A stretch of DNA of 64,000 bases from an uncultured Hyphomicrobiales bacterium (GTDB lineage: Bacteria; Pseudomonadota; Alphaproteobacteria; Reyranellales; JAQSWP01): positions 133,362 through 197,361 of the forward strand of contig CAYLYK010000002.1 in assembly GCA_964388115.1 (NCBI GenBank), given 5' to 3'. Shown here piece by piece: positions 1 through 64,000 of this stretch (within the stretch, counting starts at the first letter, position 1; the number at the start of each line of letters is the position of its first letter). Made by a program: the position numbers and the translations under genes. The notes below the pieces were generated by a model. That model saw only the letters and a list, made by a program, of their open reading frames with translations, was not told the origin of the DNA and searched no databases.

Positions 1-1527
1 CTGTTCACCCTGTGCTGGCAGCGTCAAGGCTCGGTATGGCAAACGTTGCGCGCGCGCGCCGACAGCAACGAAGCGCCATTCGTCGAAGCCTGGCGTCGAT
101 TGGCGGCGATCTTCGCCCGCGCCGACTTCATGCCGCCCTTCGAGTTCTACGGCGAATTGCTGGGCCGCGACGGCGGGCGGCTGAAGCTGTTGCAACGGCT
201 CGGGCCGGAAGCGGGCGATCCGATCGACGAATTCCTCGGCCTGGCGCTGGCACATCAGCGCAACAATGCGCCGTCGCTGCAATCCTTCCTGCATTGGCTG
301 GAAGCGGGCGAGCCCGTCATCAAGCGCGAGCTGGAGCAAAGCGCGCGCGATGAAGTGCGCATCATGACGGTGCACGGCGCCAAGGGATTGCAGGCGCCGA
401 TCGTCTATCTGCCCGACACCACCTTCGATCCGCTGCGCCGGCCCGAGCCGCTGGTGTCCGGCGGCGAAGCCGACAAGCTGCTGCTGGTCTGGCGCGGCGC
501 GGCGGCCGATAGCGACGAGAAAGCCGATGCCCTGCACGCCGAGCGCCAGGCGCGGCGGCGCGAGGAAGCCAACCGGCTGCTCTATGTGGCGCTGACGCGG
601 GCCAGCGACCGGCTGGTGATCTGCGGCGCCAAGGGACCGAAGGATATCCCGCAAAATTGCTGGTATCGGCTGGTGCAGCGCGCCTTCGAAAGCAAGGCGG
701 TCGATCTCGACTTCGACATTGGAGAGCAAACGGGCGAGCCGGTACCGACGCGCCTGCCTTTCACCTTGGGGTCCGAACTGATCGGCGATGAGGCGATCGC
801 CGGCGAGATGCTGCGGCTGGAAAATCCCGATCTGCTGCGCCCAAAGCCCCGCGCGCAAAGCCAGACGCTGCAGATCGAAAAACTGCCCGACTGGATCCAT
901 CGCCTGCCGAAGCCGGAAGAGATTCCACCGCGTCCGCTGGCGCCTTCGCGCAGTCCCGAAGATGCGGCGGCGGAAGCGACGGAGCCTGCCTCCATATCGC
1001 CGCTGCAGCCCGACGGCAGTGCCCGCTTCAAGCGCGGCCTGATCCTGCATCGCCTGCTGCAATATCTGCCCGACCTGCCGGTCGAGAAACGGCGCGACGC
1101 GGCTGCGCGCTATCTGGCACAGCCGGCATTGGAACTGGCTGACCCAATTCAGGTGCAGTGGCTGGATGAGTTGATGGCCGTCATGACAACGCCCGCCCAT
1201 GCGGAAGTCTTCGGCCCGCGTTCGCGCGCCGAGGTGCCGCTGACCGGCACGATCAAAGGCAAGGCTGGGCTTTATGTGGTCAGCGGCCAGGTCGACCGGC
1301 TGGTGATCGGCGCCGAGCGCATTGCCGTCATCGACTACAAGACCAACCGCCCGCCCCCCTTGCGGGTCGAGGATGTGGCCCCTCTCTACTTGCGCCAGAT
1401 GGCGGCCTACCGCGCCCTGCTGCGCCAGATCTGGCCCGGAAAACCCGTCGATTGCCTGCTTCTGTGGACCGATGGGGCGCGGCTGATGGCGCTACCCGAA
1501 GCCCTGCTGGAGTTGCATAACCCATAG
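1..1527 (+). CDS. addA: Double-strand break repair helicase/nuclease AddA, 5'-truncated by window edge
   Basis: Frame open from base 1; UvrD-type motifs MTVHGAKGLQAP and RLLYVALTRA; C-terminal nuclease GQVDRL...IDYKTN; upstream of trxA as usual in alphaproteobacteria. Confidence 0.92.
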   Translation: MFTLCWQRQGSVWQTLRARADSNEAPFVEAWRRLAAIFARADFMPPFEFYGELLGRDGGRLKLLQRLGPEAGDPIDEFLGLALAHQRNNAPSLQSFLHWLEAGEPVIKRELEQSARDEVRIMTVHGAKGLQAPIVYLPDTTFDPLRRPEPLVSGGEADKLLLVWRGAAADSDEKADALHAERQARRREEANRLLYVALTRASDRLVICGAKGPKDIPQNCWYRLVQRAFESKAVDLDFDIGEQTGEPVPTRLPFTLGSELIGDEAIAGEMLRLENPDLLRPKPRAQSQTLQIEKLPDWIHRLPKPEEIPPRPLAPSRSPEDAAAEATEPASISPLQPDGSARFKRGLILHRLLQYLPDLPVEKRRDAAARYLAQPALELADPIQVQWLDELMAVMTTPAHAEVFGPRSRAEVPLTGTIKGKAGLYVVSGQVDRLVIGAERIAVIDYKTNRPPPLRVEDVAPLYLRQMAAYRALLRQIWPGKPVDCLLLWTDGARLMALPEALLELHNP

Positions 1528-1560
1528 TCGAAACAAGGTTTCCCGCTAACCGTTGCGTGC

Positions 1561-1590
1561 CTTGACGCTCCCTGCCCCACTCCCTAGCTT
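1561..1590 (+). promoter_or_regulatory. Putative trxA promoter (sigma70- or RpoH-type)
   Basis: TTGACG(1562-1567)-N17-TAGCTT(1585-1590); also reads CTTG-N18-CCTAGCT. Confidence 0.5.
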
Positions 1591-1642
1591 TACGGTTCAA
1601 TTGGACTTTCCCACCCGGCCGATCCGGCCCCAGGAGTTACCC

Positions 1643-1963
1643 ATGGCAACGGAAAAAGCCACCGACCAGAGCTTCGATCAGGACGTGCTGAAGGCCAGCG
1701 GCCCGGTGCTCGTGGATTTCTGGGCCGAATGGTGCGGCCCCTGCAAGATGATCGGGCCGGTGCTCGAGGACGTCTCCACCGAGATGGCCGGCAAGCTCAA
1801 GGTTGTGAAGATCAACATCGACGAGAACCCGATGACGCCGTCGAAGTTCGGCATCCGCTCGATCCCGACCCTGATCATGTTCAAGGACGGCAAGCCTGCC
1901 GCCCAGAAAGTCGGCGCCGAGCCCAAGGCACGGCTGGTGCAGTGGATCCAGTCGGTGCTGTGA
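1643..1963 (+). CDS. trxA: Thioredoxin
   Basis: WAEWCGPC active site; AGGAG before ATG at 1643 (ORF-track start 1553 is too far upstream). Confidence 0.97.
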
Positions 1964-2010
1964 TCCGTCGCCGGATTTGAAACCAAAGCCCGCTTCGGCG
2001 GGCTTTTTTC
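1864..2010 (+). repeat. Direct repeat copy 1: trxA 3' end plus terminator
   Basis: 1864-1963 aligns to 3091-3190 at offset 1227; downstream ccggatttgaaa...terminator also similar. Confidence 0.95.
1986..2010 (+). terminator. Intrinsic terminator of trxA
   Basis: aaagcccgc-ttcg-gcgggcttt followed by T run. Confidence 0.9.
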
Positions 2011-2079
2011 TGCCCATACCCTTGGCAGGAGAAAATCGCCGACACTAAAATTACGGCGTGTCTTCGTTGGGGGCAAATA

Positions 2080-3090
2080 ATGCAAACGAAATTGTGGGCG
2101 GCGTTTGCCGCAGGCATTGTCGTGTCTTTTTGCGCCGATGTCGCGCAGGCACAACGCAGTTCGACCTTCGAGGAAAAGCTCGAATACAATTTTGACCCGG
2201 CCCGCAGCCACGATATTGCGGGGATAATCGGGATCACGTCGCCGGAACAGTGCCGGGCAAAATGCGTCGCTGACAACCGCTGCCGCTACTGGAATTGGAC
2301 AGAGCTTGGGGTTAATGGGCAGATCGATCCGAAAATTCATGCCAATTGCATCCTGTTGCGCGCGACGACAGGCGCCGTGCGGGGCAAGGAATATGGATAT
2401 CGCTACGTAGGCGGGGCTATCAACAATCAACCATCGACCGCCGGCAACCAGTCAGCCCCAGCCGGAACGCAACCCAATCTCAGCATGCCGAAGCAGGGGC
2501 AGCCTGGCTGGACAGCGGACAGCCGCACGGGCTGCAAAGTGTGGAATGCAAACCCAGAGCCGAACGACATCGTTACGTGGAGCGGGAGTTGCGTTAATGG
2601 CTTCGCCAGCGGCCGCGGCGTAGCGCAGTTCTTCCAGATGGGAAAGCCGGTAGAAAAAACCGAAGGTGAATATCGCAATGGCAAACGCCATGGGCATGCC
2701 ATCTTAAGTTTCCCCGACGGTTCTAGCTACGATGGCCAATGGCAAGACGACAAATTTAACGGATGGGGCGTCGCCAAATACACCGATGGCATGCGCTATG
2801 AGGGGGAATTTCGCAACGACAAAAGGCACGGACAGGGTATCGCTGAATATCCCGATGGCATCACCTACCAGGGGGAATTTCGCAACAACAGAAGGCATGG
2901 TCGCGGCACCATGATCTATCCTGAAGGCGGCCGTTTCGATGGCCAATGGAACGACGACAAACCGAGCGGCCCCGGGACCCTTGTGACAGCCGATGGCCAG
3001 ATTTTCTCAGGCCATTGGTCGAATGGATGTTTGAGCCAAGGCGAGAAGAATGTCGCGATCGCCACGACCAACCAGGAATGCGGGTTTTGA
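2080..3090 (+). CDS. Secreted protein: signal peptide, PAN/Apple-like Cys domain, MORN repeats
   Basis: Hydrophobic N-terminus ending AQA; EQCRAKC...CRYWNW...C pattern; 5-6 tandem 23-aa MORN units ([14 protein letters not shown]). Confidence 0.85.
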
Positions 3091-3190
3091 CCCCACCCTG
3101 ATCATGTTCAAGGACGGCAAGCCCGCCGCGCAGAAATTCGGCGCCGAGCCCAAGGCGCGGCTGGTGCAGTGGATCCAGTCGGTGCTGTAG
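3091..3190 (+). pseudogene. trxA: Promoterless duplicated 3' fragment of trxA (direct repeat copy 2)
   Basis: Reads [32 protein letters not shown], versus QKV in trxA; begins at the first base after the MORN-gene stop. Confidence 0.93.
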
Positions 3191-3209
3191 TTTCCAGTAT
3201 CCGGAATTG

Positions 3210-3237
3210 AAAAGGCCCGCTTCGGCGGGCCTTTTTC
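3210..3237. terminator. Bidirectional intrinsic terminator, homologous to 1986-2010
   Basis: aaaggcccgc-ttcg-gcgggccttt with A/T runs on both sides. Confidence 0.9.
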
Positions 3238-3238
3238 T

Positions 3239-4276
3239 TTAGCGCTGCGACGAGGGTGTCTCACGAGGCAGCGGCACCGCGGCCGGGCGCGGCGGCGCGA
3301 CAGGCTGCGACGCTGGCGCAACGCCCGTGCTGGACTTGAAGCAATTCTCTACCGCCGCAATGGCAGGTCCGACGCCGTCGAGGCTGAACTTGAGCTGCTG
3401 GTTGTCCGCATTCACGATCAACTCGCGGCCGGTGCGCAATTCGCCAATGGCGGGCGCTGTATTGTCGATATCGAAAATCGTCATCCGTTCCGTGAACTGC
3501 TCGGCGACGCCGCTTCGCGCCGGCCGGCCGTCGACGCTGTAGCGAAATTCGAACTTGCGGCCGGCCGACTTGCCGCTGCGGTCGTCGACATAGGACATGA
3601 CCCAGTTGCCACCGGCGGTGAGATAGAAGGCATGGATGCTGCCGCTGCCGACCTTCTGCGACATCGAACAGGATTTGAACTGGCCGCCGTCCTCGCGATA
3701 CAGCTCCACCGCCCAGTTGCCGACGTAGCTTCGCCCATCCGAGGTGCCCGTCTTTTGCTGATCGACCGGCTTGGCGACGGCCCCGCCTGCGCCCGACTTC
3801 CCTGCCGTCACGCAGTTGCGCATTTCGCGCACCGCGGCATCCAGTTGCGGCAGATCGATACGGAAGGCCTCGGATCCGATGGTCATCTCGATAAAGCGCG
3901 CGCCTTGCAATTCCTTGCTGACTTCCGTATTGCCGCCGAGCTCGAATATGAGCGAGCCCTGCGAGACGTTGGCCGTCTCTTGGCGGCGCGGCTGCTGATC
4001 GAACCGCCATGAGACGTCAATCACCTTCGTATTGGGCCAGCGATTGGGCCCGATCGAATGCACCGTCGCATACCATTCGTCATCGATGTCGTAGGAAAGC
4101 CCAAACACCACCGGCCCGTTGGTTCTGTGTACGCCGATGCAACCGGTGAACTCCTTGGCCGTACCGAGCCTGACCGGCTGCACCTGCCAATCGCCGATGG
4201 CTTTCGTTTGCGCTTGAGCAACGCCGATCGAAAGCAGACCCATCAGCAGGGTGAACGAAATGAAAAGCCGCATCAT
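3239..4276 (-). CDS. Secreted hypothetical protein with two tandem ~130-aa domains (paralog 1)
   Basis: Signal peptide ending AQA; each domain starts GxW...F..C and ends NC; Pro-rich tail ending ETPSSQR. Confidence 0.8.
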   Translation of the reverse strand: MMRLFISFTLLMGLLSIGVAQAQTKAIGDWQVQPVRLGTAKEFTGCIGVHRTNGPVVFGLSYDIDDEWYATVHSIGPNRWPNTKVIDVSWRFDQQPRRQETANVSQGSLIFELGGNTEVSKELQGARFIEMTIGSEAFRIDLPQLDAAVREMRNCVTAGKSGAGGAVAKPVDQQKTGTSDGRSYVGNWAVELYREDGGQFKSCSMSQKVGSGSIHAFYLTAGGNWVMSYVDDRSGKSAGRKFEFRYSVDGRPARSGVAEQFTERMTIFDIDNTAPAIGELRTGRELIVNADNQQLKFSLDGVGPAIAAVENCFKSSTGVAPASQPVAPPRPAAVPLPRETPSSQR

Positions 4277-4286
4277 GGCAACTGTC

Positions 4287-5324
4287 CTAGCGTTGTGATG
4301 ACGGCGTTTCCACCGGCAACAGCAACGGCGCCAGCGATTGCGACGTTGGCCTGGGCGGCGCGGGGTGGGATGCGGCGTTGTTGCCCGTGGCGGCCTTGAA
4401 GCAATTCTCCACCGCCGTGATCGCAGGGCCGGCGCCTTCGAGATCGATAATCGCCTCTCTGTTGTCGATCACAATGACCAGCCGACGCCCTTGGCGAAGT
4501 TCGTCTATCGCCTGCCGCGTATCGCCAATATCGAAATCGGTGGTCTTCGCGGTCAGGTTCCTGGCCTGGCCGCTGCGTCGGGGCAAGCCATCAACGCCAT
4601 AGTCGTAGCGAAAAACGCGATCGACAGGGTTGCTCGCCTGCTTGTCGCTTACAGACATCGACCAGCCGCCCGTATAATCCAGAATCAGACCATGCGTCAC
4701 ATCCTGCCGCACCGTTTGCCTGGCCTCACAGAAGCCGAATTGTCCGCCCTTGTCGCGATAGATTTCGACCGTCCAGCGGCCGACAAAGACCTTATCCTCG
4801 AAGGTTCCGGTTTTCGGCAGCACGCCCGATCCGGGCGGCGCGGCCGGCGCCAAGGCCTTCTGGGTCGCAGCGCAGTTTTGCAACTCGCGTACGACCGACT
4901 CGATCTGAGTCAGGGCAACCTCATGCGCGACCTTTACCACCGTGACGTTAATCGCGCGGGCGGAGGCGAACTCCCGCACAGCTTCCGGGCCGATGCCGAG
5001 CCAGAACATCATGCCGTTCGATTTCGGCTCAGTGGTCGCCTGCCGACGGGCCTGATTGTCGAACTGCCAGGAGAGGTCCACGCGCCTGCCGTCGGGCCAG
5101 CGATTTTTCTCGCTTGCCAGCAACATGCCGTGCCACTGGTCCTGATTGTCGAGGACGAGGCCGAAATCCACCGGCAGCTTTGTCCGTTGAATGGCGCGGC
5201 AGGCCATGAATTCGTTGTCGGGCGTGCGGAAGGATTTCAGCTCCCAATCGCCAATCTTTTGCGTTTGCGCCAAAGCTGACGTGGTTGCAAGGAGAACGAG
5301 CAACACAAAGAACGGGCGAATCAT
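4287..5324 (-). CDS. Secreted hypothetical protein with two tandem domains (paralog 2)
   Basis: ATG at 5324 (MIRPFFVLL signal peptide); same 345-aa length, domain layout and ETPSSQR end as paralog 1. Confidence 0.8.
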   Translation of the reverse strand: MIRPFFVLLVLLATTSALAQTQKIGDWELKSFRTPDNEFMACRAIQRTKLPVDFGLVLDNQDQWHGMLLASEKNRWPDGRRVDLSWQFDNQARRQATTEPKSNGMMFWLGIGPEAVREFASARAINVTVVKVAHEVALTQIESVVRELQNCAATQKALAPAAPPGSGVLPKTGTFEDKVFVGRWTVEIYRDKGGQFGFCEARQTVRQDVTHGLILDYTGGWSMSVSDKQASNPVDRVFRYDYGVDGLPRRSGQARNLTAKTTDFDIGDTRQAIDELRQGRRLVIVIDNREAIIDLEGAGPAITAVENCFKAATGNNAASHPAPPRPTSQSLAPLLLPVETPSSQR

Positions 5325-5370
5325 GCGTATAGTTTCGCCACCCTCGCGCGCAATGTCAAAGCCTGTCCCG

Positions 5371-6819
5371 TCAATATCCCGCCGGCGGCGCGAAGCCCTG
5401 GTATTCCTTTTCCAGCATGGAAGCGAAAGCGATGGCCGAGCGATCGCCCATGGCGGGCGCCACGATCTGCACGCCGATCGGCAGGCCTTCCTTGCTGAAG
5501 CCGATGGGCGCCACCGTGCCGGGCAGGAAGGCGACGCCGGGATAGCCGGCCCAGAAAAGCTGGTCCGTCGTCGGCACTTTGCGGCCGTCGACCACGATGG
5601 TGCGCTCGTGCCGCTCGCCCTGCTGGTCATGCGGATAGGCCGCTGAAGCTGCCGCCGGCATCAGCAGGAAATCGTACTCCTCGAAGAAGGCCGCCCATTT
5701 CAGCCGCATCTTCATGCGCTTCTCGTTCATCGCCAGCCAGTCGCGATGGCTGAGCACGTTGGCGCGCGTCATCTGCGCGAAATAGGATTTGTCGGTCGGC
5801 TTCAGCGTCTTCGCGATTTCTTGGTTCTTGGCATAGGCCTCATTAGTCTGCCGTCCGGAAGTCGCCGCGCGCAGCAGGGCAATGTAGACGTCCATCGCCT
5901 CGTCGGTATCGATGTCGGGTTTGGCGCCCTGCACGATCTTGACCTTCTTCTTGCCCAGAAAATCGGCCAGCGCCTGCAAGCGGCCCTGCACCTCGGCATC
6001 GACGGCGGAATTGCGGTCCTCCAGCATCACGCCAATCCTGAACTGCTTCCATTCGCTTTTCTTCGGTTTCGGCAACTCAAGCTTCCAGCCAGCCCCATCG
6101 ATCGCGTCCGGTCCCGACATCGCCGACAGCGCGATGTCGAGATCGGCAGCCGAGCGCGCCAGCGGCCCGATCACCGAGATATCGCCCGGCGCCACGCGAC
6201 CGGGCAGCGCATGACCGCGCGGCGCGCAAATGCCCCAGGTCGGCTTGTGGCCGTAAACGCCGCAATAATGTGCCGGGTTGCGGATCGAGGCGCCGATATC
6301 GGAGCCGGCTTCGATACCCGACAATCCGGCCGCCAGCGCCGCCGCCGAGCCGCCGGACGAACCACCGGGCACGCGCGTGACGTCCCACGGGTTGTTGGTG
6401 GTGCCGTAGATGGCATTGAAGCTCTGCCAGTCGGCCAGCATGAGCGGCACATTGGTCTTGCCGAACAGCACCACGCCGGCCGCCTTCAGCCGTTTCACCG
6501 GCAGCGAATCCTCCTTGGCGATATTGTCCTTCAAGGTCGGATCGCCCCAGGTGGTTGGCGCACCGGCAATGTCGTAGCTTTCCTTGATGGTCATCGGCAC
6601 GCCATGCAGCGGTCCCCAGAACTCGCCCTTCTTGGCGGCGCGATCGGCGGCCTTGGCGCGTTTGCGCGCGCCGTCGACATCCATCCAGATCACGGCATTG
6701 AGTTTGGGATTGAAGCGGGCGATGCGTTCGAGATAGTGGTCGAGCATATCCAGGCTCGAGAGCTTGCCGCGGCGGATCATTCCCGCCAGTTCGCGCGCCG
6801 ATTTGAAAGCGATGTCCAT
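5371..6819 (-). CDS. Amidase signature family protein
   Basis: GPLHGVPMTIKES, GGSSGGSAAALAAG, GSDIGASIRNPA motifs; start at MDIAFKS. Confidence 0.92.
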   Translation of the reverse strand: MDIAFKSARELAGMIRRGKLSSLDMLDHYLERIARFNPKLNAVIWMDVDGARKRAKAADRAAKKGEFWGPLHGVPMTIKESYDIAGAPTTWGDPTLKDNIAKEDSLPVKRLKAAGVVLFGKTNVPLMLADWQSFNAIYGTTNNPWDVTRVPGGSSGGSAAALAAGLSGIEAGSDIGASIRNPAHYCGVYGHKPTWGICAPRGHALPGRVAPGDISVIGPLARSAADLDIALSAMSGPDAIDGAGWKLELPKPKKSEWKQFRIGVMLEDRNSAVDAEVQGRLQALADFLGKKKVKIVQGAKPDIDTDEAMDVYIALLRAATSGRQTNEAYAKNQEIAKTLKPTDKSYFAQMTRANVLSHRDWLAMNEKRMKMRLKWAAFFEEYDFLLMPAAASAAYPHDQQGERHERTIVVDGRKVPTTDQLFWAGYPGVAFLPGTVAPIGFSKEGLPIGVQIVAPAMGDRSAIAFASMLEKEYQGFAPPAGY

Positions 6820-6898
6820 TTTCGTCCCCTGTTGCCTGGCGAGGACGATAGCAGAGCGGTTAGGGGGGAGATAAACTGGATTATTGGGGGAGATACTC

Positions 6899-7915
6899 AT
6901 GATCCGCACATTATGGCTCGCGGCTGTCATCGTTGTTGGACTTGCATCGAATGCCGATTTCGCATGTGCGCAACGCAGCTCGACCTTGGACAACGGGTTC
7001 ATTTTCACCGACGTTGACGGCGCTTATATCGACACCATCCACGTGCCGTCGGCCGAACAGTGCCGCGCTGCCTGCTTGGGTATGGCGCAGTGCCAGGCTT
7101 GGACGTGGAGCGGCAGCAAATGGGGCAATGGCTGCGCCCGCTACAAGACCAGCCAACTTAAGCGCGAAGCCAGTCCTTTCTTCGTCAGCGGAACGGTGTC
7201 GGCAGCCGGCGCAGCACCGGCGGCGCAGTCCTTCCCGTTTCCGCAAACGCCGATGACCCTGATCTTCCGCGTACCGCCGCTGAACGATCCCACGTTCGAC
7301 CGGTATGCCAGCTTCAAATTCACTCTAGTCGAAGGCGATGTAACCAGTGTGCTCCTTCGCGCCTGGGAAGGTCCGCTGAGCATGTTCGACACCGCCACCG
7401 GAAATGATAAGTACGTCAAACAAACATTCGATGAGGCAGTTGGCGACATCGACAACACCAGTTGCTCGATCTCCGCCACGCCCGCACAGATGCGCGCTAT
7501 CTACGTCGGGGCCAAGCTCAACTATACCCGCACCTGCACCAGCTACCACCGAGACGGCGGAATTGGTGAAACTGTCAGTGAGATCGAACGCGTGGTGTTG
7601 CGGACGGAAAAGATCACGGTGCCGATCGGGACGTTCGACGCTTTTGTCGTACGCAAGACCACGCGCTCGCGCTCGCGCTCGCGGATCACGACACCCGAAG
7701 GCGGCATCGATCTGGAAGCAAGCGAGAACGAGAATACGCGCTGGTGGGTGCCGGTGCTGGGCTTCTATGTGCGCGAAACCAGCCGCGCACGCGTTGTCGA
7801 TCGTGTCTTCTCGTCATCGACCATCGAAGCGTATCGCCAGAATGGCTGGGCCTTGCCGCCGAAATCGACTCCTTGGCATGAAGGCGCCACCATGAACGCC
7901 GTGATCAAACGCTAG
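6899..7915 (+). CDS. Secreted protein: signal peptide, PAN/Apple-like domain, unknown beta-rich C-terminal domain
   Basis: 24-aa signal then QRSST; EQCRAAC...CQAWTW...C pattern homologous to 2080-3090 N-terminus. Confidence 0.75.
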   Translation: MIRTLWLAAVIVVGLASNADFACAQRSSTLDNGFIFTDVDGAYIDTIHVPSAEQCRAACLGMAQCQAWTWSGSKWGNGCARYKTSQLKREASPFFVSGTVSAAGAAPAAQSFPFPQTPMTLIFRVPPLNDPTFDRYASFKFTLVEGDVTSVLLRAWEGPLSMFDTATGNDKYVKQTFDEAVGDIDNTSCSISATPAQMRAIYVGAKLNYTRTCTSYHRDGGIGETVSEIERVVLRTEKITVPIGTFDAFVVRKTTRSRSRSRITTPEGGIDLEASENENTRWWVPVLGFYVRETSRARVVDRVFSSSTIEAYRQNGWALPPKSTPWHEGATMNAVIKR

Positions 7916-9216
7916 TTATTCCGCGCCAGCACTGTGCCGGCGAGATAAAGCGAGCCGCAGATCAGAACGCGCATCGGTGAAGCCGCGCTGGCCAGAACTT
8001 GCCGCAGCGCCGCTTCGATCGTCTCCGCCGGCTGGCAGGGAATGCCGACAGCCCGCGCCCGTTCGGCGGCTTCCGGCGCGCTATAGGCCAGGTGCCCTTC
8101 GATCGTCACCGAGCGCGCATCCTGCGCCAGGCCGGCGAGCGGCCGCAGGAAACCTTGCGCATCCTTGCTGGTCAGCATGCCGAAGATCAGGTGCAGCGTC
8201 TTGCCGTCCTGCTCAGCCCAGCGTCGCGCCATGGCTGCCAGGGCGATGCCGCAATCCTCGTTGTGCCCGCCGTCCAGCCACAACTCGTCGCCCGGCCGCA
8301 GCAGATCGACCAGCGGCCCGTACTTGAGTTGCTGCAGGCGCGCGGGCCACTCGACCTTGCGCAAGCCGGTGGCGATGGCGGCATCGCTGACCTCGAATTG
8401 CGACAGCGTCTCCAGCACCGCGATGGCGGTGGCGGCATTGTCGATCTGATGTGCGCCAGCCAGCGCCGGCAGTGGCAAATCAATCCGGCGCGTGCCGCTC
8501 TCATAAGTGAAACCCGTATCGCCCTGCAACGCGCGCCACTCGTGGTGCATGCGATGCAGCGGCGCATTCAGGCGCCTGGCCTCGGCCTCGATCACCGCCG
8601 CGGCCGCATCGCGCTGGCGGCCGACGATCACCGGCACGTCTTGCTTGATGATGCCGGCCTTGTTGGACGCGATTTCCGCCAAGGTATCGCCCAGATACTG
8701 CGTGTGGTCGATACCGATCGGCGTGATCGCCGTCGCCGCCGGCCGGTCGATCACGTTGGTGGCATCGTGAATGCCGCCCAGCCCGACTTCCAGCAGCAGC
8801 GCCTCGGCCGGATGGCGCGAGAAGGCGAGGAAGGCTGCGGCCGTGGTGATCTCGAAATAGGTGATCGGCTTGCCGCCATTGACGCGCTCGCATTCTTCCA
8901 GCGTCGCGCTCAGTTCGTCTTCGGAAATCAGCGCGCCCGCGATCCTGATGCGCTCGTGGAAGCGCACCAGATGCGGCGAGGTATAGACATGGCAACGATG
9001 GCCGGAGGCTTCCAGCATGGCGCGCAGATAGGCAACCAAGGAACCCTTGCCGTTGGTGCCGGCGACATGGATCACCGGCGGCATCCTGCGCTCGGGATGT
9101 CCCAGCGCTGCAAGCAAGCTGGCGATGCGATCGAGCGACAGGTCGATGATGCGCGGGTGCAGGCCCAGCAGGCGCTCCAGCACCTTGTCGCTGGACGGCA
9201 TCATCGTATCGGCCAT
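7912..9216 (-). CDS. folC: Folylpolyglutamate synthase/dihydrofolate synthase
   Basis: HVAGTNGKGS, YTSPHL, EVGLGG, LDGGHN, GSLYL motifs. Confidence 0.96.
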   Translation of the reverse strand: MADTMMPSSDKVLERLLGLHPRIIDLSLDRIASLLAALGHPERRMPPVIHVAGTNGKGSLVAYLRAMLEASGHRCHVYTSPHLVRFHERIRIAGALISEDELSATLEECERVNGGKPITYFEITTAAAFLAFSRHPAEALLLEVGLGGIHDATNVIDRPAATAITPIGIDHTQYLGDTLAEIASNKAGIIKQDVPVIVGRQRDAAAAVIEAEARRLNAPLHRMHHEWRALQGDTGFTYESGTRRIDLPLPALAGAHQIDNAATAIAVLETLSQFEVSDAAIATGLRKVEWPARLQQLKYGPLVDLLRPGDELWLDGGHNEDCGIALAAMARRWAEQDGKTLHLIFGMLTSKDAQGFLRPLAGLAQDARSVTIEGHLAYSAPEAAERARAVGIPCQPAETIEAALRQVLASAASPMRVLICGSLYLAGTVLARNN

Positions 9217-9235
9217 GGGAGAAGACTGAAGAAGG

Positions 9236-10174
9236 CTATTTCACCCGCACCGCACCAGCCAGGCGGTGAGCGCCGGCATTGGCTTTGGCCGAAACGGCCG
9301 GCAGGTTCGGCGTCGGCCGCCCCTCGCCCAGCAGCGCCAGCAGGCGGATCAGCGTGTCGCGCAGCTGATGGCGGTGCACCACCATGTCGATGGCGCCGTG
9401 ATCGAGCAGGTATTCGGCGCGCTGGAACCCGTCGGGCAGCGCCTCGCGGATCGTGTCCTGGATGACGCGCTGGCCGGCGAAGCCGATCACCGCGCCCGGC
9501 TCGGCGATGGCGATATCGCCCAGCATGGCGAAGGATGCCGTCACGCCGCCGGTCGTCGGATCGGTCAGCACGACGATATAGGGCAGGCCCGCTTCCTTGA
9601 CGTCCTGCACCGCCACCGTGGTGCGCGGCATCTGCATCAGGCTCAAAATGCCTTCCTGCATGCGTGCGCCACCAGAGGCGGGAAACACGATGAACGGGCA
9701 GCGCTTCTCGACCGCGAGCCGGGCGCCCATGACGATGCCTTCGCCCACGGCGATGCCCATGGAGCCGCCCATGAAATTGAAATCGAACACCGCCGCCACG
9801 GCGGGCTTGCCGCCGAGCTTGCCCGAGGCCACCCACAGCGCATCGCTCTCGCCCTGCTTGGCCTGCGTCTCTTTCAGCCGGTCGGCATAGCGCTTGCGGT
9901 CCTTGAACTTCAGCGGGTCGACCACCGCCTTGCTGAGCGCGTGCTTCTCGAACGCGCCATCGTCGAACAGCTGCTTCAGCCGGACCTCGGGCCCGATGCG
10001 CAGATGATGATTGCAGAAGCTGCAGACCTGCAGATTGGTCTCCAGATCGCGATGGAACAGCATCTGCTCGCAATTGGGACACTTGATCCAAAGATTGTCC
10101 GGCGCGGCCGGTTTCTTCTCGCCGCCGACCAGCGCCTTGATCTTGGGACGAACGAAATTAGTGAGCCAATTCAT
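9236..10174 (-). CDS. accD: Acetyl-CoA carboxylase carboxyltransferase beta subunit
   Basis: Zn ribbon CPNC...[27 protein letters not shown]. Confidence 0.97.
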
Positions 10175-10198
10175 GGGCTTATCCTAGCAACTGGGCGG

Positions 10199-10278
10199 CG
10201 GCCGCAAAGGCATTTGTCTGCGTTCTACTCCCTGCCACGGACGGGAGCAACCGTGCTATTGAACCGGCCGCAAAGGCA
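10199..10278. repeat. 14-bp direct repeat CGGCCGCAAAGGCA x2 in accD/HAD divergent spacer
   Basis: Exact copies at 10199-10212 and 10265-10278. Confidence 0.85.
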
Positions 10279-10284
10279 GGCAGC

Positions 10285-10764
10285 ATGAGTTTTTCCATTC
10301 TCGACCGGCACGACGCGATCGGCTGGGATTTCGACGGCACCCTGATCCGCCATACGCGGTCGGAGGCGATGCACGCCTATATCCTGGCCAACCCGCACAA
10401 GAAGCACGTCATCGTCACCTTCCGTACCTTCGGCTGGCAGGATCGCGTCTGGCAGCATCTGGCGGAAATCTATCCGCAGGCGCCGGCGCGGGCGCTGTTC
10501 CAGGGCGTCGTCGGCATCGAGCAGGAGAAATTCTTCGCCGTCGAGTCGGAGGATGATCCGCGCATTGCGCTGCATCGCCAGCACGATGCCCTGCGCACCA
10601 TCGACGGCAAGATCTACATCACCGAGATCGAGCCTTACGTTCACTGGAAGGGCGAGGCCTGCAAACAGCACGGCCTGTCGGTGCTGGTCGACGATATGCG
10701 CGATCTGGTGCTGCCCGGCTGCCGCAAGCACGGCATCGACTACATCCATCCCGACGAATTGTAG
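10285..10764 (+). CDS. Small HAD-superfamily hydrolase-like protein
   Basis: GWDFDGTL (motif I), VTFRT (II), K (III), LVDD (IV). Confidence 0.65.
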   Translation: MSFSILDRHDAIGWDFDGTLIRHTRSEAMHAYILANPHKKHVIVTFRTFGWQDRVWQHLAEIYPQAPARALFQGVVGIEQEKFFAVESEDDPRIALHRQHDALRTIDGKIYITEIEPYVHWKGEACKQHGLSVLVDDMRDLVLPGCRKHGIDYIHPDEL

Positions 10765-10767
10765 CGA

Positions 10768-11607
10768 CTACTCCGCCGCGCGTTTGGCGCCCCTGACGCC
10801 AGCCGACAATTCGCGCACGTAAGCCAGCACTCCCTCGACCAGGCCCGGCGTCGGCTTGCCGCTGGCGTCCAGCCCGTCGCGCACCTTGTCGACGATGGCC
10901 GAGCCGACTACGGCGGCATCGGCGATGGTCGACACGGCGGCAGCCTGTTGCGGCGTGCGGATGCCGAAGCCGACGCCGATCGGCAACTGGGTGTGGGCGC
11001 GCAAATGCTTCACGGCCGCGCGCACGGCGTCATCGGTGGCCGAACGCGTGCCGGTGACGCCCAGGATCGAGACGTAATAGAGAAAGCCGGAGGCGTATTC
11101 GAGCACGGCCGGCAGACGCGCAACGTCCGTCGTTGGCGCCGTCAGCATCACCGTGTCGATGTCGCAACGCGTGGCGTAAGGCTTCAGCTCGTCGGCCTCT
11201 TCCGGCGGCAGGTCGACCACGATCAACCCGTCGACACCGGCGGCCGCCGCCTGCTTGCAGAATTCTTCCGCGCCGCGCTGGTAGATCAGATTGTAGTAGC
11301 CCATCAGCAGGATCGGCGTTGCATCGTCGCCGCTCTCGTCGCGATAGCGCCGCACCAGGCCCAACGTCGCATCGACCGTGATGCCCGCTTTCAGCGCGCG
11401 CTGGCCCGAAGCCTGGATCGATGGGCCATCGGCCATCGGATCGGAGAACGGCATGCCAAGCTCGATCAGATCGGCGCCGGCTGACGGCAGACCTTTCAGG
11501 ATCTGATAGGAGGTTTCGAGATCGGGATCGCCTGCGGTGGTGAACGTCACCAGCCCGCCACGGCCCTGGCGCTTCAGCTCTGCAAAACGCTGCGCAATGC
11601 GGCTCAC
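10768..11607 (-). CDS. trpA: Tryptophan synthase alpha chain
   Basis: [25 protein letters not shown]; GTG start overlapping trpB stop (GTGA). Confidence 0.96.
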
Positions 11608-12815
11608 AGCTTCACTCCCAGGCGCTCGGCGATGGCGAACACGTCCTTGTCGCCGCGGCCGCACAGATTCATCACCAGCAGATTGTCCTTGGGCAGGGTC
11701 GGCCCCAGTTTCAGCACATGCGCCAGCGCATGCGCGGGCTCCAGCGCCGGAATGATGCCTTCGATCTTGCACAGAAGCTGGAAGGCCTCGAGGGCCTCAT
11801 TGTCGGTGGCGGAGACGTATTCGACGCGGCCGGATTCCTTGAGCCACGCATGCTCCGGCCCGATGCCCGGATAGTCGAGCCCGGCCGAGATCGAATGAGC
11901 GTCGATGATCTGCCCGTCCTTGTTCTGCAACAGATAGGTGCGATTGCCGTGCAGCACGCCAGGACGCCCGCCGGTCAGCGAGGCGGCATGCTCGCCCGTT
12001 TCGATGCCGTGGCCGGCTGCTTCGACGCCGATGATGCGCACGGTCTTGTCGTCAAGGAAGGGATGGAACAGGCCGATGGCGTTCGACCCGCCGCCGATGC
12101 AGGCCACCAGCGTATCGGGCAGGCGACCTTCCGCCTTCTCCATCTGCACGCGCGTCTCCTTGCCGATCACCGACTGGAAGTCGCGCACCATGGCGGGATA
12201 GGGATGCGGGCCGGCCGCCGTGCCGATGACGTAGAACGTGGTCTCGACTGTAGCGACCCAGTCGCGCAGCGCCTCGTTCATCGCGTCCTTCAAGGTGGCA
12301 CTGCCGGCGGTCACGGCGCGCACTTCGGCGCCCAGCAGCTTCATGCGGAAGACGTTGGGCTGCTGGCGGGCGACGTCGGTCGCGCCCATGAACACGGTGC
12401 AGGGAATGTCGAACAGCGCGCAGGCCGTTGCCGTCGCCACGCCATGCTGGCCGGCGCCGGTTTCGGCGATGATGCGCCGCTTGCCCATGCGCTTGGCCAG
12501 CAGCACCTGGCCCAGCACGTTGTTGATCTTGTGCGAGCCGGTATGGTTGAGCTCGTCGCGCTTGAAGTAGATTTTCGCCCCGCCCAGCTTCTGTGTCAGG
12601 CGCTCGGCGAAATAGAGCGGGCTGGGCCTGCCGGCATAGTGCTCGAGCAGATAGTCGAGCTCGCTCTGGAAGGCGGGATCCTTCTTTGCCGTCTCATAGG
12701 CCTTCTCGAGATCGAGAATGAGCGGCATCAGCGTTTCGGCCACATAGCGGCCGCCGAAGGAGCCGAAATGGCCGCGCTCGTCGGGGCCGTCGCGATAGGT
12801 ATTGGGAAGGGACAT
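11604..12815 (-). CDS. trpB: Tryptophan synthase beta chain
   Basis: [14 protein letters not shown] lysine, [16 protein letters not shown]; ATG 12815 (alternative TTG 12824). Confidence 0.97.
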
Positions 12816-12841
12816 TGGGCTCAAATCTCTGGTGAACCGGG

Positions 12842-12870
12842 TGCGTAGCAGACGGCAAAAACCCTGTCAA
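12842..12870 (-). promoter_or_regulatory. Putative sigma70 promoter for trpBA
   Basis: Minus strand TTGACA(12870-12865)-N17-TACGCA(12847-12842). Confidence 0.6.
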
Positions 12871-12921
12871 AGCAGGTGGAAATGGGCCCAAAAACGGCAC
12901 CTCGTGATACCCTTGGCCCTG

Positions 12922-13317
12922 ATGGACGACCAGGCTGAAGACTGGAGGAGGCTGGAAACATTCTCCTTCGGCGACAATCCCGAACTGGCGCAGGAACTGG
13001 CCGACCTGGTCGTCGCTGGGCTGAAGCGCGCAACCTGCTGGTCGGTGAGCGACGGCGAACTAACCCATGTCGGAAAGCGCATGGTCGTGCTCGATGGCAA
13101 AGGCCGGCCGGTGGCCGTGATCGAAACCGTGGAGTTGACGCAGCGACGGTTCGACCATGTGGACGCGGCATTCGCCTATGACGAGGGCGAAGGCGATCGC
13201 ACACTGGCCTATTGGCGTGAGGCGCATCGCAATTACTTCACGCGACTCAAGAGTTTCGCGCCCGACATGCTGCTGTGGTGCGAACGCTTCCGCGTCGTCG
13301 AGCTAATTGCGTCCTAA
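12922..13317 (+). CDS. ASCH domain protein
   Basis: FSFGD...LADLVVAGLKRATC, EGEGDRTLAYWREAH, ERF motifs. Confidence 0.9.
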   Translation: MDDQAEDWRRLETFSFGDNPELAQELADLVVAGLKRATCWSVSDGELTHVGKRMVVLDGKGRPVAVIETVELTQRRFDHVDAAFAYDEGEGDRTLAYWREAHRNYFTRLKSFAPDMLLWCERFRVVELIAS

Positions 13318-13961
13318 AGCGCCTTGGCGACGGAAAGGAAGCGGGCGATTTTCTGCGGATCCTTCACCCCGCGCGAGGCCTCGACGCCCGACGAAACATC
13401 GACGCAGACCGCGCCCGTCGCCGTTACCGCCTGCGCCAGGTTCTCCGGCGTCAACCCGCCCGACAGCATCCACGGCAGCGGCCATTCCTTCTGCGCCAGC
13501 AAGCTCCAGTCGAAAGCCAGCCCGTTGCCACCGGGCAGCGCACCCGCCATGTCGGCCGGCGCCTGGGCATCGAACAGCAGGCGGTCGGAGACGGCGACGA
13601 AATCGGCGGCGCGCGCAATATCGTCCGGACCGGCGACACGCACGGCCTTCATCACCGGAACGCCGAACGTGTTCTTGATGTCGGCAATGCGCTGCGGCGT
13701 CTCGGCGCCGTGCAACTGCAGAAGATCGAGCGGCACGACATCCAACACTCGCTGCAGCGTCTCGTCGTCGGCATCGACAAACAGCCCGACCTTGGCGATG
13801 TGTTCTGGTACGCCGGCGATCAATGATGCCGCTTGCTCGGGCGTTACGTTGCGTGGACTGGGCGGGTAGAAGACCAGCCCGACATAGGCGGCGCGACCGG
13901 CAATCGCCGCCGCCATCGCGTCGGGCGATTTGATGCCGCAGATTTTCGCCAGCACCGCCAT
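13314..13961 (-). CDS. trpF: Phosphoribosylanthranilate isomerase
   Basis: KICGI, SPRNV, QLHG, LSGGL, DVSSGVE. Confidence 0.96.
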   Translation of the reverse strand: MAVLAKICGIKSPDAMAAAIAGRAAYVGLVFYPPSPRNVTPEQAASLIAGVPEHIAKVGLFVDADDETLQRVLDVVPLDLLQLHGAETPQRIADIKNTFGVPVMKAVRVAGPDDIARAADFVAVSDRLLFDAQAPADMAGALPGGNGLAFDWSLLAQKEWPLPWMLSGGLTPENLAQAVTATGAVCVDVSSGVEASRGVKDPQKIARFLSVAKAL

Positions 13962-13964
13962 GGC

Positions 13965-14711
13965 TCAGCCGACAGCGCGGCGCGGCGCCTTGCCGTGGGT
14001 GGCGGCAATTTCCTGCGCAATGGCTTCGGCGGCGCTGCGAGGCGAAGAGGCCTCCGTGATCGGCCGGCCGATCACCAGATAATCGGCGCCCTTGGCCACC
14101 GCTTCGCCGGGCGTCATCACGCGCTTCTGGTCGCCCACGGCCGAGCCGGCGGGTCGAATGCCGGGCACCACCAGCAGGAAGTCGCGGCCGCAATCGGCGC
14201 GCAGATCCTCGATTTCCAGCGGCGAGCAGATGACGCCATCCATGCCGCTGTCTTTCGCCAGCGCCGCCAGGCGGCGCACCTGCTGCAACGGCGCATGCGC
14301 GATGCCAACGGCGTCGAGATCGCTCTGGTCGAGGCTTGTCAGCACCGTGACGGCCAGCAGTTTCGGCCGGCGCACATTCAACTGCGCTGCCGCCTCTTCG
14401 GCCGCCTTGCGCGCCGCCCGCATCATCGCCGGGCCGCCGCTCGAGTGAATGGTCAGCAAAGTCGGCGACAGCGGCGCAACGGCGCGCACAGCACCTGCAA
14501 CGGTGTTGGGAATGTCGTGCAGCTTGAGATCGAGGAACAGCGGCGTGTCGCGGCCCACCAGGCGGCGCACCAGATCCGGCCCATGGGCGGTGAAGAACTC
14601 CAGCCCCAGCTTGATGCCGCCGACCGCGCCCCGCACGCCGTCGATCAGCCGGGCGGAAAGGCCGATATCGACCGTGTCGATGGCGCAATAGATTTTGTCG
14701 GCTCCGTCCAT
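13965..14711 (-). CDS. pyrF: Orotidine 5'-phosphate decarboxylase
   Basis: FLDLKLHDIPNTV, VTVLTS, VPGIRP, DQKRVMTP. Confidence 0.96.
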   Translation of the reverse strand: MDGADKIYCAIDTVDIGLSARLIDGVRGAVGGIKLGLEFFTAHGPDLVRRLVGRDTPLFLDLKLHDIPNTVAGAVRAVAPLSPTLLTIHSSGGPAMMRAARKAAEEAAAQLNVRRPKLLAVTVLTSLDQSDLDAVGIAHAPLQQVRRLAALAKDSGMDGVICSPLEIEDLRADCGRDFLLVVPGIRPAGSAVGDQKRVMTPGEAVAKGADYLVIGRPITEASSPRSAAEAIAQEIAATHGKAPRRAVG

Positions 14712-14782
14712 GGCTGCACCCCGCTTCCAAAACCCGCGCCGGTATAAAGGCAGGCGGCCCGGCGGGCAAGCCGGACGATGAA

Positions 14783-15940
14783 TTACCGCGGAATCGGGCT
14801 AGGAACCCCGGTTTCGCCGCCCACCCAGAAGCGGAAGGCATCGGCCGACAATCGCCCGCCGAGCATGGCGGCGAAGCCCTGGCCGATGGCGCTGGCGAAC
14901 TTGAAGCCGTGGCCCGAGCAGCAGGACAGCGCCCAGCCGGCCGTGCCCACGGCGCTGGCGATGAAATGCTCGCGCGGCTCGACGGTGTAGAAGCAGGTTT
15001 TCAGGTCAGCGACACGAAAGCGCTCGAATCCACGCAGGCGGCCGGCACATTGCGCCAGGATCGTTGCCGCCTCTTCGCGCGCCGCCTGCCGATCGAGGTC
15101 GGGATTGCCGCTCAAGGTGAAGGAATGGTCGCCGATCTTCAGCCCCGTTGAACCGCCACGACGACCCGGCAGATCGGGCGCCATCACCGGCGGCACCAGA
15201 TAGAAGCCCGTGCCGTCGCCGATATCGAGCAGCATGGGATGCGCGGCCCAGGCCCCCTTCATCTCCTCGGGCGGTTCGAGATAAACCACGACCTGGCGCG
15301 ACGGCGTGACTTTCGGCGCCAACGCCGGAACCAGTCGCGACATCCACGGCCCGGCGCAGACCAGGACCAAATCGCCGGTTTCGACCGTACCGTTTTCCAG
15401 CTTCACCGATCCGGCTTCGGTATCGATCGACATGACGCGCGCGTTCTCCTGCACCGTCGCGCCCTTCTCGCGCAACCAGCGGGCCAATGTCGTCGTGATG
15501 CGATCGGCCAGCAGCGCACCGCCGGTCGGCAGATAGAAAGCCTGCTCGACGCCAGCCGGATCGATCAGCGGAAAGCGCCGCGCCAGCGTCGCGCGATCGA
15601 GCGCTTCGACCTCATAGCCATGTTCCTGCAGCAAGGCCTGGGATTGCGCGCACCACTGCGTGCCCTCCTGCCCCAGCGCCAGGGTGCCGGTTTCGATTTG
15701 CAGCCGCACCCCGAGATCGCGCCACATCGCGTCCCACACAACATACGCGTCGTCGACCATGCGCATGTAGCCGGGCGCCTCACCATAGGCGTAGCGGATC
15801 AGCCGGTGCTGATCACCCGAGGAACCGAGCGGATTGCCGACGGTTGCCTGCTCGAAGACGCTCACGCGGTGGCCGGCGCGGGTCAGCGCCCAGGCCGCGC
15901 ACAAGCCATAGATGCCGCCGCCAACGATTAGAATTCGCAT
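14783..15940 (-). CDS. FAD-dependent oxidoreductase, sarcosine oxidase/SolA-like
   Basis: IVGGGIYG, GSSGD..RLIRYAY, CFYT, SGHGFKFASAIG. Confidence 0.85.
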   Translation of the reverse strand: MRILIVGGGIYGLCAAWALTRAGHRVSVFEQATVGNPLGSSGDQHRLIRYAYGEAPGYMRMVDDAYVVWDAMWRDLGVRLQIETGTLALGQEGTQWCAQSQALLQEHGYEVEALDRATLARRFPLIDPAGVEQAFYLPTGGALLADRITTTLARWLREKGATVQENARVMSIDTEAGSVKLENGTVETGDLVLVCAGPWMSRLVPALAPKVTPSRQVVVYLEPPEEMKGAWAAHPMLLDIGDGTGFYLVPPVMAPDLPGRRGGSTGLKIGDHSFTLSGNPDLDRQAAREEAATILAQCAGRLRGFERFRVADLKTCFYTVEPREHFIASAVGTAGWALSCCSGHGFKFASAIGQGFAAMLGGRLSADAFRFWVGGETGVPSPIPR

Positions 15941-16042
15941 CGGTCGATGCTATACGAAGGCGGAGGCGACGGGCGAGAGCCAAAGCGCAGGCGACAAACG
16001 CGCCGGGGGACGGCAAGATGGGTTGAGGTGGGAGGCCTCAGC

Positions 16043-16651
16043 ATGAAACCTTCGTTCTCCATCTTCGGTCTGGGCAGCGTGCTTGCACTGGCCCTCGTCT
16101 CGGCAGCGGCAGCGCAGAACGTCGGACGGCTGACAACCAAATCCTTCCAGCCGATCGGCAAGCAGAAGCTGCAGGTCGATCTGACGCAGGTCGATGCCGG
16201 CGAGCTTTATCGCGATCTGCGCGACCATTTGAAGAATGTACTGGAACGACAGGGTAACCCCGTCGGCAGTTCGGGAACCCTTGGCATCAAGATCGAGGTC
16301 AACTATTCGCGGCCGATCGAGCCGCCGCCGATCGCGCCCGATCGCGGCCTGCCGTCGGAACGCCAGACTCCGGGCCTGGGCCAAAGCAGCCCCATTCCGC
16401 AGGATCGCACCATCGGGCCGGAGCGGCGCACGCCGCTGCCTCCTACCGCTACGACGGAAAGCGAGCGGTTAAACCCGCTGCGCATCAACCTGACGGTTTA
16501 TCGGGAGGGCAGCGGCAACGTGGTGTGGACCGCAGAATCGAGCTGCCCGGTGGCCTTCGTCAATGCCAAGGATGTCGGCCGGCGCATGATCGACCAGATG
16601 GTGGCGCGGCTCGATGCGTCAGTGTCGCTGGCCGCCGAATGCGGCATCTGA
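16043..16651 (+). CDS. Secreted hypothetical protein (possibly DUF4136-like)
   Basis: GGAGG RBS, signal peptide ending AAA, Pro-rich middle, C-terminal VVWTAES. Confidence 0.6.
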   Translation: MKPSFSIFGLGSVLALALVSAAAAQNVGRLTTKSFQPIGKQKLQVDLTQVDAGELYRDLRDHLKNVLERQGNPVGSSGTLGIKIEVNYSRPIEPPPIAPDRGLPSERQTPGLGQSSPIPQDRTIGPERRTPLPPTATTESERLNPLRINLTVYREGSGNVVWTAESSCPVAFVNAKDVGRRMIDQMVARLDASVSLAAECGI

Positions 16652-17599
16652 TCAGGGCGACGCAGCCACCAGTTCCGCAGCAGCCAAGTCTTCCAGCGCC
16701 GTACCGACCGATTTGAACAGCGTGATGTCGCCGGCGGCCTGACGGCCGCGCTTCTCCTCGCGGCACAATTCGAACAGGTCGGCGACGATGCGTTCGGGCT
16801 GCAGTGTGCCGTTGTTCAGCGGCTGCACGATATCGCCCGCTTCCTTCGATGCCCCCTGCCGCGTATCGACGAATACGCGGCTGCGTGCCACGGCCTCATC
16901 GTCTGCCTCGCGCATGGCGGGCGTGAAACCGCCGACCAGGTCCAGATGCTGGCCTTTCTTCAGCCAGGCCCCCTGCACCAGCGGCTGTTGCGCCAGGGTT
17001 GCGCAAGAGATGATGTCGGCAGCGCCTATGGTGCGTTCGATGTCGGAAGCGGCATGGGCGGCGATCTTCAGATGCTTCATGTCGCCGCTGTTGAAACGGG
17101 CCGCCAATGCCTCGGCCTTGGCTGGCGTGCGACCCCAAATTGCCACCTCGCGGATAGGCCGCACAGTGGCATGGGCACGGATCAGATGCGGCGCCAGCGC
17201 CCCGGTGCCGACCATCAGCATTCGGAAACTGTCGGGCCGCGACAGGAAGCGCGACGCCAGCGCCGAGGCTGCGGCGGTGCGCCGGCGCGTCAGCGCGGTG
17301 CCGTCCATCAGCGCCAGCGGCTCGCCCGTCTGCGCCGAAAGCAGCAGATACTGCCCGATCACCGCCGGCAAATCGCGCGCGCCGTTGTCGGGAAACACGG
17401 TGACGATCTTGATGCCCAGATGCCGCTGGTTGCGCCAGGCCGGCATCAGCAGCAGCGTCGCCGGCGCGCCGCCGGTCTCGATCGTGTGATGGTGCCGCAG
17501 AGGCACTTCGCAGCCTTCCCGGAACAGTGCCGCGATGGCGTCGATCAGCTTGCCGTCGTCGAGCAGGCGCTCGACGGCAGAGGCGTCGAACTGGCGCAT
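16652..17599 (-). CDS. Ornithine cyclodeaminase/mu-crystallin family protein
   Basis: LTRRRTAAAS, GTGALA, FKSVGTALEDLAAA. Confidence 0.92.
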   Translation of the reverse strand: MRQFDASAVERLLDDGKLIDAIAALFREGCEVPLRHHHTIETGGAPATLLLMPAWRNQRHLGIKIVTVFPDNGARDLPAVIGQYLLLSAQTGEPLALMDGTALTRRRTAAASALASRFLSRPDSFRMLMVGTGALAPHLIRAHATVRPIREVAIWGRTPAKAEALAARFNSGDMKHLKIAAHAASDIERTIGAADIISCATLAQQPLVQGAWLKKGQHLDLVGGFTPAMREADDEAVARSRVFVDTRQGASKEAGDIVQPLNNGTLQPERIVADLFELCREEKRGRQAAGDITLFKSVGTALEDLAAAELVAASP

Positions 17600-17603
17600 C
17601 GCT

Positions 17604-17936
17604 TCAGCGCGGCTGGGTGGACTGATTGGGCGCCGGCAGCGACGCGGTAGCAGGCGGCGCCGCTTTCATTTGCGCCACTTGCCGGCGCAGTTGATCGGCG
17701 CTGCGGGTTTGCTGGCGGGCCGTGGCGCGATAGCGGTGCCCGCCCAGCCAGACGATCAAACCGCCCGCGACAAGCCCGACCAGAAGCACGAGCAGCAGGA
17801 TCATGAACAGCGGCAGGGTGACATCCCAGGGCAGCGGCCAAAGCGAAATAACGGTCTTTTCACGATTGGCGACGGCAAAAACGCCGCCGATCAGCGCCAG
17901 CGGCACCCAGACCAGTCTTGCCAGCCATTTCCTCAT
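17604..17936 (-). CDS. Lipopolysaccharide assembly protein LapA-domain membrane protein
   Basis: Two TM segments around FAVANRE...LWPLPW; follows ihfB as is typical. Confidence 0.75.
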   Translation of the reverse strand: MRKWLARLVWVPLALIGGVFAVANREKTVISLWPLPWDVTLPLFMILLLVLLVGLVAGGLIVWLGGHRYRATARQQTRSADQLRRQVAQMKAAPPATASLPAPNQSTQPR

Positions 17937-18061
17937 CGACGCGTCCAATCCGGTTGCCAGCGCGCGATGCCGCCCGAGGGCTGCGCTGCCAGGGAGTTAA
18001 GGGATTTAAAGATAGCCGCCGGCAGGGCCGGCGCACAAAGACGAAACGTCGCCCGAGCAGC

Positions 18062-18403
18062 CTATTCCTCGTCGTCCTCGTCCAGATATTCCGGACCTTC
18101 GGACGGGGTCGGCTTGCCTTCGCCGCGATGGTTGAGCCGATCGCGCAAGTCCTTGCCGGTCTTGAAATAAGGCACGTATTTGGCCGCCACCGCGACTGTG
18201 GTGCCGGTGCGCGGATTGCGGCCGACGCGCGCGTCGCGCTTCTTGACCGAAAACGCCCCGAAGCCGCGCAACTCAACCCGATCGCCATGCGACAGCGCAT
18301 TGGCGATCTCGTCGAAAATCGTCTGCACGATACGTTCGACGTCGCGCTGGTAGAGATGAGGGTTCATCTCGGCCAGCTTGAGAATGAGTTCGGACTTGGT
18401 CAT
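18062..18403 (-). CDS. ihfB: Integration host factor beta subunit
   Basis: [33 protein letters not shown]; acidic C-terminal tail. Confidence 0.95.
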
Positions 18404-18585
18404 GGCCCCAGGACCCGCTGTGGTTTGCGCCAGCGACGGCCAAGCGCAATTGCCAAAGCGTGCCAAAGGCTTAGCCGCGCGTCAAGGGTAAGTGCCTTGA
18501 ATCTTTTGGGTTTTTCGGGCGAGCGCAAGATAGGTACCATATATAGAGAGGTCCCACCGCGTACCAAACAAGCCCATGTATGACG

Positions 18586-18622
18586 AAAAACGGCCCCGAA
18601 TCGCTTCGGGGCCGTCTCTTTT
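18586..18622 (-). terminator. Intrinsic terminator of rpsA
   Basis: acggccccgaa-tcgc-ttcggggccgt stem followed by T5 on the minus strand. Confidence 0.85.
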
Positions 18623-18643
18623 CGGTAACCAAGCGGCTGGCGC

Positions 18644-20359
18644 TTACTTCTTGTCCTGCTGTGCGCGGTTCATGGCCGCGCCCAGAATGTCGCCCAGCGA
18701 AGCGCCGGAGTCAGACGAGCCGAACTCGGCCATGGCCTGCTTCTCCTCGTCGATCTCGCGCGCCTTGACCGACAGCACGACGCGGCGCGTGGCCTTGTCG
18801 ATGTTGGTGATCTTGGCGTCGAGCTTGTCGCCCACCGCGTAGCGCTCGGGGCGCTGCTCGGAGCGATCGCGGGAAAGCTCGGACTTGCGGATGAAGCCCG
18901 GCAGCCCGTCGGCCAGGGTCACGTCGATGCCGTTCTCGTTGGTTGCAGCCACCGTGCAGGTCACGACGTCACCCTTCTTGATGGTGTCGTTGACGCGCTC
19001 GAACGGATCGTTGCTGAGCTGCTTGATGCCCAGCGAGATGCGCTCCTTCTCGATGTCGACGTCCAGCACCTTGACCTTGACGCTGTCGCCCTTGCGGAAC
19101 TTCTGGATGGCCGCTTCGCCCGGCTCGTCCCAGGACAGGTCGGACAGATGCACCATGCCGTCGATGTCGCCCGGCAGGCCGACGAACAGACCGAACTCGG
19201 TGATGTTCTTGATCTCGCCTTCCAGCTCCGACCCAGCGGTGTACTTGGCCGCGAAGCTGTCCCACGGGTTGTCCATGCACTGCTTCAGGCCGAGCGAGAT
19301 GCGCCGCTTGGTCATGTCGACGTCGAGCACCATCACTTCGACTTCCTGCGAGGTCGAAACGATCTTGCCCGGATGCACGTTCTTCTTGGTCCAGCTCATC
19401 TCGGAGACATGCACCAGACCTTCGACACCAGGCTCCAGCTCCACGAAGGCGCCGTAGTCGGTGATGTTGGTGACGCGGCCCTTGAGCTTGACGCCCACCG
19501 GGTACTTCGCTTCGGCACCTTCCCACGGATCGGACAGGAGCTGCTTCATGCCGAGCGAAATGCGCTGCGTCTCGGGATTGAAGCGGATGACCTGCACCTT
19601 GACGTGCTGGCCGATCGCCAGAGCCTCTGACGGGTGGTTGATGCGCTTCCAGGCAATGTCGGTGACGTGCAGCAGGCCGTCCACGCCGCCCAGATCGACG
19701 AAGGCGCCGTAATCGGTGATGTTCTTGACGACGCCTTCCAGCACCTGGCCTTCCGAAAGGTTCGCAACCAGCTCGGAACGCGCTTCGGCGCGGCTCTCTT
19801 CGAGCACGGCGCGACGGGAGACGACGATGTTGCCGCGGCGGCGATCCATCTTGAGGATCTGGAACGGCTGCGGGCTGCCCATCAGCGGGCCGACGTCGCG
19901 CACGGGGCGCACATCGACCTGGCTGCCCGGCAGGAACGCCACGGCGCCCGACAGGTCGACGGTGAAGCCGCCCTTGACGCGGCCGAAGATCACGCCGGTA
20001 ACGCGCTCGTTGCCGGTGAAGGCCTTCTCGAGCTGGGTCCAGGCTTCCTCGCGGCGCGCCTTCTCGCGCGACAGCATGGCTTCGCCATTGCGGTCTTCCA
20101 TGCGCTCGACGAACACTTCGACCGTGTCGCCGATATTGATGTTGGCGGGCTGCCCGCCATTGGAGAATTCGCGGAGCGGGATGCGGCCTTCGGACTTCAG
20201 GCCGACATCGACGACGACGAAATCATTGGCAAGGCCGACAACCCGGCCTTGAACCACCGCGCCTTCGAAGCCCTGGGACTGGCCCAAAGTCTCGTCGAGC
20301 ATCGCGGCAAAATCTTCCATCGGCGGAACGGAGTCCGCCTTCACAGCAGTACGAGCCAT
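18644..20359 (-). CDS. rpsA: 30S ribosomal protein S1
   Basis: Six S1 repeats (ITDYGAFVDLGG etc.); AAGGAG RBS before ATG 20359. Confidence 0.98.
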   Translation of the reverse strand: MARTAVKADSVPPMEDFAAMLDETLGQSQGFEGAVVQGRVVGLANDFVVVDVGLKSEGRIPLREFSNGGQPANINIGDTVEVFVERMEDRNGEAMLSREKARREEAWTQLEKAFTGNERVTGVIFGRVKGGFTVDLSGAVAFLPGSQVDVRPVRDVGPLMGSPQPFQILKMDRRRGNIVVSRRAVLEESRAEARSELVANLSEGQVLEGVVKNITDYGAFVDLGGVDGLLHVTDIAWKRINHPSEALAIGQHVKVQVIRFNPETQRISLGMKQLLSDPWEGAEAKYPVGVKLKGRVTNITDYGAFVELEPGVEGLVHVSEMSWTKKNVHPGKIVSTSQEVEVMVLDVDMTKRRISLGLKQCMDNPWDSFAAKYTAGSELEGEIKNITEFGLFVGLPGDIDGMVHLSDLSWDEPGEAAIQKFRKGDSVKVKVLDVDIEKERISLGIKQLSNDPFERVNDTIKKGDVVTCTVAATNENGIDVTLADGLPGFIRKSELSRDRSEQRPERYAVGDKLDAKITNIDKATRRVVLSVKAREIDEEKQAMAEFGSSDSGASLGDILGAAMNRAQQDKK

Positions 20360-20519
20360 TTTTTCTCCTTCAACGATCCCACGAGCACCACGCCCGTCCG
20401 GCCAGCCGGTTGTCCCGGTGGATCCTGCGCCGTATTCCCTGACATCGGACGATTGGGATTTGTCCGCTGCAGCCATCCCTTACGAAGGTAATCGACTTCG
20501 CCCGACGGGGCCGATGGCT

Positions 20520-21167
20520 TCAGGAGCCCCGTCCGGCACGCTTCGCTGCGATATGCGCAACGACGCGATCGAAAACCTCGTCGGCGCCAAGCGCCGTGGT
20601 GTCCAATTGGAAAGCGTCGGCCGCCGGCACCAGAGGTGCTGCGGATCGAGCGCTGTCGCGGGCGTCGCGTTCGCGCATATCGGCAAGAACGCGCGCCTTT
20701 ATAGTGTCCACCCCCGCTGCCTGCAACTCCTGGAATCGCCGCTCGGCGCGGGCCTCGGCGCTGGCGGTCAGGAATATTTTCACATCGGCATCGGGGCAAA
20801 TGACCGTGCCGATGTCGCGGCCGTCCAGCACAGCCCCCTTGGCATTGTTGGGGGGATTCTTGGCGAACTTCCTTTGAAATTCAACAAGTTGGAGGCGAAC
20901 CTCGGGAATGGCGGCGACTTTCGAGGCCATGGCGCCGACCGCTTCCTCCCGCAATCCGGGCTGATTCAGATCGTCGGGCTTCAGCCCGTGGGCGGCGGCA
21001 ATGGCACGATCACGTTCGCTGCCGTCCTGCGAGCCAGCCAGAACCCGGGCGGCGACCGCGCGATAGATCAGCCCGGTATCGAGCAGCGCCAACCCGAAAT
21101 GCCCCGCCAGCCGTCGGGCGAGCGTGCCCTTGCCGGCTGCCGAAGGACCGTCCAGCGCGATAATCAT
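20520..21167 (-). CDS. cmk: Cytidylate kinase
   Basis: IALDGPSAAGKGT, LDTG..YRA, DGRDIGTVICPDA, RDARDS. Confidence 0.96.
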   Translation of the reverse strand: MIIALDGPSAAGKGTLARRLAGHFGLALLDTGLIYRAVAARVLAGSQDGSERDRAIAAAHGLKPDDLNQPGLREEAVGAMASKVAAIPEVRLQLVEFQRKFAKNPPNNAKGAVLDGRDIGTVICPDADVKIFLTASAEARAERRFQELQAAGVDTIKARVLADMRERDARDSARSAAPLVPAADAFQLDTTALGADEVFDRVVAHIAAKRAGRGS

Positions 21168-21177
21168 GCGCCGGCCA

Positions 21178-22509
21178 TCACGACCTGGCAGGCGCAATTC
21201 TCGCGCCCAATCCGTTCATCAGCGCAACGAATCCCGGGAAGCTGGTATCGACCATCTCGATATCGTCGACCGTCACGGCCTGGCGCGTCGCCATTCCCAG
21301 CACCAGGAACGACATGGCGATGCGGTGATCGAGATGCGTTTGCACCGTGCCGCCGCCTTCGACCTTACCGCCAGCGCCATGCACCGTGAGGCTGTCGGCG
21401 CCGACCTCGACCTTCACGCCGTTGGCGGCAAGACCAGCCGCGATCGCCGAAAGACGGTCGCTCTCTTTCACTTTCAACTCCGCAAGGCCGCGCATCACAG
21501 TGGTGCCTTCGGCGCATGCGGCGGCGACGGCCAGGATCGGATATTCGTCGATCATGCTTGGCGCGCGCTCGGCCGGCACGTCGACGCCTTTCAAGCGCGC
21601 GCCACCCTTGACCAGAAGATCGGCGACTTTCTCGCCACCGACGGATCGCTGATTGCGCCACTCGATGGCGGCACCCATTTCGCGCAACGTCGTATAAAGC
21701 CCGGTGCGCAAGGGATTGACGCCGACATGCTCCACCGTCAACTCCGCATCGCCTGCGATACAGGCGGCAACGACGGGAAACGCCGCCGATGACGGATCGC
21801 CCGGCACTTCGATGTCGCGCGCGAGCAGGTCGGGCTGGCCGACGATGGTTATCGCCAGGCCCTCATCGGTCTGCTCCTGGCGCAAGGTGGCGCCGAAATG
21901 CGCCAGCATGATTTCCGAATGATCGCGCGTGGCTTCACGCTCGACCAAAGTCGTCTCGCCCATGGTGTTGAGCCCGGCCAGCAGCACCGCCGATTTCACC
22001 TGCGCCGACGGCACTGGGGTGACATAGCGGATCGGTACCGGACTGGCGGTGCCGATCACCGCCATCGGCAGACGCAATCCATCGCGCGTCAGGAACTGCG
22101 CGCCGAACTGGGTCAACGGCTCGGTGACGCGGCGCATCGGCCGGCGGCGTAGGGAAGCATCGCCGGTCACGAAAGACACGAAGCCGGAAGTCGCCAGCAG
22201 GCCCGACAGCAGCCGCGCCGAGGTGCCCGAATTGCCCAGGTCGATAATGTCTGCCGGCTCGCCGAACCCGCCGACGCCGACGCCGCTGACCCGCCAAATG
22301 CCATTGCCGTCGCGCGTTACCGTGGCGCCCAGCAGTCGCATGGCGGCGGCGGTGCGCAGCACGTCCTCGCCCTCGAGCAGGCCGCTGACGCGGGTTTCGC
22401 CGACCGCCAGCGCCCCCAGCATCAGGGCACGGTGCGATATCGACTTGTCGCCGGGCGGTCGCAGCCGACCCTCGAGCCGGGCCGCCTTGCTGGAATGAAA
22501 GGGTTTCAG
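21178..22509 (-). CDS. aroA: EPSP synthase (class II); start codon uncertain
   Basis: [32 protein letters not shown]; only CTG (22509), ATT or a distant TTG (22578) lie upstream in frame. Confidence 0.95.
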
Positions 22510-22648
22510 CGTCGTTCCCCGATTAATGAATGCGCGCCCCGGGGGGCGGCTGGCGGGTTGTCTAGCATAGAGCGGCAAGGCTCAACCAGCCGCCGTCAAC
22601 CGGGCCCAAACCCGCTGCGCCGACCGCCGCGGGGCTTAAAATTTGCTT

Positions 22649-22677
22649 TTGACAGGGGGGTGCAAGCGTCGTACACG
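22649..22677 (+). promoter_or_regulatory. Putative sigma70 promoter
   Basis: TTGACA-N17-TACACG. Confidence 0.65.
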
Positions 22678-22712
22678 GGCCCCCGCTTTACCGATATTTC
22701 AGGAGGCTCGAC

Positions 22713-23054
22713 GTGTCGAAGCCGGAATGGGGCGTCAAACGCACCTGTCAGAGCTGTGCCGCGCGTTTCTACGATCTCAAGCGCGCACCCATCGTATGCC
22801 CGAAATGCGGGCACAAGCACGATGCCGAGGACTTCATCAAGACCCGGCGCAGCCGTAATGCCGCCAAGACGCCGGCGCCTGCCAAGAAGGTGATCGAGAA
22901 GGTCGTGCCCGTGGAGTTGGAGGACGCGATCGAGGGCGTTCCGCCCGATGACGACGCCGATGATGATGTCATCGAGGATACGGCCGATCTGGGCGAGGAT
23001 GCCGACGACATCCCCGACGTGATCGAAACCGATACCGACGAAACGCCGACTTAA
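22713..23054 (+). CDS. TIGR02300 / FYDLN acidic protein
   Basis: WGVKRTCQSCAARFYDLK...CPKC zinc ribbon, acidic tail; GGAGG then GTG start. Confidence 0.9.
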   Translation: MSKPEWGVKRTCQSCAARFYDLKRAPIVCPKCGHKHDAEDFIKTRRSRNAAKTPAPAKKVIEKVVPVELEDAIEGVPPDDDADDDVIEDTADLGEDADDIPDVIETDTDETPT

Positions 23055-23144
23055 GGGCCGACACGAAACCCCTTGCGCTGGCTGGGGGCTGCCCTTAATT
23101 TCCGCGCGTTCCGGCCGAAACCGGCCGGAACCCCAGATTCAGAC

Positions 23145-23220
<76 letters not shown>

Positions 23221-23221
23221 A

Positions 23222-23260
23222 AAGAAAAGCCCGGTCGCGCAAGCGCCGGGCTTTTTCTTT
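23222..23260 (+). terminator. Intrinsic terminator after tRNA-Ala
   Basis: aaaagcccgg...ccgggctttt stem with T tail. Confidence 0.85.
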
Positions 23261-23335
23261 GCCGCCCTCGCTTGATCCGCATCAATTTGCCCCCCGCCTT
23301 CCCCTGCTAGCTTGCGTCATCCTTGGAGCGCGGAC

Positions 23336-24709
23336 ATGGACGGGCTGAGCGATGGCGACATGCAGGCGGTGATCGCCAAATATGCGGGGCGAGCAACGCC
23401 GCGCTACACCAGCTATCCCACCGCGCCGCATTTCCAGCCGGGATTCGCCGAAGCGCAATATCGGCAATGGCTAGGCGCGATCGATCCGCAGCAGCCGATT
23501 TCCGTCTATGTGCATGTGCCGTTCTGCAACCGCATGTGCTGGTATTGCGGCTGCAACATGAAGCTCGCCGCCCGCTATGCGCCGGTTGCCGACTACGTTT
23601 CGACCTTGCTCGCTGAAATCGACCTTGTTGCTGCTGCACTTCCGGCGCCGATGAAAGTCGCGCATCTGCACTGGGGCGGCGGCACGCCGACCAGCCTGAC
23701 GCCGGACGATTTCTCGCGCGTGATGGCGCATTTGCGCGCCCGCTTCGCCCTCAAGGCTGACGCCGAGATCGCCATCGAAACCGACCCGCGCACGCTCTCT
23801 GCCGACATGATCGCGCGGCTGGGCGCCGAAGGCGTCGCGCGAGCGAGCTTCGGCGTGCAGGAATTCGATCCGCAGGTGCAGCAGGCGATCAATCGCATCC
23901 AGCCGCCCGAGATGGTGGCGCGCGCCGTCGAAGGCTTGCGCGCGGCGGGCATCGCCAACATCAACTTCGATCTGATCTACGGCCTGCCGCACCAGACGGT
24001 CGAAACCTTGACGCGCACCATCGAGCTGGGCGCGGCCATGCGGCCCGATCGCGTGGCGCTGTTCGGCTATGCCCATGTGCCGTGGATGGCGAAGAACCAG
24101 CGCATGATCGACGAGCGAGCTTTGCCCGATGCCGCGGCTCGCCCCGCACAGGCCATGGCCGCCGAACAGGCGTTGCAGGCGGCAGGCTACACGAGCATAG
24201 GCATCGACCATTATGCCCTGCCCGGCGATGCGCTGGCGGTTGCCGCACGCAACGGCACGCTGCACCGCAACTTCCAGGGTTACACTACGGACACGGCCGA
24301 AACCCTGATCGGATTGGGCGCCACCGCCATCGGCCGCACGCCCTCGGGCTATGTGCAGAACGTTGCTGAGACTGGCGCCTGGGCGCGCGCTGTGCAGGCG
24401 GGCGTGCTGCCCATTGCCAAGGGTTGCGCCATCTCGGACGAGGATCGGCTGCGCGGCCACGTCATCGAACGCATCATGTGCGATGGCGCGGTCGACTGCG
24501 CGGCAGCGGCGCGGCGCTTCGGTGCGCCGGCGGATTGGAGCAAGGATGCGCTAGCCGAGCTTGCGCCGCTGGAGAAGGATGGGGTGCTGATCCGCGCCGG
24601 CGCGGCAATCAGACTTGATCCGCGCGCCCGACCGTTGGCGCGGGTGGTGGCTGCGGCCTTCGATGCGCATCTGCGGGCCGGCAAGGGACGCCACGCCGCC
24701 ACCGTGTAG
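23336..24709 (+). CDS. hemN: Oxygen-independent coproporphyrinogen III oxidase
   Basis: PRYTSYPTAP, CNRMCWYCGC radical-SAM motif, HWGGGTP, HRNFQGYT. Confidence 0.96.
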   Translation: MDGLSDGDMQAVIAKYAGRATPRYTSYPTAPHFQPGFAEAQYRQWLGAIDPQQPISVYVHVPFCNRMCWYCGCNMKLAARYAPVADYVSTLLAEIDLVAAALPAPMKVAHLHWGGGTPTSLTPDDFSRVMAHLRARFALKADAEIAIETDPRTLSADMIARLGAEGVARASFGVQEFDPQVQQAINRIQPPEMVARAVEGLRAAGIANINFDLIYGLPHQTVETLTRTIELGAAMRPDRVALFGYAHVPWMAKNQRMIDERALPDAAARPAQAMAAEQALQAAGYTSIGIDHYALPGDALAVAARNGTLHRNFQGYTTDTAETLIGLGATAIGRTPSGYVQNVAETGAWARAVQAGVLPIAKGCAISDEDRLRGHVIERIMCDGAVDCAAAARRFGAPADWSKDALAELAPLEKDGVLIRAGAAIRLDPRARPLARVVAAAFDAHLRAGKGRHAATV

Positions 24710-24712
24710 GCG

Positions 24713-25243
24713 TCAGCTGCGTTTGGGCTTTTTTCCAAGCAGCTTTACAGTGACGCCCGTAGAGTGGACCTCTATCCAAAGGGAGGCAACGAACCTGGGA
24801 TCATCGCTGATGCCATTCTCACTGACATGAAGCGCACCCGATTCGGAAAAAATTGTCATCGCAGCTTCATTTGACCCAACCCAGGGCGGGCGGCGATAGC
24901 GATGACCAAAACATGCCTCGGTTTGGGCCAGCATGCGGTCGAACATCGCTTTGCCATTGGCGTTGGACACTTCATATTCGCATTTATAGCTCGCGCTGGT
25001 GGGATAACCGCCTTCGGTTGAACTGGGCGAGGCATGGCAATATCCGGCGCCTGGCAACGATAGATTCACTCTGTAGTGTTGTCCGTATTTGGGCGGAAGT
25101 ACGAACAATGGCGAGAAATCCTGTGGCGCCGTCGCGATCACCTTCTTCAAGGACGCGCAGTAATCCTGTGCGACGGCGGGTGCAATGCTCCCGCCGGCTA
25201 GAAGTGCCACTGTCGCAGCTGCGAATTTCAATCCATCTTTCAT
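24713..25243 (-). CDS. Secreted hypothetical protein, four Cys, AT-richer than flanks
   Basis: GGAGG RBS, signal peptide ending AVA, no recognised domain. Confidence 0.65.
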   Translation of the reverse strand: MKDGLKFAAATVALLAGGSIAPAVAQDYCASLKKVIATAPQDFSPLFVLPPKYGQHYRVNLSLPGAGYCHASPSSTEGGYPTSASYKCEYEVSNANGKAMFDRMLAQTEACFGHRYRRPPWVGSNEAAMTIFSESGALHVSENGISDDPRFVASLWIEVHSTGVTVKLLGKKPKRS

Positions 25244-25266
25244 TGCCACCTCCCGTTTTGAATCAA

Positions 25267-25971
25267 TCACTGCTTTAGCGGTACAGTTGGCGCTGCCAAG
25301 ATGCCTGCCATTTCCCCATAGCCCCTATTCTGCGCATGCTGAAGGGCGGTGACGCCGCCGCGATCGCCGATCTCGGTTTTCGCTCCGGCGGCCAGCAGCA
25401 GGCGCACGATCTCGACATGGCGCGCTCCGCCATCGCCCAGGATCACGGCCTCGAGCAGCGCGGTCCAGCCGAGATTGTTGACATGGTCGAGCGGCGCGCC
25501 GGCTTCGATCAACACCCGCACCGGCTCGACATGTCCAAGATGCGCAGCGGCGATCAGCGCCGTGCCCTGATAGGGGCTGGTGATATTGCGCGGATTGTTC
25601 CCGCCTTCGATGGCGAGCCGGACCATGCGCGCATCGTCGCGCACCGCGGCGATGGTAATGAGATCGTATTGCTGGCTGTCGAGCGCGTTGGCGTCGGCGC
25701 CTTTCGCCAGAAGAAGCCGCGCCACCTCGTGATGCCCGCCATGTCCCGCGACATGCAGCGGCGTGCGTCCGTGCCCATCGCGCGCGTTGAGATCGGCGCC
25801 CGAGGCTGCCAGCCGCGTCGCTGCCGCAAGATCGCCCGCAGCCGCAGCGGCATGCAGGCCGCGATAGGCCGCGATCTCAGAGGCGCTGGGCGGCACCTGA
25901 GCTTCCGCAGTCAGCGGAACGCAGAGCAACGCGAACATAGCTAGAATCGACGGCAATCTCAGGCTGGCCAT
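25267..25971 (-). CDS. Secreted ankyrin-repeat protein
   Basis: Signal peptide ending AEA; G.TPLH.A, GTALIAAA, GWTALLEA repeats. Confidence 0.88.
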   Translation of the reverse strand: MASLRLPSILAMFALLCVPLTAEAQVPPSASEIAAYRGLHAAAAAGDLAAATRLAASGADLNARDGHGRTPLHVAGHGGHHEVARLLLAKGADANALDSQQYDLITIAAVRDDARMVRLAIEGGNNPRNITSPYQGTALIAAAHLGHVEPVRVLIEAGAPLDHVNNLGWTALLEAVILGDGGARHVEIVRLLLAAGAKTEIGDRGGVTALQHAQNRGYGEMAGILAAPTVPLKQ

Positions 25972-26042
25972 TGACGAACCTCCCGACAGGATCATGCTAG
26001 AAGGCACTGCTTGCCTTGAGCAGCCATGATTATACTGAGCCA

Positions 26043-26603
26043 ATGACCATTGCCTATGTCATGGGTCCGTCCGGCGCCGGCAAGGATACGTTGCTGGCTC
26101 TGGCTCGGCACGCGCTGGAAGGCAGCACGATCCTGTTCGCACACCGCTTCATTACCCGTGAAGCTGCGGCGGGACACGAGAACTTCATCGCGCTGTCGGA
26201 TACGGAATTCGCCGCTCGCCTCCGGCTGAACCTGTTCGCCTTGGCCTGGGATGCGCACGGTCTGCGCTATGGCGTCAGCCGCGAGATCGAGCTGTGGCAA
26301 GCAGCAGGCTGCAAAGTGGTCGTCAGTGGCAGCCGGGCGCATTTCCTCAAGAACTTGACCCAGCGCCAGGACGTCACGCCGATTCTTGTCACCGCACCGG
26401 CCGAGATACTGGCCGAGCGCCTGCGTCGCCGCGGCCGCGAAGATGCGGCTGCCATCAATGAGCGCCTGGCACGGGCGAAGGCCTTTACCGTCGACCATCC
26501 GCGTTTAGCTCGGATCGTCAACGACGGGGCGCCGGAAAAAGGGGCGACGCAACTGGTCGAAGCCCTGCGTGCGGCAAACACAGAGCGAGGAGAATCGGCA
26601 TGA
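26043..26603 (+). CDS. phnN: Ribose 1,5-bisphosphokinase PhnN family
   Basis: VMGPSGAGKDT, HRFITR, WDAHGLRYG, VVSGSRAH, RGRED. Confidence 0.85.
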   Translation: MTIAYVMGPSGAGKDTLLALARHALEGSTILFAHRFITREAAAGHENFIALSDTEFAARLRLNLFALAWDAHGLRYGVSREIELWQAAGCKVVVSGSRAHFLKNLTQRQDVTPILVTAPAEILAERLRRRGREDAAAINERLARAKAFTVDHPRLARIVNDGAPEKGATQLVEALRAANTERGESA

Positions 26604-27769
26604 GCGGCGCAGCCGAGCGCGGGGCGGGCGAGCAATGGAAGCCGATCTATGAAGATGCCCGCGCGCGAATGGTTTCACGCCTGCGTCAGACCATTTCAGA
26701 ACCGCTCACTGGCTGGCCCGATCACGCCGATCCCAAGACTGGAAAATGGATTACCAAGGCCGATGGCGACTGTACTGGCGGCTTTTTTGCCGGCTGGCTG
26801 TGGCTGGCTGGGCGCCAGCATCCCGACCTGCTGCCCGCCGCGCGGCACTGGGGCTATGGGCTGAAGCGCCGCCTGCGGTCGAAAACCCATTATCGCGGCA
26901 TGCTGTTCTATCCGGGCGTGCTGCTGGGTCGGCTGCTGCACGGCGAAGAGGAAGGACGCCGGCTCACCATCGATGTCGCTCGCGCGCTGGCGGACGATTT
27001 CAACAAGGCGGCCGGCGTGATCGGGCTGGGCGAAGAGGGCGAGGAAACCTCCAACCTCGGGCCGGGCGAAACCACGGTCGACGCTATCGGCATGATCGTG
27101 GCCTGCCTGACTTACGCGGCGAATGAAACCGGCGACGAGCACCTGCGCGAAATGGCGAGAAGCCATGCGCTGAAGCACATCGACTGGTGCGTCCGCGAAG
27201 ATGGGTCCGTGTGCCAGTCGGCTTCTTTCGATGTCGACACCGGCGCCTTGACGCGGCGCTACACGCATAAGGGCTATTCGCCGGAAAGCACCTGGGGCCG
27301 CGCCCAGGCCTGGTCGATGCTGGGCTATGCGATCTCTGCCCTGTGGCAGCCCGAAGAGCCGCTGTTCCTGAAGACAGCGCAGCGCATTGCCGATTGGTGG
27401 ATCGCCAACGTGCCGGAGAACGGCATTTCGTACTGGGATTTCGGCGATCCGCGCATTCCCAACACCTGGCGCGATACGTCGGCGCCGGCGATGGTATCGG
27501 CCGCGCTGCTCAAGATCGCCGGCCTGACCGAGGACAAGGCGCTTAGCGCGAAATATCGCAATGCCGCGGAGCATGGCGTGCGCACCATGGTAAGCGAGTG
27601 GCTGACGCCGCTTGGCGCGGGCGAGAGCCGGCCGCAAGGCATGCTGATCGGCGCCTGCTATCACCCGACCATTGGCCACGCCGTCGACTGCGAAGCGGTG
27701 TGGCCCGACTATTATCTGTTCGAATCGCTTGAAGTGCTGACCGGGCGGCTGGGCGAAGCGCAGATTTGA
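26600..27769 (+). CDS. Glycoside hydrolase family 88-like (unsaturated glucuronyl hydrolase fold)
   Basis: TGGFFAGWLW, STWGRAQAW, YWDF, DTSA.A, DYYLFE motifs; no signal peptide. Confidence 0.75.
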   Translation: MSGAAERGAGEQWKPIYEDARARMVSRLRQTISEPLTGWPDHADPKTGKWITKADGDCTGGFFAGWLWLAGRQHPDLLPAARHWGYGLKRRLRSKTHYRGMLFYPGVLLGRLLHGEEEGRRLTIDVARALADDFNKAAGVIGLGEEGEETSNLGPGETTVDAIGMIVACLTYAANETGDEHLREMARSHALKHIDWCVREDGSVCQSASFDVDTGALTRRYTHKGYSPESTWGRAQAWSMLGYAISALWQPEEPLFLKTAQRIADWWIANVPENGISYWDFGDPRIPNTWRDTSAPAMVSAALLKIAGLTEDKALSAKYRNAAEHGVRTMVSEWLTPLGAGESRPQGMLIGACYHPTIGHAVDCEAVWPDYYLFESLEVLTGRLGEAQI

Positions 27770-27796
27770 AAAGCACCGCGCCTGCGGGGAGAAATC

Positions 27797-28579
27797 ATGG
27801 CTTACGAAACTCTTCTGTTCCACACCGACGGCCCGGTGGCGACCATCACCATCAACCGCCCGCAGGCGCTCAATGCGCTGAGCACGCAAGTCTTTGCCGA
27901 GATGGGCGCGCTGCTCGAACAGATCGCGCAGGACACGACGATTCGCGTCGTGGTGCTGAAAGGGGCGGGAGAGAAATCCTTTGTCGCCGGCGCTGACATA
28001 AGCGAGATGGCAGGCATGACCCGCCCCCAGGCCGAAGCGCGAAGCTGGAACGGCATGCGCCTCTACGACCGCATGCGCCGGCTGCCGCAGCCGATCATCG
28101 CCTCGATTCAGGGCTATGCGCTGGGCGGCGGCATGCTGATCGCGCTGGCTTGCGACGTTCGTATCGCCTCGACCAGGGCAAGCTTCGGGTATCCGGAAAT
28201 AAAGCTCGGCATATTCCCTGGTACCGGCGGCACGGTGCTGATCGACCGTCTACTAGGGGCCGCCGCAGCGCGGGCAATCTGCATTCTCGGCGAGCGTCTT
28301 TCGGCCGAACGCGCGTTCCAGCTGGGCATCGTCAACCAATTGGTCGAGCCGGACCAGCTTGGCACCGCGACCGCGGCGGCGGCGCAAACGATCGCCGGGT
28401 ACAGCCCGCTGGCGCTGCGCGAGCTGAAGCGCGCCCTGAACGCCTCGCTGGAGCTGGATTTTGCCAGCGCGCGCGAGGTTGAGATCGAGGCCTATGGCGC
28501 GGCCTTCGACAGCCAGGATCGACAGGAAGGCATGCGCGCCTTCCTCGAGAAGCGCGCGCCGAAATTCATTGGAAAATAG
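27797..28579 (+). CDS. Enoyl-CoA hydratase/crotonase family
   Basis: FVAGADI, GYALGGG, FGYPEIKLGIFPG.GG. Confidence 0.92.
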   Translation: MAYETLLFHTDGPVATITINRPQALNALSTQVFAEMGALLEQIAQDTTIRVVVLKGAGEKSFVAGADISEMAGMTRPQAEARSWNGMRLYDRMRRLPQPIIASIQGYALGGGMLIALACDVRIASTRASFGYPEIKLGIFPGTGGTVLIDRLLGAAAARAICILGERLSAERAFQLGIVNQLVEPDQLGTATAAAAQTIAGYSPLALRELKRALNASLELDFASAREVEIEAYGAAFDSQDRQEGMRAFLEKRAPKFIGK

Positions 28580-28582
28580 AAC

Positions 28583-29674
28583 ATGACCTCAAACACAGTC
28601 CTTATCGCCGGCGCCAGCGGCTTGATCGGCCGCGCCGCGATCGAGCATTTCGCCGGTCAGAAAGACTGGCGCGTCATCGCCCTGTCGCGTCGTGCACCGG
28701 AAGTCGCCGTGACGGTCGAGCATCTGGCGGTCGACCTGATGGACGGCAACGCCGTCGCGGCGCTGGCGCCGCAGCTGGCGGGCGTGACGCATCTGGTCTA
28801 TGCGGCACTGATGGAAAAGCCGGGTCTCGTCCGTGGCTGGCGCGATCACGAACAGATGGACGCCAACATCGCCATGCTGCGCCATTTGTTCGAGCCGCTG
28901 GCCGAGCATGCCAAAGGTTTGCGCCATGTCAGCCTGTTCCAGGGCACCAAGGCCTATGGCGTGCATCTGCATCCGGTCCCGGTGCCGGCGCGCGAGAACG
29001 CGCCACGCGACCCGCACGAGAACTTCTATTGGCTGCAGGAAGATTATCTGCGCGACCGCCGTATCGGAGCCCCGTGGTCGTTCACGATCTGGCGGCCGCA
29101 GCTCGTCTTCGGCCACGCCAATGGCAGCCCGATGAACGTGCTGGCGGCGTTGGCCGCCTATGCCGTCGTCCGCCGCGAGCAAAACCTGCCCTTCTCCTGG
29201 CCTGGCGGCCAAAGCTATCCCAACGAAGCCATCGATGCCCGCCTGATCGCCCGCGCTCTGCATTGGGCAGCGCAAAGCGACAAGGCGGCCGACCAGATCT
29301 TCAACATCACGAATGGCGACGTCTTCGACTGGCCGTCGCTGTGGCCGGAACTGGCGCAGATATTCGGCATGGATGTCGGCGCACCCGAACCGCAGCTCCT
29401 GGCCGAAACCCTGCCGCTCCACGAGACACTCTGGCGGCGCAGCCTGCGTCGGCACGGCTTGCGCGACATCGGACTGACCGAATTCACCGGCGACTCGCTG
29501 CAGTACGCCGACTTCCTCTTCGCTTCGCATGCGAAGCGGCCGCCGCCGCCGGTTCTGGTCAGCACCATCAAGCTGCGACAAGCGGGCTTTTCGGACTGCA
29601 TCGACACGGTCGAGATGCTGCGCCAGCTGGTCGACGACATGCGCCGGCGCGGCTACCTGCCCTCCAAGCTCTAG
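28583..29674 (+). CDS. Atypical SDR, PRISE/progesterone 5-beta-reductase-like
   Basis: GASGLIG, SRR, QGTKAY, NFYW..ED, WRP, FNITNGD motifs. Confidence 0.8.
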   Translation: MTSNTVLIAGASGLIGRAAIEHFAGQKDWRVIALSRRAPEVAVTVEHLAVDLMDGNAVAALAPQLAGVTHLVYAALMEKPGLVRGWRDHEQMDANIAMLRHLFEPLAEHAKGLRHVSLFQGTKAYGVHLHPVPVPARENAPRDPHENFYWLQEDYLRDRRIGAPWSFTIWRPQLVFGHANGSPMNVLAALAAYAVVRREQNLPFSWPGGQSYPNEAIDARLIARALHWAAQSDKAADQIFNITNGDVFDWPSLWPELAQIFGMDVGAPEPQLLAETLPLHETLWRRSLRRHGLRDIGLTEFTGDSLQYADFLFASHAKRPPPPVLVSTIKLRQAGFSDCIDTVEMLRQLVDDMRRRGYLPSKL

Positions 29675-29736
29675 AAATCTCCATTAAATCAAGGGTCTCG
29701 CCGGCTCACCCTGAACGCTGCGGCCTCGATCCGGGG

Positions 29737-29764
29737 CTTGATTCCGCTTCCCAGATACCCACAT
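29737..29764 (+). promoter_or_regulatory. RpoH (sigma32)-type promoter
   Basis: CTTG-N17-CCCACAT upstream of a small heat-shock gene. Confidence 0.65.
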
Positions 29765-29769
29765 GCTTC

Positions 29770-29852
29770 TGGTGCCGGTGCTGTCTGCCGGTACGAGGGT
29801 GCCTTCGGGGCCCGTTTTTCTGCGCTTCGCTCGTTTCGAGGAGGATGCAATG
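29770..29852 (+). promoter_or_regulatory. ROSE-like RNA thermometer in sHSP 5' UTR
   Basis: Hairpin CTTC-G-CTCG/ttt/CGAG-GAGG (29825-29844) sequesters the SD with the bulged G of a U(U/C)GCU motif; extra upstream hairpins. Confidence 0.75.
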
Positions 29853-30311
29853 TCGCGTCTGTCGCTGTTCAACAGCCCGCTTATGCTGGGCTTCGATCAT
29901 TTCGAGCGGACGCTCGAGCGGATCGCCAAGAGCGGCGACGGCTATCCCCCTTACAACATCGAACGCGTTGGCGAGAACGGCTTGCGCATCACGCTGGCCG
30001 TCGCAGGCTTTGCGGCCGAGGATCTGACCATCGAGCTGGTTGAAAATCAGCTCGTGGTGCGCGGTCGCCAGGAGGACGATCCCGAGCGCGTGTATTTGCA
30101 TCGCGGCATCGCCGCGCGGCAATTCCAGCGTGGGTTCATGCTGGCCGAAGGTATCGAGGTCAAAGGCGCGCGGCTGGACAACGGCCTGCTGCATGTCGAG
30201 CTCGAACGCCCGCCGCAGGAACTACGGGTGCGCAATATCGCCATTCAGACCGGCGGCGAAAAAACGGGTCAAACCATCGACCTGAAAGCGGAGAAGCCGG
30301 CGCGCGAGTAG
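29850..30311 (+). CDS. ibpA: Small heat shock protein (Hsp20/IbpA family)
   Basis: GFDHFER, YPPYNIE, LAVAGF, YLHRGIAARQFQRGF, NGLL. Confidence 0.92.
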   Translation: MSRLSLFNSPLMLGFDHFERTLERIAKSGDGYPPYNIERVGENGLRITLAVAGFAAEDLTIELVENQLVVRGRQEDDPERVYLHRGIAARQFQRGFMLAEGIEVKGARLDNGLLHVELERPPQELRVRNIAIQTGGEKTGQTIDLKAEKPARE

Positions 30312-30379
30312 CGCGGTCGAGAAGTCGTGAAGGGACGCGTCAATGCGTCGGTGCGTAGAGTAAGTTAGTGAGGTTCAAA

Positions 30380-30598
30380 ATGCCCGCAGCAATCAATCTT
30401 CGTTCGCTCGACAGCCAGCAGCTCGCCGGTTTCGGGCTTGAACAACTGGCCTACATCAAGAAGGTGCAGCTCGCCGAGGGCCTGACCGGCTTCGGCATCT
30501 TCAGCGCCGATGGCCGTCCCGTGGCGGTGGCCGAAACCATGGAAATGGCGCAGGCCGTGATCCGGCAAAACGAACTGGAACCGGTTCACATCAACTAG
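30380..30598 (+). CDS. DUF1150 family protein
   Basis: LAYIKKV...SADGRPVAV; typical partner of alphaproteobacterial Hsp20. Confidence 0.8.
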   Translation: MPAAINLRSLDSQQLAGFGLEQLAYIKKVQLAEGLTGFGIFSADGRPVAVAETMEMAQAVIRQNELEPVHIN

Positions 30599-30629
30599 AA
30601 ACGGTGCGATCCGCGCCGCCTTTGGGCAA

Positions 30630-31097
30630 TCAGGCAGCGTGGGTCGCAGCGTTGCCCTCGGTCAGAAGGATGTAAAGCGCGTCGGCGGTATCGGTCTTGC
30701 GCAGCTTTTCGCACATGGACTGATCGCGCAGCAGGCGGGAGACGCGCGCCAAAGCCTTGAGATGATCCGCCCCCGCCGTTTCCGGCGCCAGCAGCAGGAA
30801 AATAAGATCCACCGGACGCTCGTCGATCGCTTCGAAATCGATCGGCGTCGACAGTCGCGCGAACACGCCATGCAACTTCTTCAGGCCGGCGAGCTTGCCA
30901 TGCGGGATTGCAATGCCGTTGCCGACGCCGGTGGTGCCAAGACGCTCGCGCTCCAGCAGCACATCGAAGATCTGCCGCTCGTGCAGGCCGGTAATCGTGG
31001 CGGCGCGCTCGGCCAACTCCTGCAGCGCCTGCTTCTTGCTGGCGGCGCGCAAATCGGCGATGACCGAGTCCGGCCCGATGAGATCGGCGATTTCCAT
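30630..31097 (-). CDS. ptsN: PTS IIA(Ntr)
   Basis: RERLGTTGVGNGIAIPHG, DERPVDL, HLKALARVSR. Confidence 0.95.
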   Translation of the reverse strand: MEIADLIGPDSVIADLRAASKKQALQELAERAATITGLHERQIFDVLLERERLGTTGVGNGIAIPHGKLAGLKKLHGVFARLSTPIDFEAIDERPVDLIFLLLAPETAGADHLKALARVSRLLRDQSMCEKLRKTDTADALYILLTEGNAATHAA

Positions 31098-31119
31098 ATG
31101 TGCCTTCCGACCGGGATGT

Positions 31120-31707
31120 TCAGCCGTTGAGATTTTTGGGATCGACCCAGCCGATGTTTCCATCGGCGCGGCGGTAGACCATGTTCAACCCGCCATGGGC
31201 GCTGTTGCGGAACATCATTGCCGCATCCCCCGTAAGATCGAGCCGCATCACCGCCTCGCCCACCGTCAAGGTGTGGAGGCGGGTCTGCATCTCCGCAACC
31301 ACAACCGGGTCGAGCCGATCGGGTTCCTGATGGTTGTCGACCACTTCCTCGGGCTCGCCGCGCAGGACGAATTGCTGCGCGGCAATGCTCTCGATCTCAC
31401 TGGCCTGGCCGGCATTGTGGTCGCGCAGACGGCGCTTGTAGCGACGCAGCCGCTTGCCAATGCGCTCCAGAGCGCGATCGAAGCAAATGTAGGCGTCGTC
31501 GCCGGTGGCTTCCGACTGCATGAAGATGCCGCGTCGTGCATGGACCTGGATGTCGCAACGCATCATGTGGGCTTCGCGCGAGAACTGCACGGAGCCGTCC
31601 AAGGCATGATCGAAGTATTTGCCGACAGTGCTTTCCAGAGCGGCGCCAACATGGCCCTGCAAAGCCTCGCCGATATCGATCTGCTTGCCGCTAATCGAGA
31701 GTTTCAT
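31120..31707 (-). CDS. hpf: Ribosome hibernation promoting factor (long HPF/RaiA)
   Basis: GKQIDIGEAL, KRLRRYKRRL, C-terminal LTVGEAVMRLDL, VYRRADGNIGW. Confidence 0.93.
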   Translation of the reverse strand: MKLSISGKQIDIGEALQGHVGAALESTVGKYFDHALDGSVQFSREAHMMRCDIQVHARRGIFMQSEATGDDAYICFDRALERIGKRLRRYKRRLRDHNAGQASEIESIAAQQFVLRGEPEEVVDNHQEPDRLDPVVVAEMQTRLHTLTVGEAVMRLDLTGDAAMMFRNSAHGGLNMVYRRADGNIGWVDPKNLNG

Positions 31708-31800
31708 CAACAAAACCAGATGCTTATCGCGGGTAAAACCATCGGGCCAAAGACCGGCCGCTCGATGAGGTGCGGACCATAGTGACGCATCCTCCCCGAG

Positions 31801-33354
31801 TCAAGAATGGCCCAGATCGACTTCTCCTGCAGATAGGGCGCGTTCGGCGGGGCGCAATCCCGTTGGGGTCTGCTGCCGGTCGGCCATGACCTGCAGCGCC
31901 TTGTCGCGCCGACGCTGCGCTGACGACGGGATGCCCAGCGCATCGCGGTACTTTGCGACCGTGCGGCGGGCGATCACAACGCCCTCGCCATGCAGCAGCG
32001 TGACGATGCGGTCGTCCGACAGCGTGCTGGTGGGCGGCTCGCCTTCGATCAGAAGCCGAATGCGATCGCGCACCGCTTCTGACGTCACCGAATCGCCGGA
32101 AGCGGCCACCGCCGGCAGCGCCGAGGTGAAGAAGTACTTCAGTTCGAAAATGCCGCGTGGCGTCGCCATGAACTTGTTGGTGGTCACGCGACTGATCGTG
32201 CTTTCGTGCAATTCGACCGCAACGGCGATGTCGCGCAGCACCAGCGGACGAAGGCCCGACACGCCGCGACGGAAAAAACCCTCCTGCTGGCGCACGATCT
32301 CGCGCGCCACGCGCAGGATGGTGTTGGCGCGCTGGTCGAGCGCTTTCACCAGCCAGGAAGCGATCTGCAGTTTCTCGGTGATGAATTCGCGGGCGTTCTT
32401 GTCGCGTGTGCCGCGCACCAAGGTGGCGTGATACTGGCGATTGACCAGCACCCGCGGCAACGCATCGTTGTTGAGCTCGATCAGCCAGGAACCGTCGGGC
32501 GCCGGCCGCAAATAGAGATCGGGCACCAGCGTCTGCGCCACCGGAGCCTCGAAGCGTTCGCCAGGCTTGGGATCGAGCTGGCGCAACTCCGCCAGCATCT
32601 GCGTCAGGTCCTCGGCGTCGACGCCGCAACGGCGCATCAGCACAGCGAAGCCGCGCCGCGCCACCAGGTCGAGATTGTCGAGCAGCGCCTGCATTGCGGG
32701 ATCGAGGCGGTTCCGCTCGGCCAGCTGCAAGCCCAGACATTCCGACAGCGAACGGGCGAAAATCCCCGGCGGGTCGAAACGCTGCAGCCGCTGCAGAACG
32801 GCCGTCACTTCGGCAGCAGTTACGCCGATGCGCTGCGCCACCTCGTCAATATCCACCTCGATATAGCCCGCGGCGTCGACCATGCCCGCCAGGCTGACCG
32901 CGATCAGCCGCTGCGCCGGATCGGCAAACTCGAGCCCGATTTGCGCCAGGATGTGCTGGCGCAAGGTTTGCTCCTCGCCGATCGCCTGCAACGGATCGAA
33001 GTCCTCGCCATCGGCGCGACCGCCGCTGCCGAACTCAATGCTGTCGCCCGCCAGGGCCGCGGAAGAGGCCGAATCCTCGCCGCGCGGATCAAACACGTCG
33101 GCGCTTTCCTCGCGATCGTCGCCAGCGGACGTCGCCGGCGGCGCGGCCAGCGCCACTTCGATCTCGGGCGTTTCGACATCGGGCTCGCCGCTCTCTTCGG
33201 CGGTGGCGAGCAATGGATTCTGCTCCAGCTCCGCCTCGATGAAGCGCGCCAGTTCGAGCTGGTTGAGCTGCAGCAGCTTGATCGCCTGCTGCAGCTGCGG
33301 CGTCATCACCAGCGCCTGGCGTTGCCCAAGGATGAGTTTCGGCGCCAGGCTCAT
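31801..33354 (-). CDS. rpoN: RNA polymerase sigma-54 factor
   Basis: MTPQLQQAIKLLQL, HESTISR, RpoN box ARRTVAKYR. Confidence 0.97.
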   Translation of the reverse strand: MSLAPKLILGQRQALVMTPQLQQAIKLLQLNQLELARFIEAELEQNPLLATAEESGEPDVETPEIEVALAAPPATSAGDDREESADVFDPRGEDSASSAALAGDSIEFGSGGRADGEDFDPLQAIGEEQTLRQHILAQIGLEFADPAQRLIAVSLAGMVDAAGYIEVDIDEVAQRIGVTAAEVTAVLQRLQRFDPPGIFARSLSECLGLQLAERNRLDPAMQALLDNLDLVARRGFAVLMRRCGVDAEDLTQMLAELRQLDPKPGERFEAPVAQTLVPDLYLRPAPDGSWLIELNNDALPRVLVNRQYHATLVRGTRDKNAREFITEKLQIASWLVKALDQRANTILRVAREIVRQQEGFFRRGVSGLRPLVLRDIAVAVELHESTISRVTTNKFMATPRGIFELKYFFTSALPAVAASGDSVTSEAVRDRIRLLIEGEPPTSTLSDDRIVTLLHGEGVVIARRTVAKYRDALGIPSSAQRRRDKALQVMADRQQTPTGLRPAERALSAGEVDLGHS

Positions 33355-33359
33355 TGCGG

Positions 33360-34142
33360 CTACAGCGTGAACTGCTCGCCGAGATAGACGCGGCGGACGT
33401 CGGCGTTGGCGACGATCTCCGCCGGCGCGCCTTCGGTAAGCACCGCGCCTTCATGGAGAATGTAGGCGCGGTCGATGATGTCGAGCGTCTCGCGAACTTT
33501 GTGGTCGGTGATCAGCACGCCGATGCCGCGATCCTTCAGATGCGACACCAGGTTGCGGATGTCGTTGACGGCGATCGGGTCGATGCCGGCCAGCGGCTCG
33601 TCGAGCAGAATGAATTCCGGCCGCGCCGCCAGCGCTCTTGCGATCTCGACACGGCGTCGTTCGCCGCCCGACAGCGCCATGGCCGGCGTGTCGCGCAAGC
33701 CGTCGATGCGAAATTCGGCCAGCAGCGCGTCGACCAGCCGCTCGCGCTCGGACTTGTCCGGCTCGACCAGCTCGAGCACGGCGCGCAGATTGTCGGCCAC
33801 CGTCATGCCGCGAAACACCGAGGATTCCTGCGGCAGATAACCGACGCCCATCTGGGCGCGCTTGTACATCGGCAGATGGGTGATGTCCTGGCCATCGAGC
33901 AGGATCTGCCCTTGCTCGGCGGCAATCAGGCCGGTGATGATGTAGAAGCAGGTCGTCTTGCCCGCGCCGTTCGGGCCCAGCAGGCCAACCGCTTCGCCGC
34001 GCCGCACCGACAGCGACACGCCGCGCAATGTCTTGCGCTTGTTGTAGGTCTTTTCGAGATCGTGGACCACCAGGCCGGTGCCATCCGGCTCGTGCTGGGC
34101 GCCGCCATTGACGCCATTCGACTTGCGCCCGAACAATGCCAT
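33360..34142 (-). CDS. lptB: LPS export ABC transporter ATPase
   Basis: GPNGAGKTT, YLPQE, LSGGERRRVEIARA, LITDH. Confidence 0.96.
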   Translation of the reverse strand: MALFGRKSNGVNGGAQHEPDGTGLVVHDLEKTYNKRKTLRGVSLSVRRGEAVGLLGPNGAGKTTCFYIITGLIAAEQGQILLDGQDITHLPMYKRAQMGVGYLPQESSVFRGMTVADNLRAVLELVEPDKSERERLVDALLAEFRIDGLRDTPAMALSGGERRRVEIARALAARPEFILLDEPLAGIDPIAVNDIRNLVSHLKDRGIGVLITDHKVRETLDIIDRAYILHEGAVLTEGAPAEIVANADVRRVYLGEQFTL

Positions 34143-34144
34143 CG

Positions 34145-35017
34145 TCAGCGACCTTTCGGCTTGTCGGCCGGAGCGGGCCCTGCATTGACGCCGTCGGGCG
34201 TGATGGTGCCGGTGACGCGGCCGCTGCCGGGAGCGCCCGGCGTCGCCGCACCCGGCAGCATGCGATAGATTCCGGTCCTCATGTTGACCTCGGCGCGCTC
34301 GCCGTTGAGGCGGTCGCTGCCGCGAACGACCTGCACGCCGCCAGTCAGCTGCGCCTGCTTGGTGTTGGGATCATAGGTGGCGCGCGCCGCCTTCGCCGTA
34401 TTGTCCTTGTTGACGATCTCGACATTGCCGATCGCCTCGACCTGAGCCAGTTCCCGGCGGGTGCGCGCGGGATTGTCGGCGCGCGGCCGGTCCTCGAAAT
34501 AGCCGACCAGCATGTCGGACTTTATCGTGTCGTCCTCGCGCACCGCGACCGCGTCGCCGCGCGCGACGGCGGTGCGTTGCACTTCCCAGTATTCCAGGCT
34601 GTCGCGCGCGGTGATCTTGGTGCTGCCGGAGACGTAGGACAGATCCTTGCCGTTCATGGTCAGCACCTTGCGGTCGACGTCGTAGACCGCGCGATCGCCC
34701 TGGGCGACATCGTCGCCGTTCTTCAGCGTCACCGCCCCGACAGCTTCGACGCGGTAGATTTCCGACTTGCCGCCTTCCTTCTCGCGGTAATGCGCTGTCA
34801 AGGTGGCGGCGCGCATGGAGAAGTCGCCGCGCTTGACCTGGGCGTTGCCGCGCGCGACGTAGATCTTCTTGTCCTTCTGCCATTCGATGCCGTTATCCGC
34901 CGTCACTTCCATCTGGCGGCCGCCGGAACCGGGCGTCGTGGCGGCCTGCTGTCCCCATGCCGGCGACAGAGCCAGGCTGGCGCCGAACAGCAGAATTGCG
35001 AACAGAGACCGCGTCAC
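34145..35017 (-). CDS. lptA: LptA/OstA family protein (two OstA-like domains)
   Basis: Signal peptide, repeated A.GNAQV / G.V units; between lptC and lptB. Confidence 0.85.
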   Translation of the reverse strand: MTRSLFAILLFGASLALSPAWGQQAATTPGSGGRQMEVTADNGIEWQKDKKIYVARGNAQVKRGDFSMRAATLTAHYREKEGGKSEIYRVEAVGAVTLKNGDDVAQGDRAVYDVDRKVLTMNGKDLSYVSGSTKITARDSLEYWEVQRTAVARGDAVAVREDDTIKSDMLVGYFEDRPRADNPARTRRELAQVEAIGNVEIVNKDNTAKAARATYDPNTKQAQLTGGVQVVRGSDRLNGERAEVNMRTGIYRMLPGAATPGAPGSGRVTGTITPDGVNAGPAPADKPKGR

Positions 35018-35703
35018 TGCGTTTCTCCCGACATGCCCGGCAACTGGCCCGCGTCATAGAGAACGAGATGCGCCTTGCCCGTGAACTCGATGGTGCGGCC
35101 GCGATCGGCGACGCGAAAGCCTTGCGAATTGACATGGCCCGCCGGACCCTGCCCTTCGACCGGCGCATCGCCCGTGGCAATGCCGGCGCGCAGATCGATC
35201 GCCGCCTTCTCCGTCGTCACCTGATAGCCGTCGTCGCGGAACAGCTCGACCTTGCCTTTGAGATCCAGCCATTGCTTCTTCTGGTCGTAGCGACCGGCTA
35301 CCGCCGACAGCGACATCCAGCTGCCCTGGGGCGTGGTCAGATCGCCCTTGGGCGAGGTGAGATCGAGCGCCGGATCGTCGGCCTGTTTCTGGATCGCCGC
35401 TTCGGCCGTGACGTTGAACAGCCGATCCTGGCCATCGGAGCCGGTGAAGCGCGGATTGTCCATGCGCATGTAGCTGGCCCCGGAAGGCGCCACCGGCACG
35501 GATGACAGCCGGAACGCACCGGCGCCGAACAGCAACGGCCAGACGAGCCCGATCACCACCGCCAACGTCGCAAGCGCGGGAAACCCGAGCCGCAGATAGG
35601 GCACGAAGGGCGCCAGGATCGAAACCCGCGGCGCAAGGCGGGGCCGCATCAGCACTCGATCAAGCCGTGCGCCTTCCTTGGCCGAGGGGGGTGGCTGCGC
35701 CAT
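35014..35703 (-). CDS. lptC: LPS export periplasmic protein LptC
   Basis: N-terminal TM, MDNPRFTG, A...A...LDL, L.G.V; operon position. Confidence 0.85.
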   Translation of the reverse strand: MAQPPPSAKEGARLDRVLMRPRLAPRVSILAPFVPYLRLGFPALATLAVVIGLVWPLLFGAGAFRLSSVPVAPSGASYMRMDNPRFTGSDGQDRLFNVTAEAAIQKQADDPALDLTSPKGDLTTPQGSWMSLSAVAGRYDQKKQWLDLKGKVELFRDDGYQVTTEKAAIDLRAGIATGDAPVEGQGPAGHVNSQGFRVADRGRTIEFTGKAHLVLYDAGQLPGMSGETQ

Positions 35704-36689
35704 CAGGCGACGCCCGCGCGCAGGCAATCGTGCAGATGCAGAATGCCCGCCAGCTTGCCATCGTCGACGACCAGCAGACTGGTGACAGGCCTGCCGTCAT
35801 TCATCAGCGCCATGGCCTCGGCCGCCAGCGCCTGCGGGCGAATGCTGCGCGGATTGCCTGTCATCAACTCGCGCGCCATGCGGCGCGGCAGATCGTCGGA
35901 CATGTGTCGGCGCAAATCGCCATCGGTGATGATGCCAAGCGGCTTGCCCATCTCGTCGACCACGCAAACGCACCCCAGCCGCTTGGCTGTCATTTCCAGG
36001 AGCGCCTCGCTCATCGGCGTCTGCGGCTTGCATAGGGGAATTTCCGCGCCCTTATGCATCAGATCCGACACGCGCTTCAGACGTTTGCCGAGCTTGCCGC
36101 CAGGGTGCAGAACCTGGAAATCGACCGACGTGAAGCCACGCCGCTCCAGCAGCGCCACCGCCAGCGCATCGCCCAGCGCCAGCATTGCCGTAGTCGATGT
36201 GGTCGGCGCGAGGCCCAGCGGGCAGGCTTCCGTCAGCGGCGGCAAGATCAAAGCGGCAGTCGACGCCTGCGCCAACGTGCTTTGCGCATTGCCGGTCATG
36301 CCGATCAGCGGAATCTTGAAACGGGCAGCATAGGCGATCAGATCGGCCAGCTCGGCAGTCTCGCCCGAGAACGACAGCGCCAGCACCGCATCGTTGCGAC
36401 CGATCATGCCGAGATCGCCATGGCTTGCTTCGCCTGGATGGACGTACTGCGCCGGCGTGCCGGTCGATGCCAGTGTCGCTGCGATCTTACGCGCCACGTG
36501 GCCGCTTTTGCCCATGCCGGTGACCACCACGCGACCCGATACCGCCTGCAGCAGATCGAGTGCGGCAACGAAGTGCTGGTCGAGAGAATCGAACAAGGCA
36601 TGCAAGGCCTGCGCGCCCAGCTCCAGCACACGACGCGCCGCGACGAGATCGGCACTGGCCGCCCCGGTATCCGGTCTTGCTTTTATCAT
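35703..36689 (-). CDS. kdsD: KpsF/GutQ arabinose-5-phosphate isomerase
   Basis: GMGKSGH, HPGEASHGDLG, APTTST, HPGGKLG, CBS pair. Confidence 0.95.
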   Translation of the reverse strand: MIKARPDTGAASADLVAARRVLELGAQALHALFDSLDQHFVAALDLLQAVSGRVVVTGMGKSGHVARKIAATLASTGTPAQYVHPGEASHGDLGMIGRNDAVLALSFSGETAELADLIAYAARFKIPLIGMTGNAQSTLAQASTAALILPPLTEACPLGLAPTTSTTAMLALGDALAVALLERRGFTSVDFQVLHPGGKLGKRLKRVSDLMHKGAEIPLCKPQTPMSEALLEMTAKRLGCVCVVDEMGKPLGIITDGDLRRHMSDDLPRRMARELMTGNPRSIRPQALAAEAMALMNDGRPVTSLLVVDDGKLAGILHLHDCLRAGVA

Positions 36690-36862
36690 GATGTGCTTAA
36701 GCCCGTGACCCGTCGCGAGAGGAACTGGCAGGCCCGAACCTGCCCCCAGCAAAATCCGCGCCAAATCCAGAAAAATCACTGAATTCGGGCAAATATGCGA
36801 CTCTGGCCGGCAAAAATCAATGAATCGGATCAGGGCGTTACGCTGCGGCGGGAAACCCGGGA

Positions 36863-37474
36863 TCAGTGGGAGAAAATGTCGATTTCCGGCCAGCCGTCGA
36901 GGTCCAGGCGGGCGCGGGAAGGCAGGAACCGGAAGCAGGCGGCCGCCAGATCGGTGCGGTGCTCGCGGGCCAGCATGTCGTCCAGCCGCCGCTTGAGGGC
37001 GTGCAGATGCAACACGTCGGACGCGGCATAGGTCAACTGCTCAGGCGTCAAGGTCGGCGCGCCCCAGTCGGAGGATTGCTGCTGCTTGGAAAGCTCGACG
37101 CCAAGCAGATCACGGCAGATGTCCTTGAGCCCATGTCGGTCGGTGAAGGTGCGCACCAGTCTGGACGCGATCTTGGTGCAATAGACCGGCGTGCAGTCGA
37201 TGCCGAGGTAGTGGCGGATCACTGCCAGGTCGAAGCGGGCGAAATGGAAGATCTTCAGCACCGACTGATCCTGCAGCAGGGCCTTCAGATTGGGCGCGTC
37301 GTAGCTGTCGGCGGCGAATTGCACGAGGTGGCAGTTGCCGTCGCCGGCGCTCAACTGGACGAGGCACAACCGGTCGCGATGGGGGTTAAGGCCCATGGTT
37401 TCCGAATCGATCGCCACGCTGTCGCCGAAGCGCAGGTCGGCGGGCAGATCGCCACGGTGAAGCGTTATGGCCAT
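36863..37474 (-). CDS. rnd: Ribonuclease D (short form)
   Basis: AIDSE, LCLVQL, HFARFD, CTKIAS, SKQQQSSDWG, YAASDV. Confidence 0.92.
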   Translation of the reverse strand: MAITLHRGDLPADLRFGDSVAIDSETMGLNPHRDRLCLVQLSAGDGNCHLVQFAADSYDAPNLKALLQDQSVLKIFHFARFDLAVIRHYLGIDCTPVYCTKIASRLVRTFTDRHGLKDICRDLLGVELSKQQQSSDWGAPTLTPEQLTYAASDVLHLHALKRRLDDMLAREHRTDLAAACFRFLPSRARLDLDGWPEIDIFSH

Positions 37475-37540
37475 GCCAACATCCTCTCATAAACGACGAC
37501 GGCCGGCGCGCTTTTTGAAGCGGCCGGCCGTCGTTTCGAA

Positions 37541-37625
<85 letters not shown>

Positions 37626-37823
37626 AATCCAGTGGCTCCGGCTTGTGGCCGGCGGTCGGGGGCGTTCGGTAAGCCCTCGGGCCAGACTTGTCAATACTTG
37701 CCGGCGTTTGGCGGGGTTTTCAGCCTCGCCATTGCGGCGAATGGCGTGCTTCTCAAGCGCGCCCGCATCGGCAATTATCCGGCCCATTGAAGGCAGTTGC
37801 CCAAGGCAGTCGGAGTTAGGGAA

Positions 37824-38777
37824 ATGAGCATCGCGCAGGTCACCGTCTTTGGCGGATCGGGCTTCATTGGCCGGCATATCGTGCGGCGCCTGGCGCAACG
37901 CGGCCTGCGGGTTCGCGCCGCGGTGCGCCGCCCGGAACTGGCCGATTTCCTGAAGCCCATGGGCGATGTCGGCCAGGTGGTGCCGGTGCAGGCCAATCTG
38001 CGCAACGCCCAATCGGTTGCTGCCGCCATTGCCGGCTCCCAGGCCGTGGTCAATGCCAGCGGCATTCAGGTACAGCGCGGTCGGCAGCGTTTCGACGCCG
38101 TGCATGTCGATGGCGTGCGGCACATTGCCGAAGCCGCAAAGCGCAGCGGCGTCGAGCGCATTGTTCATATCTCCGGCCTCGGCGCGGACGCCCAGGACGT
38201 GTCGGAGAACGCTTTCCAGCGCTCAAAGGTCGAGGGTGAAAAGGCGCTGCGAGCGGCGTTCCCCAACGCCACGATTCTGCGGCCCAGCGTGGTATTCGGC
38301 CCTGAAGACAGTTTCATCAACAACATGGCCGTCGCAACGCGGCTGTCGCCCTTCATGCCGGCGATCGGCGGCGACCACACCAAGTTCCAGCCGGTCTATG
38401 TCGGTGACGTCGCTGCCGCCGTGATGGCCTGCCTGGAGCAGCCCGAAACCGCAGGAGGCGTGTTCGAACTGGGCGGCCCCAAGGTTTACACCATGCGCCA
38501 GATCGCCCAGCTGATCCTCGACGCCATGGGACGCCAGCAGCGGATCGTGAACGTGCCGTTCTCCATGGCGCGGCTGATGGGCTTGGTCGGCCAGTTCCTG
38601 CCCAACCCGCCGCTGACTCTGGACCAGGCGATGCTGCTGGAGAGCGACAGCGTGGTACGCGCCGGTCGTCCAAGCTTTGCCGAACTCGGCCTGACACCCA
38701 CGGCGGCCGAAGTAATTTTACCCACCTATCTGGATCGTTTCCGCATTGGCGGCCGGTATAGCACCCACGCAGCCTGA
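37824..38777 (+). CDS. Complex I NDUFA9-like NAD(P)-binding protein
   Basis: VFGGSGFIGR, LKPMGDVGQVV, RPSVVFGPED, FQPVYVGDVA. Confidence 0.92.
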   Translation: MSIAQVTVFGGSGFIGRHIVRRLAQRGLRVRAAVRRPELADFLKPMGDVGQVVPVQANLRNAQSVAAAIAGSQAVVNASGIQVQRGRQRFDAVHVDGVRHIAEAAKRSGVERIVHISGLGADAQDVSENAFQRSKVEGEKALRAAFPNATILRPSVVFGPEDSFINNMAVATRLSPFMPAIGGDHTKFQPVYVGDVAAAVMACLEQPETAGGVFELGGPKVYTMRQIAQLILDAMGRQQRIVNVPFSMARLMGLVGQFLPNPPLTLDQAMLLESDSVVRAGRPSFAELGLTPTAAEVILPTYLDRFRIGGRYSTHAA

Positions 38778-39029
38778 AATTTCATTAGAAATCAGTCTCT
38801 TATAATTGTACCGTTTTGGTACTAAAATAGGGGGCTGTTTAGTTGATTTGACTTTGCAATATCAAATTCCGCTAGCCTTCTGAAAAAATATGTCAGATAG
38901 TATGACTAAATTTGCGTCGTTTCGCGGCGCGAATCGTGTGCGGAATTCAATGATCCTGGATCGTTGCCAATTGTAATTTAATTTCCCAGCGTCCCCTATC
39001 GGCCGCCGCGGGAAAGCACGGGGCTGGTC

Positions 39030-40469
39030 ATGGCGGAAAAAATGCTGAAGTTCGTCTCGGTTGGGCAGGACATGCCCGACAAGCGCCAGTCGGACCAGCG
39101 TGTTCAGGATTTCGACGAGATCTATGCCCGCTTCAGCCAGGAAAAGGCCTCGGAGCAAGCCTCGCGTTGTTCCCAATGCGGCATCCCGTTCTGTCAGATC
39201 CATTGCCCGCTGCACAACAACATCCCGGACTGGCTGAAGCTGACGGCGGAAGGCCGGCTGGAAGAGGCCTATGAGCTTTCGTCCGCCACCAACAACATGC
39301 CCGAGATCTGTGGCCGCATCTGCCCGCAGGATCGGCTGTGCGAAGGCAACTGCGTCATCGAGAAGGGTTTCGAGTCGGTCACCATCGGCTCGGTCGAAAA
39401 ATACATCACCGACACGGCCTGGGATCGCGGCTGGGTCAAGCCGCCGACGCCGCGGCGCGAGCTTGGCAAGTCGGTCGGCATCGTCGGCGCCGGCCCCGCT
39501 GGCATGGCAGCGGCCGAACAGCTGCGTCGCAAGGGCTACGAGGTTCATGTCTACGATCGCTACGACAGGGTCGGCGGCCTGCTGATCTACGGAATTCCGA
39601 GCTTCAAGCTGGAGAAGGACATCGTCGAACGGCGCGCGCAATTGCTGCGCGATGGCGGCGTGAAGTTCCACCTCAACGTAACCATCGGCAAGGATCTGAG
39701 CGTCGAGGAACTGCGCGCTCGTCACGATGCGGTTCTGATCGCGACCGGCGTCTACAAGGCGCGCGACGTGCAGGCGCCGGGCGTTGGGCTGAACAATGTC
39801 GTGGCCGCGCTCGACTATCTCACCGCGTCCAACCGCAAGGGCTTGGGCGATTCGGTGCCGGAATTCGAGTCCGGTGCGCTCAATGCCGAAGGCAAGAACG
39901 TTGTCGTCATCGGCGGTGGCGATACGGCGATGGATTGCGTGCGCACCGCCGTTCGCCAGGGCGCCAAGTCGGTGAAATGCCTCTATCGCCGCGACCGCGC
40001 CAACATGCCGGGCTCGCAGCGCGAGGTGAAGCACGCCGAGGAAGAAGGCGTCGAGTTCGTCTGGCTCGCAGCCCCGCGCGCTTTCACGGGCGAGCGCGAC
40101 GTTGCGGGTGTGCGCGCGGTGCGCATGCATCTGGGCGTGGCCGATGCCACCGGCCGGCGCGCGCCGCAGGAACTGGATGGTTCGGACTTCACCCTGCCCG
40201 CCGATCTGGCGATCAAGGCGCTGGGCTTCGATCCCGAGGACATGACGCAGCTGATGGGCCGCAGCGACGTGACCCTGACCAACTGGGGCACGCTGAAGAT
40301 CGACTTCCGCACCATGATGACCAATCTCGACGGCGTCTTCGCCGCCGGCGACATCGTACGCGGCGCTTCGCTGGTGGTGTGGGCCGTGCGCGACGGGCGG
40401 GACGCTGCCGAGCGCATCCACCGTTACATTCAGGCCAAGGCGCAACCCGCTTTGGCCAAGGCTTCGTAG
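39030..40469 (+). CDS. gltD: Glutamate synthase small subunit
   Basis: RCSQCGIPFC..C Fe-S, GAGPAG, GGGDTAMDC, GDIVRGASLVVWA. Confidence 0.97.
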   Translation: MAEKMLKFVSVGQDMPDKRQSDQRVQDFDEIYARFSQEKASEQASRCSQCGIPFCQIHCPLHNNIPDWLKLTAEGRLEEAYELSSATNNMPEICGRICPQDRLCEGNCVIEKGFESVTIGSVEKYITDTAWDRGWVKPPTPRRELGKSVGIVGAGPAGMAAAEQLRRKGYEVHVYDRYDRVGGLLIYGIPSFKLEKDIVERRAQLLRDGGVKFHLNVTIGKDLSVEELRARHDAVLIATGVYKARDVQAPGVGLNNVVAALDYLTASNRKGLGDSVPEFESGALNAEGKNVVVIGGGDTAMDCVRTAVRQGAKSVKCLYRRDRANMPGSQREVKHAEEEGVEFVWLAAPRAFTGERDVAGVRAVRMHLGVADATGRRAPQELDGSDFTLPADLAIKALGFDPEDMTQLMGRSDVTLTNWGTLKIDFRTMMTNLDGVFAAGDIVRGASLVVWAVRDGRDAAERIHRYIQAKAQPALAKAS

Positions 40470-40482
40470 AGGGAGACGACCC

Positions 40483-45027
<4,545 letters not shown>

Positions 45028-45056
45028 GGCAAATCGGCTATAACATAGACAAGCAA

Positions 45057-45082
45057 GCGGCCGAGACGTCAGTCTCGGCCGC
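45057..45082. terminator. GC-rich hairpin after gltB (no clear U tract)
   Basis: gcggccgagac-gtca-gtctcggccgc, 11-bp perfect stem. Confidence 0.5.
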
Positions 45083-45102
45083 AACTCTGTTGGGAGGATG
45101 CG

Positions 45103-45903
45103 ATGGAACGGCTCAAGCTGACGCGCGAGAAATCCGTGGCGATCGTGCGCTTCAACAATCCGCCGCATGGCTACATGGACGCGCCGATGGTGGATGCTCT
45201 GGAAATTCTCACCACCGAGCTGGTCGGCGATGACGCCGTGCGCGCCATCGTGTTCACCGGTGCGCTGGAGGGGGTGTTCATCCAGCATTACGACGTCAGC
45301 GAACTGAACGGCCTGTCGAAAGGCTTGCGCAAGCGTGGCCTGAGTTTTTCGGAGAAGCGCCCGGCGCCGGAACGTACCCTCGATCACATCTTCGCCCGCC
45401 TGGGCAATGCGCCCAAGCCGGTGATTGCAGCCATCAATGGCAATGCGATGGGCGGCGGATTCGAGTTCTGCCTTGCCTGCGATCTGCGCATTGCGCAGAA
45501 GGGCCCCTATTCCATCGGCCTGCCGGAAATCAATATCGGCATCCTGCCCGGGGCCGGCGGCACGCAACGCCTGGCGCGATTGATCGGGCCGGCGCGGGCG
45601 CTGGAACTGGTGCTGCGCGGGCGCACGGTCGATCCGGACGAAGCGGCGCGGCTTGGCATGGTGCATGAAGCCGTCGACAGCCCGGTGCTCGAGCGAGCGC
45701 TCACCATCGCGCACGAGCTGGCGCGAAAGTCACCGCTGGCCGTGAAGCATATCAAGCGACTGATCCGCAACGCCGGTCAGCAATCGCTGGAAAATGACCT
45801 CACCCTGGAACGCACGCTCTTCCTCGATCTGCTGGTGAGCGATCAGGCGGATAAGCTGCTGCAGGAGTTCGTCGACGGCACGCGTGACATAAAAACGCGC
45901 TAG
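45103..45903 (+). CDS. Enoyl-CoA hydratase/isomerase family
   Basis: NGNAMGGGFE, GLPEINIGILPGAGGTQRL. Confidence 0.92.
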   Translation: MERLKLTREKSVAIVRFNNPPHGYMDAPMVDALEILTTELVGDDAVRAIVFTGALEGVFIQHYDVSELNGLSKGLRKRGLSFSEKRPAPERTLDHIFARLGNAPKPVIAAINGNAMGGGFEFCLACDLRIAQKGPYSIGLPEINIGILPGAGGTQRLARLIGPARALELVLRGRTVDPDEAARLGMVHEAVDSPVLERALTIAHELARKSPLAVKHIKRLIRNAGQQSLENDLTLERTLFLDLLVSDQADKLLQEFVDGTRDIKTR

Positions 45904-46667
45904 CGCGCTTTCAGGTCACTGCCTTCAATCTGCTTGCGTGCCTGTGCCGCCAGGTCGGAGCCTTCCGGCACCAGGCGCAGCACCTTGATGAAATCCTCGC
46001 GCGCGGCTGCCGGCTGAGCCGCTTTGCGCTGCAGGCCGCGTTCCAGATAGGCCTCTGGATAATCGGGATTGGCCTTGATGGCCTGCTCGATATCGGCTGC
46101 CGCCCGGTCCGGCTGTTTAGCAAGCCGCAGCACCGTGGCGCGCAGGGTCAGCGCTTCGTGCTTGCGCGGCGCCAATTGCAAAGCGCGGTTGAGATCGCGC
46201 AGTGCATCGGCCAGACGGTCGATGCCAGCATAGGTTACCGCCCGATCGATCAGGAAATCGACCGAGTCCGGCACCAGCGCAATAGCGTTGCCCTGCGAGA
46301 TCAGAGCCTTGTCGGGATAGTTCGCCAGCAGCCAAGCCTGACCGGCCTGGGCATAGATCTCGGCGCGCAGCTTGTTGCGTCCGCTGCCCTGCCCGTCCGC
46401 CAGCCGGTCGAGCCGATTGGCCGCCTCGACGTAATCGCCCATGCCGAACAGCGCGATGGCCGCGCAGTGCTGCGCCGCCTGATCGCCGCCGCGATCGTAC
46501 CAGGCATTGGCGCTGGCATAGGCCTCGCGCGGTCTGGTCTTGGCGAGGTTCATGCAGGCGGTGTACTGCTGGGAATGGTCGAGCGGCACGGCCGACTTGC
46601 GCTGCTGCGCCTCAGCGGTCAGGGGCAGGGCGAGCGTGAGCAAGATCGGGATCAGCAGCAGTTTCAT
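45900..46667 (-). CDS. Secreted TPR-repeat protein
   Basis: Signal peptide MKLLLIP...AEA; repeated A..D...AL.L.P helices. Confidence 0.82.
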   Translation of the reverse strand: MKLLLIPILLTLALPLTAEAQQRKSAVPLDHSQQYTACMNLAKTRPREAYASANAWYDRGGDQAAQHCAAIALFGMGDYVEAANRLDRLADGQGSGRNKLRAEIYAQAGQAWLLANYPDKALISQGNAIALVPDSVDFLIDRAVTYAGIDRLADALRDLNRALQLAPRKHEALTLRATVLRLAKQPDRAAADIEQAIKANPDYPEAYLERGLQRKAAQPAAAREDFIKVLRLVPEGSDLAAQARKQIEGSDLKAR

Positions 46668-46728
46668 GGGCCAGAGATTTGGCCGAAGCGGCGCGCCGGC
46701 GCAAGCTGGAACGGAAGGCGGAAGCGAA

Positions 46729-47598
46729 ATGCGATCTGAGACCATGCTGATCCTGGGAGCGGGCTATAGCGGCCAAGCCGTTGCGCGCCTGCTTGCCGGC
46801 AAAGCATGGCGGATCAAGGGCACCAGCCGCAGCCCGTCCGGCGCGCAGGCTTTGCGCGAGCGTGGCATCGACGGTATTGCCATGACGCCCGAGACATTCT
46901 CGGCCGCGTCGCTCGACGACATCGACGCGCTGCTGGCGTCGGTGCCGCCGGACGATTTGGGCGATCCCTTTGCGCGCCAGCTCGCGCAGGCCGGCAAGCC
47001 GGCGCGCTTGCGCTGGATCGGCTACCTGTCGACCACCGGCGTTTACGGCGATACCGGCGGCGCCTGGGTCGACGAAACCGCCACGCCCAACCCCAGCAAT
47101 CCGCGCGGCCATCGCCGCCTGAAGGCGGAGCATCAGTGGCTTGAATTCGGCCGTCGCCACGGCATTGCGACGCAGATCTTTCGCCTGCCCGGAATTTACG
47201 GGCCAGGCCGCAGCGCGCTGGATGACGTGCGCGCCGGCCGCGCGCGGCGCATCGACAAGCCCGGCCAGGCATTCTCGCGCATCCATGTCGAAGATATCGC
47301 GCGCACCGTGGTCGCCTCGCTAGACCGACCCAATGCCGGCGCGATCTACAACGTCGCCGACGATCTGCCGGCGCCTTCTGCCGATGTCGTCGCCTATGCC
47401 TGCGAATTGCTGGGCGTGACGCCGCCGCCTTTGATCCCGTTTGCGGAGATCGAGCCGACGCTGTCGCCGATGGGGCGTGAATTCTATGCCGATAATCGGC
47501 GCGTAAAGAACGAGCGCATCAAGCGCGAGCTGGGCGTCGACCTGGCCTTCCCGACCTATCGCGAAGGCTTGCGGGGAATTCTCGCCAGCGAAAGCTAG
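46729..47598 (+). CDS. NAD-dependent epimerase/SDR family (YeeZ-like)
   Basis: ILGAGYSG, YLSTTGVYGD, RLPGIYGPGR, SRIHVEDIA. Confidence 0.9.
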   Translation: MRSETMLILGAGYSGQAVARLLAGKAWRIKGTSRSPSGAQALRERGIDGIAMTPETFSAASLDDIDALLASVPPDDLGDPFARQLAQAGKPARLRWIGYLSTTGVYGDTGGAWVDETATPNPSNPRGHRRLKAEHQWLEFGRRHGIATQIFRLPGIYGPGRSALDDVRAGRARRIDKPGQAFSRIHVEDIARTVVASLDRPNAGAIYNVADDLPAPSADVVAYACELLGVTPPPLIPFAEIEPTLSPMGREFYADNRRVKNERIKRELGVDLAFPTYREGLRGILASES

Positions 47599-48368
47599 GC
47601 GCAGAGGCTTTCGACCGTCGCGATCAATCGCGCAATGTCGGTCTCCGTCGACAACCGATGATCGCCGTCCTTCACCAAGGTCAGCGTGCCCTGTGGCGTT
47701 CGGATGTGGTCAAGCGCCCGCTGCGAGAGCTGCCACGGCACTTCGAGATCGGCGGTGCCGTGGATCAGATGCACCGGGCAATCCACCGCCAGCGGCTTGT
47801 CCAGAACCAGATGTTTGGCGCCTTCGTCGATCAGCCGCATGGTCAGGATATCCGGCTGGTCGCTATAGCGGCTGGGGCGCAGCAAACGTCCGGTGTGGCG
47901 CATCTCCTGCTGCTCGGCAACGGTAAGCTCGGGCCAGATCAGCTCCTGGGTGAAATCGGGGGCGATGGCGATGCCGACCAGCCCGGCCAGGCGGGATCGC
48001 AGCTGGTTGGCCAGGCTCAGCATGATCCAACCGCCCATGCTGGAACCCACCAGCACCAGCCGGGCGTCGGCCGGCAGGGTGGCTATTGCGGCCAGCGCGT
48101 CCTCGCGCCAGCGCCCCACCGTGGCCTCGGCGAAATCGCCATCCGAAACGCCATGGGCGAAGTAGTCGAAACGCAAAAACGACTGGCCGCGCTTTCGCGC
48201 CCAATCGTCCAACGCCAGCGCTTTGGTGCCGGTCATGTCGGAGCGGAAACCGCCCAAAAAAACGACAGCCGGCAACCGGCCCGCAACCGTCACATAGGCC
48301 AAACGCTTGCCGTCGGGCCGTTGTAGAATGGAAGGACCTTGTGCCGATTCGGGCGTTTGGGTAGTCAA
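47595..48368 (-). CDS. Alpha/beta hydrolase
   Basis: GGFRSDM.GTKA, GSSMGG nucleophile elbow, KDGDHRLS. Confidence 0.92.
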   Translation of the reverse strand: MTTQTPESAQGPSILQRPDGKRLAYVTVAGRLPAVVFLGGFRSDMTGTKALALDDWARKRGQSFLRFDYFAHGVSDGDFAEATVGRWREDALAAIATLPADARLVLVGSSMGGWIMLSLANQLRSRLAGLVGIAIAPDFTQELIWPELTVAEQQEMRHTGRLLRPSRYSDQPDILTMRLIDEGAKHLVLDKPLAVDCPVHLIHGTADLEVPWQLSQRALDHIRTPQGTLTLVKDGDHRLSTETDIARLIATVESLCA

Positions 48369-48398
48369 TGCCGCCTGTCTAATTGCAGATTGAAGAGA

Positions 48399-49604
48399 AT
48401 GGTCGATATCGCCGCCGACAAGCCTAGCACGGAGAGTACCGGCGGATCACCGCGAGTTCCCGTCATTTTCCAGGTCGTGGGCAGGCTCGATGGCGGCGCT
48501 GCCGCCCGGCTGGCGATCGACAACGCTATCGCGGTGGTCAAGGCCGGTGGCCGGGCCGCGGTCGCGTCCAGCGGTGGGCCGCTGGTGCATGAGCTCGAGC
48601 GCGGCGGCGTGCGTCACCATGTGCTGCCGCTCGACAACGAAGGCGATTTCCTGAAGCTCTCGACCCGCCGCCGTCTGCGGCGGCTGTTGGCGCAAGAAAA
48701 CGCCAACCTCGTTCACGTCTATGGCTGGGAAGCGGCCAAGGCGTTGCGGCCGCTGGCGCGGTCGAAGGCGATCTGCCTGATCGCCACCTATCTCGAACCG
48801 CTGCGGCCCCTGGGATTCTTCGCACGGCGACGTCTGAAGCCGCTGCTGCGGGCCACCAAGGTCGTCGCGCCGTCGGAAACGGTCGCGGCCTATCTGCGCC
48901 GCGAATTCAAGATCGACGACACGCAAATGCAGATCGTACCGCCCGGCGTTAATACAGCGCGCTTCAGCCCGCTGGCCGTGCGGGCCGAGCGCATCATCCG
49001 GCTGGCGCAGCAATGGCGCATACCGGACGACCGACGGATCATCCTGGTGCCGGCGCCGCTCGAGCAGGAGCGCGGCGCCGACATCGTCATCGAAGCCGTG
49101 CGGCTTCTGGGCCGGCACGACGTGTTCTGCCTGCTGCTCGGCGCGCGACCCGAGACCAAGGCCCGGCGCGAAGAGCTGGAGCGGATGATCGAAAAAAAGG
49201 GCGCCGGCGGGCTGGTCTTCATTGCCGAGCATTGCGGCGACATGGCCGCTGCCTACATGCTGGCGGACGCCGTCGTGGTGGCCGATCGCACGCCAAGGCC
49301 CTATAGCCGGGTCGTCACCGAGGCGCAGGCCATGGGAAGGCCGGTAATCGCCACCGACATCGGGGGCATCGCAGAGCCCTTGCGTTCGGTCGAATCCGGC
49401 AGGATATTCCCGGTCGCGGATGCCGTTGGCCTGTCAGCGGTACTTAAGGAGATTCTGGCGCTGGACACCGCCGACCGTGCGCGGCTGGCCAGCTTGGCGA
49501 TCGAGCAAATGCGTAACGTCTACGCCTTGGACATCACTTCCGAACAGATCCTGGCACTGTACGATTCAGTGCTGGAGACGGTCTGGGCCGACGCTCGAAC
49601 GTGA
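48399..49604 (+). CDS. Glycosyltransferase family 4
   Basis: SSGGPLV, PPGVN, EAQAMGRPVIATDIGG. Confidence 0.88.
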   Translation: MVDIAADKPSTESTGGSPRVPVIFQVVGRLDGGAAARLAIDNAIAVVKAGGRAAVASSGGPLVHELERGGVRHHVLPLDNEGDFLKLSTRRRLRRLLAQENANLVHVYGWEAAKALRPLARSKAICLIATYLEPLRPLGFFARRRLKPLLRATKVVAPSETVAAYLRREFKIDDTQMQIVPPGVNTARFSPLAVRAERIIRLAQQWRIPDDRRIILVPAPLEQERGADIVIEAVRLLGRHDVFCLLLGARPETKARREELERMIEKKGAGGLVFIAEHCGDMAAAYMLADAVVVADRTPRPYSRVVTEAQAMGRPVIATDIGGIAEPLRSVESGRIFPVADAVGLSAVLKEILALDTADRARLASLAIEQMRNVYALDITSEQILALYDSVLETVWADART

Positions 49605-49610
49605 CCCTGC

Positions 49611-49639
49611 TTGACAGGCCCGATACCGGGGCCTAAGTC
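49611..49639 (+). promoter_or_regulatory. Putative sigma70 promoter of thrS
   Basis: TTGACA-N17-TAAGTC. Confidence 0.65.
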
Positions 49640-49709
49640 GCTACGCCCGGCCTGATGCCGCGCGGGCGCGTAATTCTTCGTCAAGCTACTGTTTCTTAAG
49701 AGTTTTCCT

Positions 49710-51626
49710 ATGGTTTCCATCACTCTGCCGGACGGCAATGTGCGCCGTTTCGAGCAACCTGTATCGGGCAAGGAACTGGCGGCCAGCATTGGCCCGGGCC
49801 TTGCCAAGGCTGCGCTTGCCATCCGCATCGATGGCGAGATGAAGGACCTCGCGACCAAAATCGACAAGGACGCCAACGTCTCCATCGTCACCGCCAAGGA
49901 TGCCGACGCGCTGGAATTGCTGCGCCATGACGCCGCCCATGTGATGGCACAGGCGGTGCAGGAGCTTTACCCCGGCACCCAGATCACTTTCGGCCCGGCT
50001 ATCGAGAACGGGTTCTACTACGACTTCGTGCGCGAGGAGCCGTTCACCCCGGAAGATTTCGAGCGCATCGAGCAGCGCATGCGCGAGATCGTCGATCGCG
50101 ACCTGCCCATCAAGCGGGAGGTGTGGTCGCGCGAGGACGCCATTCGCCATTTCCAGGACAAGGGCGAGAAGTACAAGGCCGAGCACGTCGAAACCCTGGG
50201 GCGCGACGTCGATATCTCGATCTATCGCCAGGGCGACGACTGGCTCGACCTGTGCACCGGCCCGCATCTGGAATCGACCGCCAGGCTCGGCAAGGCCTTC
50301 AAGGTGATGAAAGTATCGGGCGCCTATTGGCGCGGCGATGCGCGCAACCAGATGCTGCAGCGGCTCTATGGCACTGCCTGGTTCGACCAGAAGCAATTGC
50401 AGGCCTATCTCACCCAGCTTGAGGAAGCGGAGAAGCGGGACCATCGAAGGCTCGGCCGCGAGATGAACCTCTTCCATCTGCAGGAAGAAGGCCCGGGCAT
50501 GGTGTTCTGGCATCCCAAGGGCTGGGCGCTCTATCTGGCCCTGGAACGCTACATGCGCCGGCGTCTGGAAGACGGCGGCTATGTCGAGGTCAAGACTCCG
50601 CAACTGATGGATCGTTCGCTGTGGGAAGCGTCGGGCCATTGGGAGAAATTCCGCGAGCATATGTTCATCAGCGAGACCGAGGACGATCGCGTCTTCGCGC
50701 TGAAACCGATGAACTGCCCGTGCCATATCCAGATCTTCCGCCAGGGACTGAAATCCTATCGCGACCTGCCACTGCGCATGGCCGAGTTCGGCTCCTGCCA
50801 CCGCTACGAGCCGTCGGGGGCCTTGCACGGCATCATGCGCGTGCGCGGCTTCACCCAGGACGATGCGCATATCTTCTGCACCGAAGATCAGATCGAGAGC
50901 GAGACCATCCGCTTCTGCGCCCTGCTGCGCACCATCTACAAGGATCTGGGCTTTCCCGAGTTCTCGGTGAAATTCTCCGACCGGCCGCCGGTGCGCGCCG
51001 GCAGCGACGAGGTCTGGGACAAGGCGGAAGACGCGCTCAAACGCGCCTGCGTGGCTGCGGGGATCGAGTACACCTTGAATCCGGGGGAAGGTGCGTTCTA
51101 CGGGCCGAAGCTGGAATTCGTGCTGCGCGACGCCATCGGCCGCGACTGGCAGTGCGGTACCTTGCAGGTGGATTTCGTGCTGCCCGAGCGGCTCGATGCC
51201 AATTACATCGGCGAGGATGGCGCCCGCCATCGTCCGGTGATGCTGCATCGCGCGATTCTGGGCACTTTCGAGCGCTTCATCGGCATCCTGATCGAGAACT
51301 TCGCCGGCAAATTCCCGCTCTGGCTGAGCCCGGTGCAGGCGGTGGTGACCACCATCACCTCCGATGGCGACGCCTATGCCGAGGAAGTAGGCGCAGCCCT
51401 GAAAGAGGCCGGGCTGCGCTGCGAGGTCGATCTGCGCAACGAGAAGATCAACTACAAGGTCCGGGAGCACTCGCTGGCCAAGGTGCCGGTCATCATCGCC
51501 GTCGGCAAACGCGAGGCGGCGGAGAAAACCGTATCCATTCGCCGCCTTGGCTCGGACAAGCAAGAATCGCTTGCGCTGGCAGAGGCAGTTCATAGACTCC
51601 GCGAGGAAGCCCGTTCCCCGGCCTGA
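49710..51626 (+). CDS. thrS: Threonine--tRNA ligase
   Basis: TGS domain, [28 protein letters not shown]. Confidence 0.98.
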
Positions 51627-51706
51627 TGCCGGGGAACGGACTTCAGCGCGTCGCATTATCCGCCTGAGCCGCTGCGGCGGCCAGGTAACCAACGAGGGAG
51701 AGCTAC

Positions 51707-52243
51707 ATAGTTAGACCAATGCAACAGGCCGCGCCGTCCCGCGACGGGCCGCGCGTCAACAATGAGATCCAGGCGCTTAAGATTCGCCTGATCGACGAAA
51801 AGGGCGAGATGGTTGGGGTTGTGGGCCTGCGCGAAGGCCTGATGATGGCGGACGAAGCCGGCCTCGATCTGGTCGAAGTGTCGCCCAATGCCGAGCCGCC
51901 GGTCTGCAAGATCACCGATTACGGCAAGTACAAGTACGAGGCGCAGAAGAAGGCCAACGAAGCCCGCAAGAAGCAAAAGATCATTGAAGTCAAAGAGATA
52001 AAGATGCGGCCCGGCATCGACGATCACGACTACGAGGTCAAGATGCGGGCGATGAAGAAATTTCTCGATACCGGGGACAAGGTGAAAGTCACTTTGCGTT
52101 TCCGTGGCCGCGAGATGGTGCATCAGGATTTGGGCATGAACGTGCTCAAGCGCGTGCGCGAGGAGCTCGATCCGGTTTCCAAGGTCGAACAGCTGCCCAA
52201 GATGGAAGGGCGGCAAATGACCATGGTCCTGTCGCCGAAATGA
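51707..52243 (+). CDS. infC: Translation initiation factor IF-3 (probable ATA start at 51707; first ATG 51719)
   Basis: [26 protein letters not shown]; GAGGGAG RBS sits 5-6 nt before in-frame ATA. Confidence 0.96.
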
Positions 52244-52314
52244 TTCGCGCCGGCGGTCCGGTTTTCGGGCCGCCTTGGAATCTAACTATCTGAAACTGAA
52301 CGGTTTTCGGGCGC

Positions 52315-52343
52315 TTGCAATTGCCGCGGGCGCCCGATATAAC
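52315..52343 (+). promoter_or_regulatory. Putative sigma70 promoter of rpmI-rplT
   Basis: TTGCAA-N17-TATAAC. Confidence 0.65.
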
Positions 52344-52450
52344 CACGCGCTTACCAAGGGCGGCATGGCGAGGGCATTTGCCTGGCCGCTCAAGTTTCCA
52401 AGGCTCCCCCGGGCTGCCGGGCGTTTGGGCCACACCAGAAAGGAAGAAAA

Positions 52451-52651
52451 ATGCCCAAGTTGAAGACCAAGAGCGGCGCCAAGAAGCGCTTCTCGCTCAC
52501 TGCCACGGGCAAAGTCAAATTTGGCGTGGCCGGCAAGCGTCACGGCATGAGCAAGCGGCCCAACCGCATGCTTCGCCAGGCCCGGCGCACCACGGTCGCT
52601 TCCGCTCCGGACGCGATCATCATCAAGAAAAATTTCCTACCTAACGGTTGA
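52451..52651 (+). CDS. rpmI: 50S ribosomal protein L35
   Basis: [14 protein letters not shown]. Confidence 0.97.
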
Positions 52652-52662
52652 CGGAGTAGACC

Positions 52663-53019
52663 ATGGCGCGCGTCAAAAGAGGCGTGACGGGACATGCTCG
52701 TCACAAGAAGGTTCTGGAACTGGCCAAGGGCTATCGCGGCCGGGCCAAGGACGCTTTCCGCGTTGGCATCGAGAAGGTCGAAAAGGGCCTGCAATATGCC
52801 TATCGCGACCGGCGCAACAAGAAGCGCAGCTTCCGCGGCCTGTGGATCCAGCGCATCAACGCCGGCGTCCGCGAGCACGGCCTGACCTACTCGCAGTTCA
52901 TGAACGGCATGAAGAAGGCCGGCGTCGAGATGGACCGCAAGGTCCTGGCCGACATCGCCATGCACGAGCCGGACTCGTTTAAGCTGCTGGTGCAACAGGC
53001 CCAGGCAGCCCTCAAGTAA
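52663..53019 (+). CDS. rplT: 50S ribosomal protein L20
   Basis: [24 protein letters not shown]. Confidence 0.98.
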
Positions 53020-53060
53020 TTCTCCCGCGCTCGGGAAACCGGGGCGGACAGAAGAAATCG

Positions 53061-53095
53061 AAAAGGGGCCGCCGGCAGACGGCCCCTTTTTATTT
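53061..53095 (+). terminator. Intrinsic terminator of rplT
   Basis: aaaaggggccg...cggcccctttt plus T tail. Confidence 0.88.
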
Positions 53096-53134
53096 GCGAC
53101 ACGGGAATGAGACGGGAATTGGGGCAGAGCTCTG

Positions 53135-54211
53135 ATGGACCAGGTTGAACAGACGCGAAACGAAGCGCTCAAGGCGCTGGAAGCGGCTTCCTCGCTCGAG
53201 GCGCTGGAGAACGTGCGCGTGGCCACGCTCGGCAAGAAGGGCTCGCTCACCGGCCTGCTGAAGCAGCTCGGCACCCTGCCGGTCGAAGAGCGCAAGGCCT
53301 TCGGCGCCAAGGTCAACGTGGTCAAGGCCGAGCTCGAGCAGGCGATCGAAGCGCGCAAGACCAGCCTGCAGGGCGCGGCGTTGGACAAGCGCCTGACCGA
53401 AGAACGCATCGACGTCACCCTGCCCGCCCGGCCGACGCGCAACGGCACCATCCATCCGATCAGCCAGACCATCGACGAGATCGTGGCGATCTTCGGCGAC
53501 ATGGGCTTCGTCTGGGCCGATGGTCCCGATATCGAGGACGACTGGCACAATTTCACGGCGCTCAACATTCCGCCCGAACATCCCGCGCGCCAGATGCACG
53601 ACACGTTCTATCTGCCGCCGCGCGAAGACGGCACGCCGATGCTGCTGCGCACGCACACGTCGCCGGTGCAGGTGCGCACCATGATGAACCAGAAGCCGCC
53701 GATCCGAATCATCGTGCCCGGCCGCACCTTCCGCATGGATTCCGACATCACCCACACGCCGATGTTCCATCAGGTCGAAGGGCTGGTGATCGACGAAGCC
53801 AGCCACATGGGCCACCTGAAGGGCTGCCTGCAGGAATTCGCCAAGGCCTATTTCGAAGTCTCCGAACTGCCGATCCGCTTCCGCCCGTCCTATTTCCCGT
53901 TCACCGAACCGTCGGCCGAGGTCGATATCGGCTGCTCGTGGAGCAACGGCGAGCTGAAGATCGGCGCGGGCGACTCGTGGCTGGAAATCCTGGGCTGCGG
54001 CATGGTGCACCCGAAGGTGCTGGAATATTGCGGCGTCGATTCCACCAAGTACCAGGGCTTCGCCTTCGGCATGGGGATCGAGCGCATCGCCATGCTGAAA
54101 TACGGCATCCCCGATCTGCGCACCTTCTTCGAATCCGATCTGCGCTGGCTGCGCCATTACGGCTTCGCAGCACTTGACGTTCCCAGCCTGACGGGAGGGT
54201 TGAGCCGATGA
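53135..54211 (+). CDS. pheS: Phenylalanine--tRNA ligase alpha subunit
   Basis: [34 protein letters not shown]. Confidence 0.98.
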
Positions 54212-56613
54212 AGTTCACCCTGTCCTGGCTGAAAGAGCATCTCGACACTTCGGCCGACCTCGATGCTATCGCGAAAACGATGACGATGCTGGGGCTGGAG
54301 GTCGAAGGCATCGTCGATCCGGCCAAGAACCTGCAGCCCTTCACCGTGGCGCATGTGATCTCGGCCGAACAGCATCCCGACGCCGACCGTCTGCGCGTGT
54401 GCAAGGTCGATACCGGCAAGGAAATCCTGCAGGTCGTCTGCGGTGCGCCCAACGCGCGCACCGGCATGAAGGGCGTGTTCGCGCCCGTCGGGACGACAAT
54501 TCCCGCCACCGGCCTGTTGCTGAAGCCCAGCAAGATCCGCGGCCAGGACAGCAACGGCATGCTGTGCTCGGCGCGCGAGCTGCAGCTTGGCGAAGACCAT
54601 GACGGCATCATCGACCTGCCGGCCGATGCGCCGGTGGGCGCGCCGATCGCGCAAGTGCTGGGCCTCAACGATCAGGTCATCGAGATCAAGATCACGCCCA
54701 ATCGCGGCGACTGCCTGGGCGTGCGCGGCATCGCGCGCGATCTGGCGGCGGCGGGGCTTGGCACGTTGAAGCCCGAGCCTGCGACCAAAGCCGGCGCTAC
54801 GTTCAAGAGCCCGATCGCCTGGAAGCGCAGCTTCGATGCCGAGTACGAACGTGCCTGCCCGATCGTGGCCGGCCGCTATTTCAAGGGCCTGAAGAACGGG
54901 CCCAGCCCCGACTGGCTGCAGAACCGGTTGAAGGCCATCGGCCTGCGGCCGATCTCGGCGCTGGTCGACGTCACCAATTTCTTCACCTTCGATCTGAACC
55001 GTCCGCTGCACGTGTTCGACGCCGGCAAGCTCAAGGGCGATCTGGTCATGCGCATGGCTAAATCCGGCGAGCAGATCCTGGCGCTGGACGGCAAGACCTA
55101 CGAACTCGATGGCGAGATGACCGTCATCGCCGACGACAACGGTGTGAAGGCCATCGGCGGCATTATGGGCGGCGAGGAATCGGGTTGTTCCGACCAGACA
55201 ACCGAGATGTTCCTGGAAGCGGCCTATTTCGATCCCATCCGCACGGCGACCACGGGCCGCAAGCTCGGTATCCAATCCGACGCGCGCTATCGCTTCGAGC
55301 GCGGCATCGATCCGCAGGCTTGCGTCTCCGGCGTCGAGGCCGCGACACGGTTGATCCTGGAGCTTTGCGGCGGCGAGGCCAGCGACATCGTGCAGGCCGG
55401 CGCCGTGCCCGCCGACGATCGCGCCTATGAGCTGCGCCTGTCGCGCATTCCAGGCCTGGCCGGCTTCGACGTCGACAGCGCAGAGAGCAAGCGCATTTTG
55501 CAGGGCCTGGGCTTTGCGGTTTCCGGCAGCGGCGCGACCTGGCAGGTCAAGCCGCCGTCCTGGCGTCCCGACATTATCGGCGAGGCCGATCTGGTCGAGG
55601 AGATCGTGCGCGTGCACGGCTATGATTCCATTCCTTCCGTGCCGATGCCGCGCATGGTTGCAGTCACCACGCCAGCCCGCACCGTGCAGCAGCGCCGGCC
55701 GGGCACCGTGCGTCGCACGCTGGCTGCCCGCGGCCTGACTGAGGCAGTGACCTGGTCGTTCATGGCCGGCAAGGACGCCGCCCTGTTCGTAACGGAAGAT
55801 CCGGCCATGCGGCTGGCCAACCCGATGTCGGCCGATCTCGACGTCATGCGGGCCACCATCATTCCCAATTTGCTCGACGCGGCTGCCCGCAACATTGCGC
55901 GCGGCATGCGGGATCTGGCGCTGTTCGAGGTCGGGCCGCAATATGCCGGCAACAAGCCGACGGATCAGCAGACCGTCGCTGCCGGCATTCGCTCGGGCCT
56001 CGCCGAAGGCAAGCATTGGGCAGCGCCGGCCCGTGCAGTCGATGCGTTCGATGCCAAGGCCGATATCCAGGCCGCGATTGGCGCGCTGGGCATGGACCCG
56101 GAGCAGCCGCAGGTCAGCGCCGACGGCGCACCGTCATGGTATCATCCCGGCCGCTCGGGCGTTTTGCGACTGGGCCCGCAGATCATCGGCGCGTTCGGTG
56201 AAATCCATCCCTCGATCCTGGCGCATTACAGGATCGAGCAGCCCACCGCGGGCTTCGAGCTGTTCATCGACCGCGTGCCGGTGCCTAAGAGCAAGGGCGG
56301 CAAGACGCGGCCGCCGCTGAAGCTTCTGCCGCTGCAGCCGATCGAGCGCGATTTCGCCTTCGTGGTGGCGCAGGAGATTCCGGCCGAGGCGCTGGTCAAG
56401 GCGGCCAGGGCGGCCGAGCGCACGCTGGTGGCGCGCGTTTCGGTGTTCGACGTCTATGCCGGCAAGGGCGTGGAGCCGGGCAAGAAATCGCTGGCGCTGT
56501 CGGTGACCATTCAGCCGATCGAGAAGACATTGACGGAAGCGGAGATCGACGCCATCGCCGCCAGGATCGTCGCCAACGTCGCCAAGGCGACTGGCGCGTC
56601 CTTGCGCGGCTGA
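54208..56613 (+). CDS. pheT: Phenylalanine--tRNA ligase beta subunit
   Basis: [36 protein letters not shown]. Confidence 0.98.
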
Positions 56614-56635
56614 CAGGATCGGATTAGCAGCAGAC

Positions 56636-58438
56636 ATGTTCGACCAGAACCTCATCCGCAATTTCTCGATCATCGCCCATATCGACCATGGCAAATCGAC
56701 CCTGGCCGACCGGCTGATCGAGCGTTGCGGCGGGCTGACCCAGCGCGAGCTGCAGGAGCAGGTGCTCGACAGCATGGATATCGAGCGCGAACGCGGCATC
56801 ACCATCAAGGCGCAGACCGTGCGCCTGCTCTACCCGGCCAAGGACGGCAAGACCTATTCGTTGAACCTGATGGACACGCCGGGCCATGTCGACTTCGCCT
56901 ATGAGGTCAGCCGCTCGCTGGCGGCATGCGAAGGCTCGCTGCTGGTGGTCGATGCGAGCCAGGGCGTCGAGGCGCAGACTTTGGCCAATGCGTACCAGGC
57001 CATCGACAACAACCACGACATCATCCCGGTCCTGAACAAGATCGACCTGCCCGCCGCCGAGCCCGAGCGCGTGCGCAAGGAAATCGAGGACGTGATCGGG
57101 CTCGACGCGTCGGATGCGGTGATGTGCTCGGCCAAGAGCGGCATCGGCATCGACGACGTGCTGGAAGCGATCGTCAATCGCATCCCCGCTCCCACCGGCG
57201 ACCGCAATGCGCCGCTCAAGGCGCTGCTGATCGACAGCTGGTACGATTCCTATCTCGGCGTCGTAGTGCTGGTGCGCATCAAGGACGGCGTGCTCAAGCG
57301 CAACCAGAAGATCCGCATGATGGCGGCAGGCGCTTCGCACATCATCGACAAGGTCGGCATCTTCACGCCCAAGCGGCTGGACGTCGACGAGCTAGGCCCG
57401 GGCGAAGTGGGCTTCATCGTCGCCGGCATCAAGACGATTTCCGACTGCAAAGTCGGCGACACCATCACCGACGACAAGGCGCCGGCGCCGGTCGCGCTGC
57501 CGGGCTTCAAGAAATCCATTCCGGTAGTGTTCTGCGGCCTGTTCCCGGTCGACGCCGCCGATTTCGAGCAGCTGCGCGATTCATTGGCCAAGCTGAAGCT
57601 CAACGACGCCAGTTTCGAGTACGAGCCGGAATCCTCGGCCGCTCTCGGTTTCGGCTTTCGCTGCGGGTTCCTCGGGCTGCTGCATCTTGAGATCATCCAG
57701 GAGCGGCTGGAGCGCGAATACGATCTCGACCTGATCACCACCGCGCCATCGGTGATCTACAAGGTGCTGATGAGCGATGGCGAGCAGATCGAACTGCATA
57801 ATCCGGCCGACATGCCCGATCCCAGCAAGATCGAGCGTATCGACGAGCCGTGGATCCGCGCCACCATCATGGTGCCCGACACCTATCTCGGCGCCATTCT
57901 GGCGCTGTGCCAGGAGCGCCGCGGCGTGCAGGTGGAACTGACCTATGCCGGCCAGCGCGCCATGGTGGTCTATCGCTTGCCGCTGAACGAAGTGGTCTAC
58001 GATTTCTACGACCGCCTGAAATCGGCGACGCGCGGCTATGCCAGCTTCGACTACGAGATCGAATCGTACCAGGAGGGCGATCTGGTCAAGGTCTCGATCC
58101 TGGTCAACGGCGAGCCGGTCGATGCGCTGTCGATCATCGTCCACCGCAACCACGCCGAACATCGCGGCCGCATATTGTGCGAGCGCTTGAAGGAGCTGAT
58201 CCCCAAGCAACTCTTCAAGATCGCCATCCAGGCCGCGATCGGCAGCCGCGTGATCGCGCGCGAGACCATCTCAGCCATGCGCAAGGACGTGTTGGCCAAG
58301 TGCTATGGCGGCGACATCAGCCGCAAGCGCAAGCTTCTGGACAAGCAGAAGAAGGGCAAGAAGCGCATGCGCCAGGTCGGCAACGTCGAGATCCCGCAAT
58401 CGGCCTTCCTCGCTGCGCTCAAGACCGGGGGCGACTAG
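56636..58438 (+). CDS. lepA: Elongation factor 4
   Basis: [35 protein letters not shown]. Confidence 0.98.
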
Positions 58439-58471
58439 AGAAAAGCCCGTAAATACAGGCTCAAAGCCGAA

Positions 58472-58500
58472 TTGAATAAGCGGTGTCGCTGGTCTAGATT
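58472..58500 (+). promoter_or_regulatory. Putative sigma70 promoter of tRNA-Ser
   Basis: TTGAAT-N17-TAGATT. Confidence 0.6.
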
Positions 58501-58513
58501 GCGCGCCGCTAAC

Positions 58514-58604
58514 GGAGGGGTGGCCGAGCGGTTGAAGGCGCACGCCTGGAAAGTGTGTATGGTCTAAAAAGCCATCGCGGGTTCGAATCCCGCTCCCTCC
58601 GCCA
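58514..58604 (+). tRNA. tRNA-Ser(GGA)
   Basis: 91 nt; stem CACGC/GTGTG with loop CT-GGA-AA; long variable arm; G discriminator plus CCA. Confidence 0.96.
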
Positions 58605-58646
58605 ACAAATAAGGGCCCCCAAACGGGGCCCTTATTTGTTGGCGGA
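58598..58646. repeat. 22-bp perfect inverted repeat overlapping the tRNA-Ser 3' end
   Basis: tccgccaacaaataagggcccc-caaac-ggggcccttatttgttggcgga. Confidence 0.9.
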
Positions 58647-58768
58647 TGGCGTGAGGTGAACGAACCCACGTTCGGGCGATGAGCAAAGCTCATCGCGACG
58701 CCGCAGGCGGTCCGAGCGCCGCGAGGATGAAAATGCGCCCAAGCGCATTTTCACAATCCCGCTCCTCG
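58647..58768. repeat. tRNA-associated palindromic element ending in a partial copy of the tRNA 3' end
   Basis: Hairpins 58676-58696 (9 bp) and 58729-58752 (10 bp); AATCCCGCTCC at 58755-58765 equals tRNA 58586-58596; direct repeat copy 1 at 58746-58768. Confidence 0.75.
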
Positions 58769-58867
58769 GAAGAAAACTCGTAACGCCGTCCGCATTCGCA
58801 TTTCTTGCTGTTGAAATAGAGCTTGGGATGCAATGACAAATGGCTGCCTTGCCAGTAGCCTGGAGCA

Positions 58868-59704
58868 ATGTCGACCAATCCATGGACGGATGCGGAGAAC
58901 GATCTGATCGTCGCGGATTATTTCGCGATGCTCGCGGACGACATCGCCGGACGCCCATACACGAAGGCGAAGCATCGACAGGCCCTTCTCCCGCTACTTA
59001 ACAACCGCTCAGACGGATCCGTCGAGTTCAAGCATCAGAACATCAGCGCGGTCCTGAAGGGACTTGGCGAGGATTGGATACCCGGCTACAGGCCAGCATT
59101 CAATTTCCAGATGTCGCTCGTCGACGCTGTGGTCCGATGGCTGACCCGGAACCCGACATGGTTCGCCCGATTGCCGAATTTCGGTCCGACGACCGGTCTT
59201 CAAGAAGCGGCGCCAATCTGGATTGGCCCCCCGCCCACTTTGTCGAACCAACCGCCACCACAGGAACTGGAGCAGATGCTACACATCGCCCGCAAGTTCG
59301 ATGTTGCCGGCCGGGATGAACAGAACCGTGCGCTCGGGCGCGCCGGCGAAGAGCATGTACTGGCCCATGAGCGAGCGTCGTTGCGATCGGCGGGGCGCGA
59401 CGACCTGGCTCGCAAAGTGCGTTGGGTATCTGACGAGGATGGAGATGGGGCTGGCTACGACATCGCCAGTTTCAGGCCAGATGGTCAATCGCGCGCGATC
59501 GAGGTGAAGACCACCAACGGATGGGAACGGACCCCTTTCTACATTAGTCGCACTGAACTTGCGGTGGCGGACGAACGCCGATCAGAATGGTGCCTGTTCA
59601 GGCTGTGGAACTTCTCGCGCGAGCCGAGGGCTTTCGAACTTTATCCGCCCCTAGATGCCCACGTCACGCTCACAGCCACGACCTTCTTGGCTGGCTTTCA
59701 TTAA
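58868..59704 (+). CDS. DUF3883 (NOV_C) domain protein, putative PD-(D/E)xK nuclease
   Basis: N-terminal EFKHQNISAVL; C-terminal GEE, DGAGYDI.SF, IEVKTT; codon usage differs from host. Confidence 0.85.
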   Translation: MSTNPWTDAENDLIVADYFAMLADDIAGRPYTKAKHRQALLPLLNNRSDGSVEFKHQNISAVLKGLGEDWIPGYRPAFNFQMSLVDAVVRWLTRNPTWFARLPNFGPTTGLQEAAPIWIGPPPTLSNQPPPQELEQMLHIARKFDVAGRDEQNRALGRAGEEHVLAHERASLRSAGRDDLARKVRWVSDEDGDGAGYDIASFRPDGQSRAIEVKTTNGWERTPFYISRTELAVADERRSEWCLFRLWNFSREPRAFELYPPLDAHVTLTATTFLAGFH

Positions 59705-59738
59705 GGCCGTCCGAAGCGTCGATGCGACTTTGGTAACC

Positions 59739-59761
59739 CATTTTCACAATCCCGCTCCTCG
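59739..59761. repeat. 23-bp direct repeat copy 2 (CATTTTCACAATCCCGCTCCTCG)
   Basis: Exact match to 58746-58768. Confidence 0.92.
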
Positions 59762-59786
59762 AAACGAGAATTGTCTGTGTTGCCCA

Positions 59787-59810
59787 TCCTTCGACGGGCT
59801 CAGGATGAGG
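59787..59810. repeat. Single REP-like half element
   Basis: tccttcgacgggctcaggatgagg resembles the widespread CCTTCGACxxGCTCAGGATGAG intergenic repeat family (recalled); no partner in window. Confidence 0.45.
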
Positions 59811-59896
59811 ATTGTTGGTTACAACCGCCCCTTGAGCAAATTCAACCGCGCTCTAAACTCTTCTCTCCAGTTTCGCACCCGAGGAGCACACTCCAA

Positions 59897-61144
59897 GTGA
59901 CCCGCATGCAATTCGGCGCCTTCCTGGCGCCGCATCATCCCGTCGGCGAGAATCCGGCGCTGCAGTTCCGGCGCGATCTCGACTTCGTCGCCCATCTCGA
60001 CCGGCTGGGCTATGACGAGTTCTGGTGCGGGGAGCATCATTCGTCGGGCTGGGAGATGATCGCCAGTCCCGAGCTGTTCCTGGCGGCGGCGGGCGAGAAC
60101 ACCAAGCGCATCCGGCTCGGCACCGGCGTGGTGTCCCTGCCCTATCACCATCCCTTCACCGTGGCGCAGCGCATCGTGCAGCTCGACTGGATGACCGGCG
60201 GGCGGGCGATGTTCGGCACCGGGCCGGGCGCGCTGCCGTCCGATGCGCGCATGTTCGGCATCGACCAGACCCTGCTGCGCGACCGGCAGGACGAGGCGCT
60301 GGGCGTCATCGTGCGGCTGCTCAAGGGCGAGCGGCTGACCTATCGCGGCGAGTGGTTCCAGATCAACGACGGGCAACTGCAACTGCTGCCGCTGCAGGAG
60401 AAGATGCCGATGACGGCGGCGTCCTCGATCAGCCCGTCGGGCATGAAGCTCGCCGGCAAATACGGCATGGGCGCGCTGTCGATTGCGTCCACCTCGCTGG
60501 ACGGGCTTCAGGCGTTGCCGCTGCAATGGTCGTTCGCCGAGCAGGCGGCCAAGGAGCATGGCAAGACGGTCGACCGGCGCGACTGGCGGGTGCTGATCTC
60601 CTTCCATCTCGCGGAATCGAAAAAGCAGGCGCAGGAGCAGGCGGTCGACGGGCTGCAGCTGTGGCACAACGAGTATATCGTGCGCGTGCTGGCCCGCACC
60701 GGCGCGGTGAAGGTCGAGGACAAATGGGCGCTGCTCAACCAGCTCTCCGATTTCGGCAATGGCGGCTCGGCGGTGATCGGCACGCCGGACGAGATGGTGA
60801 AGGCGGTGCGCGAATTGCAGCGCATCACCGGCGGCTTCGGCGTGGTGCTGGGCTTCGTGCACGACTGGGCCAACCGCGAGAACACGCTGCGCTCGTGGGA
60901 CCTGTTCGCGCGCTACGTCATGCCGGAGCTGAACGGCACCACCGCCAATTTGAAAGCCTCGGCCGATTACGTCGCCGGCCATAGCGACGAGCTTGCCGCT
61001 GGCCGCAGCCAGTCGATCCTCAAAGCGGTGCAGGGCGACAAGCGGGCGGAGAAGGCGCTGCAGGAAACCATGCAGCAGATGGCGTCCGGCGCGGCGCAGG
61101 CCTGGCGACCGGGCGATCTGCCCAAGGATCTGGCCAAGAAGTGA
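59897..61144 (+). CDS. Luciferase-like (LLM class) flavin monooxygenase
   Basis: FGAFLAPHH, GEHHSSGWE, RLGTGVVSLPYHHPF, GPGALPSDA; start GTG 59897 or ATG 59906. Confidence 0.9.
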   Translation: MTRMQFGAFLAPHHPVGENPALQFRRDLDFVAHLDRLGYDEFWCGEHHSSGWEMIASPELFLAAAGENTKRIRLGTGVVSLPYHHPFTVAQRIVQLDWMTGGRAMFGTGPGALPSDARMFGIDQTLLRDRQDEALGVIVRLLKGERLTYRGEWFQINDGQLQLLPLQEKMPMTAASSISPSGMKLAGKYGMGALSIASTSLDGLQALPLQWSFAEQAAKEHGKTVDRRDWRVLISFHLAESKKQAQEQAVDGLQLWHNEYIVRVLARTGAVKVEDKWALLNQLSDFGNGGSAVIGTPDEMVKAVRELQRITGGFGVVLGFVHDWANRENTLRSWDLFARYVMPELNGTTANLKASADYVAGHSDELAAGRSQSILKAVQGDKRAEKALQETMQQMASGAAQAWRPGDLPKDLAKK

Positions 61145-61509
61145 ACTACAAGCAATACAATGACTTCTGCAAGTCGCTGCCCGCGACCACCTATGTGCAG
61201 CAATGGGGCGGCGCGCATGTGTGGAAAGTGGGCGGCAAGGTCTTCGCCATCGGCGGCTGGGAGGATCGCGCCTATCCCGGCATCACCTTCAAGGTCACGC
61301 CGCTGTCCTACGACATGCTGAAGAGCCAGCCCGGCTTGCGGCCGGCGCCGTACCTGGCCTCGCGCGGCATGAAATGGATCCAGCACTACGGTAAGCCGGG
61401 ACTGAAGCTTGCGGAGCTGAAAGCCTATCTGCGCCAATCGCATAGGCTGGTGGCGCTGGGCCTGAGCAGGAAGAAGCGCGCCGAACTGGGGTTGAATTTC
61501 GACCCATAG
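61141..61509 (+). CDS. MmcQ/YjbR family protein
   Basis: VWKVGGKVFA, FKV, RPAPYLASRGMKW; GTG start overlapping the upstream stop. Confidence 0.88.
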   Translation: MNYKQYNDFCKSLPATTYVQQWGGAHVWKVGGKVFAIGGWEDRAYPGITFKVTPLSYDMLKSQPGLRPAPYLASRGMKWIQHYGKPGLKLAELKAYLRQSHRLVALGLSRKKRAELGLNFDP

Positions 61510-61557
61510 GGCCTAGCATTCTTCCGCAGCCAGCAGAGACCGGCGCCGGAGGATCCC

Positions 61558-62721
61558 ATGAGCCCAGACAATAGAGCCACCGCGATCAATTACGGCAGCG
61601 AAGAAGCCGCCATGCAGGAATACCTGCGCCAGGGCGAGAAGCGCGCCTATGCGCTGGGCAATCGCGGGCCGATCCGCTTCACCGCCGACGGCAAGATTCA
61701 TCCCGACATTCTCGACGCCTATTGGCGCACCGGGTTCTACGTTTTCGAGAACGTGCTGGGCAAGGAAGAGCTGGCCGAGATCGAGGCCGACTTCAAGAAC
61801 CTGCTCGAGCGGCTGCCGAAAGAGAAAGGCGCCGAAATCGATCGTCACGGCCGGCCGGCGCTGGGTGTCGGCCACAAGGCGCAGACGCTGTTCTGGTCAA
61901 AGCCGCTGGGCGATCCGTTCGGCGGCACCGAACTCGCCAATGGCCGCCATCCGGTGAAGATGTTCGAGCCCAAGGCCAAGGCCGACGCGCCCAAGGACAT
62001 CGTCTACCTGATCCTGGGCTCGCTGCAGTTCCTGGAGACGCAGCTGCGCGTCTACGGCCATCCCGGATTGCTGGCCGTGGCGGCAGCAGTCAACGGCGAG
62101 GACTTCACGCCCTTCAACGAGGCGCTGTTCATCAAGGAGCCCGGCCTGGGCGCGTCGGTCGCCTGGCACCAGGATGGCGTCACGCACTGGGACAGCGCGG
62201 ACTGGGACGAAGGCAGCCACGGCTTCAACTTCATGGCGCAGCTTTACGGCTGCACCGCGGCCAATGGCGTGTGGGTTGTGCCGGGCTCGCACAAGGTGCG
62301 CGGCAAATGCGACATCAAGGCCATGGTGGCGGCGGCCGGCTCAGAGCGGCTGCCCGACGCGGTGCCGATGATCTGCAAGCCCGGCGACGTGGTGATCAAC
62401 AACCGCCAGGTCGTGCACGGCTCCTTCGCCAACACCAGCAAGGACTGGCGCGTCACGCTCAACTTCGGCTTCCACCGCCGCAAATCGGTGCTGGGCGTCA
62501 ACGGCGGCGGCGTCCACAACGCTCCGGCGATCTACGACGAAGCGCGCATCCGCGAACGCGCGCGGCTCTTAGGCTATGCGATCGACGCCCGCCGCAAGCG
62601 CTTCCCCGATGAGACGCCCTATCGCTACAAGCCGCATGCGGATGCGGGGTTGAGCTATCGCTGGGATGAGACGGCGAAGGCCGGGATCAGGGATTATAAT
62701 TTGTTGGATTTGAGTATTTGA
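61558..62721 (+). CDS. Phytanoyl-CoA dioxygenase (PhyH) family Fe/2-OG enzyme
   Basis: WHQDG iron ligands, VVPGSH, KPGDV, HGSFAN, RVTLNFGFH. Confidence 0.85.
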   Translation: MSPDNRATAINYGSEEAAMQEYLRQGEKRAYALGNRGPIRFTADGKIHPDILDAYWRTGFYVFENVLGKEELAEIEADFKNLLERLPKEKGAEIDRHGRPALGVGHKAQTLFWSKPLGDPFGGTELANGRHPVKMFEPKAKADAPKDIVYLILGSLQFLETQLRVYGHPGLLAVAAAVNGEDFTPFNEALFIKEPGLGASVAWHQDGVTHWDSADWDEGSHGFNFMAQLYGCTAANGVWVVPGSHKVRGKCDIKAMVAAAGSERLPDAVPMICKPGDVVINNRQVVHGSFANTSKDWRVTLNFGFHRRKSVLGVNGGGVHNAPAIYDEARIRERARLLGYAIDARRKRFPDETPYRYKPHADAGLSYRWDETAKAGIRDYNLLDLSI

Positions 62722-62895
62722 ATAGAGCCGACGAACGCCTAGCTGGTGTTAGACGATTTTCTAAACGCACTTTGGTGTGAAACGAAATCCGCTAAACCCA
62801 CTCTCGCCATACAATAGCACTCAATCGACTTAGAGTGATGCGTAGTCTTGACTCGCGCTACACTAGGTTGAATTAGCAGTTTGAGGGGGGAGCCT

Positions 62896-64000
62896 GTGAA
62901 ATTCGACGCTATGGAAATTGAACCGATCAAAGCTGGTCAAGAGCGGTTAGCTCGAATTTTTAGCGATGATTTCGCCTTTTCTATTCCGGTTTATCAAAGG
63001 CCATATGCTTGGGAAACCGAACAAGCCCGCGAGCTTATGGACGATATAGAACGGGCACTTGAAGAGGCTGAAGAGACACGAGGACCAATAACCTATTTTT
63101 TAGGTTCAATCGTTCTTATAAAACAACCTGGCAGTCCAGACGCACAAGTTATTGACGGCCAACAACGACTGACAACATTAACTATTTTGTTGTCGATTAT
63201 TCGCGATCTTTCCGATGAAAAGACGGGAAGAAAACGGCACGCCTACATCTGTGAAGAAGGAGATCCCGACAAAGGAACGCGTGACCGCTTTCGCCTGATT
63301 CAAAGAAAGCGTGACGCAGATTTCTTTCGAAAAACTATCCAACAGTTCGAAGCAACCAAGAAACTGCCTGTTGATACAGATCTCGTCGACAGCAGACTAC
63401 GAATGGTTGAGAACGCACGCTATTTCTATGATCGACTTTCAGGAATGACGTCCGAATCTCGAGATAAATTAATGGCCTTCATGTTGCAGCGTTGCTACCT
63501 CGTTGTCATCGCTGTCACAACTGTGGAAATGGCGCATCGTGTTTTTACGGTTTTGAACGCGCGAGGTTTAGACCTAACTCCGACCGATATTCTCAAAGCT
63601 GATTTACTTGATCGGGTAACAGCTGAACAAGAACAATCGTTCGCCGAACGTTGGGAAACGCTGGAAGCATTACTTGGACGAGAAAAGTTTGTAGATCTGT
63701 TCCAACATATTCGAATGATTTACCAGCGTGATAAGCCGCGGGAACGCCTAGAGATTGGTTTCAAAAACTTTGTTACCGACTTCTCCACTCCAGAATTATT
63801 TATGGACAACGTTTTTGGTAAATTCGGAGAGGTCTTTTTACGTTTGCAATCCGATGCCGATATGGAACGGCATTATGGACTATCAGTTGCGCGACTAGTA
63901 GGTCATTTAAGACGATTGGATAATTCTGACTGGCTGCCCGCTGCTATTTTATTCCTCGCGCGTGAAGAGACTGATCAGAAGAAAGCGCAGCCATTCCTAG
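62896..64000 (+). CDS. DUF262 (GmrSD-like N-terminal) protein, 3'-truncated by window edge; absent from ORF track
   Basis: Translated manually, open frame GTG 62896 to 64000: IPVYQRPYAW, IDGQQRLTT, FTVLNARGLDLTPTDILKA; AT-rich. Confidence 0.9.
   Translation, partial: MKFDAMEIEPIKAGQERLARIFSDDFAFSIPVYQRPYAWETEQARELMDDIERALEEAEETRGPITYFLGSIVLIKQPGSPDAQVIDGQQRLTTLTILLSIIRDLSDEKTGRKRHAYICEEGDPDKGTRDRFRLIQRKRDADFFRKTIQQFEATKKLPVDTDLVDSRLRMVENARYFYDRLSGMTSESRDKLMAFMLQRCYLVVIAVTTVEMAHRVFTVLNARGLDLTPTDILKADLLDRVTAEQEQSFAERWETLEALLGREKFVDLFQHIRMIYQRDKPRERLEIGFKNFVTDFSTPELFMDNVFGKFGEVFLRLQSDADMERHYGLSVARLVGHLRRLDNSDWLPAAILFLAREETDQKKAQPFL

Follow-up and report, generated by a model that had tools for sequence, protein, structure and literature searches.

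The islet that follows trxA in the 64-kb stretch of DNA analysed here (the window) looks like the scar of ordinary recombination between related lineages and not like a new kind of mobile element. We propose, with a probability of about 0.6, that its 1227-bp unit was left by a 3'-end displacement, in which general recombination took place between two allelic versions of the region downstream of trxA.

Results

The locus and its flanks

The features of the locus are collected in Table 1. The order addA-trxA is found in all related alphaproteobacterial loci that were compared (80/80), and the amidase gene also follows trxA in loci L004-L007 and L098-L101. The TrxA protein of the window is 94-99% identical to those of L004, L006 and L007. 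In the 14 loci of the family, the interval between trxA and folC holds only PAN, orf345 and amidase genes, and a PAN gene immediately after trxA is common (L004, L095, L096 and L097). An earlier note on this DNA had considered a special role for AddAB because addA is adjacent; we found no evidence for such a role, the adjacency being universal in the 80 loci. Duplications were also looked for around PAN2 (6899-7915), the other family-specific insert, and none were found. An Rfam search of positions 1-10000 gave only sub-threshold chance matches (RsmY, 24 bits where the gathering score is 57; a Brucella sRNA, 23 where it is 218).

Table 1. Features of the locus, in window coordinates
Feature	Position	Strand	Basis or remark
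addA, 3' part (helicase-nuclease AddA, C-terminal 493 aa)	46..1527	+	Pfam UvrD_C, PDDEXK_1; conserved left flank
trxA, intact (thioredoxin, 106 aa)	1643..1963	+	Pfam Thioredoxin 1e-34
Repeat copy A: last 100 nt of functional trxA (1864-1963), 21-nt spacer, terminator A	1864..2011	+	
Terminator A	stem 1985-1993/1998-2006	+	Folding; A-T closing pair, then T-run
Cassette promoter, sigma-70-like (predicted; TTGGCA, 18 nt, TAAAAT)	2022..2051	+	10/12 consensus matches
PAN/MORN cargo: secreted PAN/Apple-domain and MORN-repeat protein, 336 aa	2080..3090	+	Pfam MORN 6e-33, PAN_4
PAN/MORN submodules	2080-2440; 2441-3090	+	L095-like PAN module; MORN part
Novel (putatively illegitimate) joint, PAN/MORN TGA against trxA codon 74 (TGA|CCCC)	3088..3094	+	
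Repeat copy B: displaced promoter-less trxA 3' fragment (3091-3190), spacer, terminator B	3091..3238	+	
Terminator B, bidirectional	3212-3238		Folding; predicted now to end both PAN/MORN and converging orf345a
orf345a, secreted protein, no Pfam family	3239..4276	-	Resident neighbour of the trxA terminator in empty-site relatives
orf345b, paralog of orf345a (42% aa identity)	4287..5324	-	
Amidase	5371..6819	-	Pfam Amidase 6e-96; conserved right flank of the variable interval

Anatomy of the repeat

Sequence alignment showed that the trxA 3' end, spacer and terminator at 1864-2011 are repeated at 3091-3238, as had been described in the earlier note, with homology starting at 1864/3091 and stopping at 2011/3238. 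A repeat search returned two segment pairs with the same spacing of 1227, namely 1864-1961 versus 3091-3188 (95% identity) and 1985-2011 versus 3212-3238 (93% identity). The spacer of copy A (TGATCCGTCGCCGGATTTGAAACC) differs from that of copy B by indels of +3 and -3, and the 1227 period is preserved. Identical blocks of 29, 19, 31 and 16 nt are scattered across the 148 bp. The repeat is not a chance match: in 64 kb there are exactly two occurrences of the 29-mer and exactly two of the terminator core, where 0.00-0.03 are expected. The PAN/MORN stop codon TGA occupies 3088-3090, so copy B begins one base later, at trxA codon 74 and without a trxA start codon; at its other end, position 3238 adjoins the orf345a stop codon. 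A 46-aa ORF at 3050-3190 is annotated as a gene in the public record.

The coding differences between the copies are exactly those that had been listed from the sequence: four synonymous changes at third positions (A/B: 1867 G/C, 1897 T/C, 1903 C/G and 1930 A/G), a G/T difference at 1910 that replaces Val with Phe in copy B, and a stop codon that is TGA in copy A and TAG in copy B. The derived states of copy A are T1897, A1930 and the TGA stop. The compensatory pair in the terminators was likewise confirmed, an A-T pair in stem A versus a G-C pair in stem B, with each stem folding well (-23.5 and -23.9 kcal/mol, respectively); terminator B folds on the minus strand too. Within the family this pair is G-C in copy B and most relatives, G.T in L095 and L007, and A-T in copy A, a series that reads as an ordinary compensatory path among functional terminators. 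The synonymous bias had been taken as evidence that both copies evolved under selection for trxA. With four of the five changes synonymous (P = 0.016), and with just 2-3 changes falling on the non-functional copy once the differences are polarised, the bias is weak evidence on its own.

The same arrangement is present, 100% identical, in a second assembly (L001), and two contigs, one of 664 kb and an independent one of 39.7 kb, show the same path through the locus. A Logan unitig (L003) runs from the end of copy A through the junction of PAN/MORN with the trxA fragment (trxA'). Its size (1227+29 nt; 1256 nt) was considered as evidence of a circle and rejected, as a break of the de Bruijn graph at a shared 31-mer explains it. 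That the break falls exactly at this 31-mer, that all relatives are metagenome-derived and that copy B has a mosaic look (like the consensus as far as position 98, and like L091 once the stop codon is reached) could also be taken to mean that two co-occurring strains, one with PAN/MORN and a remnant and the other of the orf345 type, were fused by the assembler within a 31-51-nt identical block. We think that such a chimera is highly improbable, given the identical path in the two contigs named above. Furthermore, the two sides of the PAN/MORN-trxA' joint share no k-mers, so that the joint must exist in the reads, and even a chimera would leave a real trxA' remnant after PAN/MORN. Local tandem duplication was rejected as well: it would have doubled PAN/MORN too, and the orthologous contexts of copies A and B differ.

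Empty sites and the affinity of copy B

The empty-site relatives for which the earlier note had proposed a search were found. L092 and L093 are exact empty-site alleles in the order trxA-terminator-orf345a, short of precisely one period, and are collinear with window positions 1729-1863 plus 3091-5501/5710, including orf345a and orf345b. At the position of the joint their trxA continues unbroken, and it is followed by a spacer and terminator of the copy B type and then by the orf345 genes. The contigs of L091 and L094 end inside the repeat, where the presence of an insert is unreadable.

The non-coding part of copy B matches L091 and L092 at 46/51 positions each and L093 at 45/51, versus only 38-40/51, with indels, for copy A. 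Copy B with its spacer and terminator is orthologous to the trxA end of the orf345-type relatives L091-L093. The orthologs of orf345a are 93, 85, 81 and 73% identical, and every one adjoins a trxA terminator; the closest, in L091 (ERZ22666056), is 93% identical to that of the window, with 10% nucleotide divergence. Copy B carries 2-3 private changes in 97 coding nt versus about 4 in 25 spacer nt. Few private coding changes, set against the divergence of the spacer and of orf345a, indicate that copy B was under trxA constraint until recently, and the five sites at which copies A and B differ indicate that there has been no recent homogenisation. An attempt to place A and B phylogenetically by coding sequence failed, all family members differing at 3-13/97 positions.

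The last codons of copy B, GTG CTG, are those of copy A and of the family consensus, whereas its nearest relatives L091-L093 have GTT CTC; this requires a crossover or a conversion tract, or else homoplasy. At repeat position 40, copy A agrees with L091-L093, and at positions 94/97 copy B agrees with copy A and not with L091-L093. With only about five informative sites, these positions are a hint that donor and recipient sequence crossed over close to the identical block of 31 nt.

The copy A side and the composition of the cargo

Collinearity with L095 extends from the right arm of terminator A to position 2441. Here the promoter segment (2012-2079) is 90% identical, and the PAN N-terminus is 84% identical in amino acids and 88% in nucleotides. 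The core genes of L095 are less similar to those of the window (addA 76%, trxA 85% and amidase 78%), so that the contrast of 88-90% with 76-85% is a phylogenetic incongruence. The two copies thus belong to separate contexts, copy B to that of L091-L093 and the right arm of terminator A with its downstream sequence to that of L095, which bears out the suggestion that they came from different lineages. PAN/MORN has no close full-length homolog among 5.8e9 proteins, its donor lineage would be an unsampled one, and no nucleotide homolog of the MORN part (2441-3090) was found. A scan of JGI metagenomes with the invariant 29-mer returned only 7 loci, none of them close and none with two copies. The cargo gene is atypical in composition, with a GC content of 56.8% and a GC3 of 0.65; the GC3 of 24 housekeeping ORFs is 0.831±0.034 (minimum 0.749), and those of orf345a and orf345b are 0.79 and 0.75.

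We infer the direction of transfer mainly from this base composition; the similarities of the flanks did not settle it. One could envision the reverse, with trxA-terminator-PAN/MORN as the original order and an incoming piece from an L091-like donor (trxA 3' fragment, terminator, orf345a, orf345b and perhaps part of the amidase gene) anchored by amidase homology and joined illegitimately directly past the PAN/MORN stop. The structure is symmetric, and one homologous side with one illegitimate joint fits this order equally well. The 5' part of the window trxA differs from the orf345-type relatives at 11/133 and 12/133 positions and from L004, L006 and L096 at 8-9/133, and the frequent position of PAN genes straight after trxA in the family also speaks for the reverse order. 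However, the compositional outlier is PAN/MORN and not the orf345 genes, the PAN module is incongruently similar to L095, and the amidase 3' end is nearest to the orf345-type L093 (92.9% of nucleotides versus 87-90% for the others, over a comparable stretch of only 340 nt). We consider the reverse direction unlikely.

A second remnant in L004 and the search for a recombinase

L004 has a second, decayed trxA' remnant 3' of its own PAN/MORN gene, recognised by collinear exact matches of 15 and 17 nt. The remnant starts at about codon 66, at least 24 nt further 5' than the codon 74 of the window, and this difference argues against a fixed att site. Amidase lies downstream of the L004 remnant and orf345a downstream of copy B; the two PAN/MORN proteins are 34% identical. 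In L097 the trxA' remnant is gone, and the other 12 family loci have variable content after trxA and no duplication. The expectation that different cargo genes would be found between the same repeats was not borne out, the sole other case being the homologous PAN/MORN of L004.

Given this similar, decayed structure in L004, the architecture of the window could be older than assumed. One hypothesis is, then, that the duplication is ancient and common to L004, that gene conversion from copy A kept copy B trxA-like, and that the empty sites of L092 and L093 are secondary deletions. The shared copy A codons at the end of copy B would agree with this, and a pop-out between 148-bp direct repeats would give a clean empty site with a spacer of the copy B type. 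We judge this to be quite unlikely, since the two remnants differ in 5' limit and downstream background, that of L004 is heavily decayed and that of L097 lost, and 34% is a low identity for the two PAN/MORN proteins. Moreover, the 5/97 sites at which A and B differ, about the inter-genus level, indicate that conversion has not been active, and a neutral copy B without conversion would not remain indel-free. The further 5' extent of the L004 remnant can also be read as progressive 5' erosion of a complete second trxA paralog that once followed PAN/MORN and was later 5'-deleted. We count this reading, which is scarcely credible, among those rejected: in the 96 trxA-containing loci there is no second TrxA-like match, and thus no complete second paralog in any relative, except for the match in the genome of the window itself, and in the empty-site relatives the resident trxA ends in the spacer and terminator of copy B, with orf345a directly beyond them.

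The 64 kb encode no recombinase, integrase or transposase, in agreement with the earlier note; Pfam scans of 54 ORFs returned housekeeping families only. The analysis likewise gave no evidence of a circle or of a recombinase acting in trans. There is also no recombinase at the site downstream of trxA in the 14 family loci, and no larger element bounded by the same repeats among 101 loci. We regard it as very unlikely that the unit is an integrase-dependent, cis-mobilisable islet (CIME-like) whose repeats are attL and attR and whose recombinase is encoded elsewhere in the genome. Direct repeats made of the 3' end of a restored gene and an atypical cargo would suit such an islet, and the inspection covered 64 kb of the genome. 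In addition to the results of the recombinase and element searches, however, the repeat is long, its differences are dispersed with no short identical core, and the L004 remnant shows that the crossover point is not fixed.

Discussion

The closest precedent for the islet is the C-terminal (3'-end) displacement described at rhs, CDI and T6SS effector loci (Jackson et al. 2009, PMC2935791; Kirchberger et al. 2017, PMC5361080). Proposed mechanisms there are circular intermediates or homology-facilitated illegitimate recombination. In both settings, if the window is read as proposed here, incoming DNA brings new downstream genes together with a stretch homologous to the 3' portion of a conserved gene, recombination occurs in the conserved stretch, the resident 3' end becomes a downstream promoter-less direct repeat, and the insert is of low GC and without an integrase. 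The window shows the conserved gene, the laterally acquired DNA and then the promoter-less repeat in that order. At the effector loci, the protein is altered by a new tip, a toxin domain, that arrives with an immunity gene, and several displaced tips can form arrays; unlike these, the window has a housekeeping trxA whose incoming 3' end leaves the encoded residues unchanged except for Val/Phe, an independent cargo gene with its own predicted promoter, and a single displaced end, with no different C-terminal domain and no cognate immunity gene.

Two recombination mechanisms bear on the joint. A single crossover with a circular molecule duplicates the homology segment at both flanks of the insert and leaves the gene completed by one of the two copies (Amarir-Bouhram et al. 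2011, PMC3240628). This known signature agrees with the Campbell-type fit (as with a suicide plasmid) proposed in the earlier note: the upstream copy completes trxA (106 aa), the downstream copy lacks its 5' part, exactly one repeat copy is present in the empty-site alleles L092 and L093, and the 148-bp duplication is inside the experimental range of 109-950 bp (PMC3240628). In contrast to those experiments, the event in the window was a natural one and involved lineages that had diverged (by 5% in the coding part and about 25% in the spacer), with no vector and with a circle that is hypothetical; both the circle and the "gene-capture hotspot" are unproven. Homology-facilitated illegitimate recombination, as cited in PMC5361080 (de Vries & Wackernagel 2002; Prudhomme et al. 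2002; Meier & Wackernagel 2003), imports DNA without a recipient homolog through one homologous anchor and one non-homologous joint. Such a joint is formed at a microhomology. In that mechanism deletion of recipient DNA at the joint is expected, and not duplication of the anchor (PMC3240628), whereas at 3090|3091 recipient DNA is duplicated and not deleted; duplication marked the single crossovers in PMC3240628. Islands and cis-mobilisable elements that integrases insert into the 3' ends of tRNA or protein genes share with the window repeats made of the target 3' end, an intact target gene and a compositionally atypical cargo. They differ in having a recombinase in or next to the element and a short identical att core with a constant crossover position; the window and the same site in relatives have no recombinase, there is no short conserved core, and the two known remnants, in the window and in L004, have different boundaries.

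In the displacement reading, the resident allele would have been trxA-terminator-orf345a, as it survives in L092 and L093, and the incoming DNA would have come from a related lineage with a PAN-domain gene immediately after trxA. The cassette of trxA 3' end, terminator, promoter and PAN/MORN, cut directly past the PAN/MORN stop, would have entered by recombination inside the trxA 3' end and terminator, which contain 16-31-nt blocks invariant across the family. The product would be an intact trxA ending in copy A, with the resident 3' end and terminator shifted 1227 bp downstream as copy B, a silent fragment whose terminator would now serve both PAN/MORN and orf345a. The joint of TGA with trxA codon 74 may mark where a small circle had closed before a Campbell-type single crossover brought it in. 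Alternatively, it may have arisen from a one-sided homologous event with an illegitimate join within the recipient. A dedicated recombinase would be unnecessary in either case, and RecA probably took part. A more far-reaching possibility, which we regard as rather doubtful, is that a portable homology arm is provided by the trxA 3' end with its terminator. A PAN-type gene, once flanked on both sides by trxA 3' sequence, could then leave and re-enter as a circle, or spread among related genomes by double crossover, with host RecA only. If this is true, then the site would be a recombinase-free, recurrent site of single-gene capture at a housekeeping gene, and there would have been two independent landings, one in the window, with a fresh remnant beside orf345a, and one in L004, with a decayed remnant beside amidase.

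As the scar of a displacement, the islet offers a clean, datable natural case of a single gene added beside an essential-type housekeeping gene without mobile-element machinery, and the locus brings together a known empty site, the displaced end of a gene and a donor module that can be traced in part. The displacement logic of the rhs, CDI and T6SS toxin loci would then work at an ordinary locus too, and extreme nucleotide conservation of a gene 3' end and terminator beside a variable convergent gap may by itself create an entry point for recombination. Promoter-less gene fragments of this kind, such as the 46-aa ORF noted above, would be better annotated as displacement scars than as small ORFs.

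The duplicated trxA 3′ end and its gene neighborhood

A repeat search of the window returned two pairs of segments with the same spacing of 1227, namely 1864-1961 and 3091-3188 (95% identity) and the terminators at 1985-2011 and 3212-3238 (93%). Pairwise alignment showed that the homology runs unbroken through copy A and copy B, with compensating spacer indels of +3 and −3. Copy B starts at the base directly after the PAN/MORN stop codon and ends at the last base ahead of the stop codon of the converging orf345a. Both terminator hairpins folded well, that of copy B on the minus strand too, and a 29-mer and the terminator core each occurred exactly twice in the 64 kb, as against an expectation of about 0. 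These analyses confirmed the repeat reported in the earlier note, and comparison of the copies bore out the differences listed there: five in the coding sequence, TGA versus TAG at the stop, and A-T versus G-C in the stem. A 46-aa ORF, in which 13 out-of-frame codons of the PAN/MORN 3′ end are joined to the trxA 3′ fragment (trxA′), has been given a gene call in a public assembly (L001, a second one with this arrangement, 9408-9548), which is probably an artefact that the displaced fragment caused during annotation.

Features of the window discussed in the text
Feature	Position	Strand	Remarks
addA (partial; window begins inside)	46-1527		UvrD_C and PDDEXK_1 domains
trxA, intact	1643-1963		Thioredoxin, 1e-34
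Copy A	1864-2011		trxA 3′ end, spacer, terminator A
Promoter	2022-2051		
PAN/MORN ORF	2080-3090		336 aa; signal peptide, PAN/Apple domain, MORN repeats
46-aa ORF	3050-3190		
Copy B	3091-3238		trxA′, spacer, terminator B
orf345a (converging)	3239-4276	−	stop codon adjoins copy B end
orf345b	4287-5324	−	
Amidase	5371-6819	−	
Second PAN-domain gene	6899-7915		PAN_4 and DUF3108-like; overlaps folC stop
Ankyrin-repeat protein	25267-26043		Ank_2, 5e-27
tRNA-Ser(GGA)	58514-58604		
NOV_C-domain ORF	58868-59704		low GC3 (0.68)

The arrangement is identical in L001, and the PAN/MORN-trxA′ joint is spanned by a Logan unitig, L003 (SRR14271334), from a contig recorded in two samples. A chimeric assembly joined at the identical block is, in our judgment, very improbable. 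L003 is 1256 nt long, exactly one period plus 29 nt (1227+29), because both of its ends fall in a 31-mer common to the two copies. We considered and rejected it as a circle, the shared 31-mer being a graph break; it illustrates that a diverged direct repeat can pass for a circular contig when its copies have a 31-mer in common.

Pfam scans took in 54 ORFs covering the window. The families were all housekeeping (accD, trpA/B/F, pyrF, IHF, rpsA, aroA, rpoN, lptABC, gltBD, thrS, infC, rplT, pheST, lepA and others), and no integrase, transposase or other recombinase was found among these ORFs, as the earlier note had stated. Rfam gave no match above threshold over positions 1-10000. The adjacency of addA, to which that note had attached a possible meaning, proved to be merely conserved synteny, the addA-trxA order being universal in 80/80 alphaproteobacterial genomes. 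In the same genomes the converging folC lies anywhere from 15 nt to >9 kb away from trxA, which makes the interval behind trxA a generally variable spot. The second PAN-domain gene lies between the amidase and folC, which are 37-60 nt apart in all other family loci; no duplication flanks it. Ankyrin, PAN/Apple and MORN proteins together place several eukaryote-like repeat or adhesion domains in the window, the ankyrin-repeat protein lying amid housekeeping genes, and the tRNA-Ser(GGA)/NOV_C stretch may represent a small insertion associated with the tRNA.

Alleles of the trxA-amidase interval

The alleles were collected from metagenome contigs found via protein look-ups and from species-representative genomes, the closest of which are MAGs (labelled Reyranellaceae, Rhodospirillaceae or Alphaproteobacteria) with an AddA C-terminal identity of 73-76%.

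Alleles of the interval between trxA and the amidase gene (L numbers are fetched loci)
Allele	Arrangement	Loci
E	trxA-terminator-amidase	L005, L007, L098, L099, L100, L101
P	PAN-domain gene right behind terminator	L004, L097 (PAN/MORN); L095, L096 (PAN-DUF3108)
O	two orf345 genes converging on terminator	L006, L091-L094
P+O	PAN-domain gene and orf345 pair both present	window only

Empty-site relatives, which the earlier note had named as support for its islet, exist: in L092 and L093, window 1729-1863 is joined exactly to 3091 onward, and trxA reads uninterrupted through the joint position. A second TrxA-like segment was found in none of the 96 trxA-containing loci (101 fetched) except in the window's own genome, and derivation of copy B from a second paralog by 5′ deletion seems extremely improbable. 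The orf345 genes are tandem paralogs (42% amino acid identity), secreted and without a Pfam family. Only 4 close homologs were present among 5.8e9 proteins. In L006, where the orf345 genes lie at 11971-14689, one copy is 541 aa long and contains an internal duplication.

Origin of the copies and of the cargo gene

The stop codon, spacer and terminator of copy B match L091, L092 and L093 at 45-46/51 positions, and copy B is contiguous with orf345a as in those loci; copy A is like them at 38-40/51 positions, with indels. Collinearity of the window with L095, at 88-90% nucleotide identity, begins with the right arm of terminator A, takes in the promoter and reaches ~2441 (L095 7900-8390 is the counterpart of window 1988-2441, the promoter and PAN N-terminal module). 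The proposal that the copies diverged in separate lineages is thus supported. The core genes of L095 are only 76% (addA), 85% (trxA 5′ part) and 78% (amidase) identical to the window, and this phylogenetic incongruence indicates that the PAN 5′ module moved between lineages. The PAN/MORN gene is a mosaic in which a PAN module shared with a PAN-DUF3108 gene is followed by an unrelated MORN part. No nucleotide homolog of the latter (2441-3090) was found, nor, for the whole protein, a close full-length relative among 5.8e9 sequences. GC3 of the PAN/MORN gene is 0.65, versus 0.831±0.034 (minimum 0.749) in 24 housekeeping ORFs; orf345a and orf345b have 0.79 and 0.75. The reverse order of events, an orf345 block inserted behind PAN/MORN, appears unlikely.

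The trxA coding sequence is strongly constrained: any two family members differ at just 3-13/97 sites, so the 5 differences between the copies are about as large as those between genera. When relatives are used to polarise the changes, two synonymous sites and the stop codon prove derived in copy A, and position 4 and the Val-to-Phe change in copy B, whereas position 40 is ambiguous; position 4 adjoins the joint and is possibly part of it. Four of the five changes are synonymous (P = 0.016 with the synonymous fraction set at 0.25), but this test alone is weak because most such changes fall on the functional copy. For the earlier claim that both copies evolved under trxA selection, a contrast in rates is the stronger argument. 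Copy B is free of indels and has 2-3 private changes in its 97 coding nt, against about 4 in 25 nt of its own spacer and a 10% divergence of orf345a from its closest ortholog (L091), which implies that copy B still belonged to a functional trxA until recently. An ancient duplication maintained by conversion, with the empty sites secondary, is quite unlikely; recent gene conversion is itself unlikely, given that the copies still differ. The stem pair is G-C in copy B and most relatives, G.T in L095 and L007, and A-T in copy A, a series that is a normal compensatory path in functional terminators.

A second remnant

Overall, the PAN/MORN-like gene of L004 is 34% identical to that of the window; the two agree in architecture and in ending with ...ECGF at the C terminus. 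Twenty nt past the stop codon of the L004 gene lies TCCAAATTCGGCATC, corresponding to trxA codons ~66-70 (15 nt). It is joined to the trxA terminator's 3′ half (GCTTCGGCGGGCCTTTT), and next comes the amidase stop. This remnant (12764-12831) has an internal deletion between CATCCGC and GGCCCGC, has lost its terminator folding, and comprises two collinear exact matches of 15 and 17 nt, versus background matches of <=14 nt in 13 loci. In L097, a close relative, it is entirely gone, leaving 4 nt between PAN/MORN and the amidase. L004 thus carries a scar of the same type, decayed, in another background and with another 5′ limit. These differences argue against a fixed site-specific crossover, and an integrase acting in trans, or a CIME, is improbable.

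Proposed recombination at the trxA 3′ end

Duplication of a homologous segment on either side of an insert is what a single crossover between chromosome and circular molecule classically produces (PMC3240628), and the Campbell-like geometry proposed earlier is supported. In E. coli conjugation, 56/60 integrants were of this type, with duplications of 109-950 bp, whereas true homology-facilitated illegitimate recombination yields deletions (PMC3240628). We favor, with a probability of about 60%, the hypothesis that general recombination brought the PAN/MORN cassette into a locus of the orf345 type and displaced the resident trxA end. Besides PAN/MORN, the cassette would have comprised a trxA 3′ end, a terminator and a promoter, all of them foreign, and the exchange would have taken place in the recipient's trxA 3′ end and terminator, which are conserved. 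The joint TGA|codon 74 would be the sole illegitimate event, either at circle closure or within the recipient. The last codons of copy B match copy A rather than L091-L093, and from the stop codon onward it is L091-like; judging from two sites, the exchange point may lie in the 31-nt identical block (1931-1961/3158-3188).

The same reasoning has been put forward for C-terminal displacement at rhs loci, in which new tips enter through homologous recombination involving circular intermediates, the tips they displace form direct repeats that lack a promoter, and inserts are low-GC (PMC2935791). T6SS effector-immunity arrays are another case for which it has been proposed (PMC5361080). The earlier suggestion of an undescribed hotspot of gene capture, with diverse cargo, found no support: remnants accompany PAN-family genes only, and the other alleles differ without duplication. 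The arrangement is a known recombination outcome, newly exemplified here at a housekeeping gene, with L004 showing the appearance of an old remnant as against the intact one in the window.
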